Of a stretch of DNA of 41,016 nt, positions 1 through 41,016 are shown piece by piece (within the stretch, counting starts at the first letter, position 1; the number at the start of each line of letters is the position of its first letter). The DNA is from a virus (taxonomy: Duplodnaviria; Caudoviricetes), in IMG/VR virus record IMGVR_UViG_3300032320_000125, positions 1-41,016 of that record; one strand, written 5' to 3'. The notes under the pieces were generated by a model, which was given only the letters and a program-made list of their open reading frames with translations, did not search any database and was not told where the DNA came from. A program made the position numbers and the translations under genes.

Positions 1-123
1 AGGTCCTGCTTCCACGAATCAGAGTTCTTTTCAAATCCGCCTGGAGGTCCAAAGGCGAGGTGTAAGTCCTGATAACGAGGATGGGTGAGTCTGTTCTTTA
101 TGGAGAGCAGGAACTTTTGCGCC
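1..123. repeat. Terminal direct repeat (circular assembly overlap)
   Basis: 1-123 is identical to 40894-41016 and the terminase reading frame runs through the join. Confidence 0.95.
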
Positions 124-617
124 ATAGCCTGGGTTTTAGAAACAACCATGATACGGATGTTAGGGTTTTGGCAAATCCGATATACAGCATAGTTGACCGT
201 AATGGTCGTAGACTTTGCGTGTTCTGGGGGAGTGTTAACGATGAGTAGGTCTTTATCCCCTGGCTCATAAATAATTGAAGGGTGGACATCCGTAGGCACT
301 CTGGATTCCAATAAATCAATCCAATGGCGTTGATGTTCAAAAACTTGAACCCCTAAGTATTTTTTGGAAAAAATCTCAAATGGGGGTACTTCTTCGGTCG
401 GACCGCCTACTTCTCCACGGGCGGTCAGAGAGCGCAGTTTGTCTATACCTGCAGCAAAGTCAGGGTCTGTCTTACGGTAATACTCGTAAGTCTTGACACT
501 TCTCCCAACGGCATCCATGGCTCGTTGGACCGAGTAGCCTTGCATTAAAAAATCTATAATCTGCTTCTTTATAGCATCCGACTTATGGGATGCAGCAGTA
601 ACTCTTTTTCTTTCCAT
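1..617 (-). CDS. terL: Terminase large subunit, 5' part (gene wraps the origin; about 621 aa in total) with N-terminal HTH-like segment
   Basis: Manual translation from ATG 617: MERKRVTAASHKSDAIKKQIIDFLMQGYSVQRAMDAVGRSVKTYEYYRKTDPDF...; Walker A-like PPEHAKST; continues in frame into 40893-39645. Confidence 0.9.
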   Translation of the reverse strand, partial: MERKRVTAASHKSDAIKKQIIDFLMQGYSVQRAMDAVGRSVKTYEYYRKTDPDFAAGIDKLRSLTARGEVGGPTEEVPPFEIFSKKYLGVQVFEHQRHWIDLLESRVPTDVHPSIIYEPGDKDLLIVNTPPEHAKSTTITVNYAVYRICQNPNIRIMVVSKTQAMAQKFLLSIKNRLTHPRYQDLHLAFGPPGGFEKNSDSWKQD

Positions 618-879
618 AGGCGTAGTAGCAATGCGACCTAATGGAAGCATTGCAGTTTATCCTTTCCTAACCGTAGGCTGTAGCCCTAAGGCGGAAGCCG
701 TAGGTTAGGGCAATAACTAGGGGGGCAGCCTAAGGGGCTGCCAGTGTGCTTGCAGTAGGGCGACCATTATTTTGCCCTACATATACTATTAGGTGTCCAG
801 AGGACACTTATTGGACATTTATTTTGTAACTATTTTGCAACGGTTTACCTTTCAGGTAAAACCGCAGGTCAGAGCAGTG

Positions 880-956
880 TGACCCCAGGGCTATCAAAGT
901 TATGTGGGTAGATACACAGACACACAGACACACAGATATTTAAAAACCTGGGGTCA
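880..956. repeat. 10-bp inverted repeat enclosing 3 x ACACAGAC tandem repeat
   Basis: TGACCCCAGG 880-889 and CCTGGGGTCA 947-956; ACACAGAC x3 (last copy partial) at 914-936. Confidence 0.8.
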
Positions 957-1440
957 AACATTTGCTGCTGCTTTGCTTTTGTTTAAACTGCTTGCTGATT
1001 TTGCTGGCACTGCTGGCAAAACTAGGGCTGAGCAGCACTATGCGCTGGCTTGGCGTTGACTCGCTGCTCGTATCAATCTCGCCCCCCCCCCTGCATACGC
1101 ATCGCAGCAATCGCAGCCTTGTTTAAACATAGTTGAACTTTCAACTACTTTCCGATGGCTCAGCCTGCATGCGTGGCATCTCACTATGTAAGACAACCGC
1201 AAACATCGCCATAAGTTACTCATCGGTAACACGCTAAAGTCAGTTGTTTAATATCACTTTAGAGCATCGCAACAATTCAACATCGCTGAAACCAGTATAA
1301 ATCAATGGTTTTAGAGCATTACTGATGAGTAACATATTTTTTTGTGCTCATCACTGCATGAACAATCGGAGGCAATCGCATCAACATCGAATCGTTTAAA
1401 CTGCCCCAAAGTCAGTTAAAATCAATGGTTTTAGGGGTGC

Positions 1441-1469
1441 TTGTAATTTTGTTTAAACTCGAATACCTT
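1441..1469 (+). promoter_or_regulatory. Putative sigma-A-type early promoter P1
   Basis: TTGTAA-N17-TACCTT upstream of the first early gene; a GTTTAAAC lies in the spacer. Confidence 0.55.
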
Positions 1470-1516
1470 AGTGCCAGTGGAACAATCCACTACCGACTGG
1501 AAACGGAGCACTACTC

Positions 1517-2047
1517 ATGAGCAATCGTGAATCATGGCTTGCAGACTTCGCTGCTGCAGCCAAGCCTTATGTCACCGAGGGTTTAAGCCTTGGTGGAAAC
1601 GAGGAGGCAGTAATTCGCCTCTCTTGTGGATTTACCCCTAAAACTGGTCGCAAGGCTGCAGATGCAGCAATTGTGCCTCCATCAGCATCCGATGACTTCA
1701 CTGCTGAGATTTTCGTATCACCAATCGTTGACTCAACTGAGGCAGTGGCAAAACTGGTGCTGCCTCTCTTGAAACTGGCTCATATCGGCAACTGGCGCTC
1801 AGCAGCACCAAGCGTTGCCAAGCCACTGGAAACCCTCCCAACATGGGCAAACTCAATCCTTGCCAATCTTGGAGCCTATCCACACGCAGCCCTTGAAATT
1901 GCTGCAGCACCTAAGCAAACAACTCGCCTCATCAAGGTCGAGTGTTTAAACGATGGATATATCGCTCGTGTTTCTCGCAGCACCTTGGTCAACCTTGGCG
2001 CTCCAATCTGCCCTGCATGCCACAACTCACTACTGGAGAGTAACTAA
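1517..2047 (+). CDS. SprT-like phage protein lacking HExxH
   Basis: RESWL, SCGF, EIFVSP, LGAYPHA, KQTTRLIKVEC, CPAC motifs typical of phage SprT-like proteins; no HExxH. Confidence 0.6.
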   Translation: MSNRESWLADFAAAAKPYVTEGLSLGGNEEAVIRLSCGFTPKTGRKAADAAIVPPSASDDFTAEIFVSPIVDSTEAVAKLVLPLLKLAHIGNWRSAAPSVAKPLETLPTWANSILANLGAYPHAALEIAAAPKQTTRLIKVECLNDGYIARVSRSTLVNLGAPICPACHNSLLESN

Positions 2048-2049
2048 CC

Positions 2050-2760
2050 ATGAAAACTTACGGAATCGAACTCGAAACAAGCAGCATCTCAATCCGCACC
2101 GCACAATCTGCACTCGATGCAGTCGGTTTAAACTGGTCATGCAAGCCCGATGGAACTCGTGGCGTTGATGCTGAGGCAGTTTCACCAATCCTCAACGATG
2201 GCAGTTTAAACGAGAGCCTCACCGCTGCTCGTGCCCTACTTCGTGCTGGTGCAACCGTTAACCGCCAAACTGGTTACCATGTCCATATCGGCGCTGACCA
2301 TTACGGCGTGGATGGAATCGCTGCAACGGTTCGCAACTGGTACACCGCAGCCAACGCAATCGGCGCACTCGTTGCCAAGTCTCGTTTAAACAATCACTTC
2401 TGCAATCACAACATCAGCGAGGCAGTCATTGACCAGTGGACTGAAAACATCCGCAACGGTTCAATCCGTAACATCGGAGGCAGTCGCTATCAATCACTAA
2501 ATCTCGACTCATACCAACGCCATGGCACAATCGAGTTTCGCCTACACCATGGCACCCTCAACGGTAAGAAAATCCAAGCATGGGCAGAGTTTTGCGAGGC
2601 TATCGCAACCTTCTCAACTGCTGGCGGAATCCTTGATGCAGGAACTGGTGACCGTTTAAACGACATCAAGTCACTGCTTGGCAAGTTAGTTATCAACGAG
2701 GCAATCAAACTCGACACTGCTAACTACCTCAACCAACGAGCAGTCGAACTCAGCGCCTAA
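2050..2760 (+). CDS. Putative amidoligase (COOH-NH2 ligase, Amidoligase_2-like)
   Basis: YGIELE, DGT, EAVSPIL, TGYHVHIG, RYQSLNL, TIEFRLHHGT motifs. Confidence 0.85.
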   Translation: MKTYGIELETSSISIRTAQSALDAVGLNWSCKPDGTRGVDAEAVSPILNDGSLNESLTAARALLRAGATVNRQTGYHVHIGADHYGVDGIAATVRNWYTAANAIGALVAKSRLNNHFCNHNISEAVIDQWTENIRNGSIRNIGGSRYQSLNLDSYQRHGTIEFRLHHGTLNGKKIQAWAEFCEAIATFSTAGGILDAGTGDRLNDIKSLLGKLVINEAIKLDTANYLNQRAVELSA

Positions 2761-2768
2761 CAAGCGCA

Positions 2769-2814
2769 GCCTGCCCCAAGTGGGCAAGCGAGGGAGCGTT
2801 ACCCTCGGCAGGCA
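2769..2814 (+). ncRNA. Candidate tRNA-like mini-structure (acceptor stem + T-arm geometry)
   Basis: 7-bp GCCTGCC/GGCAGGC stem stacked on a 5-bp GAGGG/CCCTC stem with a 7-nt loop; intergenic. Confidence 0.45.
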
Positions 2815-2859
2815 CTGGTACCAAATTGGTACCTTGTTTAAACAGAACGGACTGGAATC

Positions 2860-2955
2860 ATGAACAGCATCAACTACTGGTCAATCGTAGATGGTCGAGT
2901 GCTATTGCTTGGCTTGCTTGCGGTCGGCTTCTATCTATACGGAAAGAGAATATAA
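2860..2955 (+). CDS. 31-aa single-TM membrane peptide (not in ORF track)
   Basis: MNSINYWSIVDGRVLLLGLLAVGFYLYGKRI; GGACTGG leader; fills an operon gap. Confidence 0.6.
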   Translation: MNSINYWSIVDGRVLLLGLLAVGFYLYGKRI

Positions 2956-2959
2956 CAAA

Positions 2960-3106
2960 ATGTTATACATCATCGAGGGCATTGACTTCTATGGTCGGCG
3001 CTTCACTGGTGCATACAACAAAGAGGATGCGGATTACCTTCTTGCATCCGACCGTTTAAACAGGTTGGTAAAAGTTATCAACCCATGTGATACAATTAAC
3101 TCATAA
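2960..3106 (+). CDS. Hypothetical protein (48 aa)
   Basis: ATG 4 nt after the previous stop; MLYIIEGIDFYGRRFTG... Confidence 0.6.
   Translation: MLYIIEGIDFYGRRFTGAYNKEDADYLLASDRLNRLVKVINPCDTINS
3084..3096 (+). promoter_or_regulatory. Putative extended -10 promoter
   Basis: TG-A-TACAAT; CATGTGATACA recurs at 6100-6110. Confidence 0.5.
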
Positions 3107-3132
3107 CAACTAGCAGACTGGAGAAATAAATT

Positions 3133-3936
3133 ATGTGTGGAATCGCAGGCTTCTGCCTTAACCCAAAGCACAATCAGAATCAGACCGACCTTGCAGCACA
3201 GATGCTGCTCGACATCGAACATCGTGGCTACCATGCCACTGGCGCTGCTTGGATTAACCCCAAGTCAGGCAATCGTGTAATCACCAAAGCACCCGTTGCT
3301 GCAACCAAGTTCATCACAACAGATGCAGGCAAGCGACTATGTTTAAACGCACAGACCGCCATCTTGCACACTCGTTGGGCAACTCAGGGTTCGCCAAAGG
3401 TTAACGACAACAACCACCCAATTCCTCGTGGCAAAATCGTGCTCACTCACAACGGACACATCAGCAACGATGACCAATTGTTTAAACAACTCAAGGTCAA
3501 GCGCCATGGTCAGGTAGATAGCGAGGCAGTCGCTGCACTTATCGCCTTCACTGCTGCACCTATCTCCGAGGTACTCTCTCGTGTACAGGGCACCGCTGCC
3601 TTGGCTTGGATTGAACAGGGTAAGGGCAACACATTGCACCTTGCTCGTGTTAACTCATCGCCATTGTGGATTGGTCAGACTGGCACAGGTTCCCTCGTCT
3701 ATGGTTCAACCGAGGAGACTATCGAGAACGCAGCAGTAATGCTGGACTCCAACCTTGACTGGTCATACTCAGCAAACGAGGGTGAATACTTCAAGGTTAA
3801 AGATGGCAGAATCGTAGAGCACAAGAACTTCGAGCCATTTAAACAGGTCTATACAAACAACTGGCGTGGGTTCGGTAGACTAACCGATGCAGAACTCGAC
3901 AAGTATTGGGCTGACCAAGATGAACTAGCCTTCTAA
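3133..3936 (+). CDS. Class II (Ntn) glutamine amidotransferase
   Basis: MCGIAG N-terminal Cys, HRG..ATG, HTRWATQG, NNHP, HNGHI, VDSE. Confidence 0.92.
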   Translation: MCGIAGFCLNPKHNQNQTDLAAQMLLDIEHRGYHATGAAWINPKSGNRVITKAPVAATKFITTDAGKRLCLNAQTAILHTRWATQGSPKVNDNNHPIPRGKIVLTHNGHISNDDQLFKQLKVKRHGQVDSEAVAALIAFTAAPISEVLSRVQGTAALAWIEQGKGNTLHLARVNSSPLWIGQTGTGSLVYGSTEETIENAAVMLDSNLDWSYSANEGEYFKVKDGRIVEHKNFEPFKQVYTNNWRGFGRLTDAELDKYWADQDELAF

Positions 3937-3972
3937 GTTTCGGAGATAGCCCCAGCATCCTCCGATAAAGAT

Positions 3973-4001
3973 GCCCCCGCTTCGGCGGGGGTTTTCTTTT
4001 T
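3973..4001 (+). terminator. Rho-independent terminator
   Basis: GCCCCCGC-TTCG-GCGGGGGT followed by a T tract. Confidence 0.9.
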
Positions 4002-4231
4002 GCCTGGAATCTGGCAATCTTCAAGTGTTTAAACAAGGTGGTGGTGGTGGTGGGTCTGGTGGTACATAATGTTTAAACAGTTAGCACTCCAGGGACCAGA
4101 CTGCTAACGACATGCGTTTAAACAGTGCGGTTGACAGATGTGGTAGGATTTGGTTTTACCAAAGGTAAAACCTACAAGATACAGGCTATTGTTTAAACAG
4201 AAAAATAGTTTATCTTTTTTTATTTAAATCC

Positions 4232-4260
4232 TTGACATTATTTCTTGGCTTCGGAATACT
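4232..4260 (+). promoter_or_regulatory. Putative sigma-A-type early promoter P2
   Basis: TTGACA-N17-AATACT with an AT-rich upstream tract at 4199-4230. Confidence 0.65.
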
Positions 4261-4306
4261 CGGACATGTAGCAACAGTGCTACCAAGAACAAAGGACTGG
4301 ATACAA

Positions 4307-4498
4307 ATGAAAGAACGCTCAGCGCATGCCATCGCCCAAGGTGAGGCACGCAAATACTTAGTCAAAAAATACCGCAGTGAATACGATGCTATCTATCGCT
4401 CACATGTGCTTGCTTTAGGTGGCAAGGTAAAACCATCAACTGCTGAAAGAATCGAACATCTCAAGGCACAGATTGCAGAACTGGAGGCATCACTATGA
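4307..4498 (+). CDS. Hypothetical protein with C-terminal coiled coil
   Basis: Start moved to ATG 4307 (AAAGGACTGG leader); the TTG at 4232 is the -35 box. Confidence 0.7.
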   Translation: MKERSAHAIAQGEARKYLVKKYRSEYDAIYRSHVLALGGKVKPSTAERIEHLKAQIAELEASL

Positions 4499-4749
4499 GC
4501 AAGCCAACAACATACGAGGGCTGGAAAAACTACAACACATGGAACATTGCGTTGTGGATTCAGAACGACTACGCCCTCTACCTATCAGCAACTCTATTCA
4601 TCAAGAACTACCAAGGTGCCAAGCCTTATCGTGATTGGGTAAAGATTGCTGGACTCGAAGGCAAGGCAACACTAGATGGATGCAAGTACAACGCAAGCGA
4701 CCTCGCTTACGGAGAACTAAATGAAATGATGAAAGGACTGGTGAACTAA
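4495..4749 (+). CDS. Conserved phage hypothetical protein (GWxNYxTWNxALW family)
   Basis: YEGWKNYNTWNIALWIQND motif; ATGA overlap. Confidence 0.75.
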   Translation: MSKPTTYEGWKNYNTWNIALWIQNDYALYLSATLFIKNYQGAKPYRDWVKIAGLEGKATLDGCKYNASDLAYGELNEMMKGLVN

Positions 4750-4977
4750 ATGTTTAAACGCAACTGGCGCACTGCAGTTTCTTCTGATACCAAACCCAAG
4801 CAACCAAAAGTTTTATGGTACGCCGAGGTAACAGACGAGATGATTACCCACCTATCACCGTCTCAACGCAACGAGTTCATGAACAAACTCAGCGAGGAGA
4901 TTGACAAGATAGGTCGGGAGTATCAGGTAGGTAAAGAGTTCAAGAACGGACAACTAAAGGAGAACAACTATGCCTAA
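4750..4977 (+). CDS. Hypothetical protein
   Basis: Abuts the upstream stop; operon position. Confidence 0.7.
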   Translation: MFKRNWRTAVSSDTKPKQPKVLWYAEVTDEMITHLSPSQRNEFMNKLSEEIDKIGREYQVGKEFKNGQLKENNYA

Positions 4978-5332
4978 AGGTGCAGTGCTATACACAGATG
5001 GAACATACGAGGAGAAAGAGTTTAAACAACTCTCCGACATGCAAGCAGCAGTGGATGGACTCATCGAACCCATCGGGATGCATGACTTCTATGGTGCAGG
5101 CGTGTGCCAAGGCTATGTAAATGAGGAAGGACTGCTCAAAGGTTTATCACTCAACGCAGTGGCGAGCGCCATGTCTTTCATGTTCGGTAATACACCTAGT
5201 ATCGTGGGCAATATGATTGTCCTCGGTTTAACTAACGATGAGGGTGAGGACACCGACATCCCTCAAGACATCTTGACTTTTATCAGTCGAGTGTGCGGTA
5301 ACCGTGCAAAGTTAGAGGCTGAGTATGTTTAA
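4970..5332 (+). CDS. DUF3846-like protein
   Basis: MQAAVDGLIE...YVNEEGLL..L.LN..A...IVGN; AAGGAG RBS. Confidence 0.75.
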   Translation: MPKGAVLYTDGTYEEKEFKQLSDMQAAVDGLIEPIGMHDFYGAGVCQGYVNEEGLLKGLSLNAVASAMSFMFGNTPSIVGNMIVLGLTNDEGEDTDIPQDILTFISRVCGNRAKLEAEYV

Positions 5333-5762
5333 ACACATACACCCGCACGCCCGCATTTGGATGGCGACAGTAGTGATACTTGGAATCTTTCTTGTGTTCA
5401 ACCCACGAGTACAGATAACTTCACACGCACCCAAGGGCGAGGTCATTGCATACTACGACAACGAGTACCAACGCTACGCTATCCAACGCTTGATTGAACA
5501 GGACAAACTTGAACAGTACCCATGTCTCTATGAATTGTGGACACTTGAATCAAACTGGCGACCTGCTGCGCTAAACAAATCAAGCAAAGCCATGGGCATC
5601 GCACAACTTATGCCTTCAACATGGGTAAACATAAAGGTTAAGCCAACTAAAGACGGGTTTAAACAGGTTGATGCTGGCTTGAAATATCTTGACCACAGAT
5701 ACGGCAAGACTCGTGGCATCTGCCGAGCATACGCTCATCACCTTGCTAAAGGATGGTACTAA
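5325..5762 (+). CDS. Membrane-anchored lytic transglycosylase (SLT-like)
   Basis: N-terminal TM; CL..LW..ESNW, A.GIAQL, GLKY..HRYG, C.A......GWY. Confidence 0.85.
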   Translation: MFKHIHPHARIWMATVVILGIFLVFNPRVQITSHAPKGEVIAYYDNEYQRYAIQRLIEQDKLEQYPCLYELWTLESNWRPAALNKSSKAMGIAQLMPSTWVNIKVKPTKDGFKQVDAGLKYLDHRYGKTRGICRAYAHHLAKGWY

Positions 5763-6106
5763 TGGAGCCTACCCTTCACACTATCCAATCACGCATGAGT
5801 GTAAGCAACAGAGGCAAGAACTATGTCTCGTTTAAACTGCGCTCTAACCCACGCTTGTATGCCGAGGGTTCATGTCGAGGTATAGACACAGAGGTTTTCT
5901 TTCCTGATAAAGAAATCTTTTTGCCTGAGGAAGAAGCAACTTTCGTACGCATGTGTTCGGACTGCCCAGTCATGGAGTTATGCCAAGAGTGGGGGCTAGT
6001 GCATGAAAGGTACGGCGTATGGGGTGGGCTAACGCCCTTCCGTAGGCAGCAAGAACGCAAGCGCCGAGGTTGGATGGTGTCCGACCCACGAGGGTTCGGC
6101 ATGTGA
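5762..6106 (+). CDS. whiB: WhiB-family transcription factor
   Basis: Four Cys (C..CxxC..C), FFP, GVWGG turn, basic tail; TAATG overlap start. Confidence 0.92.
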   Translation: MEPTLHTIQSRMSVSNRGKNYVSFKLRSNPRLYAEGSCRGIDTEVFFPDKEIFLPEEEATFVRMCSDCPVMELCQEWGLVHERYGVWGGLTPFRRQQERKRRGWMVSDPRGFGM

Positions 6107-6118
6107 TACAGTAATCTC

Positions 6119-6210
6119 ATTGGGCATCTCCCTTACGAAGGGGAAGCGTAAAGTAGGTGCCCATACAAAAGCCCCGCAGGGTTCCAGTCCTTTGCGGGGC
6201 TTCTGTATTT
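6119..6210 (+). ncRNA. Candidate small RNA (5' stem-loop plus terminator hairpin)
   Basis: Promoter-like TG-A-TACAGT at 6104-6112; TGGGCATCT/AGGTGCCCA stem; long terminator hairpin at 6163-6208. Confidence 0.45.
6163..6210. terminator. Bidirectional terminator between convergent operons
   Basis: ATACAAAAGCCCCGCA / TGCGGGGCTTCTGTAT inverted repeat (1 mismatch). Confidence 0.85.
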
Positions 6211-6743
6211 TACAAACCTATTTGTTTAGCAAGCATGAACACTTCATCAGATAAATCATCTAGTGTTCCATCGTTATACAACACATGTTTAAACATGAAG
6301 TTATCCATAGCATGTTCACTCTTGTGTGCATTGACTGGCGCATGGTTGTGTCGGTTGATACGCCACACTTGACCACCGTACTGCAGGATTTCATTAGCCT
6401 CATTAGGAAAGCGAACATCAGAGAACACAACCTTAGTTCCTTCTAACTTATCGAACGCTTGCTGCACCCAAAAGTTATCACCAAATTGTTGGCGACCTAC
6501 ATCAGTACCAAACACTTGAAGCAAACGCCTTACCTCAGGGTTACCCTTGGCTACATCCCAACCATACTCATCTACCAAATCAGCAACACGACTATTAAGA
6601 TTAAAGACTATTGGGTTGAGTGTGTAGATAGCATCACGCATTGGTTGAGCAAACGACATGCGTGTGTACCCATAGTTTAAACACAACAGTTCAGCAACAG
6701 TGTCCTTACCTGATTGTGCGTATCCACTTAAACCAATAATCAT
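6210..6743 (-). CDS. Deoxynucleoside monophosphate kinase
   Basis: GLSGYAQSGKDT P-loop, SFAQP, RLLQVFGT, SDVRFPNE. Confidence 0.9.
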   Translation of the reverse strand: MIIGLSGYAQSGKDTVAELLCLNYGYTRMSFAQPMRDAIYTLNPIVFNLNSRVADLVDEYGWDVAKGNPEVRRLLQVFGTDVGRQQFGDNFWVQQAFDKLEGTKVVFSDVRFPNEANEILQYGGQVWRINRHNHAPVNAHKSEHAMDNFMFKHVLYNDGTLDDLSDEVFMLAKQIGL

Positions 6744-6901
6744 TTGTCAATGTATCCAATCTGCTTGCGTTTAAACCAAATTATTTTATCTCCTGCCAGG
6801 TAAGTATAATACCCTATGTCGTTTAAACAGATGCCAATGTAATACAACGGCAGTCCTATTAAGTTCCATGGTCTCATGCGTTGGTACTTAGGTCTAATCA
6901 T
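6740..6901 (-). CDS. Hypothetical small protein
   Basis: Likely ATG 6901 overlapping the upstream stop; ATGA overlap downstream. Confidence 0.6.
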   Translation of the reverse strand: MIRPKYQRMRPWNLIGLPLYYIGICLNDIGYYTYLAGDKIIWFKRKQIGYIDK

Positions 6902-7544
6902 TATCGGGTTTCCTGTATCTACGATTGTTCCATTGAGGTTGTTCCCCACCTAGTCTGTCTTGTAACTTGGTAAGTGCACGAGACACACGCTTACGCAACG
7001 CTTCCTCGCTGGCACCATACTCAACGGCAAGTACATCAAAGTCAGTACCACCACCGTCAAACCTACGCCGCAAGAGGTCCCTGTCTTGCTCGTTTAAACG
7101 GGCAAGTGAGCCGCTTACATCTGACAACATTGCTTCTCTGTTCATACCCTCATTAGGTTTACTTGTCTTACTAATAAACTCTGCTTCTGCTAGTGAACCT
7201 GACTGCACCCACTGCTCGTAGTTCCATACATCACGCAGTAACTCTTGGAGTATCTCGTGTGTATAGTAGAACGCATCGCTTGGTACAGACTTTGTTTTAT
7301 ATGCACGCTCTTTCGCTGCAAACTTCTGACTCTCGTTGTTAAATGTTCGGCGCAGTTTAAACACTAAAGAATCCTGCCCTTCCCACTCCTCAATTTTATG
7401 CCAGTGTTCTACTGCCCATAAGTTTAGGTGTTGGAATACATCATCAGCAGACACGAGGTTGCGATGGATACGCACACATCGTGTTGCACTGTAGCGTGCC
7501 ACTTTGTATACGCTTTCCCATAACAATTCGTTATTGTTCTCCAT
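6894..7544 (-). CDS. Sigma-70-like / region-4 HTH transcription factor
   Basis: LNEQDRDLLRRRF...FDVLAVEYGASEEALRKRVSRALTKL HTH; N-terminal SADDVFQ helix. Confidence 0.7.
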   Translation of the reverse strand: MENNNELLWESVYKVARYSATRCVRIHRNLVSADDVFQHLNLWAVEHWHKIEEWEGQDSLVFKLRRTFNNESQKFAAKERAYKTKSVPSDAFYYTHEILQELLRDVWNYEQWVQSGSLAEAEFISKTSKPNEGMNREAMLSDVSGSLARLNEQDRDLLRRRFDGGGTDFDVLAVEYGASEEALRKRVSRALTKLQDRLGGEQPQWNNRRYRKPDND

Positions 7545-7926
7545 GTTTAAGTTCCTTCATTGTAGTTAGTAAATCCTCGATAGTAATTAGAAAGCCTTTA
7601 CTCCAGTTCGGTGGTATCTCGCAAGTAATCTCCCTGCCAAACTCCCTGATTGCGTAGTGCACATGGTCTGTTGGTACCATGACAACACCACGCTCAAGAA
7701 CAAACGCCCAATACTCAGCAGTAGTAACCATCAAACCCGATGGCTCCCAAGATTTACTCTTGTTAAACCAACACTCAACTTCTACATAAATGTTGTTAGT
7801 CGCCCACCACTTACGGTCACGCTTAACTTCTACTGTCTTGCCTTCTGTTAGTAAAGCCTCAACTAATTGTTCGCCCTTCCGACCAAAGCCAAAGTCCAAA
7901 TCAAATGATGAGTTCTTTACCATCAT
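7531..7926 (-). CDS. PD-(D/E)XK-like phage protein
   Basis: FDLD..G..GE, VEVKRD, NIYVE, PSGL..T.AEYW. Confidence 0.55.
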   Translation of the reverse strand: MMVKNSSFDLDFGFGRKGEQLVEALLTEGKTVEVKRDRKWWATNNIYVEVECWFNKSKSWEPSGLMVTTAEYWAFVLERGVVMVPTDHVHYAIREFGREITCEIPPNWSKGFLITIEDLLTTMKELKHGEQ

Positions 7927-7928
7927 GT

Positions 7929-8546
7929 TTAAACACCCGCTCGCTTGCGTAATCCTTCTGCACCTTCGGTTAAGTAAACATCATTAACATCTTGACCCTC
8001 AGGCATAAAGACAGGGAACACATTGTCTAGTTCTCTACTTAAATGCTTAGCCATCTCACGCCCTGCGTTGTCACCATCGCACAACAAAATAACCTTTGAC
8101 CAGTCAGCAAGTACACGATTGTAAAAGGACTTCCAGTTGTTAGCACCAGGCAAACCAACCGCACTGAACCCTGCTTGTGTTGCTACAACCGTATCGAGTT
8201 CACCCTCACAGATAGCAAGCACATCTGAATCATTGCTAAGTGCAGTGATGTTATAGATATGAGTCGTAGCCCCTGGTCTGCTCATATATTTCGGACCACC
8301 ATCACTGTTTAAACTACGGAACCGTATGTCAATCACACCTGTAGGTGTGAGGTAAGGGATTGCTAACTTACCAACATAAGGTTCATGCCCCATCTCAGGC
8401 TCTCTTACGAAGCCGAGGCGAAACATAGTCGCTGTCTGTTCTGTGATACCTCTGCTCTGTAGATACGGCACTATTTCCTGTAGGTTTTGAGCGTAACTCT
8501 CCGTTGCTTTCTCCAGTAATTCCTTCTGCGATTTGCTTAGCCTCAT
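7929..8546 (-). CDS. DNA primase, TOPRIM domain
   Basis: IPYLT, IRFR, PKY, ICEGELD, GLPGA, DGDNAG, GQDVND. Confidence 0.92.
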   Translation of the reverse strand: MRLSKSQKELLEKATESYAQNLQEIVPYLQSRGITEQTATMFRLGFVREPEMGHEPYVGKLAIPYLTPTGVIDIRFRSLNSDGGPKYMSRPGATTHIYNITALSNDSDVLAICEGELDTVVATQAGFSAVGLPGANNWKSFYNRVLADWSKVILLCDGDNAGREMAKHLSRELDNVFPVFMPEGQDVNDVYLTEGAEGLRKRAGV

Positions 8547-8775
8547 TGAATCCCACTCCTTCTTTTTTCATGATAAGTGAATACACATCTCCAGCCATCT
8601 CACATCCGAAGCAACGAAACCCACCGTTGTCTATGTTTAAACGGGCAGACTTAACTCTATCACCGTGGAAAGCGCAGCGTAGGGTGAACCAGCCACGCCT
8701 TCCATGCGGTATTTCAAAACCGTAATGCTCAAGAACTTTAACTATGTCGTGCTTAGAGTTTTGCAAGGATGTCAC
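8395..8775 (-). CDS. DNA primase, CHC2 zinc-binding domain
   Basis: CAFHGD...S...FRCFGC...GDVYSLIM..EG..F.EA. Confidence 0.88.
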   Translation of the reverse strand: MTSLQNSKHDIVKVLEHYGFEIPHGRRGWFTLRCAFHGDRVKSARLNIDNGGFRCFGCEMAGDVYSLIMKKEGVGFNEAKQIAEGITGESNGELRSKPTGNSAVSTEQRYHRTDSDYVSPRLRKRA

Positions 8776-9118
8776 CTAGCCTTTGCACAACATAGGCATC
8801 CTCAATTCCTTTATTAGATGCCTTAATAATTACTAATGGTGTAGGTGCGAGCGCAAGTTTCTTAGACTTACGGTAGTTCTCTGCTTCTACATACGCCTCC
8901 CGCAACCATCCTGATAGGTCAATCTTTCCATCACGGCGTGGTGCCTTGGCTTCAATAACATACAAGTCGTTAGCAGTAGGTAATGCAACATCACCAATGT
9001 CATTGCGACCTGCACGAGGTAGGCGTTGTGCGTTTAAACCCTGAGTCATAAACCAATCAGCAAGGTCTATCTCAAACGATGCACCTCTGCGCTTATTACT
9101 CTGCTGTTGGCTCGCCAT
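8753..9118 (-). CDS. Holliday junction resolvase (Hjc-like PD-(D/E)XK)
   Basis: NKRRGASFE, G.NDIGDV, IEAK; start moved to MASQQQ. Confidence 0.75.
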   Translation of the reverse strand: MASQQQSNKRRGASFEIDLADWFMTQGLNAQRLPRAGRNDIGDVALPTANDLYVIEAKAPRRDGKIDLSGWLREAYVEAENYRKSKKLALAPTPLVIIKASNKGIEDAYVVQRLGDILAKL

Positions 9119-9827
9119 TTGTCTGCCTCTCTGCTGCTGCTGCAGCCTGCCAGTACAACGCATAGTAGTTCTCGTCATAGGCAAACCGTTTCATGTGTTT
9201 AACAACCGCACCAGTGTGTGCATACACATCAACACCAGCCTTCTTTAAGTTACGGAAGAACACAATGTCCTCGCCAACATACTTATCTCCTAGTCCTTCC
9301 TTCTCAGCAAATACTGAGTAGTCAGGTGAGACGGCACGCAACTTAGGAACAACACTGCGATGCATCAAGGTAAGACCCAAGCCAGCGCAGTCAACCTTTA
9401 CTACTTCATCCTTAGGTAGTGGGTGTAAGTATCTAATCTCATACTCACTAACCTCAGTAAACAAAGCAGGCATGGGCTGCATCAACGATGACTCCATTTG
9501 CTTGGAGATAAAGTAAGTGCCACATACAACTGGCTTAGTGTTCTTGTCTGCTATTTTCCATAGCATGGCAAGCACATCAGTGGTAAGTACAATGTCAGAG
9601 TCAACCCATAACAACCAGTCTGTCTTTACTTTGTCATACCACATGTCCATTAACGCTTGGCGTTGTCTGCCAATCTGATTACCTTGCACACGGATAGCGT
9701 TGTTAATTGCCATCTTATGGGTAGGTGCAGTTACAGTTGTATACATAATACCTTCGGCAAACTTGCCATCCACCATACCGTTATCGCACCAACCAAGAGA
9801 TAATGTTTCCTGATTACTGTTAGCCAT
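9096..9827 (-). CDS. GT-A fold glycosyltransferase
   Basis: WLLWVDSD (DxD), CAGLGLTLMHRSV, GEDIVF, HTG...KH. Confidence 0.8.
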   Translation of the reverse strand: MANSNQETLSLGWCDNGMVDGKFAEGIMYTTVTAPTHKMAINNAIRVQGNQIGRQRQALMDMWYDKVKTDWLLWVDSDIVLTTDVLAMLWKIADKNTKPVVCGTYFISKQMESSLMQPMPALFTEVSEYEIRYLHPLPKDEVVKVDCAGLGLTLMHRSVVPKLRAVSPDYSVFAEKEGLGDKYVGEDIVFFRNLKKAGVDVYAHTGAVVKHMKRFAYDENYYALYWQAAAAAERQTNGEPTAE

Positions 9828-10110
9828 TGTGCTCCCCTTCTGCTTCATCAAGAACCCGTAATGCGTTCTCTCCCATTTGTTTAAACGAGTTGGACATGTT
9901 AGTTAACTGCTCCGCTATGTCTAGTATGCAATCTCTACCGTGGTCATCCTTAAGATGATTAGATAATTGTGTTACATAGTCTGCAAACTGCATGGCTTCT
10001 AGCCATATCTGATGGGGGTCGTATACCTTCTTGGCTACTTCTTCCATCTGCTCAATTACTTGAGGCAGTTCTTCAAGCAGTGCTTCCTTCATCTCCGCTG
10101 GTAACTTCAT
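9820..10110 (-). CDS. Hypothetical helical protein (start uncertain)
   Basis: Acidic helical ORF filling the operon; upstream extension overlaps the neighbour. Confidence 0.6.
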   Translation of the reverse strand: MKLPAEMKEALLEELPQVIEQMEEVAKKVYDPHQIWLEAMQFADYVTQLSNHLKDDHGRDCILDIAEQLTNMSNSFKQMGENALRVLDEAEGEHNG

Positions 10111-10390
10111 CTTGCTTACCAACTTTTCCATCTCCCCCTGTGGGATTGACAGACCCGCTTGTAATATATTGATTGTACTCTGCTTCGGATAGGTCTTTGA
10201 ACTGACCAGTCTCTTTATTCTGCCAAACAATTGCCCTCCAACCAACGGTAAATGTAAGTGTCTTAGGCTTAGCAATCATTAACTGAGCCTTGATGTCTAT
10301 GAGGAGAGGTTTTGTTTCAACTGCAATCTCGTCTTTGACTTTATCTGCTGGTATTTCACCAGCGTTTTCAACTACTGTAAGTTCCCACAT
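10073..10390 (-). CDS. Hypothetical protein
   Basis: AGGAG RBS; operon position. Confidence 0.7.
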   Translation of the reverse strand: MWELTVVENAGEIPADKVKDEIAVETKPLLIDIKAQLMIAKPKTLTFTVGWRAIVWQNKETGQFKDLSEAEYNQYITSGSVNPTGGDGKVGKQDEVTSGDEGSTA

Positions 10391-10398
10391 GTGTTCTC

Positions 10399-11196
10399 CT
10401 AAATTAACTGCATTGGTTCGTATGAAATTACATCATTGATTTGCATTGATGCTGGTTCATACGACAACCACACTGGTGTACCACCAGTTGCATCTGCTGG
10501 ACCATAACGGTTCTTAACTGCACAGACTCCCATTGTAGAAATCTGATTATGTACGGTAAGAATTAACGAAGGAGTCTGCGCCACCTTGCCATGCAGTGCC
10601 TTCTGTGGTGGACATGGATTGCCTGGCACGCCTTCGCTAGTGTGGTGACACACAACAACGGCTGCTCCAGTTTCTCTAGCCCACCATTTCAATTCTTTCA
10701 TTAAGGTACGCAGTCCACCCCACTCATCTTGCGAGTCCATCGTTACATCCACTGCGTTATCTAATACGATTAAACGCACATCTTCGCCCAGTCGCTCACG
10801 AGATGCAAGGACTGCATCTTCAATATCTTTAAGCGTTGGGGATGAATCAAACTCCCACATAATATGGTCAGCGGGCTTGAGCATTTGTGCTGCCCAGTCT
10901 CTGTCTTGTTCCATCAATGGTTCAACATCTGACTGATGCTTGCCAGTTAGCAAAGCAAGTAGACGAAGGCTCATCGTATGTGAGTGTGTGTCTGCAGAAA
11001 TATAAAGGGTTGGAACTTTTGCACGGACTGCCAAGGACAAAGCAAGTGTTGACTTACCTGCCCCTGGCGGTCCAGCAATCATGCTTACCTCGCCGTAACG
11101 GATTGCTATTTGCTGCGCTGCAAGTGATTGCCACACTACAGGTAGTGTCGCTCCCCCTTGTGATGCAGTTTTAATAGCACGGCTGAGTAGGCGCAT
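10399..11196 (-). CDS. DnaB/RecA-like ATPase (helicase)
   Basis: GPPGAGKS Walker A, LIVLD Walker B, VKNRYG Arg finger. Confidence 0.9.
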   Translation of the reverse strand: MRLLSRAIKTASQGGATLPVVWQSLAAQQIAIRYGEVSMIAGPPGAGKSTLALSLAVRAKVPTLYISADTHSHTMSLRLLALLTGKHQSDVEPLMEQDRDWAAQMLKPADHIMWEFDSSPTLKDIEDAVLASRERLGEDVRLIVLDNAVDVTMDSQDEWGGLRTLMKELKWWARETGAAVVVCHHTSEGVPGNPCPPQKALHGKVAQTPSLILTVHNQISTMGVCAVKNRYGPADATGGTPVWLSYEPASMQINDVISYEPMQLI

Positions 11197-11199
11197 GGG

Positions 11200-11616
11200 T
11201 TATGCAGGTACCTTGTTTTGGCAAGCCTGACCCTGAGGTTGTGGACATGCATAGAAGCCCTTGTATGGGCGACCAGTTGCCTTTGCAATACCTGCTGGAA
11301 CTAAGCGCATTGCTCCTGCTCCACATGTGCACTGTGGTGCTGGTCCACCTGCTGGCTTATAGCCTGCAACTGGAGCCTGTGATATTACTTGTGCATTTGG
11401 AAATGCTGCAGCAATAGTTGCTGCTGGTGAAGGTGTTGGTGCTGGTGTAGCCATTGATTCAACTGTTGATTCTAAATCAAGCAGTGTTGCAAGGCGTTGT
11501 GATATTGCATCTAGTAGACCATCAAGTTCAATCGCATCGTTAGCACGAAGGTTAATCAACATGCCATCACGCTTTGTCTTGAAGTTAATCTGAATTGCTG
11601 CTTCGGTAGTGCTCAT
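11200..11616 (-). CDS. Hypothetical protein with C-terminal Zn ribbon (possible ssDNA binder)
   Basis: Pro/Ala linker then CTCG...M...G..K.TG.PY..FYACP...C. Confidence 0.65.
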   Translation of the reverse strand: MSTTEAAIQINFKTKRDGMLINLRANDAIELDGLLDAISQRLATLLDLESTVESMATPAPTPSPAATIAAAFPNAQVISQAPVAGYKPAGGPAPQCTCGAGAMRLVPAGIAKATGRPYKGFYACPQPQGQACQNKVPA

Positions 11617-12467
11617 TTGTTTTCTCCTATAGTTATTTCAGGGTAGAGGTGGGAGTCTTTACCGCCCACTGCATAGCATGCAGCGTTGACAGAGCAAGTA
11701 CCACACATGGTGCTTACTTGTGGGATAAAGATTTTATTTTCGATGGCTAACTCAAAGCCCTTAGCCCATGAACCAAGGCGAGCCTCAGTGTAACGGTCCA
11801 ATGATTGAGGAGCAGTAAGTTCCCCAGTACGAGCCATAAAGTATGAGCCAAGAGATGGGCGAACACCAAAGGTTTTCTCCACAAGAATTGCGTAGATACC
11901 TAGTTGAGTTAGTGAGGCAGGTTCACGAGAACTTGTCTTAATGTCTACTACTATCAACTCACCAGTCGGTGCAACCATTAGTCGGTCGAGGAACGCCTTT
12001 AAAGGTACGCCCCCAACTTCCTGATTAAGTTCTGTTTCAATAGCCTCACTGCCATCAGGTAACTGATACATATTGAAGCCACTGTCTTGTCTGAACTGTG
12101 TCCAAAAGTTAATCATCTTTGGTCCGTTGTCTAACCACCAACCAGCATCCTCTTTATTTGGATTGAGTTTAGTAGCACGACCACCTGCACGCCAAGGCAT
12201 ACCGTTGTCGGCACCCTTGAAGTTGTTATCCCAGAAAGTTGTAAATGCTGCAATCTCTGAGAAGTCATCTTGGTTAGGTAGTCCATGATACAAACGGTCG
12301 TACTGCTCCGTTGCCTCGTGTACTGCCTTACCACCTGCTAACCAGTATGATGGTTGTTCTGGAACATGTTGTATTCGTGATAGGTAGAACTGCCACCCAC
12401 AACTGAGCCATGTATTTAGGGCAGAGTGGCTGACATAATTCTTACCTGTAACTTGTTCAAGTGTCAT
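11613..12467 (-). CDS. Cas4/RecB-family exonuclease
   Basis: SHSAL..W..C, G.AVH, LDR, VDIKT, QL.IY, CxxC..C. Confidence 0.9.
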   Translation of the reverse strand: MTLEQVTGKNYVSHSALNTWLSCGWQFYLSRIQHVPEQPSYWLAGGKAVHEATEQYDRLYHGLPNQDDFSEIAAFTTFWDNNFKGADNGMPWRAGGRATKLNPNKEDAGWWLDNGPKMINFWTQFRQDSGFNMYQLPDGSEAIETELNQEVGGVPLKAFLDRLMVAPTGELIVVDIKTSSREPASLTQLGIYAILVEKTFGVRPSLGSYFMARTGELTAPQSLDRYTEARLGSWAKGFELAIENKIFIPQVSTMCGTCSVNAACYAVGGKDSHLYPEITIGENK

Positions 12468-12488
12468 TGTTTATCCTTTCAATAGAGG

Positions 12489-12527
12489 AGATTACTACAC
12501 AATGTCTGCTCTATTAAGCGACACGCC
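12489..12527 (-). promoter_or_regulatory. Putative promoter of the replication operon with a GACAC box
   Basis: - strand TAATCT at 12494-12489; GCGACACGCC at 12518-12527. Confidence 0.4.
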
Positions 12528-12576
12528 AGAAGATAATTACACACATGTAGTTTAAACAACTACTACACTCCTGTTC

Positions 12577-12831
12577 GTGCAGCGTAAGGGTGTAATAGCG
12601 AGACTCGTCAAGAGGCGAGCGAAGCCAGCCCAAGTGAACTTGCGTGGTATACCTTCGAGTGTTTGCCTAAATTGTGGGCATCTTGTATTCCAAGTTGGAT
12701 GCATGTTCGAGGACAACGACATAAGCCTATGGTTTACTGATGCTAAGTGTGCTGACTGTGGCGCATTAGTTACCGTACCTACACCAGTGGATGATAATGA
12801 AACTAATTTTAATTCTGATTGTATTGATTGA
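12577..12831 (+). CDS. Zn-ribbon protein
   Basis: LRGIP..VCxxC...CxxC..L.TVPTP.D. Confidence 0.7.
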   Translation: MQRKGVIARLVKRRAKPAQVNLRGIPSSVCLNCGHLVFQVGCMFEDNDISLWFTDAKCADCGALVTVPTPVDDNETNFNSDCID

Positions 12832-12940
12832 AGCATATTTGTTTTACCGCCTTGGTTTTAGCCTTGGAGTAAAGCGTGAACAAAAAGCAAGGATGCGCCG
12901 TTTAAACGCACTAAAAAGGATTCTTAATACTCGTGAGTAA
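12797..12940 (+). CDS. 47-aa membrane peptide (not in ORF track)
   Basis: MKLILILIVLIEAYLFYRLGFSLGVKREQKARMRRLNALKRILNTRE; overlaps both neighbours. Confidence 0.55.
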   Translation: MKLILILIVLIEAYLFYRLGFSLGVKREQKARMRRLNALKRILNTRE

Positions 12941-13109
12941 GTACGAATACAAGTGTCCACAATGTGAGATAACAGTGGAGATTGAGCGCTCAATGCATGC
13001 AGAGGCAGATGCCCCTATGTGTACATGCTGCAGTCAACTGATGTCTCGTGTGTGGAGTAGCCCTGGTGTGAAGTTTAATGCCCCTGGTTTCTACAGTACA
13101 GGCGGATAA
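12933..13109 (+). CDS. FmdB-family zinc-ribbon protein (58 aa, not in ORF track)
   Basis: GTG start; YEYKCPQC...CTCC..LMSRVWS...VKF...GFYST. Confidence 0.85.
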   Translation: MSKYEYKCPQCEITVEIERSMHAEADAPMCTCCSQLMSRVWSSPGVKFNAPGFYSTGG

Positions 13110-13443
13110 ACCAAAGCAGCATCGCCTGCTGCTCAAGAACCCAGCCAAACGATGGGGTATCTGTGCAGTGTGTGGACCCACAAGACTTAAGTTAAAGCAA
13201 CGGGGCTACTGGTCTTGTCGAACAAAGTCTAATGTTAACCGTGTTAAGTTATCCAAGTACAAGAAGGATTACTGTGAGGAGTGTGGCTTCGTAGCCATAC
13301 ACCGCAGCCAGTTGGATATAGACCACATAGATGGCAACCATTTAAACAATGACATGGCAAATCTACAGACACTATGTGCCAACTGCCACCGACTAAAGAC
13401 CCAAGACAATAGAGATTGGGAAAGCAAAAAAGCCCCCCGCTAA
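13078..13443 (+). CDS. HNH endonuclease
   Basis: CEECG...DIDHIDGNHLNN...NLQTLCANCH. Confidence 0.9.
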   Translation: MPLVSTVQADKPKQHRLLLKNPAKRWGICAVCGPTRLKLKQRGYWSCRTKSNVNRVKLSKYKKDYCEECGFVAIHRSQLDIDHIDGNHLNNDMANLQTLCANCHRLKTQDNRDWESKKAPR

Positions 13444-13457
13444 AAAGCGAGGGGCTA
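13425..13457. terminator. Terminator between convergent HNH and lysis genes
   Basis: A6-AGCCCC.CGCT-AAAA-AGCG.GGGGCT. Confidence 0.75.
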
Positions 13458-13487
13458 ATCTGTTAGGTTACAAAAGGTTCCTAAAGG

Positions 13488-13676
13488 TTACTTTTTAAGA
13501 CCAAACTCTTTTGCTGACTTGTCAAGATACTTAGCAGCAGGTCCTACAAATCCAGCAATGAAGGCGTAAGCCAACACCTTTGGGTCATGCTCTCCTGCCA
13601 TGTACAGGGCTACTACTGCTGCACCTGCTGCACGAGCATAGGTTAGGGCTACTTGCTTGAGTGTATTGATATTCAT
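13488..13676 (-). CDS. Holin-like membrane protein
   Basis: Two hydrophobic segments, basic C-terminus, downstream of the endolysin. Confidence 0.6.
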   Translation of the reverse strand: MNINTLKQVALTYARAAGAAVVALYMAGEHDPKVLAYAFIAGFVGPAAKYLDKSAKEFGLKK

Positions 13677-13685
13677 TATTACTCC

Positions 13686-14195
13686 TTATGACTTGAATAC
13701 AGGCTTGCCGAATCCCACGACAGTCACGGTTTGTGACTTGCGGAACTTGCTGCCGTTTTTCTTTTTGTATGCACGAACCTTCTCGCACACTTGTCCACCA
13801 TTGCGCTGGTCACCCTTCTTATCAGGAGCAGTATTACCCTCGATACAGGTGACAGTGCCATCGCCATTGTCTTTAACAACAATGCCTACATGTGAGATAC
13901 GGTCAACACCATCGTTAGGGAAGTCAAAGAAAACGATGTCGCCAGGTAGAGGGATTGCTTCCTCTGCCTTCTCCCATGCACCCTTCTTCATAAACGCAGT
14001 AGCACCAGCCACTGTGGATACGCAGTTAGGAATCTTTAATCCAACTTCATTGGCACACCAGTTCACAAATGAACCGCACCATGGTAGGAAGTTAGCCTTA
14101 GTAAATGCACCGTACTTTGTTTCGTTATCCTTAGGTCCTTCAATGACACCGAGTTCACCTTTGGCTACTGCAATAAAGTCAAGTCTCTGTCCCAT
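13686..14195 (-). CDS. CHAP-domain endolysin
   Basis: PWCGSFV, PGDIVFF, HVGIV, IEGNT. Confidence 0.92.
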   Translation of the reverse strand: MGQRLDFIAVAKGELGVIEGPKDNETKYGAFTKANFLPWCGSFVNWCANEVGLKIPNCVSTVAGATAFMKKGAWEKAEEAIPLPGDIVFFDFPNDGVDRISHVGIVVKDNGDGTVTCIEGNTAPDKKGDQRNGGQVCEKVRAYKKKNGSKFRKSQTVTVVGFGKPVFKS

Positions 14196-14440
14196 TATTC
14201 TGCGCTCGCTTTCTTGTCAACCTTAGCAAAGGCTGCGTTAATTTCTTCTGATGTCAGGCTTCCGTCTGCTAGATAGAAGCGAGCCAATGCTTCAAGCACT
14301 CGTGCTGCACCTAATGCACCAGCAAGTGTTGCTGCCTGCCATACTTCAATACCAACAAGGGAACCAGCACCAATAACTCCGAGAGATTCAGCAGCAATTA
14401 CTGCAAATATCCTCATCATTACATTTTTAAATGTATCCAT
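14195..14440 (-). CDS. Membrane protein, holin candidate
   Basis: Two TM-like segments; coupled to the endolysin. Confidence 0.6.
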   Translation of the reverse strand: MDTFKNVMMRIFAVIAAESLGVIGAGSLVGIEVWQAATLAGALGAARVLEALARFYLADGSLTSEEINAAFAKVDKKASAE

Positions 14441-14610
14441 TATTCATCCTTTGGGTTGCGTAGTCGGTATGTAATAGCCCAAGCAACCAAGGTGCCTGAG
14501 ATTGCATAGCCAACTACTGTCTTTGCTGAACCATCAAGGACTACCCAAGCAATGAACATGCCAAGTAAAGTCCATAGTTGTTCAACCATGTCTTTGATTA
14601 TTTTCTTCAT
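14440..14610 (-). CDS. 56-aa two-TM membrane protein (not in ORF track)
   Basis: MKKIIKDMVEQLWTLLGMFIAWVVLDGSAKTVVGYAISGTLVAWAITYRLRNPKDE; ATGA and TAATG overlaps. Confidence 0.8.
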   Translation of the reverse strand: MKKIIKDMVEQLWTLLGMFIAWVVLDGSAKTVVGYAISGTLVAWAITYRLRNPKDE

Positions 14611-16088
14611 GGGTTTCTCCTATAGGCTGCTGCTGCCACCATGCCTGCTGCATTAACTGCAGCCTGCCCAGCAATAACTGTTGCGACAATAATCTTTTCT
14701 GCTTCTTCTCTTTCTTCAACTGACATGTCAGCACCGATGCTTGCTAATGCAAGTAAGGCTTGTCCTGGGTCAGTAAAGAGCGCTTCAACAAGGGCTGCTG
14801 GAGATTCCAATACAACCAATGCTGCTGCTACTTCTGCCGTGATAACAACTTCGTTACCGTTCTCATCTTGACGAACTTCAACAGGTGTATCAGGTGGTAA
14901 ATCTTCATAGGTTAAGCCTGCTTCTTGGATAGCCTGTGCTGTAACTGGCTTACCTTCTGCTGCTTCAATGAGTGCTTCTGCTACTACTGCTCTTTCCTCT
15001 GGTGTAGAATCTTCTGTAGCCACAACTGGTGGTTCAGGTTCTATAGCAGGGGGTTCAGGTGCAGGTTCAGGAGCAAGTTCGGGAACTGGAGGAGCAGGAA
15101 CTTCCTCTACAGGAGGGGCTTCTTCCTCGACAGGTGGCTCCTCAACAGGTAGAGGTGGTTCCTCTGCAGGAGCAGGAGGTTCTTCAACAGGAACAGGCTC
15201 TGGAGCAGGAGGCTCTGGCGCTACCTCTGGAGCAGGCTCAGGCTCTACTGGCGCAGGTTCAGGCTCAGGTAGAGTGGCTGGAGGTTCGGGTGCGGGTACT
15301 GGTTGGACTTCTGCAACAGGTTCAGGTTGAGGTGCAGGCGCTGGCTCAGGCTGTGGGACTGGGGCAGGCTGCGGAGCAGGCTCAGGTTGTGGCTGTGGAG
15401 CAGGAGGCTCAGGTACTGGAGTTGGCTCAGGTTGAGGCTGAGGAACTGGAGTCGGAGTTGGCTCTGGAGGAGTCACTGGAACAGGAGCAGGAATAGGTGA
15501 AGGCTCAGGTGTAGGCTGTGTTTCAGGAACAACAGGCGTTGGTTCTACAGTAGGAGTAGGGGTTGGAGATGGTTCAGGCAACGGAGCAGTATTGGAAGGC
15601 TCAGGTTGAGGAGTTGAAGTTGGAGTTGGTTCGGGCGAAGGCTCAACTGTTGGTGTTACAGAAGGCGTTGGACTCGGTTCAGGTGTCGGAGTCGGACTTG
15701 CGGTTGCAGTTGCGCCGTCAGATGGCGAAGGAACAGGGGTTGGCTCCGAAGTGGCGCTCGGTGACGGAGTAGGTGTTGGTGTAGGTTCAGGTGCAGGAGC
15801 AGTTGTTACGCCATTGTAATACCATGTGCTCTCAGGAGCAGTGGTGCTAATAAAAGTTTTCCATTGACCTTGTGTTCCAATAGAACAAAACAAGGCAGCA
15901 ATGTTTCCTTTGCCTTCAAAGAAAGGTTCGGTTGTACTCCAACCAACTCTAAACTCTTTGGATTCACCACCCTCATTAGCGCATACAACAGTGATTGGAC
16001 CTGTCTGTTCTGCTTGGGCTGATGGTGTAAAGAAAAAAGAAGTTCCTAGTGTAAGGAACGATACTGCAAGTAAACGGGGAAGTTTCAC
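14607..16088 (-). CDS. Exported Pro/Glu/Thr-rich stalk protein
   Basis: Signal peptide (AQA cleavage), small 2-Cys domain, long PEP/PT repeat, hydrophobic C-terminus ending RRNP. Confidence 0.8.
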   Translation of the reverse strand: MKLPRLLAVSFLTLGTSFFFTPSAQAEQTGPITVVCANEGGESKEFRVGWSTTEPFFEGKGNIAALFCSIGTQGQWKTFISTTAPESTWYYNGVTTAPAPEPTPTPTPSPSATSEPTPVPSPSDGATATASPTPTPEPSPTPSVTPTVEPSPEPTPTSTPQPEPSNTAPLPEPSPTPTPTVEPTPVVPETQPTPEPSPIPAPVPVTPPEPTPTPVPQPQPEPTPVPEPPAPQPQPEPAPQPAPVPQPEPAPAPQPEPVAEVQPVPAPEPPATLPEPEPAPVEPEPAPEVAPEPPAPEPVPVEEPPAPAEEPPLPVEEPPVEEEAPPVEEVPAPPVPELAPEPAPEPPAIEPEPPVVATEDSTPEERAVVAEALIEAAEGKPVTAQAIQEAGLTYEDLPPDTPVEVRQDENGNEVVITAEVAAALVVLESPAALVEALFTDPGQALLALASIGADMSVEEREEAEKIIVATVIAGQAAVNAAGMVAAAAYRRNP

Positions 16089-16100
16089 TTGTATCCTTAA

Positions 16101-16301
16101 TTATTGTTGGCGGTCACATAAGATTTCGTAGATGCGGTCAACTCGTGCCTCTAGTCTGTCAACAGAGTCACGAAGGCTTGAGCCACTGTTTGGGCGGAGT
16201 TCGCTAAGGTAGTGTTTAACTAGCCATCGAATTGAGGCTGCAAGGCTGCCCACTAAAGTTGCAATGGCTACTGCAAATGCAGCCCAATCTGTCGGTGACA
16301 T
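16101..16301 (-). CDS. Small TM + coiled-coil protein
   Basis: N-terminal TM, PNSGSSLRDSVDRLE. Confidence 0.75.
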   Translation of the reverse strand: MSPTDWAAFAVAIATLVGSLAASIRWLVKHYLSELRPNSGSSLRDSVDRLEARVDRIYEILCDRQQ

Positions 16302-16303
16302 GT

Positions 16304-18334
16304 TTAAACAACCGTTCTGGCTATAAGCGTAATGATTCCGCCAAAGCCTGTGTAGTTACGAGCAGCAGGAGTAGAACGAGTAAAGGTAACCTGGTCAATG
16401 ATGACTTCGGTTGGCTCTCCACCTTGGTTAAAGTCTTGAAGAATAACTGTTTGTCCGTTGGCTTCAATAGTTTCTAGTGCGTTTAAACGCTCTCTTGAAT
16501 AGCCTTCGTAACCAATCATGTTGCCAGTCTTATCTGTTTCTCTGTCGTAGCAGAACAGAGGAATCTGTAGCACACGAGCACGAGTAGGTGTAGGCAAAGC
16601 CTTGACAGCAATACCTACTACTACTGGACCAGTGGTTGCATCGGTAGAGTTACGGGTAAGAGTAAGTTTAAACGATGCATCTGGTCCTGCTGTTGTGTAC
16701 ACATCACCTAAATCAATATCGGCAGTAGTGCTATTGCCTTCGTAAAGGGTAGTAATAACAGTGTCTGTTGTTGGACCAATCTTAAAGATTTCAATATCAC
16801 CGTCTGCTAAATCATCAGTAGTGCGGATGCGGATACGCTTCCATGCTTTGTTTTCCATGGTGTCATAACGAATACGGGCAGTGCGGATTTGTCCAGATTC
16901 AACCAACTCGGTTGGATGTTGTAGCCAAATACCTGAACCATTGATTGCAAAAGCAACCTGATTGTTAGCGCCTAAAATACGAACGGCATTTACTGTACCG
17001 AAGATACCGTCTGCATAGGCATCCGTTGCACGAGCATATACACCACTTGAGATAGGTTGAGCATAGCCAATAAGAGTAAGTGGCTGACCAAGGTTGATGC
17101 GTGTAGTACCTGAGTTAGTATTTACTTGGTTGGTATTGCCAGCCCAGATGTAAGAGTCACGCCCTTCAAAATCATAGACACCGTTCTCATTGTGAAATAC
17201 CAATGGTCCGTATGTCAGGTCACCGTTTTGGTCTAAGGTTGCAATGCGAGCGCCCTTATTTGTGCCAAGCATAAGAAAGGTACCAAGGTATGTATACAAA
17301 GATAAAACAGTTTCGCCTCGTGGCATGGTGGCAGCGGTAATAAGAGTGCCTAGGTTGGCAGTATTATCTACTTGTAATTTAAAGATAACAGAGTGGTCGC
17401 CAGCGTAGCCACCAAAATAAATGGCGTTAGTTCCTTCGGTAATGCCTGCCCATTGCCACAATGCAGGCATTAAAGTTGACCCGTTAATAAGGTCGCCTTG
17501 GGAAGCGTTCATCCCTGGTTTAATTTGAACAACAGGCGCACCACCATGGGATGCAAATGTAAGTTCATAGGCTGAGAAAGTTCCATCAGTAAATCCAAAC
17601 GCAGCAATAACACGATTCTTGGCATACTTAAGAACTACATTTGATGCCGTTAAACCATCATAACCATAATGTTTATGGGTGGTTCCATCAGATAGTTGAA
17701 CATCGTAAATGCCAGCAGTTGTAGCAACATACATGTATGTGCCATCAGATGTGGTAGCAAGGATAGTTTCATTAGTAAATGATGAGAAGTTAACCAAAGG
17801 TGTAGATGAGCCAGAACTTGTAATCTTATACATTGCTGTAGTTTGTGAGGTGCGTGGTGCCATGTCGGTTGCTACAAGGAAGGCAACGCCTGCACTGCTT
17901 GCACCCGTATCTATCTTGCACTTGCCAGTAAAAGCCTGAACAAGTGTGCTTCTTTTAATTAGGCTTATCTCACCTGGAGTCCATACATCTATGCCATAAG
18001 AATCACGAAAGCGGAAGCGAACTTCGTTCTCATTACCTTCCATTGGCTCAGCAAATAGAACACCCTCGCCGTAATGCCATGATGATTGAGAGCGTGTCCA
18101 GTAACCAGAGCCACCAAGGGTGTGCTCGCCTGGGTCACGCATCTGGTCTACACGCTGAACACGGAACTCTGCAGTCTGTCTCCTGTAAGGAGTGCTGTCA
18201 GTGACTGCCATAATAAATGGCAAGCCACCAATAGCCATGTCAAAGGCGTTAGCGTTTAAATCATAGTATGTAGAAAGGCGACCAGATAAATCAATTATCG
18301 TGCGCTCGGATATATCGGGTGAACGACTAGCCAC
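16304..18334 (-). CDS. Tail structural protein (beta-propeller/nozzle-like)
   Basis: Beta-rich 676 aa protein in the tail module; role inferred from position. Confidence 0.6.
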   Translation of the reverse strand: MASRSPDISERTIIDLSGRLSTYYDLNANAFDMAIGGLPFIMAVTDSTPYRRQTAEFRVQRVDQMRDPGEHTLGGSGYWTRSQSSWHYGEGVLFAEPMEGNENEVRFRFRDSYGIDVWTPGEISLIKRSTLVQAFTGKCKIDTGASSAGVAFLVATDMAPRTSQTTAMYKITSSGSSTPLVNFSSFTNETILATTSDGTYMYVATTAGIYDVQLSDGTTHKHYGYDGLTASNVVLKYAKNRVIAAFGFTDGTFSAYELTFASHGGAPVVQIKPGMNASQGDLINGSTLMPALWQWAGITEGTNAIYFGGYAGDHSVIFKLQVDNTANLGTLITAATMPRGETVLSLYTYLGTFLMLGTNKGARIATLDQNGDLTYGPLVFHNENGVYDFEGRDSYIWAGNTNQVNTNSGTTRINLGQPLTLIGYAQPISSGVYARATDAYADGIFGTVNAVRILGANNQVAFAINGSGIWLQHPTELVESGQIRTARIRYDTMENKAWKRIRIRTTDDLADGDIEIFKIGPTTDTVITTLYEGNSTTADIDLGDVYTTAGPDASFKLTLTRNSTDATTGPVVVGIAVKALPTPTRARVLQIPLFCYDRETDKTGNMIGYEGYSRERLNALETIEANGQTVILQDFNQGGEPTEVIIDQVTFTRSTPAARNYTGFGGIITLIARTVV

Positions 18335-18363
18335 TGTATCTCCTTAATTTAGAAATAAAAATA

Positions 18364-18391
18364 TGAGCAGTTTAAACACATGCTCAGGTGT
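18364..18391 (-). ncRNA. H-type pseudoknot, copy 1
   Basis: ACAC-C-UGAGCA-U-GUGU-UUAAAC-UGCUCA. Confidence 0.65.
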
Positions 18392-18400
18392 AATGCTTAT

Positions 18401-18772
18401 TTAAGCATTTAGAATTGGTACTACAACCCACTCTTTATTTGTTTCAGACCAAATCAATGATTCACTTTCAGTGATACTTGGTCTAGCAACTGGGGCTTCC
18501 CATTGAAAAGTTGTATAGTTTAATTGCCAAGATGGGTATGGTTGTGGAAAAACAAATGCATCATATTTTAGAAGATATTGTCCACCTTCTTGTGCATAAT
18601 TTTTTCTAAATCCATTTACCCTAGCGTTGTAAGATGTACGCTTACAAGTTTGACCTTTAAAATTACCGTACCAAGTTTCAGGGTCTAAACCTTCAATGGT
18701 TTCGGTTTCGTCTATTCCAACAAATACATCAGTTACAATGTTGTTAGAATCTAAAAATGCGTAGTGTGCCAT
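18401..18772 (-). CDS. Tail-fibre-associated protein
   Basis: MAHYA, KRTSYN, RKNYA, DAF..PQP.PSW; follows the Gly-rich fibre. Confidence 0.7.
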   Translation of the reverse strand: MAHYAFLDSNNIVTDVFVGIDETETIEGLDPETWYGNFKGQTCKRTSYNARVNGFRKNYAQEGGQYLLKYDAFVFPQPYPSWQLNYTTFQWEAPVARPSITESESLIWSETNKEWVVVPILNA

Positions 18773-20307
18773 TATGAGAAAGTCACCGTTCCTGTTCCTG
18801 CGGTAATTTTTGAATATTTGTCTGAACCGCTTGTATAAGTAGTTTGAGTTAAACCGCTGAAAGTAGCAGTAACACTGCTTGGGTATTTAAGAATTACAAT
18901 ACCGCTTCCGCCGTTACCGCCAGTTCCTGGTCCGCCAGTTCCACCAGCAGCACCACCGCCACCACCAGTGTTTGCTGTTCCTGCACCGCCAGCACCGTTA
19001 CGAGACCTTCCGATACCACCGCCACCTAAACCGCCAGCAGTTGATGATGCAGCACTATATCCAGCACCAGTTCCTCCACCTGCAAAATATCCACTATCTC
19101 CAGATGAAGTTATTGTTGCCCATGCTGAGCAAGAGTTTGAACCAGTACCACCAGTTCCGTTAATGTTTTGGCTTAAAGCATCTTGACCTTGGGCAGTAGC
19201 GCCTCCGCCTCCGCCTCCTCCATCGCCAGCGCCGTTTCCGCCTCTAAAACCTTCTACTGGAGAATATCCACCTTGGTTACCAGCAGCACCAGTTTGATTA
19301 CATGCGCCTCCACCAGAACCACCAATGCCAGGGGCTACCGCTTCGTAAGCACCACCGCCACCGCCTGTTGAGTAAATTGTATCAAACCTAGAATCTCCAC
19401 CTTTACCAGCAATAGATGAACCAGTAGTGCTACCTGCACCACCACTACCTACAACTATGTTGTACGCTGGTCCAATTAAAGCGGTAATAGGGCTGCCAAT
19501 ATTTGTTCTATATCCACCAGCACCGCCAGCACCTGCACCATTATTTGATGGATTGCAGTTTCCACCGCCACCGCCTGCTACAACCAAATATTCAACAGAA
19601 GTAGTTGCAACTGGAGTAGCGGAGTTAGATGCACCTGATGCAGCACTTACACCATTTGCATTAACTGCTTTTAATCTTACTGTGTAAGAAGTTCCATTAG
19701 TTAATCCAGGGATTATTACTGGTGATGTTGTATCGGCAGGAGATAGTGCAGTATAAGTAGTTCCATCAGTTGACCATTGGTAGTTAGTGATTGCAGTACC
19801 GCCACTCGCACCTTCGGTAAATGTCAATGAAATTGATGCTGATTGTGGCGTGGCAGTTCCAATAGTTGGTGCTTGTGGAACGGAAGTTAAACTTTGAGTA
19901 ACATTTTGAGCAGCAGGACTTGTGCCAAAACCATTATATGCAGTTCCACTAAAAGAATAACTACCTGCGTTAGCAGTTAAAGTCAAAACAATAGGACTGC
20001 TTGTTGCAGTTACGCTTGTGGTTCCTTGAGTAGCAGTAAATCCAGCAGCCTTTCCACCTGATGCACCTTCGGTAAATGCAACAGATGCCTTAACTGTTCC
20101 ATAAGCCATACCGCTTCCAACATCAGTAACTGTAATAGTTGGTTGAGCAGCAGGTGCTGAACAAGGAATCCATTGTGTGCCTTCCCAAATTAAAAGAAAG
20201 CCAAGAGTTCCATCGTAGTATGTATCACCAATAACTGGACTGCTAGGGCGAGCAGCAGTATTACCTGATGGGATTCCGCCTTTGGCGGGAAATTGACTAA
20301 ATGCCAT
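18772..20307 (-). CDS. Gly-rich tail fibre with FN3 domain
   Basis: GLTNGTSYTVRLKAVN FN3; VEYLVVAGGGGG...GGSGIVILKY. Confidence 0.8.
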   Translation of the reverse strand: MAFSQFPAKGGIPSGNTAARPSSPVIGDTYYDGTLGFLLIWEGTQWIPCSAPAAQPTITVTDVGSGMAYGTVKASVAFTEGASGGKAAGFTATQGTTSVTATSSPIVLTLTANAGSYSFSGTAYNGFGTSPAAQNVTQSLTSVPQAPTIGTATPQSASISLTFTEGASGGTAITNYQWSTDGTTYTALSPADTTSPVIIPGLTNGTSYTVRLKAVNANGVSAASGASNSATPVATTSVEYLVVAGGGGGNCNPSNNGAGAGGAGGYRTNIGSPITALIGPAYNIVVGSGGAGSTTGSSIAGKGGDSRFDTIYSTGGGGGAYEAVAPGIGGSGGGACNQTGAAGNQGGYSPVEGFRGGNGAGDGGGGGGGATAQGQDALSQNINGTGGTGSNSCSAWATITSSGDSGYFAGGGTGAGYSAASSTAGGLGGGGIGRSRNGAGGAGTANTGGGGGAAGGTGGPGTGGNGGSGIVILKYPSSVTATFSGLTQTTYTSGSDKYSKITAGTGTVTFS

Positions 20308-20621
20308 TATGAAATCTCCACTCCACTGATGTGAATTGACACAGCAGTTGTAGATGCAAAGCCAGTAATTACCTTAGGTGTTGCGTTGGCAGGAATAACC
20401 TGCTTCATATCAAAGCCAACTACAGAGTTAGCAGGGATAGATACGGCAGGAACAACTGCAATACCATCAATAGCAATGGTTGCTGTTGAGGCAGAGGTTG
20501 CTGCGTTAGCCAACACAATGTTTGAAACCACTGTAATGGTGGTTGTGCTTGGCACTGTGTATAGAGTGGTGCTAGTTGTTGGCGCTGCTCTACGAGCAAG
20601 CGCCTGTGTTAATGTAGCCAT
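20307..20621 (-). CDS. Small virion protein
   Basis: TLYTVP...HISGVEI; tail module. Confidence 0.7.
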   Translation of the reverse strand: MATLTQALARRAAPTTSTTLYTVPSTTTITVVSNIVLANAATSASTATIAIDGIAVVPAVSIPANSVVGFDMKQVIPANATPKVITGFASTTAVSIHISGVEIS

Positions 20622-20636
20622 TAGTTACTACCTTTC

Positions 20637-22298
20637 CTAGAGTGCTTCCATAAGAAGCAGGGTTAGTTCATCTTTAATACTTCCTGGACCATTAAGAACA
20701 ATATCAACCATGCCGTTAATAGTTGTTACTGTTGTTCCAGATGCAATAAGTGTGCTACCAAGGGTAGGTGCAGAGTATGAACTGGTTGTATTGATTGCAG
20801 TCCATGCGCTACCTGACCATACTGACATAATGCCAGTTACAGAGTTAAAGTACATAGCACCAATAATCAATGCGTTGCCATCATTGTCCACTGTTGGTGG
20901 CGTTGACTTTGCACCTAGATAACGGTCATCAAAGTTGTCATAAAGCGTTGCAGCATCTGTTGCACTTGTGGCTGCACTTGCTGCCGATGTGGCTGCTGCT
21001 GTCTGGCTTGTTAGAGCAGATGATGCAGAAGTAGCAGCGCTAGTAGCAGAAGTTGCTGCAGCGGTTTGAGAAGTTAATGCTGATGATGCTGATGTTGCAG
21101 CACTGGTTGCACTTGTAGCAGCAGCAGTTGCGCTTGTGCTTGCAGAAGTAGCAGATGTTGCAGCAGCACTTGCGCTTGCTGCAGCAGCAGAAGTTGAAGC
21201 AGCAGCAGAAGCAGCGCTAGTTGCAGCACTTGATGCAGATGTTGCAGCAGCAGATGCTGAGTTAGATGCTGTAGTTGCAAAGGCTGAAATTGCTGCAACA
21301 GAAGCAGCAGCAGTTGTAGCACTTGATGCAGCAGCGGTAGCAGAGTTAGATGCACTTGTAGCAGAAGTAGATGCAGCATTTGCGCTATTTAAAGCAGATG
21401 ATGCCGATGTAGATGCGCTTGCAGCAGAGGTAGATGCAGCATTTTGTGATGTAAGAGCAGATGCTGCACTTGTAGTTGCAGAGTTTGCTGATGACAAAGC
21501 AGATGCTGCGCTTGTTGAAGCGCTATTGGCTGATGTTGCTGCAGCATTAGCACTATTAGCAGCGCTTGCAGCAGAGGTAGAAGCAGCCTGAGATGAGCCA
21601 AGGATTGAGTCAACATAAGCCTTACGGGTTGCATCATTATCTGATGCTGGGGCACCAAGCCCAGTAATAAGGAATCCACCTGCAGCAAGGTTTGAGCCAA
21701 GGGTTCCAGATGTAATAGTAGAACTTGTTACTGTTGAACTTGTAATTGTTGCAGCAGTTACAGTACCGCCAGTAATTGTAGCAGTAGATGTAAAGGCACC
21801 GCTAATGGTAGCACCATTGATTGTTGGTGTTGTAAGAGTTTTGCGAGTAAGAGTTACTGATTGTGTGGAACCAACTACTGAACCATCGCCAGTTTGAAGT
21901 CCGTGCACATGTGTCTGTCCAGCGTTGGAAAGAATACCTGAATCAACATCATAGCCACGGGCTGCAATATGAGTTTGTTCTTCTTTGAAGTCACGACCAG
22001 ATACACCATGGCGTACAGATGTACCAGCAGTATGAGACACCGCTTGTGTAGAGTCTTGACCACGAACAATTTGAAGTGTTGTTCCAACTACAGATATACA
22101 GGTAACAACTTCTTCCTTGTTGGTATCTGGTGCAAGAATCAGTGTAAATGGAGCAGCAGGGTAACCGCTAACAGATACAACAGAAACGCTCGTAGTTGTA
22201 TCGCCAGTTGCTGCTGATGAAATAGAGTTAACGAGTGTTGTTTCAATCGCTGTGGCGGAAAAGTTCCGCTTGAGTACGCCTGGGTCGCCTGCTGCCAT
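20637..22298 (-). CDS. Tail fibre with Ala/Ser/Thr repeats
   Basis: SA-rich periodic stretch, DATRKAYVD, FDDRYLG...DNDGN. Confidence 0.8.
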   Translation of the reverse strand: MAAGDPGVLKRNFSATAIETTLVNSISSAATGDTTTSVSVVSVSGYPAAPFTLILAPDTNKEEVVTCISVVGTTLQIVRGQDSTQAVSHTAGTSVRHGVSGRDFKEEQTHIAARGYDVDSGILSNAGQTHVHGLQTGDGSVVGSTQSVTLTRKTLTTPTINGATISGAFTSTATITGGTVTAATITSSTVTSSTITSGTLGSNLAAGGFLITGLGAPASDNDATRKAYVDSILGSSQAASTSAASAANSANAAATSANSASTSAASALSSANSATTSAASALTSQNAASTSAASASTSASSALNSANAASTSATSASNSATAAASSATTAAASVAAISAFATTASNSASAAATSASSAATSAASAAASTSAAAASASAAATSATSASTSATAAATSATSAATSASSALTSQTAAATSATSAATSASSALTSQTAAATSAASAATSATDAATLYDNFDDRYLGAKSTPPTVDNDGNALIIGAMYFNSVTGIMSVWSGSAWTAINTTSSYSAPTLGSTLIASGTTVTTINGMVDIVLNGPGSIKDELTLLLMEAL

Positions 22299-22310
22299 GG
22301 TGGGGTTACC

Positions 22311-23234
22311 TTATCTCTGATAGTGTGAACGAATAGGGAACTGACGGCGTTGGTTCTCCGCCACTTCCTTGAGACGAGTGTTGTAAACATTGAACAAGAA
22401 GCGTGCTGCGTTTTCACCACTTCGTGCTCCACGCTGGTTATCAAGCACATCTGCTTCTGCAGATAGCGCACCAAGGCGTGATGGGTCTAGGAAAGAAATC
22501 ATACGAAAGGCTGCGCCATAGATAACTACATCTTCTGAGTAGTCAGGCATGCCAGTTACCGTTGAGTATTCTTGTGTAACTGATGGTAATTGTGTAATGT
22601 CAAAAAGTGTTGGGCGCTTTGAGTAAGCCACATTTACAATACGCCCTGGAACTACCGCTGAGTAAATACCAAGGGTATGTCCAAAGGCACCGTTAGTGCC
22701 GTACTGTGCTGGATTTGCTGTTCTATCTAACTGCCATGCACGCACTGGTAGCCACTCTTGAGATGGACCAATGACATGGTGGGTTACAGACAAAATATTC
22801 TGAATTACATCTGGAACATCATAAGTTGTACGAGCAGCAATAAATGGGAACTGGTATTGACCAATGGCAAATATGTCTGGGTACATTGCATTGAGTGTGT
22901 CATTGATAGCACGCTTGATTTCATAGCGTGGAAACAGTGGGGCTACCATTACCTTAGATGAGTTGTCATGCGTTGCAGCAATTGTGCCACGCTGCCCACG
23001 ACCCCAAGGTGCAAGGGTAAGGGTATTGTCAATGTTATTTGTAGAGTTAACATACATAATCTCATCGCCAATTTGAACAAAGCCACGGCTTACCACATTG
23101 GCATCATTAACAGAGATGGTGGTCTGAGTGGTAGTTGTTACCGCACCAGTCAACCATGTGGTTGATTCCATGTTTAAACTGTAGCCGTGAAGAAGTGTAT
23201 CTACACGGTCAGTAAGTTGTTCAAGTGTGCTCAC
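22311..23234 (-). CDS. Head-tail adaptor / tail tubular-like protein
   Basis: Position at the start of the tail module; helical ends around a beta core. Confidence 0.55.
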   Translation of the reverse strand: MSTLEQLTDRVDTLLHGYSLNMESTTWLTGAVTTTTQTTISVNDANVVSRGFVQIGDEIMYVNSTNNIDNTLTLAPWGRGQRGTIAATHDNSSKVMVAPLFPRYEIKRAINDTLNAMYPDIFAIGQYQFPFIAARTTYDVPDVIQNILSVTHHVIGPSQEWLPVRAWQLDRTANPAQYGTNGAFGHTLGIYSAVVPGRIVNVAYSKRPTLFDITQLPSVTQEYSTVTGMPDYSEDVVIYGAAFRMISFLDPSRLGALSAEADVLDNQRGARSGENAARFLFNVYNTRLKEVAENQRRQFPIRSHYQR

Positions 23235-23506
23235 AGGTCAATGCTCCTTAATGCCGATACTGCCGATTTGCCTGATGTGCCAGCAAGTTCATTGCATACT
23301 GCGTTTAAACCTTTAAAGTTATTTGGTTGGCGAGATGAACTAGCCTTGTAGTTCAGCGCTGCTAATAAATCTTTACCAGTTGTTCCAGCCCATCTATTGG
23401 CTGCTCCTGGCGCATCTAAGAAAACTGTGCGGTTTGGATAAGTGCCTTCATTGGCAAGTCTGTTTAACTCTGCAACGAGTGTGGAGCCTGCATAACCTGT
23501 AGCCAT
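23231..23506 (-). CDS. Hypothetical protein
   Basis: Coupled starts and stops. Confidence 0.75.
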   Translation of the reverse strand: MATGYAGSTLVAELNRLANEGTYPNRTVFLDAPGAANRWAGTTGKDLLAALNYKASSSRQPNNFKGLNAVCNELAGTSGKSAVSALRSIDL

Positions 23507-23667
23507 TAGTTAGCCTTCTTTCGTGCTGCTCTCATGTTGTCAACGAGATTAGGATATTTTCTGCCAGCCTTTTTAGCAGCAGCCTTGGCTGATGCTTTAG
23601 CAGCAGGTGATAGTGGTGTAGATTTTTTCTTAGGGTTTGGTTTATCCCATACCTTTTTTTCAGCCAT
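23506..23667 (-). CDS. 53-aa Lys/Ala-rich protein (not in ORF track)
   Basis: MAEKKVWDKPNPKKKSTPLSPAAKASAKAAAKKAGRKYPNLVDNMRAARKKAN; TAATG overlaps. Confidence 0.8.
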   Translation of the reverse strand: MAEKKVWDKPNPKKKSTPLSPAAKASAKAAAKKAGRKYPNLVDNMRAARKKAN

Positions 23668-23924
23668 TACCATTTCACCTTATCTGCCCAGTACGCTGCG
23701 CTCATCTTGCCTTTAGCAATGTTGCTTGCATGACGAGCCTTAAATGATTTTTGTCTTGCTGTAGGAGTTTTGTCCCCACTAACACCCTGTTGACCAAAGC
23801 GAATAGTTTTGACCTTATCGCCTTCTTTAGCCACAACTACATGTGACTTTGTTGGATGACTTGGTGTGCGCTTAGGCTTGTTAAAGCCTGACACTCCTGC
23901 TCGCTTTAGTCTTGGGTCTGACAT
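23667..23924 (-). CDS. Small basic protein
   Basis: IRFGQQG...KSFKARH...SAAYWA..KW. Confidence 0.8.
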   Translation of the reverse strand: MSDPRLKRAGVSGFNKPKRTPSHPTKSHVVVAKEGDKVKTIRFGQQGVSGDKTPTARQKSFKARHASNIAKGKMSAAYWADKVKW

Positions 23925-24086
23925 TTATTTTCCTTTAACCTTCTTAAGATTTGGATTCTTTTTCTTTGCTGCTGCACTTGCATTGCGTGCACCTGCAGCC
24001 AGAATTGCACCCGCATTTTTCATCGGGATACCTTGCTTCTTGGCTATTGATTTCTGGGCTGCTTGGAACCCCATGCCTTTCGGCAT
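23925..24086 (-). CDS. 53-aa Lys/Ala-rich protein (not in ORF track)
   Basis: MPKGMGFQAAQKSIAKKQGIPMKNAGAILAAGARNASAAAKKKNPNLKKVKGK. Confidence 0.8.
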   Translation of the reverse strand: MPKGMGFQAAQKSIAKKQGIPMKNAGAILAAGARNASAAAKKKNPNLKKVKGK

Positions 24087-24208
24087 TACTTTTCACCAAG
24101 AGTAGTTGGATTATTGACCGCAGGGGCAGGGATGCCGTACGGGTTAATAGTTCCAAAGTTGTCATCTGCGTTGACGGTTTTAGTCCCACATCCACATGAT
24201 GTACACAT
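24086..24208 (-). CDS. 40-aa MCxxCGC peptide (not in ORF track)
   Basis: MCTSCGCGTKTVNADDNFGTINPYGIPAPAVNNPTTLGEK; tiles the operon exactly. Confidence 0.7.
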   Translation of the reverse strand: MCTSCGCGTKTVNADDNFGTINPYGIPAPAVNNPTTLGEK

Positions 24209-24210
24209 AA

Positions 24211-24912
24211 TTACTTAGCCTTCTTCTTCATCATTGCAATGCCCTTTTTCATTTCCTTAGCCTTTTCAGACTTTGGTTCAGCCTTCTCAGCCATTGCGTA
24301 AGCCTTCTTCTTCATTGCTGGCGATAGCGCCTTCTTCTTCATTGCTGGCATGTTGTTCCCCTTTTGAGTGATTACTTTGACATCCCCACCAACACCTATG
24401 CAGTAGTCAGCGGAAATCTTGATTGCCCTACGAGCAGCAAACTCTGCTGCCTTCATTGAGTTCTTACTAAAGCCAGTGGCTAGTGCACCTAATGCTAACT
24501 GCCCACCACTGCCTACTGCGTAGAGTCCACGGTCATCTCGTGACCACATGTACTCCTCGTCAATTTCATAGATAACACCGTTTAAACACATAAGCGCATC
24601 AAAGCCAGCGTTTGGGTCTTTGATTGCATCAGGCTCATAGCCATGTTCTTTCATTGAATCTCGTAGAGATGGAAGCACTTTGACCTGCATAAAAGCATCA
24701 AGCGGCATAGTTTTAATAATCTTTGGTGGAGTCCATAGAAACTCTGCTATGTTGCCAGCAACGGCATCTCCTGCAAAAGCAAACACATAATCACCTTTGC
24801 GTACTGCCTTGTCCATACCCTTGGCATAGTAAGGCTTGTCATCATAGGTAGTCATGGAATCTGCTGCGATTACTGCCCAGCCTTTTCCCTGAATACCTAC
24901 GATGGCAGTCAT
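24211..24912 (-). CDS. HslV/proteasome-beta-like Ntn protease with basic C-terminal extension
   Basis: M-T N-terminus, AADS, K, FAG, AVGSGG, GG.V. Confidence 0.8.
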   Translation of the reverse strand: MTAIVGIQGKGWAVIAADSMTTYDDKPYYAKGMDKAVRKGDYVFAFAGDAVAGNIAEFLWTPPKIIKTMPLDAFMQVKVLPSLRDSMKEHGYEPDAIKDPNAGFDALMCLNGVIYEIDEEYMWSRDDRGLYAVGSGGQLALGALATGFSKNSMKAAEFAARRAIKISADYCIGVGGDVKVITQKGNNMPAMKKKALSPAMKKKAYAMAEKAEPKSEKAKEMKKGIAMMKKKAK

Positions 24913-24914
24913 GT

Positions 24915-25352
24915 TTACCCCTTAAAACTATTAGTGTTTGCATCGTAGGCTTTGCCTACTTTGTTTGAATCATCTATTGCTTTTTGCACCTGCCTGGTAG
25001 AGGTTCCTGCTGGCTGGATTCCTTGCTTACGGGCATCTCTATAAAGATTTAATTCTTTATCCCATTTCTTTTGGGACATATTTTTGTTGCTTGCAGCATC
25101 TCCTGTAGATAGTTGGAGTGTGCGTGCCTTGCAACCAAAGCAATGGCAAAACTCTGAATCAATGTGGTCTGGGTTAGAGGTAACTACACCCATGTCTGAC
25201 CATGGTTCTGGTGAGGTGGCATCGCACTCTGTGCAGCCAAACAACTCAACCTTAAAAATCATTTTTCCGTCTATTAAATCGTATCCGTCTTTTACTACTT
25301 TACTCTTGTGCCCTTGAACTGAGCAATCATACTTCTGTAATGTATTCTCCAT
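24915..25352 (-). CDS. Hypothetical Cys-rich protein
   Basis: CxxC and CHCFGC; KWDKEL..Y..AR.QGIQP.GT. Confidence 0.7.
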   Translation of the reverse strand: MENTLQKYDCSVQGHKSKVVKDGYDLIDGKMIFKVELFGCTECDATSPEPWSDMGVVTSNPDHIDSEFCHCFGCKARTLQLSTGDAASNKNMSQKKWDKELNLYRDARKQGIQPAGTSTRQVQKAIDDSNKVGKAYDANTNSFKG

Positions 25353-25599
25353 AGTTGCCCCCGATGCTTGGGTCTGTCAAGCGATTCTTAGTTGCTTCGT
25401 CAATAATATATCTGTGTCCACCTAAGTAGACTTCTGTTGCTGTAGCAATTTCAGTTTGTGCGGGGTAGCGATAAGAGGAATACATACCATTTATCATCAT
25501 TACTGTTACGCCACGAGCAATAGAATAACGCTCAAGGAGACGGTGCCAACCCATAGGTGTTTCTTCAACACTGGGTGTTACAAATAAATACTCTGCCAC
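25327..25599 (-). CDS. Hypothetical virion-associated protein
   Basis: GTG 25599 with AAGGAG RBS; follows the capsid gene. Confidence 0.7.
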   Translation of the reverse strand: MAEYLFVTPSVEETPMGWHRLLERYSIARGVTVMMINGMYSSYRYPAQTEIATATEVYLGGHRYIIDEATKNRLTDPSIGGNYGEYITEV

Positions 25600-25661
25600 T
25601 GTCTCTCCTTTATTGGTGTAGCGAGAGGGCGAGCGAACCCGCCCCCTCAACTACAATTACT

Positions 25662-26831
25662 TTAACCAGCGATTGAAGAACCAGTCTCAATGCGGTAAAG
25701 GGCTGCCTGACGGTAAAGGCTAAAGCCAAGTACGCCGTACCAACCGATTGGTCGGAAGCGGAGCAACTTGTCAGTAACTGGTCCGATGACAACATTTGGC
25801 TCCTGTGCAACTGCTTCTGCCAATGCTTGCTTTCCAGCAATGATTGTGCGGTAGACAGGTGTTTCTGGAGTTACTGTTACAACTGTTGTTGCTGTTACTG
25901 CAGCAGTGTTTGCAATGCTTACAGTGATTGTTGTTGTTGAACCTGATGTTGCAAGTGATGTGATTAACGCACCTGATGCAATACCTGTTCCTGAAATCTT
26001 ATCTCCTGCTTCTGCAGAAGTAGCGATTACAGATGATGAAGCAACACCGAAAGTGAAGCCTCCTGATGTTCCAGCAACAGTTACTGCTGTTGTAGCAAGT
26101 GCTGTCTGGTCTGCACCATCTACGCCACGGTACATACGAGGTGTCTCAACAAAGAAAGCGCCTTCGTAAGTTCCGATTGAGCCAGCCCAGAAGTTGCCTG
26201 TGCCTGTCTCTGCGTACTTGTGCATGTCGTTCCATCCACCAACACCTGTTTCAGCACGAAGGTCGTGTGAAACTTCTGGGTGGATACCTGTCCAGTAAAG
26301 TGAACCTTCACGAGGTACAGCCTTGTTTGAACGAAGTTTAGCCACAGCACGGCGGATGTTAGCAGCAGTGATTGTGTCTGATGATGTGATTGTTGCTGTT
26401 GATGTGCGTGAGCCACCGTAGATAACATTGTCGCCTGAACGAAGTGTGTTCATTGCAAGGCGGTCAAGTGAGTCAGCCATGTTGTAAGCGATGATGTCTG
26501 CTACTGCAGGGTCAACATCTGATAGTGAGAATAGTTGCAACTTGCGTGTTACAAGAGATGCGTTTCCGTATTCTTGTAGTGTTACTGCAACTGTTGTTAC
26601 ATCTGATAGTGCGATTGCATCTGGGTCAGTTGTTTCTGATAGTGATGCTGTTGCTGGTGCCAAGTCGTTGTAAATTGAGAATACAACACTTGAACCTGGC
26701 ATTGCCTGTTGAGCAGGGCGCTTGTCGGCTACTGAACGAATCAGTGGCTGTGAACGAAGCGCAAACTCTACATAGCGGTCATACGCTGTTTTGATTAACC
26801 CTGCGAGTGCAGAGGTATCTGTGTATGCCAT
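25662..26831 (-). CDS. Major capsid protein (N4 gp56-like)
   Basis: LSE..DP, TLQEYGN, IHPEV..DLR, IG.YEG..FVET, IGWYG; strong RBS; follows the scaffold. Confidence 0.9.
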   Translation of the reverse strand: MAYTDTSALAGLIKTAYDRYVEFALRSQPLIRSVADKRPAQQAMPGSSVVFSIYNDLAPATASLSETTDPDAIALSDVTTVAVTLQEYGNASLVTRKLQLFSLSDVDPAVADIIAYNMADSLDRLAMNTLRSGDNVIYGGSRTSTATITSSDTITAANIRRAVAKLRSNKAVPREGSLYWTGIHPEVSHDLRAETGVGGWNDMHKYAETGTGNFWAGSIGTYEGAFFVETPRMYRGVDGADQTALATTAVTVAGTSGGFTFGVASSSVIATSAEAGDKISGTGIASGALITSLATSGSTTTITVSIANTAAVTATTVVTVTPETPVYRTIIAGKQALAEAVAQEPNVVIGPVTDKLLRFRPIGWYGVLGFSLYRQAALYRIETGSSIAG

Positions 26832-26864
26832 GTTGGTTCACCTCCTGGTGATTGGTAGTTTGAG

Positions 26865-27332
26865 TTATTGAACTGAAACACCGAGTAATGCACTGAGTTC
26901 TGCAGCACTTGTAGCGTTAAGAATCTTTGCCATTGAATCTTCATCTACTCCTGGAGGAGTACCTGTTGATACAACATCGTTGATTCTCTTTTGTGCTTGT
27001 AGTGCTGGGTTGTTCGATGCCTGGCTCTCGCCTTGGTTGGCATCTTGGTTAACACCAAATACATCGCCATATTCATTAAGCCAGTTATTAACTGCTTCTT
27101 CCGAAGCCTCTAAGTCCTGAGGTATAAACGCTGCGACCTTTGGGTTAATACCCTTTGCAGTCAACACATCCTTTACGGTGCGTTGACGAGTCTGATTCTT
27201 TAGAGTTGTTGCTTCTACTTCGAGTTCTTTCAAACGCTTTTCTAGCGTTTTGTTTACTCTGCGTAATTGCTTGACAACATCTTGAGGTTCAAAGTCCTCA
27301 TCGAAATCGTCATCGTCATAATTGGTAGCCAT
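26865..27332 (-). CDS. Capsid scaffolding protein
   Basis: Acidic N-terminus plus coiled coil, directly upstream of the capsid gene. Confidence 0.7.
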   Translation of the reverse strand: MATNYDDDDFDEDFEPQDVVKQLRRVNKTLEKRLKELEVEATTLKNQTRQRTVKDVLTAKGINPKVAAFIPQDLEASEEAVNNWLNEYGDVFGVNQDANQGESQASNNPALQAQKRINDVVSTGTPPGVDEDSMAKILNATSAAELSALLGVSVQ

Positions 27333-27363
27333 CTACCTATCTCCCTTGTTAGTTGTTGTATTC

Positions 27364-27453
27364 GCAATCCACACCATAGTTCGGGGAAACTATGCTGGCT
27401 ATCGCTCCTAGTCTTTTACGCCCCCCTGGGCTAGTCGGTCAGGGTGGGGATTC
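27364..27453 (-). promoter_or_regulatory. Structured leader of the scaffold-capsid operon
   Basis: Two GC-rich hairpins with a possible loop pseudoknot. Confidence 0.5.
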
Positions 27454-28842
27454 TTATATGTTCGAACTGGTACGAAGTGAGCCTGCGCTCAATCCGCTTG
27501 AGCCACCAAAGCGTGCTTGTTCTCGCTGTGCTCGTTTTTCTGATGCAAGTATTGCTTGCTGGTCGCCTTCAATTGTAGCAGCCAATGCTTCTCTATCTGA
27601 GTATGCACCTTTTTCAAGGTAAGAAAGTCGTGACTGTGTTGCTGCAAGTTGTGATGCACGACCAAAGGCTTTAGTCATATCTGACTGGCTAAGTTTTGCA
27701 TAGGTATCTTTGACACCTAGTGCTTCTGCCTCTGCCATGCCAAACTCATTAAAGCCGTATGTCTTGCCGATACCTGCAATCTCAGCAGCCTTGGCAGATT
27801 TCTCAAGCAATGGCAACGCAGCATCTGCATTAAGGAAGTAAGCAGTAATGCCACCTTCACCCACCTTGTAAAAGTCCATAAGTGACTGGCGGATATTTGG
27901 GTCAGCAGCACGGGCTATATCTTGAGCCATCTGCGCTCTGTCTTGTACTTGCTTTGGAGATACTTCGTTGCCAATAATCTTTCCAAGGGTTTCACGGCTA
28001 TCGTAAAAACCTTTAGGCAAATCAAAAAAAGATAAAGTTTGAAGGATTTGGTTTTCAAGAGCCATGTATGTTTTTTCATCAATAACACGGTTCTTTTTAC
28101 GAAGTGAATCCATACCAGGAAAGCGCAGTTTGTACGCTGGCTGGTCATAAATCTCAATAAGAGTCTGCGCCTCGGATACATCATTGATAATGTTGTTAGT
28201 AATAAATGTGGCAAAGGCTGGGTCCTCAATACCTTGAGCCTTGAACAAGTTGATTAACTTGTCAGAAGCCTTCATCTTTACCGCAAAGGCATTATCGGCT
28301 GCAACCTTGGCTGCTGTTGCTTCGCCTTCTTTAAAAGCCTTATCAATGTCAGCCTGAGTAAATCCACCAGAGAATCCTGTAGCGCCTCCTGGCATACCGC
28401 CAGTGGCTCCACCGCCACCTACCTGAGTAGGTGCTGGGTTGTTTGCTCCTACGCCACCAGTGGCTGGAGTTTGAGTTGTGTTAGCACCTTCACCTGAAAC
28501 TACTGGGTCTGGCTTCTTATCATCTGGCTTAGGTGTTGTGTCATCTGGCTTAGGTGTCGTATCAGGTGCAGGTTGATTATCAATTGCTGCTTGACGAGCA
28601 TCTTCTGGATTTTTTTCTACCTTAGCAGTAGCGTTAACGCCTTTAGTTGGAGGCGCAAGATTAACCAGCGTGTTGCTAAAAATCATATTACCGCCCTGAT
28701 ACTTAGGGTCGGATTTAAACTTTGGGTTTAGAGCATAAAGTTCTTTAAGGGTAATGCCAGCCTCTTTAGCAATAGCGCTAAGGGTGTCACCCTTCTCAAC
28801 TCTAACGGCTGTATCAGGTCTTGCTGAATCTGGTACTGCCAT
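27454..28842 (-). CDS. LysM-containing internal virion protein
   Basis: VEKGDTLSAIAK..GIT..EL..LNP LysM; Pro/Gly linker; helical C-terminus. Confidence 0.75.
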   Translation of the reverse strand: MAVPDSARPDTAVRVEKGDTLSAIAKEAGITLKELYALNPKFKSDPKYQGGNMIFSNTLVNLAPPTKGVNATAKVEKNPEDARQAAIDNQPAPDTTPKPDDTTPKPDDKKPDPVVSGEGANTTQTPATGGVGANNPAPTQVGGGGATGGMPGGATGFSGGFTQADIDKAFKEGEATAAKVAADNAFAVKMKASDKLINLFKAQGIEDPAFATFITNNIINDVSEAQTLIEIYDQPAYKLRFPGMDSLRKKNRVIDEKTYMALENQILQTLSFFDLPKGFYDSRETLGKIIGNEVSPKQVQDRAQMAQDIARAADPNIRQSLMDFYKVGEGGITAYFLNADAALPLLEKSAKAAEIAGIGKTYGFNEFGMAEAEALGVKDTYAKLSQSDMTKAFGRASQLAATQSRLSYLEKGAYSDREALAATIEGDQQAILASEKRAQREQARFGGSSGLSAGSLRTSSNI

Positions 28843-29843
28843 TATGACACCATCCCAAACTTAGTTAACATTGCTTTGCCGTAATTCATGTAAGTCTCAT
28901 CAGCATTTTTTGTGTACTGCCAACGCTCATCTGCTTTAATCATTTTTGCTGCTTCCCACAATGGTCTAGCAATAATCTTGCTTGAATCTTTAGGGTCAAC
29001 AGATTGAAAAATCTTTCCATCTTTAAACAGTGGGTCATCCCAACGAATAGTGTCAGGGTCAACCTCAAGCAAGTCTGCAGCCTTTTGACGATAGTTAGAT
29101 GTCAAATCCCAAAGGGTTACACCTGCGTTAATTTGGTCTGCAAAAACTGGGTACTTAGTAGCAGTGTTCTTGCGAATCTCTGCCTTGATGTCATCAACAG
29201 ATGAACGAACACGAACACCGTTTTTGTCTGTAAGACCCATAAGGCGCTGTGTGTAGTTTGTTCTATCACCAGCGGTAAGAGTCATACCCATGGTCTGTGC
29301 CCAGTCAGCAACATCCTGAGTCTGTGCTGAGTAAAGTCCACCTTTAATCTTTTTAACAATTTCAGTGTTACTTGTAATAACACCTTCAAGTTGCGATGGG
29401 GTCCAGTTATGAAGGTATGCGTTCTCGCCTAAGGCTGCTAGATAGTTAGACACCATTGGGTCAGTAGCATCTAAACCAAGGTCTGTAGCAGTCTTTGAAA
29501 CTATCTGACGGTATTCGTTAACACCCTCACGATAGTTATTTTCTCCGCCTTTAATTCGGTCAAGAAGTTTCTGAGCCACTGTTGGACCGTTTAAACGGTA
29601 CCACTCAGTGTCGTTAATCATTGTTGCAATAGTTGCAGCATCATATTTAAATGAGCCGTCAGCGTTACGAACCTTTTGGTAAACCGCATTAAGTTCAGGA
29701 ATACTTTGAAGCGCAGTAATAATCCATGTTGCCATAGGAGGTGCTTCTGTCTCTACGAGACCAGCATTATATTTCTTGCCACCGTATTCACCAGTAAATG
29801 GTTTCTTGTCCTTGTAAAGGATACCGCCAATTGATTCAAACAT
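28842..29843 (-). CDS. Putative internal virion/ejection protein
   Basis: Helical; coupled within the internal protein cluster. Confidence 0.55.
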   Translation of the reverse strand: MFESIGGILYKDKKPFTGEYGGKKYNAGLVETEAPPMATWIITALQSIPELNAVYQKVRNADGSFKYDAATIATMINDTEWYRLNGPTVAQKLLDRIKGGENNYREGVNEYRQIVSKTATDLGLDATDPMVSNYLAALGENAYLHNWTPSQLEGVITSNTEIVKKIKGGLYSAQTQDVADWAQTMGMTLTAGDRTNYTQRLMGLTDKNGVRVRSSVDDIKAEIRKNTATKYPVFADQINAGVTLWDLTSNYRQKAADLLEVDPDTIRWDDPLFKDGKIFQSVDPKDSSKIIARPLWEAAKMIKADERWQYTKNADETYMNYGKAMLTKFGMVS

Positions 29844-31000
29844 TACGATTTAAGTCCTAACGCTTTAATTACAGCATTACCAAACACATCTGCTGTTTGG
29901 AACTCTGAATATCGTGGGTCTTGCTTTGCGTAAGCCTCAACATCAGCAAGTACATCTGATGGTCCATAACCTGGTGTTGTCTTAACTCTTGTAGTATTTC
30001 CAGTAGTTGTGCGTACTGACTTAGTTGGGTTCTTTGCTTCCTTCTTGCGAACAATAGAAAGAATCTCTTTATACATTTTGTCGTCAACATTAGCCAAGCC
30101 AAGTGATGCAGCAAGTTGGCGTTTTGCAGTATTTTTAATATCAGCCTCTGCCATTGGACTTACATCAATAGTAGTAGTTGTCTGGCTACCGCTACCTGTT
30201 AATCCTTTTTGAATATCAAGTAGTTGCCATGGGCTAACTTTGTTACCAGCACGAGAATAGTCTAGTGACAATTGACCGTATTGGTTCCATGCTGTTTTAA
30301 CTTGAGTTAAATCTGCAGTTGGAGAAAGAACGCCAGCATCAACAAACTTTTGTTTAGCAGCAGCAATACCTGCTAGGTCTACTGGAAAACTTTTATTCCA
30401 CTCACTAAGACCAACAATTTCTGATTTAGTGCCTGAGATGGTTCCGCCAAACTTACGGCGAGGAACTGAAAAAGGTATTTCTTTTCCAGTAGAAACACCA
30501 ATGCCATCTAAACCAGTTAGTGGATTTGTGTAGCCTCGTGCTGCCATAAAGTTTTGGATGTTGTTAGCACCTAAGCCAAGTTGCTTGGCTGTGTCTCCTG
30601 CCAAGAACTGTGTAACATCTACGCCAGAAGCATCAGCATTAGCAATGGCTTGAGCAAATGAATCTTTAGCCTGTAGTTCAGCAGCAGAAGCGTTAACATC
30701 TATCTCTGTGCCTTGGCGGTTCATCAAAGATGATGCTGCTTGACCTGTAACAAGAACACCAGCGCCAATAGCAGCCTTTTTCTTAAGGCTCATTTTGCTT
30801 TTCTTTGCTGCTTCTTCTGCTGCTTTTGTGCCACCTTTAGCAAAGAAAGACTTACCAAAGTTTATGAGTGCTTTAGCAATTTGACCGCCAGCCAATCCAC
30901 CTTCAAGAACTTGGAACTCTTTAACCGCAACCTTAAGTTCAGCATCAGACTTTTCAGGGTAATACTTCTTTAAGAAGTCATATTTTTCTTTATCTGTCAT
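29843..31000 (-). CDS. Putative internal virion/ejection protein
   Basis: Gly/Ala hydrophobic patches; follows the giant protein. Confidence 0.55.
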   Translation of the reverse strand: MTDKEKYDFLKKYYPEKSDAELKVAVKEFQVLEGGLAGGQIAKALINFGKSFFAKGGTKAAEEAAKKSKMSLKKKAAIGAGVLVTGQAASSLMNRQGTEIDVNASAAELQAKDSFAQAIANADASGVDVTQFLAGDTAKQLGLGANNIQNFMAARGYTNPLTGLDGIGVSTGKEIPFSVPRRKFGGTISGTKSEIVGLSEWNKSFPVDLAGIAAAKQKFVDAGVLSPTADLTQVKTAWNQYGQLSLDYSRAGNKVSPWQLLDIQKGLTGSGSQTTTTIDVSPMAEADIKNTAKRQLAASLGLANVDDKMYKEILSIVRKKEAKNPTKSVRTTTGNTTRVKTTPGYGPSDVLADVEAYAKQDPRYSEFQTADVFGNAVIKALGLKS

Positions 31001-31004
31001 AGTC

Positions 31005-34000
31005 CTATCCCAATGTTACTGGGTCGTTTTGAAGAAAGCGGTTATAGAAACTGCTGAACTCTAACGACTCCTGCTTAAGTGTTGCAATTGTTTGATTCCA
31101 CAAACCTTCAAGGTCTGAGTTATCCTCTGCTGTTAATGTACCACTTGCACCGCTTGCCTTACGGCTTGCGAGTTCTCTAGCAATTTGGCTACGGGTTACA
31201 TAGTAAGTAGCAAGTGCTCCAACTACTGGTTTGTTACCGTTATCTTGCATCCATTGTGGGTCACGAAGGATTGTCTCAATAGACTGCATACGGTAAATCC
31301 ATTTACCTTTGTCAACGCTGTAGAAGTCAGCAGCCCAGTCTTTATTGGTTGCTGCTAATTGTTGTGTAAATGCTTGCTTAGCAAGATTAAGTTCCTCGGC
31401 ACCACGCTCTGAATATGCTGTGTAACCTTGAGCAAATAGTTGCTGGTCAAGGTAATCCATAGCCTTGCGGTAATCAATCCAACCCATCTTCTTTTGAGCA
31501 TCTTGCTTGAGAAGTGCTGGGTTACGCTGACCACGGAAATTATCTGTTGAGCCAGGAACTGGAGAGTTACGCATCTGCCATTGGTATGCTGCTTGGCTAA
31601 AGTCATACTTACCATCTGGGTCATTGACTAGGAAGCCAATCATCTCAGGTGTAGTAGTGCCAATCTTTGAGATTAAACCGTTGTACTTTTTAAGGTTAGC
31701 AACGGCAGCCTGTGTAGCATCTACGCCAGTGTTATTAAGTGATGCTGAAATTGTAGCCTCGCCCATTTCTGGGTACATCTGCAAGAACAGAGCATCTGCT
31801 TGAGCACCGTAAGCCTGTTGAATCTTGCGGTACTGCTGTGTATACCAACCCAATGGTGAGTCGTACTGTGCAGCAAAAGGCAAGACAAGATTAGAAAGCA
31901 TTTTGACTCTGTACATGTTATTTGTAAGGTCATTGATTTCTTTAAATGTAGGTTCAGTCTCACGCTCGCCTAAGCGATATTTAATTAGTTCATAACGGTA
32001 AACAGTATTAAATGTTCTTGACCATGAACCATCACGAGTGCCTGACCAAAGTTGTGCAGCCTTTTGGAGTGCAGGTGGCAACAATGTTTTAATTGGTGAA
32101 TCATCTGCGCCAAATGGAATTACTGGGCGTAGCACTGATTCAAAGTCAGGTCGCATTAACTCAAGGTACTGAGCAGGGATGGCAACTACTGGACCAAAGC
32201 CAGCATGTAATTCACCCTGGAACATAACATCAAGTGAGCGAATAGGAATACTTACTTGACTTCCAGCGCTACGAATAGCCTCAGCCAAACCTTTACCGCC
32301 AGGAACTGCCTCCATGGTTTTCATAAAGGTTTCTGGCATAGGCAGAACTAACTTGCTATCGTAACTAAACTTAGTTGATGGGTTACCATCTGCATCAACA
32401 TAGTTATTTTGGTTACTTAAGGAAGAAGTAATCTGACCAGCACGAGCAACTACTACTGGATTTTCTTTTGAAAGAGTAGTCCAACGGCGTACAGAGTTTT
32501 CCCAAGCGTTAAAGAACGGCATCATGTAGCGCATCTTTTCGCCAGCGTATGACTTACGCATGATTGTAAAAAGAGTCTTATTGACTTCTTTACGAGTAGA
32601 TTCAACTGCATCCTTACGGAAAGCGTTAATCTCATCAAGAGTAAGTTCAGCCTTAGGGTCGTTAAGTTGTGAACGCTTAAGTGAAAGAGCAATGTCTCCA
32701 CGCTGCTTCATTTCTGCACGATACACAGCACGAGCCAATGGGTGACGGGCAAGTGTTGTTTCAGGCAATGAGCCTAGGAAATAAAAAGCCTTTTGTACAA
32801 AAGCCTGCGCTGCTCCGCCCACACCTTCAATTTTATTTGAAGTAGGAACTACGCTACCAATGATGTCTGGCATTGATGGCTGGTCTGCAAAGTGTGTACG
32901 AAGGAACATCTCATCTAGTTGGTTATTTCTAAATGCTTCTTGAATCTCAGCATCTGGAAGATAACGAGCATAGGCAGAGTGTAGGTTTCCTACAAAGTCC
33001 TCTGCATCAGTGCCTACATTGAGGCGCTCGCTTGGAACTTTAAAAGCCCTATCATCAATGTTCATCTTGGCTGCATACGCTTTACCTTCTTCGGTTTTGC
33101 GTAGCCATCTAACAACTTGTTCTGGAGTTTGGTTATCCAAAAACTTTTCAATAATTGGGTCAATCTTGTTTTCGTTTGGTGAGCGCCACATGTTGTTTAA
33201 GTAGTTAGCGTAACCATTGAAGTAGCGTGGGTCATTAGATGACAAACGCAATTCTTCCATGCCACCGTAACGAGCAGCAAACAATTGAGATGGAGCATCA
33301 GCCATTAACTTATAGGTGTCAGCGTTATCTGTACGCTGCATGAGAATATCTCCCAATTCACCTTGCGCTGCATCAGGATGCTCAATAACTGTTCCATCAT
33401 AAAGTCTTGTTGTACGCATGCCAGTACCTACTCGTGCTTTTGGTGCGTTTAAACGAGTTTCTTGTACAACACGAGCATCAAGTCTTTGTAAAAGATTTTC
33501 ATGTTTAGCCTTGGCTAGTGAGCCTCTGTCTGCTAATTCACGAACAAGATTGATTACGCCATCGGCGGGATATTTGCCGTTGGCAATGAGGTCTGCGAGT
33601 TCGCTTGTGCTCTGGCTATAACTTGGTCGGCTAAATCCTCTGCGAACGCCCTGCGCTCCGCTGGTGACATCTCCTGCACTGGCTTTTCTGACTTGACCCA
33701 ATGCAAACCCTGCGCTGGCTCCTTCATCACCTGTACCCCCTGTGTTAATAAAAGCATTATCAAAATCTTGCTTGGCTATTCTATCAAGGTCAGCCACTGC
33801 CTGTTGGTTACGAGTCTTGCCAATCTTAACGGCTTTAGCACGGTCTTTAATAACATTAACAGGCTCAGCCCATACTGTAAGAACGCCATTGTCGTTAGGA
33901 GCAACCCATGTTCCAAAGTGGTCTGCACCTTCGAACTTATCAAGGTTGTCCTCAATGTGCTGAATCAATGACTCACGAGCAGCAGGAGAATCAGCAATTA

Positions 34001-37000
34001 CATCATCTAGTTGCATCTGCCAAGTAGCGCCACGAACGGCTACTGAATAACCAGCCTGAGGTACGGCTCCAGTTTGGAGTGCAAATGTTCCACCCTTGTT
34101 GGCTACAGTTGATTGAAGCATATTCATAATACGAGACTCGTTTTTACGAAGTGCCTCAGTGTTACGGATAGTTTCAATACGCTTGCGAGCAAGGTCTGCT
34201 GCTGGGTCCTGTGTAGCAGTTTCAACCATCTTAGGGTCAACAAGAACTGTTGAGCGACCATTAGCCTTAGTGTCAGGAAGTGTTAACTTACCAACGCCAT
34301 TAGCACGCATCCACTCAAGAAGTTCTTTTTCTTTGCCCTTCCAAGAGTCTGGCTTGCGAGCATCAATACCCAATTTCTTAAGTTCTGGGTAATCATCTAA
34401 GCCTAGGCGTACCCGTGAACCAGCAAATGTGCGTAGGTCAACAGGTAAGCCATATACTTTAGATGTAACAACTTGTCCTTGGTTGCCTGGTTTAACAATG
34501 CGAAACTTTCCTTCAAGCAACATCTTTTGAGAAACTGTATCTGGGTCAACAGAACGCCATGTTCCGCCAGGTATGCTAAGTAATTCAACTCTATTACCTT
34601 TAGCAATACTGTTACGGAAACCATCTCGCATATCAGCAGCAATAGTCTGCATAGCCAATGATGGCTTACGGACTCCGCCTTCTCTAATAAGTTGACCTTC
34701 TGCATTACGAAGGTTCTTAGGCATTGTGTACGCACGACCAGTTTGGCGTTTGTAAATGTCAGATGCAGAGATAGTCTTTATGCCTGCTTCGGCATAGCGG
34801 TTTGCTATGTCATCAGAGTATGTCATCGCCAATGGGCGGTTAGGATTTAATCCAGTAAGAGCAGTAGGTGAACCATGATGCAGAATCTCACCTGTGCGGT
34901 AAGAAGAAATGCTAAGGAACTCAAGAGCCTGTTCTTCTGTTAACTTGCCTCGTTTAAACGCAAGTTCAACTGCTTCCATCTGGTCATCAATTTCCTTATT
35001 AAGGCTATTGATTTGAGCACGCTCAGCCTGAGTTCTTGTAAGTTCTGTGCGAAGCGCAACTGAATCTTCACGAATACCTTTTTTAACAAGGTTCTTATCT
35101 GTAAGTCGTTCTAAACCAATGATGCGGTTTTCGTACCACTTTGCAGCGCCTTCTTTACTAATGTCAGCAGCAGCAACAAGTCCATATCCCTTTGCAAGAA
35201 TAGACATAGTTGCTTCGGCGGTGTTACGCACTGTGTAACCAAGGCGTAGAAGTACAGAAGCCTTCCATACATCGTTAAGTAGACCCATAACATAACGGTC
35301 ACGGTCTGGGTCAACGATGCCATGGCTACCTTCGATAGCCTGAATCAGTCCCTTGTTTTCTTTCATAACACGAGCGTAGTTTTCAAGGTCAACCATCGGC
35401 AGTGCGTTAGCACCTTGGCGCTCTAAGTAAGGAACTTTAAGAATAACATTGTCGTCAGTCATCAAGAACTTACGGTCACGGATTGCATCCATGCCCACCT
35501 TACGGCGACCTTTGTATGCGTTCCAAATAATGGCAGCAGTCTCATCAGATATACCTAGGCTCTGATTCAATTGCGCTACAGCAAAATCTTCAAAAGAAGT
35601 CGCTACACGAGCACGAGCCTCAGGAACATCTCCTGCTTTAATAAATAAATCAAAGTGGTCAGTGATGGTTGTATCTGCAGTTGGACCAACTAGGTTACGC
35701 AGCATGCCACCAAAGGCTTTCATTTCATTAAACGAATCTGAATCGTTAGCATTGAAATAACCAGCAGGGCGCTCGCCTGCCCAGCGTTCAGCAAAGTTAA
35801 TTACTGCAACTACTGGATGATACTTAGTTGGCTGGAAAATACCAAAAGTTGGATATGCAGTTGGTGAAGGTTGTTCTCCCAAAGCACGGGCTGTCTTACG
35901 CTCAGCCTGGCGAATTGCACTCTTTCCAGCAATGGATGGTGCAAAAGTGCGCTTAGTTAAATCAGCACCCTTTTCAGTTAACTTGGTTAGGTACTGAATA
36001 TATGGGTCCTCGTCAGCAAGTTTAACTAAAGCCTGTGCTGCTTCAAGTAAGTTCTCATCTTGAACAATACCGTTAGTAGGTATGTTGTTGACAATCTTCT
36101 TATCTAATTCAGATACTGTTTTAAGTCTGTCATATACAAATGCCAAGTCTTTACGCTTTGCAACAAGACGAGCCATTGCTTCTGTGTCTTTAGCGGAGAC
36201 AGCAAGTAGTGTATCTGCAACATCATCTACAGTGTTTGCTTCACTAAGCAGATATGTCATTGTATCTGCATCATTAGATGCCTCAATCACTGGGTGATTG
36301 CGGATTGTTAAACCTTTGTTATCAGCAAGGAATTGAAGTGTGTTGTTTAAACCACCCTCTGCTGTACGACCTTCGTTAATTTTTGTAGCCAAAGTCTGAG
36401 GAGAAATAATTGTTACTCCACGAATACTCTTTGGCATAAAGAAATCTTTAGCAAGAGATGTAGCGTTAGCATCTACAGCACCCATTGGGCGTGTAACTAA
36501 GGCTTTACGAGCAAGTCCAATACCTTTACCCAACTTACCAAGTGGGTCAGTTACCGTAGTAAAAACTGTGTCATAGGCACCTGATATGGTGCGATACTGC
36601 CAGTTAGTATCAAAGATTTCACGGTCATTTGGGTCAAAGATATTAAAATCGCCACGAAGTTCAGACTTCATTGGGTCAAAGCGTGATTGCAAATAAGCAA
36701 GTGCTTGACCTGCTGAAATCTCTTTGCGTTGGTTGTACGCTTCTTGGAAGTTACCTGTAGCAAGACCAGTTAAACCTGCAGATAATGGCTCACGAAGTGC
36801 TGTACCACCAGCCTTGTAAGATGCTTCAAATACTGGAAGAACTACCTTATTAAGTGCGCCACCTACAGCCTTACGGGGTAGATATGTAGCACCTGCAGCG
36901 GTTACTTTAAATGTATCGCCAAGTAATTGAAAGGCATCGCCTACCCAAGACTTATCGTTAGTGGTAACAGAGGCAAGGTCCTGCATTGCAGTAGCCAAAC

Positions 37001-37061
37001 CAATGTCTCTACCGAAATCGTTTGTATTAGCCCATCTACCAATGTTTTCTAGGAACCCCAT
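31005..37061 (-). CDS. Giant (2018 aa) internal virion / polyvalent-type protein
   Basis: Size, helical scaffold, central inserted domains (HHGS ART-like motif); position after the portal. Confidence 0.7.
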   Translation of the reverse strand: MGFLENIGRWANTNDFGRDIGLATAMQDLASVTTNDKSWVGDAFQLLGDTFKVTAAGATYLPRKAVGGALNKVVLPVFEASYKAGGTALREPLSAGLTGLATGNFQEAYNQRKEISAGQALAYLQSRFDPMKSELRGDFNIFDPNDREIFDTNWQYRTISGAYDTVFTTVTDPLGKLGKGIGLARKALVTRPMGAVDANATSLAKDFFMPKSIRGVTIISPQTLATKINEGRTAEGGLNNTLQFLADNKGLTIRNHPVIEASNDADTMTYLLSEANTVDDVADTLLAVSAKDTEAMARLVAKRKDLAFVYDRLKTVSELDKKIVNNIPTNGIVQDENLLEAAQALVKLADEDPYIQYLTKLTEKGADLTKRTFAPSIAGKSAIRQAERKTARALGEQPSPTAYPTFGIFQPTKYHPVVAVINFAERWAGERPAGYFNANDSDSFNEMKAFGGMLRNLVGPTADTTITDHFDLFIKAGDVPEARARVATSFEDFAVAQLNQSLGISDETAAIIWNAYKGRRKVGMDAIRDRKFLMTDDNVILKVPYLERQGANALPMVDLENYARVMKENKGLIQAIEGSHGIVDPDRDRYVMGLLNDVWKASVLLRLGYTVRNTAEATMSILAKGYGLVAAADISKEGAAKWYENRIIGLERLTDKNLVKKGIREDSVALRTELTRTQAERAQINSLNKEIDDQMEAVELAFKRGKLTEEQALEFLSISSYRTGEILHHGSPTALTGLNPNRPLAMTYSDDIANRYAEAGIKTISASDIYKRQTGRAYTMPKNLRNAEGQLIREGGVRKPSLAMQTIAADMRDGFRNSIAKGNRVELLSIPGGTWRSVDPDTVSQKMLLEGKFRIVKPGNQGQVVTSKVYGLPVDLRTFAGSRVRLGLDDYPELKKLGIDARKPDSWKGKEKELLEWMRANGVGKLTLPDTKANGRSTVLVDPKMVETATQDPAADLARKRIETIRNTEALRKNESRIMNMLQSTVANKGGTFALQTGAVPQAGYSVAVRGATWQMQLDDVIADSPAARESLIQHIEDNLDKFEGADHFGTWVAPNDNGVLTVWAEPVNVIKDRAKAVKIGKTRNQQAVADLDRIAKQDFDNAFINTGGTGDEGASAGFALGQVRKASAGDVTSGAQGVRRGFSRPSYSQSTSELADLIANGKYPADGVINLVRELADRGSLAKAKHENLLQRLDARVVQETRLNAPKARVGTGMRTTRLYDGTVIEHPDAAQGELGDILMQRTDNADTYKLMADAPSQLFAARYGGMEELRLSSNDPRYFNGYANYLNNMWRSPNENKIDPIIEKFLDNQTPEQVVRWLRKTEEGKAYAAKMNIDDRAFKVPSERLNVGTDAEDFVGNLHSAYARYLPDAEIQEAFRNNQLDEMFLRTHFADQPSMPDIIGSVVPTSNKIEGVGGAAQAFVQKAFYFLGSLPETTLARHPLARAVYRAEMKQRGDIALSLKRSQLNDPKAELTLDEINAFRKDAVESTRKEVNKTLFTIMRKSYAGEKMRYMMPFFNAWENSVRRWTTLSKENPVVVARAGQITSSLSNQNNYVDADGNPSTKFSYDSKLVLPMPETFMKTMEAVPGGKGLAEAIRSAGSQVSIPIRSLDVMFQGELHAGFGPVVAIPAQYLELMRPDFESVLRPVIPFGADDSPIKTLLPPALQKAAQLWSGTRDGSWSRTFNTVYRYELIKYRLGERETEPTFKEINDLTNNMYRVKMLSNLVLPFAAQYDSPLGWYTQQYRKIQQAYGAQADALFLQMYPEMGEATISASLNNTGVDATQAAVANLKKYNGLISKIGTTTPEMIGFLVNDPDGKYDFSQAAYQWQMRNSPVPGSTDNFRGQRNPALLKQDAQKKMGWIDYRKAMDYLDQQLFAQGYTAYSERGAEELNLAKQAFTQQLAATNKDWAADFYSVDKGKWIYRMQSIETILRDPQWMQDNGNKPVVGALATYYVTRSQIARELASRKASGASGTLTAEDNSDLEGLWNQTIATLKQESLEFSSFYNRFLQNDPVTLG
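33554..33727 (-). CDS. Candidate nested +1-frame gene (57 aa)
   Basis: GGGGG 8 nt before ATG; MKEPAQGLHWVKSEKPVQEMSPAERRAFAEDLADQVIARAQAN... Confidence 0.45.
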   Translation of the reverse strand: MKEPAQGLHWVKSEKPVQEMSPAERRAFAEDLADQVIARAQANSQTSLPTANIPPMA

Positions 37062-37531
37062 TAAAGAACGCTCCGCAAGTAACGAACATAGTTGCGGAAG
37101 GCGTTAGATGCGGATGGAGATTCTGCAAGAATAGCGAGTGTTGGTAATGCTGTAAGCATGCGCTGACGGTCCTCATTATTAAGAGTTGAGTCGTTAGCGT
37201 ACATAACTTCGCTACCTGGACCATCACCCATATCAATACCAGTAGTTAATGGTTCATTTGGGCGGTCGGATGGGGCATCTAACTGTGTTAATTGCTGTGT
37301 TGATGGTGCTACCTGAGGGCGACCTTGTGATGGAGACATTGGCATTGTAGGAGATGCGTTCATTGCAGCAGATGTTTGTAATTCCATCATTGCTTGGTTA
37401 TCGCCGTATTCGCCACCTGTCATAGCCTTTGCTCCTTGGGTGCCTGCATTTCCGCTACCACCTGTTGCTGAAACAGCATAGTTATTCTGCGAAGCAGTTG
37501 GGCGATTACCGCCACGGTTTTCTACCGCCAT
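37061..37531 (-). CDS. Hypothetical virion protein
   Basis: AAGGAG RBS; RGG.RP, YG, RPNEPLT.G...G.GPG. Confidence 0.75.
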   Translation of the reverse strand: MAVENRGGNRPTASQNNYAVSATGGSGNAGTQGAKAMTGGEYGDNQAMMELQTSAAMNASPTMPMSPSQGRPQVAPSTQQLTQLDAPSDRPNEPLTTGIDMGDGPGSEVMYANDSTLNNEDRQRMLTALPTLAILAESPSASNAFRNYVRYLRSVL

Positions 37532-37570
37532 GTTATCTCCTTTCCATTTAAGGTCAGTGTTTAAAATTAG

Positions 37571-37598
37571 TGAGCAGTTTTTAAACTTACTCAGGTTT
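37571..37598 (-). ncRNA. H-type pseudoknot, copy 2
   Basis: AAAC-C-UGAGUA-A-GUUU-AAAAAC-UGCUCA. Confidence 0.65.
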
Positions 37599-37603
37599 AA
37601 GGC

Positions 37604-37801
37604 TTACTTTGAGCCGTGTGTACCTGATGGTTGTGCTGTGAACATTGTGACGGATGCGCCAGGCTTAGAAGCCTTTGGCATACCATCGTAGCGTGGCTGT
37701 TGTGTAACTGCCTTTGAGTTTCCAGCGCTGCCCTGATTAGCAGGCTTTGATGCCTTACCAGGTTGGTTGTTTGGATACTTTGCTGTGCTTGTATTCGCCA
37801 T
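37604..37801 (-). CDS. Small disordered protein (65 aa)
   Basis: GGAGG RBS before ATG 37801. Confidence 0.7.
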   Translation of the reverse strand: MANTSTAKYPNNQPGKASKPANQGSAGNSKAVTQQPRYDGMPKASKPGASVTMFTAQPSGTHGSK

Positions 37802-37817
37802 GGTTTCCCTCCTCCCG

Positions 37818-39632
37818 TTAGATAGGTAGTCGTCTTGCGACTGTTGCTTGTAGATTAGGTTCACCACGAGCACCAAGAGATGCAAGTAATGATTGAACAT
37901 CTGGTCTACCGCCTGGAGCGATTTGTCCTGGAGCGATGCCTTGCATACGCCCAGTTTCACTTAAGCCCATTGGAAGTTGCCCGTCACCTGCTGCTCCTTC
38001 GCCTGGCATGCCCATAGATTCGGGACTTACTGCGCCAGGGGCTGCAGCAGGTGCGGGATTCTCAGGTTTAAACGCATCTTGAATTGCTATTTCAATAGCA
38101 GTTCCCTTTTGGCGTTCAGTAATTACATACGAAAGTTTGCGTAGGATGTCGGATGGGTCTTGTCCTTGGCTTGCAAGGGCTGGGATTGCTTGTGCGTATG
38201 AAGCAATTGCTTGTTTCATAGCATCACGGAGTTCTTCTGTTTCTACCTTTTGTTCTTCATTGGTTGCATTGAAGGAGAAAGGCATCTGTCGGCGTAGGAA
38301 ATCACGGGAAATCAACTTGTCACCTCGTGCTTGTAGCCCAAAGACCAATGCACGGTTAGGGTCAAGTCCTGCCATCAAGCCATATTGAATATCTACGGTG
38401 TAATCACCAGCAATATCACGACTTGGCTTGTATTTAATGTCGTAAGGTGTTCCGTTATAGACACCTCGTAGTTGTTTTTCTTGGTCTTTAAAGATTTTTT
38501 CATCAACTTTAAGAGCAAGCGCTAACAATTCTGTAAAGGCACGGGCAAACATTGCATGTGCAGTCTTGATTTGTGTATCAAAACCACCCATAAGCGCCTT
38601 AACGCCCTGTCCTGTAATAATAGAAGCATCTGAATTACCAGTTCTTGCTTCTGGAAAGCGTGAACCTAGGCGGAGTTCGCTTTCAAGAACTTGTGACTGT
38701 GCGAACACATTATTAGGTAGTTCAAGTGGGACTCTGCGAATCTCATTAGGCTTGCTTGAACGCATAATTGCATCTGGTCCAAGGGCTAACTCCTGACTGT
38801 CAAGTGGCATAGCGATAGGCGCTTGCACTGATTTGGTTGCTGCTTCAAGTGAAAGCAATGCATAGCGTGCTTTAGCAACTTGAATAGCAAGGACATCATC
38901 AAACTGTCCACGGGATTGGTCATCAATTGATGGTCGCATTACAACACGAATCATGCACTCACCCATTACATTGGGCGCTCTATCCAATACAAGATTGTTC
39001 TTGTTAGGCATAAAGATTAAGTCTTGGTCTTTATCGTGGAAACGAACAATCTCAGACATAGTAGAAGTATTGTTCTTATCGTAAATAAGGTGGGCTACTT
39101 CTGGATACTTAGCCATTAGTTCTTCTGTTGGCTTGTTCATGCGCTGGAAGAACATAGTTACACGACCATAGCGGTCAATAACTGGGTATGAACCTAGGGA
39201 ATCAAAGAACTTAATGCGTGGCATATTGTCATCTATGTCAATCTCAACCTGCGCTGGAACAAATCCGTAGGTTACATATCGGTCTGCAGCATTAAACATC
39301 TGTGATTGTAGGTCAGAGAAGTTAACAATACCGTTAACGATTTCTCCACGCTTATCTGCCTTCTTGCGTGCTGTCTCTGATGCCATTGATGTAGATGTGC
39401 ATGAAAACGATGGCAATGGAGCAATAACTTCTGATAAATCACGGGCTGCGATGTCAACCATATTTGCAACAATAGGGTTTTCAAAAGGACCATCTGGGAA
39501 AAGGTCTGGGTAAACATCTCGCATCTTACCTTGACGAACCATAAGAACTTGATTCATGCGCTGGTCACGGTCATCATACATACGGCGATAGCGGTCATAG
39601 TAGTTCTTTACTTCTTCAACGGATAGTGCCAT
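37818..39632 (-). CDS. Portal protein
   Basis: About 600 aa, directly downstream of the terminase; GGAGGTG RBS; helical with disordered tail. Confidence 0.8.
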   Translation of the reverse strand: MALSVEEVKNYYDRYRRMYDDRDQRMNQVLMVRQGKMRDVYPDLFPDGPFENPIVANMVDIAARDLSEVIAPLPSFSCTSTSMASETARKKADKRGEIVNGIVNFSDLQSQMFNAADRYVTYGFVPAQVEIDIDDNMPRIKFFDSLGSYPVIDRYGRVTMFFQRMNKPTEELMAKYPEVAHLIYDKNNTSTMSEIVRFHDKDQDLIFMPNKNNLVLDRAPNVMGECMIRVVMRPSIDDQSRGQFDDVLAIQVAKARYALLSLEAATKSVQAPIAMPLDSQELALGPDAIMRSSKPNEIRRVPLELPNNVFAQSQVLESELRLGSRFPEARTGNSDASIITGQGVKALMGGFDTQIKTAHAMFARAFTELLALALKVDEKIFKDQEKQLRGVYNGTPYDIKYKPSRDIAGDYTVDIQYGLMAGLDPNRALVFGLQARGDKLISRDFLRRQMPFSFNATNEEQKVETEELRDAMKQAIASYAQAIPALASQGQDPSDILRKLSYVITERQKGTAIEIAIQDAFKPENPAPAAAPGAVSPESMGMPGEGAAGDGQLPMGLSETGRMQGIAPGQIAPGGRPDVQSLLASLGARGEPNLQATVARRLPI

Positions 39633-39644
39633 GTTCACCTCCTA

Positions 39645-41016
39645 TCATTGTGTATATGCGTAATCATTTAAGTTAACGGTCATTTGTTGGTTTCTATCAT
39701 GTCTTGTTTGGAACATGTTGAACGAGTTATGTGTACGGGCAAACATGCTTGCGTTGGCAACCCTGTCTCGTACGGCTAGTTCTGCAAACCAGAACGCCAT
39801 AACACAGTCGGTCTTTTGGCTGCGTGGAGCCTCTGGGTACCAAGTAACCAGTTGCTCTATCAAAGCCTTTAAGCCTTCGGATTGATGTGTAGATGGGAAC
39901 TCAATAAGGTTTAAACCTTCTTCATAACCATGAAACAATGTAGTAAGAGATGCCACACCAAAGTCTGTATCCCATTTATTGTTTCCAGTATGATGTTCTT
40001 TGAGTGTGGCACCCCTTGTTTGTAGGTATTCTCGTACCTCACGGTCCTGGGTGAGCATTGCTTGAAATGCATTTTTCTCTACACGCCACTCAGAAATTGA
40101 ATACTTGTCTGTCCAGTCTTTAATTAAAGTTCTAATGTCATCAGGTTTCATACCCTGTTGGTTTGACACATCAAGCACATACCTCTTTTGGGTAGAAACA
40201 TCAATGCCAATACACACAGCAGCGGTATACCCAGCCATGGCGGGGTCGAGTCCAGCGACCACAATAAGACCATCCATGCCGCTATGTCGGTTGCCAGCCT
40301 TATTCTTGGGGATGACACCAATGTTACGAGCACCGTTAATAACGCCCTTGACTGCTTCTTGTGGGAAAGCGCTATCTTCGTGAACTTGCTGTTGCTGATA
40401 AACCATAGCCCAGAGATTGGGCGACATGCGACTGCGTTTTTTAGTAAGCGCCTCACCTGTCCACTTGTCGTACAAACCATTAGCATCTGGTACACCATTA
40501 CCAGACACTGGGGGCATATTGGTTTTAGCCCAAAGGGTAACCCAATCCTTCGGTTCATCGGCAAACTCCAATACCGCAGGTTGAGCGAAATAAGTCCAAG
40601 GAGAAGTTTCGTCTGGATAACGCATGGGGTCACGGAGTTCGGAATATAAATCCTTAGGGCGTAATCTTGTGCCCACTACCAGTAACTTACCGCCATCGTA
40701 ATCAATACGAGACATAACTTCTGATTGAATCCAGTCAATCTGTTTTTCATACTCATGGGCATTGGTGTGGTCAACACAGTCATCCATGATGATTAGGTCA
40801 GCACGGGCACCGTAGATATGTCCACGAATACCAATAGCCTGAACCGTTGGGTCTTTTTCACCAGAGTCACGAGACTCGGATGATAGGTAAATAAGGTCCT
40901 GCTTCCACGAATCAGAGTTCTTTTCAAATCCGCCTGGAGGTCCAAAGGCGAGGTGTAAGTCCTGATAACGAGGATGGGTGAGTCTGTTCTTTATGGAGAG
41001 CAGGAACTTTTGCGCC
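39645..41016 (-). CDS. terL: Terminase large subunit, 3' part
   Basis: GARADLIIMDD Walker B, VVGTR, YQQ, GLDPA, VEKNAFQ, DCVMA nuclease motifs. Confidence 0.92.
   Translation of the reverse strand, partial: AQKFLLSIKNRLTHPRYQDLHLAFGPPGGFEKNSDSWKQDLIYLSSESRDSGEKDPTVQAIGIRGHIYGARADLIIMDDCVDHTNAHEYEKQIDWIQSEVMSRIDYDGGKLLVVGTRLRPKDLYSELRDPMRYPDETSPWTYFAQPAVLEFADEPKDWVTLWAKTNMPPVSGNGVPDANGLYDKWTGEALTKKRSRMSPNLWAMVYQQQQVHEDSAFPQEAVKGVINGARNIGVIPKNKAGNRHSGMDGLIVVAGLDPAMAGYTAAVCIGIDVSTQKRYVLDVSNQQGMKPDDIRTLIKDWTDKYSISEWRVEKNAFQAMLTQDREVREYLQTRGATLKEHHTGNNKWDTDFGVASLTTLFHGYEEGLNLIEFPSTHQSEGLKALIEQLVTWYPEAPRSQKTDCVMAFWFAELAVRDRVANASMFARTHNSFNMFQTRHDRNQQMTVNLNDYAYTQ

Follow-up and report, generated by a model that had tools for sequence, protein, structure and literature searches.

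Why a freshwater phage should carry 48 exact copies of one 8-bp palindrome, GTTTAAAC, and what reads them, are the questions raised by this locus. Exact recounting across the window, meaning the whole 41,016-nt record analysed here, returns the figures claimed by an earlier sequence-only reading, with 33 copies in 981-9886, none in 1-980, and about one predicted from base composition (order-0 expectation 0.87; Markov-3 ~2). One-mismatch variants occur 0-3 times each, and the flanks show a mild T/C bias only. The copies form a dense block and a sparse remainder:

981..9886, unstranded: dense block; 33 GTTTAAAC at a mean spacing of 278 bp, covering the rightward early genes together with the leftward replication operon in its distal half
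12550..39916, unstranded: 15 scattered GTTTAAAC in the rest of the genome, still under selection

The word is maintained by selection on DNA

Synonymous shuffling of the whole coding DNA gives ~4 copies versus the 34 held. When codons are shuffled within genes, a check proposed by the sequence-only reading, genes up to 10125 yield a mean of 2.9 and a maximum of 10 against 23 observed, and the remaining genes a mean of 0.8 and a maximum of 5 against 11, the observed count never being reached in 1000 rounds. The word occupies 23 of the 27 protein-permitted places in genes up to 10125 and 11 of the 15 in the rest, and 34 of the 48 sites lie wholly inside genes. In the amidoligase, Leu-Asn is written TTA AAC in four of five cases after Gly, Ser or Arg and CTC AAC in three of three after Ile, Thr or Tyr, exactly as first described. 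Amino acids are also changed to make room for GTTTAAAC, with word-compatible peptides numbering 17 against 1.8 expected in the rightward genes 1517-6106, 10 against 1.8 in the leftward genes 6210-10125, 0 against 0.6 in 10399-12467, and 15 against 8.6 in the late genes.

Sites common to the window and its relatives exceed neutral retention in 7/7 relatives (at 71% identity, for example, 20 are found against 1.4), and the relatives compared also show newly gained sites. The same density gradient recurs in 6/6 complete relatives examined, including two that use other words; in the window it passes the strand switch and ends inside an operon. The 48 copies are thus kept and re-created by selection on DNA, and the strand-independent, DNA-level signal proposed earlier holds up as selected, phage-specific and polar, its enrichment and gradient being conserved in relatives.

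A host signature, for which the sequence-only reading had also allowed, is contradicted by the sampled chromosomes. The word is not host-enriched, with 0-7 copies in each of 101/101 sampled actinobacterial genomes, although the true host may differ. Three streamlined 49%-GC genomes hold 1, 3 and 5 copies against 7-mer expectations of 1.9, 5.0 and 2.2, and per kb the word is 350-1700 times rarer there than in the window. A specific depletion of GTTTAAAC in these host-like chromosomes is apparent against a reversed control and gone against the 7-mer expectation.

Array polarity and genome ends

The abrupt array start at 981 had been assigned to the first-ejected end of the genome. The contig is circular, with a 123-bp end overlap and a cut falling inside the terminase gene, so the genome does not end at coordinate 1. 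Relative to the terminase start, the array begins ~360 bp upstream, past a site-free gap of 1965 bp spanning the join.

1..650, minus strand: terminase gene (632 aa), 5' part; the gene carries on over the join of the circle into 39645-40893; site-free here
940..1261, unstranded: array start, holding sites 981 and 1121; a weak hint of a short terminal repeat or physical genome end

The terminase matches Streptomyces phage terminases at 41% and record OX376640 at 44%. In cultured relatives the terminase lies ~660-750 bp from a genome end, and by analogy with them alone an array start near the first-ejected end is plausible. The unitig at 940..1261 has a depth of 145 versus ~100 on both sides in what is possibly the source run, where other unitigs reach 113-130. 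A nucleotide search of 1-12000 against cultured phages returned no match.

The word follows a zinc-ribbon gene

The candidate readers named earlier (the sigma-like protein at 6894, WhiB, the protein at 7531 and the small basic protein at 23667) fail because their homologs persist in G008, a relative with 0 copies; in unrelated word-rich genomes none was found, bar one weak WhiB match. The FmdB-type ribbon at 12933 is likewise present in G008, the amidoligase/GATase pair is missing from unrelated carriers, and the HTH-type genes of the window, considered as stoperator-like repressors, do not track the word. The sole window gene recurring across unrelated word-rich phages and plasmids is 1517-2047, which was absent from the earlier candidate list.

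1517..2047, plus strand: putative reader gene and first early gene, encoding a 176-aa SprT/zincin-like protein without HExxH and with a C-terminal zinc ribbon
1898..2044, plus strand: zinc-ribbon domain (residues 128-176), putatively the part that reads DNA; in the predicted homodimer the two copies of strand 148-153 pair about a two-fold axis

For a blind test, viral loci were chosen solely by ribbon codons, with thyA-chosen loci as controls; 120 ribbon loci were returned, and the 80 that had flanks were used. GTTTA[A/C/G]AC is enriched in 66/80 ribbon loci versus 0/80 controls, in 59 of the 73 loci with no other gene common to the window, and in 32 of the 41 ribbon clusters. Fourteen of the 80 loci fall below the enrichment threshold, two of these with 0 GTTTAAAC and only 1 variant. 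Word and gene occur together in phages of Arthrobacter, Microbacterium, Streptomyces, Dinoroseobacter, Burkholderia, Methylophilales and E. coli, as well as on alphaproteobacterial plasmids. There are 0 sites on a Ralstonia plasmid whose ribbon is canonical, no clear word in two Microbacterium phages whose ribbon is divergent, and no GTTTANAC array in Epa5 and CN1, where the protease part ends in a cysteine-free tail. Ribbon-only ORFs without the protease domain keep the array (9-27 sites per locus; 39 in L073), and the protease domain is dispensable for it.

The word changes with the allele

Two alleles occupy the same slot, the 1517-2047-like ribbon allele (type-1, GTTTAAAC) and another SprT-ribbon allele (type-2, TTAAGACA). 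Among 43 terminase relatives with at least 2.5 kb upstream, 32 use GTTTAAAC, 3 use GTTTAGAC and 8 use TTAAGACA; none of the last eight matches 1517-2047, and the four that were read all carry the type-2 allele in that slot. Loci chosen by the type-2 allele, all from one phage clade, are enriched in TTAAGACA in 77/80 cases and in GTTTAAAC in 0/80, and type-1 loci are enriched in TTAAGACA in 0/80. Inside one clade, the switch extends 5 kb away, to individual codons of another gene: one Cys-Leu-Asn of the dNMP kinase is TGT TTA AAC in 9 of 12 distinct type-1 codings, TGT CTT AAT in 4/4 type-2 codings, and TGT CTA AAC in a TTAA-free lineage. On the terminase tree the allele label changes four times, at least two of which are forced. 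Since the word tracks the gene and changes upon gene swap, the copies are likely docking sites for the ribbon protein. Binding sites, as the sequence-only reading had proposed, are the most likely reading, and we consider direct binding of GTTTAAAC by the ribbon protein very probable.

Variants are tolerated at position 3/6 only (6.3x, 5.5x and 1.6x, against 0.6-1.25x at other positions). The TTAA-avoiding lineage carries an array of one-letter, TTAA-free variants instead, and most variant users are depleted of TTAA (G009, 0 versus 106 expected; Crosby, 0 versus 16; Zeta1847, 0 versus 9; Maureen, 1 versus 20). L170, L164 and L167 use variants and are not without TTAA, so some readers may truly differ. 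No residue code for GTTTAAAC versus GTTTACAC is visible by eye, and a link between the type-2 allele and plasmid Mpr was not established. In non-coding DNA, sense/antisense orientation is 13/17 for GTTTACAC and 13/13 for GTTTAGAC by crude ORF calls, and in coding DNA both orientations are used. Polarity of the asymmetric words with transcription does not exceed coding opportunity, except for TTAAGACA, which is biased 21/3 but often abuts stop codons and ribosome-binding sequences.

The putative reader is a predicted ribbon dimer on a pseudo-protease

Homologs of 1517-2047 annotated as SprT-like protease are found, full-length, in 127 phage records (E to 2e-14), and the family comprises more than 1000 related protein clusters at 50% identity. 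HExxH is absent from the window protein and from 120/120 close homologs, which makes it a pseudo-protease; 118/148 distant homologs possess the motif. The N-domain weakly resembles zincins (best Z 5.5, rmsd 3.7, 89 aligned). The window protein has no direct Pfam match, the type-2 allele matches PF10263 at 2.8e-6, and a sequence search of the PDB returned nothing.

The ribbon, with invariant residues Q134, R137, L138, C143, Y148, R151, S153, P163, C165 and C168, is predicted to dimerise through residues 150-152 pairing between the two copies. The model scores 0.66 versus 0.02 for the best control, with contacts agreeing 100% and pLDDT of at least 81; the mark set for this score is reached by 20/30 solved homodimers and 1/23 single chains. 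Fold searches with the ribbon alone returned generic zinc ribbons only (best Z 3.5), with no Foldseek match at E<=0.001, and an Atlas search gave unnamed small clusters (best 0.90). A scan of 150 neighbouring ORFs around the gene returned mostly no family and no integrase; an AAA+ ATPase is present in six neighbourhoods, five of them with DUF7192.

Site placement and proposed mechanism

Three placements bear on transcription, the promoters being predicted from consensus matches:

1441..1469, plus strand: predicted reader-gene promoter (TTGTAA-17 bp-TACCTT; consensus match only), site 1451-1458 in the spacer
4027..4198, unstranded: four clustered intergenic sites, shortly upstream of the early promoter predicted at 4232-4260 (TTGACA-17-AATACT)
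12530..12559, minus strand: weak promoter-like sequence (regex scan, weak consensus) overlapped by site 12550, upstream of the leftward replication operon

Site 1451-1458 is likely to be an autorepression operator, judging from its position in the predicted promoter. A site lies within ~120 bp upstream of the reader gene in 9/9 relatives shown, in changing registers, and within ~100 bp in 9/11 records. Among the 41 blind clusters, 10 have a site within 160 bp upstream of the gene versus 3.6 expected, and 31 have none directly upstream. No site overlaps the strongest predicted early promoter (4232), the nearest in the cluster ending 33 bp before its -35 box. A pull towards gene starts is unclear (7 versus 6.3 sites within 50 bp; 22 versus 12.4 within 100 bp, and 16 versus 13.1 in the early block). 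Spacing in the window is more even than random (CV 0.66 versus 0.95, P=0.011), as it is in 5/6 unrelated genomes (P <0.0002 to 0.03; Zeta1847, P 0.17).

In the proposed mechanism, the protein of 1517-2047 would be made first, and its zinc-ribbon dimer would read the GTTTAAAC palindrome, residues 128-176 preferring it over GTTCAAAC or GTTTAAAA. The bound protein would repress its own promoter through site 1451-1458, and a coat at about every 280 bp over the early arm would damp early and replication genes, either as a timing switch or by holding the genome quiet in a slow-growing host. Autorepression of the reader gene is probable. That silencing is also the purpose of the intragenic sites could go either way, and repression of own and early/replication genes through a GTTTAAAC coat, our best explanation of the whole, has about an even chance of being right. 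The lack of an orientation rule and the intragenic majority are set against promoter or roadblock control; a reversed stoperator does not block elongation (PMC9283540), so a roadblock effect of sites not oriented to transcription is unproven. A cultured relative is lytic (PMC10202952). In cluster AZ phages, truncation of the homolog is associated with clear rather than turbid plaques (bioRxiv 10.1101/2025.05.26.655371). This plaque hint points to the protease domain, dead here, and comes from two phages differing by four changes.

Alternative purposes and readers

Of the four purposes suggested by the sequence-only reading (anti-restriction shielding, host-methylation mimicry, entry and early-gene silencing), silencing is the mechanism we favour, and methylation mimicry is unlikely because a lineage without any TTAA keeps a TTAA-free array. 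The same reader could serve protection. Its evenly spaced sites would then tether the N-terminal domain, which is an active zinc protease in most of the family and a dead binding module here, along the DNA of the element itself, there to strip, cleave or block host proteins acting on incoming DNA; targets could be nucleoid silencers, translocating restriction/SMC-type machines, end-resecting nucleases or protein-DNA crosslinks. Even spacing suits coverage better than promoter control, and orientation independence, an intact HExxH in 74/80 blind and 76/80 type-2 loci, and a gene position within two ORFs of a terminase gene in 4 or of ocr in 1 of 39 neighbourhoods also favour protection, as do host-like chromosomes nearly without the word, by which it separates self from host. 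We still judge protection rather unlikely: the window's clade has lost the catalytic motif (0/120), and some members the whole domain, with dense arrays kept; a first-gene protein would probably come after the early arm is exposed, so that, for a protein not packaged, shielding would call for sites on DNA that enters later; and restriction is already met by site purging, with GATC, AGCT, GGCC, CCGG, CGCG and ACGT at 0 copies each in the window.

A mechanical role, in which the coat pulls in, compacts, anchors or partitions the genome (an entry ratchet, or a ParB/parS-like upkeep of an unintegrated genome), would account for a gradient running from a probable genome end across the strand switch to stop inside an operon, and the gene is also found on plasmids and, in ECO1230-10, IndyLu and L191, has ParB-like genes nearby. 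It is nonetheless improbable, as a ratchet would be needed most for late-entering DNA, which is sparse in sites, many carriers have a uniform low density of one site per 1.3-4.5 kb, and no partition ATPase was found in the window. More doubtful still is a host factor that reads or modifies the word (a host signature, methylation mimic or nick site) while the SprT gene merely co-travels. Co-occurrence is not equal to binding and early modules move as blocks, but the sampled actinobacterial chromosomes hold few copies, near the 7-mer expectation in the streamlined genomes, the word recurs with the gene across phages of diverse hosts and plasmids and switches with the allele down to distant single codons, and no methyltransferase was found among the window's 59 ORFs. 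A codon or composition artefact, to which tolerance of TTAA-containing words amid the purging of many other palindromes might point, is refuted by the synonymous shuffles and by the retention and new appearance of sites in relatives, leaving it a negligible chance.

Beyond repression in this phage, it is possible, though short of probable, that the array is one case of an undescribed and widespread system by which mobile DNA marks itself. In it, a small zinc-ribbon dimer would act as a new sequence-specific DNA-binding domain whose words depend on the allele (GTTTAAAC, its one-letter variants and TTAAGACA); it would anchor an SPRTN-like protease, or a dead derivative of one, regularly along the element and so control which host proteins may occupy the DNA or move along it. 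A literature search found no paper describing the site. The word offers a testable recognition sequence for a large phage and plasmid family annotated only as 'SprT-like protease', and the selection on this DNA signal is strong enough to rewrite early proteins. Natural allele swaps, together with the variant shift coinciding with TTAA avoidance, constitute a ready reader-word code; if the reading is true, a 50-residue domain that recognises so rare an 8-bp word would also serve as a compact DNA-binding tool. Bench work can begin directly, since several carriers are in culture (Maureen/Liebe, Tweety19, Crosby, Venkman and R5C).

Comparison with known systems

HIP1, Chi and DNA uptake sequences mark chromosomes for host machines. 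The present array resembles them as a short word selected in coding DNA at amino-acid cost, but here mobile DNA is marked, an element-encoded gene is followed, and sampled host-class chromosomes are nearly without the word. The predicted two-fold strand pair of the ribbon, with alternating outward residues I149, R151 and S153 followed by a helix, recalls Arc/MetJ ribbon-helix-helix proteins; it differs in being zinc-stabilised with one short helix only, and no such protein is among the listed fold matches of the ribbon.

Operators and stoperators of cluster A mycobacteriophages (L5-type) are described as asymmetric 13-mers bound by a monomeric repressor with an HTH and a stoperator domain, located mainly in short intergenic spaces, oriented with transcription in a temperate phage, and proposed to silence (PMC9283540); block of elongation and immunity are hallmarks of that system. 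In both cases the dispersed sites number more than 20 and serve a single protein of the phage (here the putative reader), and one site falls in a promoter (here predicted). The present sites are instead 8-bp palindromes, putatively read by a zinc ribbon (predicted dimer) on a zincin-like fold, mostly intragenic (34/48) with recoded proteins, and free of an orientation rule, and no integrase was found in the window. On the favoured mechanism, the array would be a phage system resembling stoperators but not of the L5-type family.

SPRTN/Wss1, which are DNA-dependent metalloproteases, similarly combine a zincin-type protease fold with a small zinc DNA-binding domain; 6mdx aligns to the N-domain (Z 4.7, rmsd 4.6, 89 residues), a weak match that many other zincins equal. 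They are recruited to crosslink lesions rather than to a sequence word (bioRxiv 10.1101/2025.05.26.655371), and their catalytic motif is absent here. The AZ SprT-like protease (Lizalica gp46, Maureen gp49) retains the HExxH lost in the window protein; 'TTTA', searched for as a trace of a recognition site, occurs 0 times in the main text of the same preprint. The family offers a candidate immunity repressor for cluster AZ phages, and candidate sites for it have been located: 17-27 GTTTACAC are present in the two AZ genomes examined, and one of the 17 in Maureen falls just after the gene's -10-like box.

A selected array of palindromes

The array of the 8-bp palindrome GTTTAAAC is real and strongly selected. 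The number and polarity of copies claimed in the sequence-only reading stand, with 48 in the window and 33 within 981-9886, and synonymous shuffling does not reproduce the count, yielding 2.9 and 0.8 copies versus the 23 and 11 seen. GTTTACAC, GTTTAGAC and GTTTATAC are tolerated variants. GTTTAAAC is used at 34 of 42 synonymous opportunities, the places where coding permits it, and early proteins were altered on both strands to create room for it, word-compatible peptides numbering 17 versus 1.8 expected and 10 versus 1.8. Within the leftward operon, this alteration is missing from the upstream half (0 versus 0.6 expected).

Sites are kept far above neutral expectation, alongside gains and losses, in all seven aligned relatives, and the gradient recurs in six of six complete relatives, density dropping away from the terminase-proximal end. 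The sites of the dense block are spaced more evenly than chance predicts (CV 0.66 versus 0.95, P 0.011), and the same holds in five of six unrelated carriers. The word is not a host signature, the alternative named in the earlier reading: 101 actinobacterial-class genomes, with the true host not knowingly among them, hold 0-7 copies each (zero in 75), and three small 49%-GC genomes hold 1-5 copies per 1.4-1.5 Mb, near their own 7-mer expectation.

A SprT-ribbon gene tracks the word

Homologs of the readers first suggested, namely the sigma-like gene at 6894, WhiB, the PD-(D/E)XK protein at 7531 and, from the small basic proteins at 23506-24086, the gene at 23667, are present in the relative G008, which has no GTTTAAAC; these candidates do not track the word. 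Correlation and natural swaps instead identify a SprT-ribbon gene as the putative reader:

1517-2047, + strand, SprT/zincin-like N-domain with a C-terminal zinc ribbon (residues 128-176)

Its product is homologous to annotated SprT-like proteases (1047 related protein clusters) and carries a conserved four-ligand ribbon at the C-terminus. It has no HExxH motif, which is likewise missing from all 120 close homologs. Sixteen named phage and plasmid records, picked for diversity from match lists, were analysed whole. A canonical ribbon is present in 11, ten of which hold 5-41 copies of GTTTAAAC or GTTTACAC; the other, a plasmid, has zero. Two divergent-ribbon records, two cysteine-free-tail records and WRightOn, which is without a homolog, hold 0-2 copies. 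A seventeenth record, OX376640, has no homolog, one GTTTAAAC and six scattered variants.

For a blind test, loci were picked solely by ribbon codons, giving 80 with flanks among the 120 matches listed (~500 estimated). Enrichment is found in 66 of these 80 (471 GTTTAAAC versus 26 expected) and in none of 80 thyA-motif control loci, which are unmatched for genome type (28 versus 38 expected); after removal of kin and clustering, 32 of 41 are enriched. Site density peaks around the SprT-ribbon gene, at ~1 per kb within 1 kb, and drops to 0.2-0.4 per kb more than 3 kb upstream. Genomes whose ORF encodes the ribbon alone (55-72 aa if the start is callable) retain full arrays, and the ribbon is therefore the part that matters.

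The unrelated Methylophilales phage Venkman has the same polar layout: gene 1 is the putative reader, and 32 of 34 sites fall within the first 19 kb. An AAA+ ATPase follows the SprT-ribbon gene in six of 39 unrelated neighbourhoods, five of which also contain DUF7192. Genomes encoding cysteine-free-tail homologs, Epa5 and CN1, are enriched for CCTGGGC (144 versus 25 and 91 versus 23), which may reflect either a third pairing of reader and word or mere codon bias.

Natural swaps of allele and word

Eight of 43 terminase relatives use TTAAGACA, none with a match to 1517-2047. The four of these that were read all carry a different SprT-ribbon allele (type 2), with HExxH present, in the same first-gene slot. 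Across 80 of 86 type-2 loci, TTAAGACA is enriched in 77 and GTTTAAAC in 0, and flanks lengthen TTAAGACA towards the palindrome TGTCTTAAGACA. Type-2 loci form one clade; on a 36-row terminase tree the allele label changes four times, at least two of them under well-supported branches. The codons of one dNMP kinase tripeptide spell whichever word matches the allele present, and three further orthologous positions follow the allele likewise, with two exceptions among 26 distinct type-2 codings.

One sister lineage with a near-identical ribbon (G009 and four other loci, L069, L200, L216 and L223) has 36 GTTTAGAC, 11 GTTTACAC, 6 GTTTATAC and 0 GTTTAAAC. Because TTAA is absent from this lineage (0 versus 106 expected), restriction avoidance likely underlies its variant words, which suggests a host with a TTAA-cutting enzyme. 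In the pooled variants, change is tolerated at position 3/6 only, and words with two changes show no enrichment. The window itself is without GATC, AGCT, CCGG, CGCG, GGCC and ACGT, each expected >100 times from base composition, and misses 41 of 64 six-base palindromes; this is extreme restriction-site purging, common to most relatives and relaxed in one (L036).

Predicted structure of the putative reader

The AlphaFold model of the 1517-2047 product has two domains (mean pLDDT 88). The N-domain is zincin-like by a weak fold match (best Z 5.5), and fold searches with the ribbon returned no specific match. A dimer prediction with zinc pairs two copies of the ribbon via strand 148-153 and residues 160-172, with a score of 0.66 versus 0.02 for the best control, all contacts agreeing between runs and pLDDT ≥81. 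By a calibration that is only rough here, the score mark is reached by 20 of 30 homodimers of known structure and by 1 of 23 single chains. The predicted two-fold strand pair, in which R151 and S153 are invariant, would suit a palindromic site; in Arc/MetJ, a two-fold strand pair reads a palindrome.

Possible functions of the sites

Site 1451 lies inside the 17-bp spacer of a promoter-like TTGTAA/TACCTT upstream of the reader gene, and in relatives a site falls before, within or just past promoter-like boxes, in varying registers. A site occurs ≤~100 bp upstream of the gene in nine of 11 records (three starts hand-set from alignments) and ≤160 bp upstream of it in 10 of 41 blind clusters versus 3.6 expected. 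This placement indicates probable autorepression, though it is not universal. In cluster AZ phages, one preprint proposes the homolog as a candidate DNA-binding repressor and associates its truncation with clear plaques (bioRxiv 10.1101/2025.05.26.655371).

A word-bound reader would silence early and replication genes, working like a dispersed-operator repressor. The upstream signature and the cluster AZ observations favour this role, to which we give an even chance. Counting against silencing, most sites are intragenic, with no clear pull to gene starts and no orientation rule, unlike stoperators (PMC9283540), and no lysogeny genes were found in the window or beside the SprT-ribbon gene elsewhere. 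The array departs from the stoperator family in four defining traits, and its putative reader is a pseudo-protease here. The same reader could instead serve as a DNA-anchored protease or shield, a rather unlikely role kept alive by the even spacing of sites and a protease that is intact in 74 of the 80 blind-test loci. SprT-like peptidases of jumbo phages are noted as likely targeting host proteins (PMC7824862); passages of PMC7783346 offered no usable link.

A literature search for the word and its link to the gene, largely without subscription papers, found no description of the site.

The phage genome and its ends

The window is a complete phage genome, a circular assembly of 40,893 bp with a 123-bp end overlap. 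It encodes WhiB, a sigma-70 region 4 protein, a split primase, a DnaB-like helicase and, among the virion genes, a 2018-aa protein; no integrase or methyltransferase was found among its 59 ORFs. Other features are:

1-650 and 39645-40893, - strand, large terminase, 632 aa, start 650/617, split by the circular join
12933-13443, + strand, two small genes that run counter to their neighbours, one for a zinc ribbon of FmdB type (PF09723, below cut-off), the other for an HNH endonuclease
14607-16088, - strand, 493-aa Pro/Glu-rich protein that matches no family and begins with a predicted signal-like segment

Immediately downstream of the reader gene, an amidoligase_2 and a class II glutamine amidotransferase occupy 2050-3936; the pair is missing in the type-2 relative G008. 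The terminase matches those of Streptomyces phages at 41% and that of OX376640 at 44%; this record is labelled as the cultured Ca. Planktophila phage E7 (PMC10202952). Gene content and terminase similarity point to a freshwater actinophage. The terminase N-terminus has a segment resembling an HTH (PF13384, E 0.006); a separate gene for a small terminase was looked for in the window and not found.

The true genome end probably lies near the array start, since in those Streptomyces phages the terminase begins ~660-750 bp from one end of the genome, with inward transcription of the opposite arm. The depth of one unitig at 940-1261 (145 versus ~100 on either side) hints weakly at a terminal repeat. 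Directly ahead of it, short tandem GACACACA repeats at 900-940 may mark the packaging end.

Follow-up and report, generated by a model that had tools for sequence, protein, structure and literature searches.

The complete genome of a Caudoviricetes phage (IMG/VR record IMGVR_UViG_3300032320_000125; 41 kb, with a terminal repeat of 123 nt) carries a candidate small RNA (sRNA) directly after its whiB-like gene. In this study, we analyzed the whole stretch of 41,016 nt, referred to here as the window, together with related phage loci. Sequence comparison makes it probable that this phage sRNA of about 90 nt is produced from its own predicted promoter and pairs in trans, through the open loop of its terminator, with short tags in the leaders of early genes, the expected effect being repression. 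The element is likely an sRNA that pairs with early messages, because its loop and the tags change together among related phages.

The + strand block at 1517-6106 contains eleven genes, including those for an amidoligase, a glutamine amidotransferase, DUF7249, DUF3846, a transglycosylase, and whiB. The opposing - strand block contains the genes for a dNMP kinase, a sigma factor, a primase, a helicase, and virion proteins. We infer from position and gene content that the + strand block is early. The whiB-like gene (5762..6106, +; PF02467) is the constant upstream neighbour of the RNA element, and the convergent dNMP kinase gene (6210..6743, -; PF21448) lies downstream of it. Ahead of the first early gene, about 1.1 kb (340-1480) has no convincing gene and several inverted repeats (e.g. 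680-745), and is likely a genome-end or origin region. A 493-codon protein with a signal-like N terminus and a long Pro/Glu/Thr-rich repeat region is encoded at 14607-16088 (-). At 20945-21253, a match to Rfam isrG (45 bits; gathering score 100) within the Ser/Ala repeat of a likely tail gene is probably a low-complexity artefact. A near DNA match to the phage was not found in a set of 50,697 phage records, and at the protein level the matches were all distant, in Gordonia and Arthrobacter phages. The host is likely a freshwater actinobacterium, because the phage resembles cultured 'Ca. Planktophila' phages in WhiB, sigma factor, glycosyltransferase, 45% GC, and size, as these are described in the accessible part of their report (PMC10202952).

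The predicted sRNA lies at 6119..6210 on the + strand, with ends estimated from fold, covariation, and model match. A model of the RNA matched 6119-6214 as the sole + strand copy in the window, and the structure z-score of the element was -4.9 to -5.5. It consists of a 5' hairpin (6122..6162, +), which shows compensatory stem changes but is dispensable, and a terminator-like hairpin (6169..6202, +), which has T-runs on both strands and lies between the convergent whiB and dNMP kinase genes. To examine relatives, whiB-anchored scans (three of which gave the best 80 of 389, the best 80 of 271, and the best 80 of 358 relatives) and pattern matches were combined into 230 whiB loci, window included, of which 153 were non-redundant. 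A hairpin with a pyrimidine loop followed whiB in 152 of these 153; the exception, L368, ends at the stop codon. In the covariation set, comprising 38 of the 42 distinct elements with a long 5' hairpin, 99.6% of 911 cells were paired and 17 of 24 pairs changed on both sides, compared with at most 53% paired in slid controls. The stems were wholly replaced in several clades, with the TTCCAGTC loop retained. A search of Rfam, including 6C and C4, gave no match at 6100-6210 down to E=1, and none on the elements of L222, L406, L230, and L350. Judged by its sequence conservation, the element is a real RNA family that is absent from catalogues.

Some variants and outlying matches were also observed. 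Directly after whiB, six loci (L334, L339, L350, L351, L370, and L371) have a three-way-junction variant, in which a CCTTTCGTCAGG-like hairpin is conserved next to the seed loop. The RNA model has another match, weaker than the first at 34 bits, at L072:17110-17203, distant from whiB. A genome scan yielded 33 loci in bacterial records and no close phage relative; the RNA model did not match the five of these loci that were compared with it.

The predicted promoter of the sRNA is an extended -10 box, TG-A-TACAGT (6104..6112, +), which overlaps the whiB stop codon. A preliminary description of this DNA had noted the same 11-mer, CATGTGATACA, at 3084 and 6100, and it was indeed found at those two sites only. 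Its twin at 3084 corresponds to a conserved extended -10 box (3088..3096, +) ahead of the glutamine amidotransferase gene, present in all 43 unique upstream regions of that gene. The sRNA and one of its targets are therefore likely to have promoters of a common type. Among 76 unique elements from viral-contig loci, TANNNT ended 4-13 nt before the first stem in every case (50 at 6 nt; background 12%), and TGnTANNNT lay within 24 nt of the first stem in 64 (background 1%), the stem starts for these distances being set by eye. In elements that lack the 5' hairpin, the box shifts up to the terminator stem, and in many relatives the whiB stop codon supplies part of it. The preliminary description had proposed either a trans-acting RNA or the 3' end of the early transcript. 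As the dedicated promoter tracks the 5' end of the RNA, a stand-alone sRNA is more likely than a mere 3' end.

We determined how the loop of the terminator hairpin relates to the leaders of the early genes. The seed, TTCCAGTC(CTTT) at 6182..6193 (+), is the reverse complement of the leader tag, and its core had a mean unpaired probability of 0.86 over the 76 elements. All twelve nucleotides had previously been assigned to the loop; eight of them, TTCCAGTC (6182-6189), do form its open part, but CTTT (6190-6193) is predicted to be part of the stem, whose weak top contains two G-U pairs. The seven matches between loop and leaders reported earlier were reproduced in both position and length, all on the + strand. 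The longest, 11 nt at 4291..4301 ahead of the gene at 4307, gave the best duplex (-22.6 kcal/mol) and has a promoter-like site, TTGACA-17-AATACT (4232-4260), upstream. Matches of 10 nt at 4732..4741 (gene at 4750, the tag lying within the last DUF7249 codons), 8 nt at 1495..1502 (gene at 1517; phrog_6361, function not known), and 7 nt at 3116..3122 (glutamine amidotransferase gene at 3133) were found, as well as 9 nt at 2849..2857 (31-codon ORF at 2860; duplex -20.3 kcal/mol). Two matches of 6 nt, at 2032..2037 (amidoligase gene at 2050; -9.1 kcal/mol) and 4480..4485 (DUF7249 gene at 4495), are weak. Pairing at the 4732 tag is kept in 9/9 unique relatives, in some of them via G-U.

The tags of the window read (AAAG)GACTGGA and overlap Shine-Dalgarno-like purines, and the ACTGG core of all seven ends 4-16 nt ahead of the ATG of a + strand gene. 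That the tag is a plain Shine-Dalgarno sequence was ruled out: the leaders of late genes have ordinary AGGAGGTG-type sites. To our knowledge, the standard actinobacterial 16S tail does not predict the GAC part of the tag. ACTGG occurs in 7 of the 11 early leaders (binomial P 9e-9 from genome frequency, calculated post hoc). Summed over the 11 leaders, the match of the loop arm was 77, against a shuffled mean of 45, and none of 5000 shuffles was as high. Among all genomic 15-mers, the loop arm ranked first as a complement of the 11 leaders when the leaders' own antisense was excluded. Duplex energies separated early from other leaders at P 0.028 only, in a list that included one wrong start (4792), which is absent from the ACTGG count and the 15-mer ranking above; in the ranking by duplex energy, the primase leader came third. 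This leader (8546, - strand; -19.9 kcal/mol with the seed) and that of the dNMP kinase gene (6743, - strand), which reads GATTGGA, are possible extra targets.

The position of the hairpin between convergent genes would also suit a bidirectional terminator and nothing else, the loop match being due to chance or a relic, and a 5-mer complement of the tag is present in 4 of 270 stable hairpin loops of the genome. However, a terminator alone does not account for a loop that stays invariant amid stem turnover, for the dedicated promoter, or for the co-variation of loop and tag described below, and we consider this explanation extremely unlikely.

Co-variation of loop and leader motif between related phage clades had been put forward as a check on pairing; it was found, along with two weaker switches. 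Five loop classes were found. Class A (73 loci) has the loop core CCAGTC, and its start-proximal tags are 179 GACTGG versus 12 GACAGG. Class B comprises 74 loci, upstream DNA being present in 73, and has the loop core CTCCTGTC, with 354 GACAGG versus 21 GACTGG; that is, TTCCAGTC phages have GACTGG leaders and CTCCTGTC phages have GACAGG leaders. Where at least 3 kb of upstream DNA was present, the motif of a locus's own class outnumbered the other in 48/48 class A and 41/41 class B loci. Sense and antisense counts of the motif were 297/24 in class A and 443/16 in class B. In five near-complete class B genomes, the tag GACAGGAG had 6-9 copies on one strand and 1 (four genomes) or 2 on the other, and most class B tags end 8-11 nt ahead of the start. 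On whiB trees, the A/B switch is a single change (100/100; 81/91 in a wider tree), so that the large counts for the two classes are not independent. In 5 genomes, the class A 7-mer only just exceeded the control when counted genome-wide (7-11 vs 3-9 copies), and leader variants showed no clear G-U preference. One locus, L061, speaks against co-variation, as its loop is of class A and the tag of its amidotransferase leader of class B. In L270, the promoter region matches the amidotransferase leader over 12 nt, which was judged to be chance because the match is absent from sister loci.

The switch between classes A and B also coincides with the replacement of one iterated DNA word, GTTTAAAC, by another, CTTAAGAC. 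In the window, GTTTAAAC has 48 copies (33 within 900-10000), about 55-fold above the 0.86 expected. Relatives of classes A, C, and G have about 3 copies per kb around whiB, and class B phages have CTTAAGAC/GTCTTAAG at about 1.9 per kb in its place. Of 229 class A tags, 47 have an iterated 8-mer no more than 25 nt away, and 151 of 261 class B tags are fused to CTTAAGAC. Our literature search on the iterated word found nothing relevant. Two further switches are free of this confound, yet thin. In L350, which is nested in class A, the loop is ATCTCCTTG, GACTGG is gone from the early region, and GTTTAAAC is retained; the loop has a 13-nt match to the phage's own amidotransferase leader, a length equalled by 4/2000 shuffles and by 2/89 other loci. 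L328 has the loop CTAGTCC with the leader GGACTA, and its sister clade (L314, L315) has CCAGTCC with GGACTG, a comparison that covers one orthologous leader.

The fusion of so many class B tags to CTTAAGAC is a feature that might be expected if the tag were a protein site, be it a DNA operator that has a single reversed copy or the RNA site of a translational regulator with a - strand hairpin as a decoy. The - strand hairpin, too, ends in a T-run, and it displays the sense tag. The structural evidence nevertheless favours the + strand, on which the promoter box lies: the + strand fold was the more stable in 66 of the 76 elements, and G-U pairs numbered 254 (+) versus 120. The reversed copy remains in an open loop despite stem replacement, and L350 loses GACTGG as its loop changes, yet keeps GTTTAAAC. 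CsrA was not found in the phage genome. We regard a protein site as unlikely.

We investigated the purine loop of the 5' hairpin, AAGGGGAAG (6138-6146), which resembles a Shine-Dalgarno sequence. It is kept across classes A, B, and C, and GAACGCG takes its place in 7 loci. A complement to its 8-9-nt core was not found on the + strand of the genome. A pattern scan for this loop returned 120 loci, mostly chance; the sole new class (L178/L230) has no upstream genes. The loop could bind the ribosome, a protein, or a host C-rich sRNA. Pairing might then activate or stabilise the early messages, the RNA opening or protecting leaders or serving as a ribosome adaptor through this loop. Such a role would agree with the conservation of a Shine-Dalgarno-like loop across three classes, with the promoter type that the sRNA has in common with a target gene, and with the weak Shine-Dalgarno sequences of several class A leaders. 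However, AAGGGGAAG is present in 68 of the 153 loci and missing in 85, and the Shine-Dalgarno purines are themselves covered by the seed, class B being the clearest case. Activation is therefore very improbable in our judgement.

Repression through pairing, the reading that we prefer, would proceed as follows. Host RNA polymerase would transcribe the sRNA early in infection, and a stable two-hairpin RNA would build up. The loop would seed on the leaders without a chaperone, and the weak G-U top of the stem would melt, extending the duplex to 10-11 bp. Since the tag overlaps Shine-Dalgarno purines, a duplex there would block 30S binding and reduce the translation of early genes. Early proteins would thus be made in a pulse, which the accumulating sRNA would damp. 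As the sRNA promoter resembles a conserved early promoter in type, a delayed brake, building up with time, is more probable than a switch that acts late. A likely side effect would be damping of another phage that enters later and has this tag on its early genes.

If this side effect were instead the main job of the pairing, the sRNA would serve to exclude later phages of the same class, and the loop classes would be immunity types. The finding of five loop classes is compatible with such a function, and a precedent exists in the c4 antisense RNA of P1/P7, whose specificity is set by matched changes in loop and target according to the available text of PMC5320573. However, the loop classes here are stable over deep clades and are not fast-diversifying, and no integrase or repressor family was present among the 42 phage proteins scanned. 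We consider superinfection exclusion as the main function quite unlikely.

The predicted pairing resembles that of c4 in that a phage RNA acts in trans through loops at a ribosome-binding site. As described in part in PMC5320573, c4 is an RNase P-processed RNA of three stem-loops and belongs to a temperate-phage immunity system; our element, in contrast, has two hairpins, its own predicted promoter, and about seven early leaders as targets, in a genome with no lysogeny genes among the 42 proteins scanned. The 6C/B11 sRNA of Actinobacteria is also similar, with two stem-loops and a pyrimidine-rich open loop complementary to many ribosome-binding sites, and its loops pair with the ribosome-binding sites of many mRNAs, leading to repression (PMC10470900, accessible sections). 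That RNA is host-encoded, and its C-run loops recognise generic G-rich targets (PMC10470900, same sections), whereas the present element is phage-encoded, with one seed loop in the terminator and a private, co-evolving tag. Instead of cytosine runs in two loops, it has one pyrimidine and one purine loop. The general features of a trans-acting sRNA, namely its own promoter and terminator, a conserved structure, and a seed against several targets, are all present in the sequence. The element thus likely works like 6C/B11 and c4 and is a member of neither. An sRNA with which a phage addresses its own early genes through a shared tag was not found in the literature, which was searched mostly without subscription papers; a 2025 review describes, in its available portion, antisense RNAs that act on single phage genes or on host genes (PMC12197685).

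The tags resemble motifs known as start-associated sequences (SAS) in mycobacteriophages of cluster K and Microbacterium phages of cluster EF, which, in the accessible portions of the reports, are likewise asymmetric one-strand motifs at the ribosome-binding position of non-structural genes (PMC3203893, PMC7302621, PMC11373665, PMC12699233; the comparison literature also includes PMC4351075 and PMC5320573). In cluster K, SAS were described at the ribosome-binding position with an unknown partner, and a single reverse copy was noted in four K1 genomes (Pope et al. 2011, PMC3203893, in part). Inverted repeats of 17 bp (ESAS) accompany the SAS of cluster K. Their role was still called unknown in papers of 2024 and 2025 (PMC11373665, PMC12699233, available text), the former suggesting a protein partner. 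The tags here are shorter, differ in sequence, and belong to unrelated phages. The SAS core GATAGGAG and the class B tag GACAGGAG are one base apart, and the cluster K consensus GGGATAGGAGCCC is not matched by the tags of the window.

We examined whether the reverse SAS copy is placed in a comparable RNA structure. In Anaya, Adephagia, and Amelie, it forms an open loop, with an unpaired probability of 0.87-0.90, on an intergenic hairpin preceded by another hairpin. In Dadosky, the hairpin with this loop has a different location, flanked by a tRNA gene and the gene for the small terminase. The anti-SAS hairpin loop thus has differing genome positions in Kratiovirus and Anayavirus (L406:130-175, Dadosky ~1030-1100; L222 near 2186, Adephagia 58685). 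The Adephagia hairpin lies in the gap between genes 92 and 93, the reported start of late transcription in the part of that literature available to us. A match to the Anaya region was found in 193 phage records, eight of which besides Anaya were examined, Adephagia among them.

In all, an exact reverse copy in a hairpin loop was found in 4 of 11 cluster K phages. TM4, Pixie, Hurricane, Shadow1, KiSi, MarkPhew, and Ekdilam have 12-17 SAS cores, and an exact reverse copy was not found in them; no reverse copy was found in AnnaSerena. A universal anti-SAS RNA in cluster K was ruled out, six genomes being without a candidate and Ekdilam having a degenerate one only. Because the mirror is present in 4/11 cluster K phages, it cannot be the sole reason for SAS, and because 7/11 keep their tags although an exact reverse copy is missing, an RNA mirror is not needed for tags to persist. 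These seven phages, and the protein partner suggested in the accessible text of PMC11373665, count in favour of the protein-site explanation considered above. The mirror is universal in the whiB-element family, whereas it is exact in only 4/11 of the cluster K phages with SAS. The RNA model of the whiB element does not match the cluster K elements, which indicates that the cluster K hairpins are analogues and not homologues.

Phage early-gene shut-off is usually ascribed to proteins. A broader proposal, which we hold tentatively and at somewhat less than even chance, is that actinophages have an RNA-only master switch, in which private tags at early ribosome-binding sites are read by an sRNA with a re-programmable loop, and that such a switch also explains the lone reverse SAS of K1/K5 phages. 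If this is true, timing would be controlled at a different layer, by one RNA that addresses a set of the phage's own genes via co-evolved tags, and SAS motifs, whose role has been open since 2011, would have a first partner. The function of SAS becomes directly testable in cultured phages (Adephagia, Anaya, Amelie, and Dadosky, in M. smegmatis), in which the predicted RNA position is known. The element would also, if the proposal is true, provide a compact, re-targetable repressor for Actinobacteria.

What the first reader, a model, noticed from the sequence alone, without database searches (positions are those of the whole stretch)
33554..33727. Overprinted gene nested in the giant virion protein, directly after a putative effector domain
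Seen: a same-strand +1-frame ORF with an SD-like GGGGG and an amphipathic helix (EMSPAERRAFAEDLADQVIARA). Across this interval the host frame becomes linker-like (GQVRKASAGDVTSGAQGVRRGFSRPSYSQSTS) and shifts to AGC/GCC/GGC/CTC codons unlike the rest of the gene. Inference: an inhibitor or immunity peptide for the adjacent domain during virion assembly.
Basis: partly seen in the sequence, partly recalled or inferred. Interest (0 to 1): 0.7.

Follow-up and report, generated by a model that had tools for sequence, protein, structure and literature searches.

The report
Hidden partner gene inside virion protein
A 57-codon gene lies hidden in a second reading frame inside a freshwater phage's giant protein gene, right behind a mobile domain it travels with across many unrelated phage and bacterial genes, and it likely encodes a small inhibitor that keeps that putative toxin-like domain quiet in the cell that makes it.

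Summary
The nested ORF is real (minus strand 33727..33554, +1 frame in a 2018-aa gene). It is intact, with its start, in 65 of 65 relatives; the start moved two codons in 15. Across its first 40 codons selection follows the +1 frame, not the host frame. The origin is the reverse of 'overprinted': the small gene is an old free-standing partner of the upstream 127-aa domain (uncharacterised family ending in TGGTG, 7,931 clusters), and the host linker was read through it after the cassette was fused into the protein. Homologous partners follow the domain as free genes (also behind a WXG100-like gene in actinomycete chromosomes) and as +1 nested genes in 23 domain clusters of unrelated multidomain proteins. 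Domain and nested start were lost together in three separate relatives, never alone (75 loci). Co-folding gives weak support (0.50, best control 0.01). An inhibitor/immunity role is inferred: the domain's activity is unknown, nothing shows translation, and 69 of 99 domain clusters lack this partner. No paper found in 9 searches.

The parts
31005..37061 (-). Giant 2018-aa host gene in the structural module (between portal and major capsid genes); a multidomain, likely virion-packaged/ejected protein
   Evidence: ORF; phrog_10618; C-terminal third about 25% identical to a hypothetical protein (gp9/gp10 where numbered) of Streptomyces phages; some relatives carry an extra ADP-ribosyltransferase domain inside it (PF03496 in 3 of 3 tested). 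Virion location inferred.
33729..34109 (-). Mobile 'TGGTG domain' (host aa 985-1111), putative effector; conserved G-x-W, D/E, NQ, D and C-terminal TGGTG
   Evidence: phrog_17808; 7,931 representatives at E<=1e-3; AF2 pLDDT 95; no Pfam/NCBIfam/PADLOC family; no clear PDB fold; conservation over 164 rows
33736..33740 (-). Shine-Dalgarno-like GGGGG carried by the Gly-Gly codons of TGGTG; GGAGG or similar in relatives
   Evidence: GGAGG plus start codon in 19 of 30 partner-bearing versus 7 of 69 partner-less domain clusters
33554..33727 (-). Nested +1-frame gene, 57 aa
   Evidence: intact in 65 of 65 loci; homologous free genes and nested copies elsewhere
33608..33727 (-). Functional core of the nested protein (aa 1-40: LHWVK segment, M-x-x-x-E-R-x-x-F-A-x-x-L-A helix), under +1-frame selection
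   Evidence: host synonymous difference 0.11 versus 0.43-0.44 in flanks; codon position 1/3 ratio 1.69 versus at most 0.75 outside
33554..33607 (-). Tail of the nested ORF (aa 41-57), shaped by the host frame, likely non-functional extension
   Evidence: host synonymous difference 0.39, +1 amino-acid difference 0.57; low pLDDT; absent in free-standing homologues P0025/P0026
33630..34160 (-). Approximate span of the cassette (domain plus nested start and core) that is missing in the close relative L231/L244

Best explanation
The 57-codon ORF is a conserved gene nested in the +1 frame of the giant protein gene, and it likely encodes a small inhibitor (immunity-type partner) that binds the putative effector domain encoded just upstream. 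Shown: the domain and the small gene form a mobile two-gene cassette; the ribosome-binding-like GGAGG/GGGGG and the start codon sit in the domain's last codons (TGGTG-D); where the cassette lies inside a larger protein the host frame runs on through the small gene as a Gly/Arg/Ser-rich linker, and in the giant-protein clade the small gene stays under selection. Inferred: ribosomes start at the internal site during late expression, the peptide (a short extended segment plus an amphipathic helix) binds the domain and keeps it inactive while the giant protein is made and packaged, and the domain would act only after ejection into the next cell, where no peptide is present. The domain's own activity is unknown; an enzymatic effector is the most likely reading.
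For: Intact frame with start in 65 of 65 loci down to 44% domain identity; start moved two codons in 15, in 4 as ATG-TAG-ATG, with GGAG at 6 nt. Frame-specific selection in 48 unique sequences: host synonymous difference 0.114 vs 0.43-0.44; +1 amino-acid difference 0.349 vs host 0.474; position 1/3 ratio 1.69 vs max 0.75 in 37 outside windows. Among 75 orthologues, 69 have both parts, 6 neither, none only one; three separate deletions remove domain and nested start together and the +1 core decays. A profile of only the giant-protein peptides ranks 23 +1 frames first among 156 frames behind other domain copies, 4 unrelated ones at E<=1.1e-5. In 111 metagenome loci the partner profile hits 36 +1 frames, one +2 frame (free gene), no host frame and none of 333 reverse frames; 13 of the 36 share no 8-mer with the training rows. 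Free-standing partners: L173, L433, L439, P0025/P0026. Toxin-immunity gene order in actinomycete chromosomes: WXG100_2 gene (Pfam tested in L321), domain, partner in 8 of 9 matching genomes. The domain co-occurs in proteins with MuF, XkdF protease, ADP-ribosyltransferase, Zeta, HNH, papain-fold and NUDIX domains (63 proteins scanned). Co-fold: weak support, score 0.50, best of 3 controls 0.01, partner pLDDT at least 62, runs agree in at least 70% of contacts; at 0.60 or under the mark was reached by 18 of 157 solved complexes and by both mismatches that passed, of 215.
Against: 69 of 99 domain clusters have no recognisable partner of this family, including 23 where the domain is internal; solo copies in Arthrobacter/Microbacterium phages and L450 end without TGGTG, and no partner was seen behind L024 or L450, so the domain is not always guarded by this peptide. 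No toxic or enzymatic activity is known for the domain and no family or fold assigns one. In the actinomycete loci the WXG100-like ORF and the domain ORF are in different frames, unlike a classic fused polymorphic toxin. The co-fold pass is weak and says nothing about inhibition versus activation. Translation and virion location are not shown. Sampling by DNA pattern is biased to TGGTG-bearing copies, and related sequences are not independent.
Confidence: 0.55

Rival explanations
1. The nested peptide is translated and binds the domain, but as an activator, folding chaperone, second subunit or capsid-loading adaptor rather than an inhibitor.
For: All linkage, co-loss and co-fold evidence fits equally. 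Partner-like sequence occurs fused in frame behind the domain in P0093 and L168/L170/L213 (weak scores 4.5-9.8 bits), which suits a subunit.
Against: Many copies lack it. The gene order domain then small coupled gene is typical of toxin-immunity pairs (PMC5576092, PMC10654092 passages). The domain is predicted to fold well alone (pLDDT 95).
Confidence: 0.22
2. The peptide is a functional small protein that travels with the domain as a coupled neighbour but acts on another target (host or phage), without binding the domain.
For: Other unrelated small-gene families also follow terminal copies of the domain. The co-fold is only weak.
Against: It is kept at the cost of dual coding in 23 domain clusters and lost with the domain three times; the co-fold is 0.49 above the best control.
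Confidence: 0.1
3. The +1 frame is entered by programmed frameshifting from the host frame, giving a shortened giant protein that ends in domain plus helix, not a separate peptide.
For: Natural in-frame domain-partner-like fusions exist (P0093, L170).
Against: Start codon and SD are kept and move together; four loci have a stop directly before the moved ATG; free-standing partners have their own SD and start.
Confidence: 0.06
4. The ORF is an untranslated relic of the captured cassette, or the conservation reflects an RNA/DNA element.
For: No expression data. A single open frame of this length is not rare.
Against: Variation falls on host codon position 1 and spares positions 2-3, the signature of +1 coding; no RNA structure signal (z 0.08); the frame decays once the domain is deleted.
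Confidence: 0.05

Closest known systems
MuF-type phage polymorphic toxins with downstream immunity ORFs (PMC5576092, passages read)
   Same: Phage head-associated protein with an effector domain followed by a short ORF; the TGGTG domain occurs in MuF proteins (P0161, P0171).
   Different: There the toxin is C-terminal and the small ORF is a separate downstream gene; here the domain is internal and the partner is nested in the +1 frame of the same gene. The window protein has no MuF domain. Toxicity is not shown.
WXG100/T7SS polymorphic toxin-immunity cassettes, e.g. PEST systems (PMC10654092, passages read)
   Same: Order WXG100-like gene, effector-position domain, small gene in actinomycete chromosomes.
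   Different: The WXG100_2 ORF and domain ORF are out of frame in those loci; the window's copy is in a phage structural gene with no WXG100 part.
Phage polyvalent proteins (PMC5512222, abstract, outline and passages read)
   Same: Giant multidomain protein in a virion module with swappable domains (ART insert in some relatives; cassette present or absent).
   Different: No named polyvalent domain hit in Pfam; 'overlapping' does not occur in that paper's main text; its supplements could not be read.
Nested phage genes such as lambda Rz1 in Rz or phiX174 E in D (recalled, no call)
   Same: Same-strand out-of-frame small gene with its own start inside a larger gene; Rz1 is a binding partner of its host protein.
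   Different: Those are single fixed arrangements; here a mobile two-gene cassette yields nesting repeatedly in unrelated host proteins, and the small gene appears older than the frame over it.
Phage SAM lyases (T3 SAMase, Svi3-3; PMC7877911, PMC12255297 passages read)
   Same: Similar order of conserved residues (G-x-aromatic, acidic residue, helix, Gln); the T3 enzyme appears among the weak structural rows (Z 3.1, rmsd 5.6, 94 aligned).
   Different: No PF23780 hit, profile comparison probability 0.1%; only a lead.

Membership tests
Same-strand nested protein-coding gene | Open frame with start and stop kept across relatives | tested here: met
   65 of 65 loci
Same-strand nested protein-coding gene | Selection specific to the alternative frame | tested here: met
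Same-strand nested protein-coding gene | Translation shown | not testable with these tools
   needs ribosome profiling or proteomics
De novo overprinted gene (new frame on an older gene) | Nested frame is younger than, and restricted to, the host gene | tested here: not met
   free-standing homologues and copies in unrelated host proteins
Polymorphic toxin-immunity pair | Small gene directly after the effector domain, co-inherited | tested here: met
   69 both, 6 neither, 0 discordant of 75 in this clade; family-wide only 30 of 99 clusters
Polymorphic toxin-immunity pair | Domain found with several trafficking/virion domains | tested here: met
   MuF, XkdF protease in the same proteins; WXG100_2 as adjacent gene
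Polymorphic toxin-immunity pair | Effector at the C-terminus of the carrier | tested here: not met
   internal in the window; terminal in 39, internal in 110 of 150 hits
Polymorphic toxin-immunity pair | Immunity protein binds the domain | tested here: inconclusive
   weak support, 0.50 vs best control 0.01
Polymorphic toxin-immunity pair | Domain is toxic and is neutralised | not testable with these tools
   bench test needed
MuF toxin | N-terminal MuF domain | tested here: not met
   no Pfam hit in the window protein
SAM lyase (PF23780) | Sequence profile match | tested here: not met
   control T3 protein hits PF23780 at 6e-42
SAM lyase (PF23780) | Ferredoxin-like fold, trimer, Gly/Glu/Gln site | tested here: inconclusive
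   Z 3.1, rmsd 5.6, 94 aligned, tied with unrelated rows; trimer not tested
Polyvalent virion protein | Multiple disparate swappable domains, in a virion gene context | tested here: met
Polyvalent virion protein | Packaged and injected | not testable with these tools
   virion proteomics needed

The most novel reading that the evidence does not exclude
A widespread, unannotated class of phage effector-immunity cassettes in which the immunity gene survives fusion into the middle of polyvalent proteins by becoming a +1 nested gene, using a ribosome-binding site written into the effector's conserved last codons. About half of internal copies of a 7,900-cluster uncharacterised domain family would hide such a gene, and low-complexity Gly/Arg linkers behind other effector domains would mark further hidden inhibitors.
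Probability: 0.45. Interest if true: 0.82.

Novelty: new variant of a known kind. Interest (0 to 1): 0.72.

Why it matters
It answers a practical puzzle about polyvalent phage proteins: how an effector placed mid-protein can keep a cognate inhibitor. It shows a repeatable route to overlapping genes in which the larger gene's frame is the new one. It names a large uncharacterised effector-like domain family and hands over its likely partner, so toxicity and neutralisation can be tested directly with a 127-aa domain and a 40-aa peptide. Gene callers miss these nested genes, so the linker 'shadow' gives a way to search for more.

Tried and rejected
Pfam, PHROGs, NCBIfam and PADLOC gave no named family for the domain or peptide (only unnamed phrog_17808/3170 for the domain). 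Foldseek and VIA-align against PDB gave no clear fold; BFVD gave 22 hits at E<=0.001, none assigning a function to the matched part; PDB sequence search none. ESM Atlas: only hypothetical viral clusters for the domain, no usable hit for the peptide. SAM-lyase idea (recalled motif): not supported by profile comparison, inconclusive by fold. RNA structure as cause of conservation: z 0.08. The four apparent 'broken' nested ORFs were moved starts. L267 was a false 'neither' caused by a host frameshift downstream. The tally (35 of 52) is circular because many rows were in the profile; searches are the fairer tests. The shadow-motif count (56 of 110 vs 28 of 1631) used a pattern written after seeing the data. 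Earlier-findings look-ups returned nothing. Literature: 9 searches found no paper on this domain, partner or nesting; the supplements of PMC5512222 and the candidate tables of bioRxiv 10.1101/2021.10.19.465003 were not seen and could list the domain.

Full report
Observation. The window is a 41-kb virus record with terminase, portal, capsid and tail genes and a WhiB gene; WhiB points to an actinobacterial host (PMC6802176 passages), and holders are freshwater metagenomes. The ORF is on the minus strand, 33727..33554, 57 aa, +1 frame inside the 2018-aa gene 31005-37061. GGGGG lies 8 nt before the ATG. The host codon shift is real: 15 of 58 against 80 of 1960 codons for AGC/GCC/GGC/CTC, and the lowest synonymous-codon score of the gene. 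AlphaFold2 predicts a helix at 22-46. The ORF alone is not remarkable: four longer +1 runs exist and recoding nulls leave it open 5-30% of the time.

Conservation. A domain-profile scan gave 66 loci; one was truncated and left out. In 65 of 65 the +1 ORF is intact (54-61 codons from the usual position): 50 start at the usual ATG, 11 at an ATG two codons later, 4 at ATG-TAG-ATG, with GGAG 6 nt before the moved start. One locus has a host frameshift further downstream (L078); L052 has a shorter host ORF that I did not examine. In 48 unique sequences, host synonymous difference drops to 0.114 over nested codons 1-40 against 0.43-0.44 in flanks. The +1 frame is more conserved than the host there (0.349 vs 0.474), and the position 1/position 3 ratio is 1.69 against at most 0.75 in 37 outside windows. 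The last 17 codons follow the host frame. No RNA structure signal was found. These sequences are related, so they are not independent draws.

Co-loss. Searching with the region downstream gave 78 loci (best 80 of 115 kept); 3 were too short. Of 75, 69 have domain and nested ORF (68 by score plus L267, miscalled through a frameshift), 6 have neither, none has one only. Three of the six are separate in-frame deletions in relatives at 93%, 75% and 57% identity that remove the domain and the nested start, after which the +1 core decays; three are distant (31-32%) orthologues without the cassette.

The upstream domain. Host aa 985-1111 is a compact alpha/beta domain (pLDDT 95) of a large unnamed family (7,931 representatives), conserved at G-x-W, D/E, NQ, D and TGGTG (164 rows). 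It is terminal in 39 and internal in 110 of 150 top hits. In 63 scanned proteins it accompanies MuF, XkdF protease, ADP-ribosyltransferase, Zeta, HNH, papain-fold, NUDIX and DUF7178 domains. No library or fold names it. A SAM-lyase likeness (recalled lead; residues from PMC7877911 passages) stays inconclusive.

The partner is a family. A DNA pattern for the domain's end gave 63 viral loci, 52 unique. A profile built only from giant-protein peptides ranked 23 +1 frames above every other frame, 3 from the same clade and 4 unrelated at E<=1.1e-5. A broader profile on 111 usable metagenome loci (of 119) hit 36 +1 frames, one +2 frame, no host frame and none of 333 reverse frames; 13 of the 36 share no 8-mer with training rows. 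Pooled and clustered at 80%: 99 clusters, 30 with partner (23 nested in a continuing host frame, 7 terminal or short), 69 without; GGAGG plus start in 19 of 30 against 7 of 69. Free-standing partners exist (L173, L433, L439; P0025, P0026). Among 301 genomes of the order of a Nonomuraea record, 9 hold the domain; 8 have GGAGG-GTG and the partner overlapping the domain's stop, and one is a solo copy without TGGTG or partner. A WXG100_2 gene lies directly upstream (Pfam-tested in L321 only; similar ORFs seen by eye in five others), out of frame with the domain. Thus the small gene predates its nesting: when the cassette is fused into a protein, the host frame reads through it, leaving the Gly/Arg-rich 'DDGRGDRRVR'-type linker seen behind many internal copies.

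Binding. Co-folding domain and peptide 1-46 gave weak support: 0.50, best of 3 controls 0.01, partner pLDDT at least 62, at least 70% contact agreement; at 0.60 or under only 18 of 157 solved complexes and both passing mismatches (of 215) reached the mark.

Mechanism. Shown: cassette, nesting, selection, co-loss. Inferred: internal initiation, binding, inhibition during late expression and packaging, release of activity after ejection. The immunity reading rests on gene order known from MuF toxins (89.4% followed by a small ORF; PMC5576092 passages) and PEST cassettes (PMC10654092 passages). Against it: most clusters lack this partner, solo phage copies exist, and no activity is known. I put inhibitor at 0.55, other binding partner 0.22, non-binding neighbour 0.10, frameshift product 0.06, relic 0.05; that the nested gene is a real coding gene, about 0.93.

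Novelty. Toxin-immunity pairs, polyvalent proteins (PMC5512222 abstract, outline and passages) and nested phage genes (recalled) are known. Nine searches found no report of this domain, this partner, or repeated nesting of a partner gene inside polyvalent proteins. The library lacks most subscription papers; supplements of PMC5512222 and of bioRxiv 10.1101/2021.10.19.465003 (passages only) were not seen. PMC12255297 was read in passages; other listed papers were seen as search listings only. Verdict: real, new variant of a known kind, interest 0.72.

Noticed in passing
window ~34224-34880 (-); L028:4681-5430, L231:2501-3400, L085:4441-6000: Relatives of about 2230-2260 aa carry an ADP-ribosyltransferase domain (PF03496, 3 of 3 tested) inserted in a region that in the window begins LHHGSP and may itself be a split ART-like fold (motif-level impression; no Pfam hit). 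A second swappable module in the same protein.
   Followed up: partly
L321:2349-3771 and L442-L449: Actinomycete chromosomal locus YbaB-like, small gene, WXG100_2, domain, partner; the WXG100_2 ORF and domain ORF overlap out of frame at the same place in several genomes, possibly a programmed frameshift or coupled genes.
   Followed up: partly
L167, L186, L222, L342, L347, L354, L370, L399, L424 (after the domain stop): A different recurrent small gene (..LANGHPKS..GANGPPTTG) follows terminal domain copies.
   Followed up: no
L193, L324, L327, L350, L372, L410, L421, L428, L441: A further small-gene family (FQKKYPT..MS.EEID.LI) follows terminal copies with its own AGGAGG; weakly similar to the partner helix (up to 12 bits).
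   Followed up: partly
P0093, L168, L170, L213 (host frame after TGGTG): Partner-like sequence in frame with the domain: possible natural fusions; scores weak.
   Followed up: partly
P0006-P0023 N-termini; host linkers such as KH..HDQ..HG.W after the nested region in L174, L176, L226: Repeated short motifs (NHD..GRF, H.Q..HG.W, RSEAGRYAA) flank the domains in these multidomain proteins and look like capsid-loading or processing signals (recalled resemblance).
   Followed up: no
L024-L027, L450: Solo copies in Arthrobacter/Microbacterium phages and one actinomycete genome end without TGGTG; no partner seen behind the two examined (L024, L450).
   Followed up: partly
L078/L267 about 90 codons after the domain: Host frame broken by a frameshift (real or assembly error); nested ORF intact.
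   Followed up: partly
window 3-650 and 39645-41016 (-): Terminase large-subunit pieces at both ends: the record is likely a circularly permuted whole genome.
   Followed up: no
window 2050-3936 (+): Amidoligase and glutamine amidotransferase genes side by side (PHROGs).
   Followed up: no
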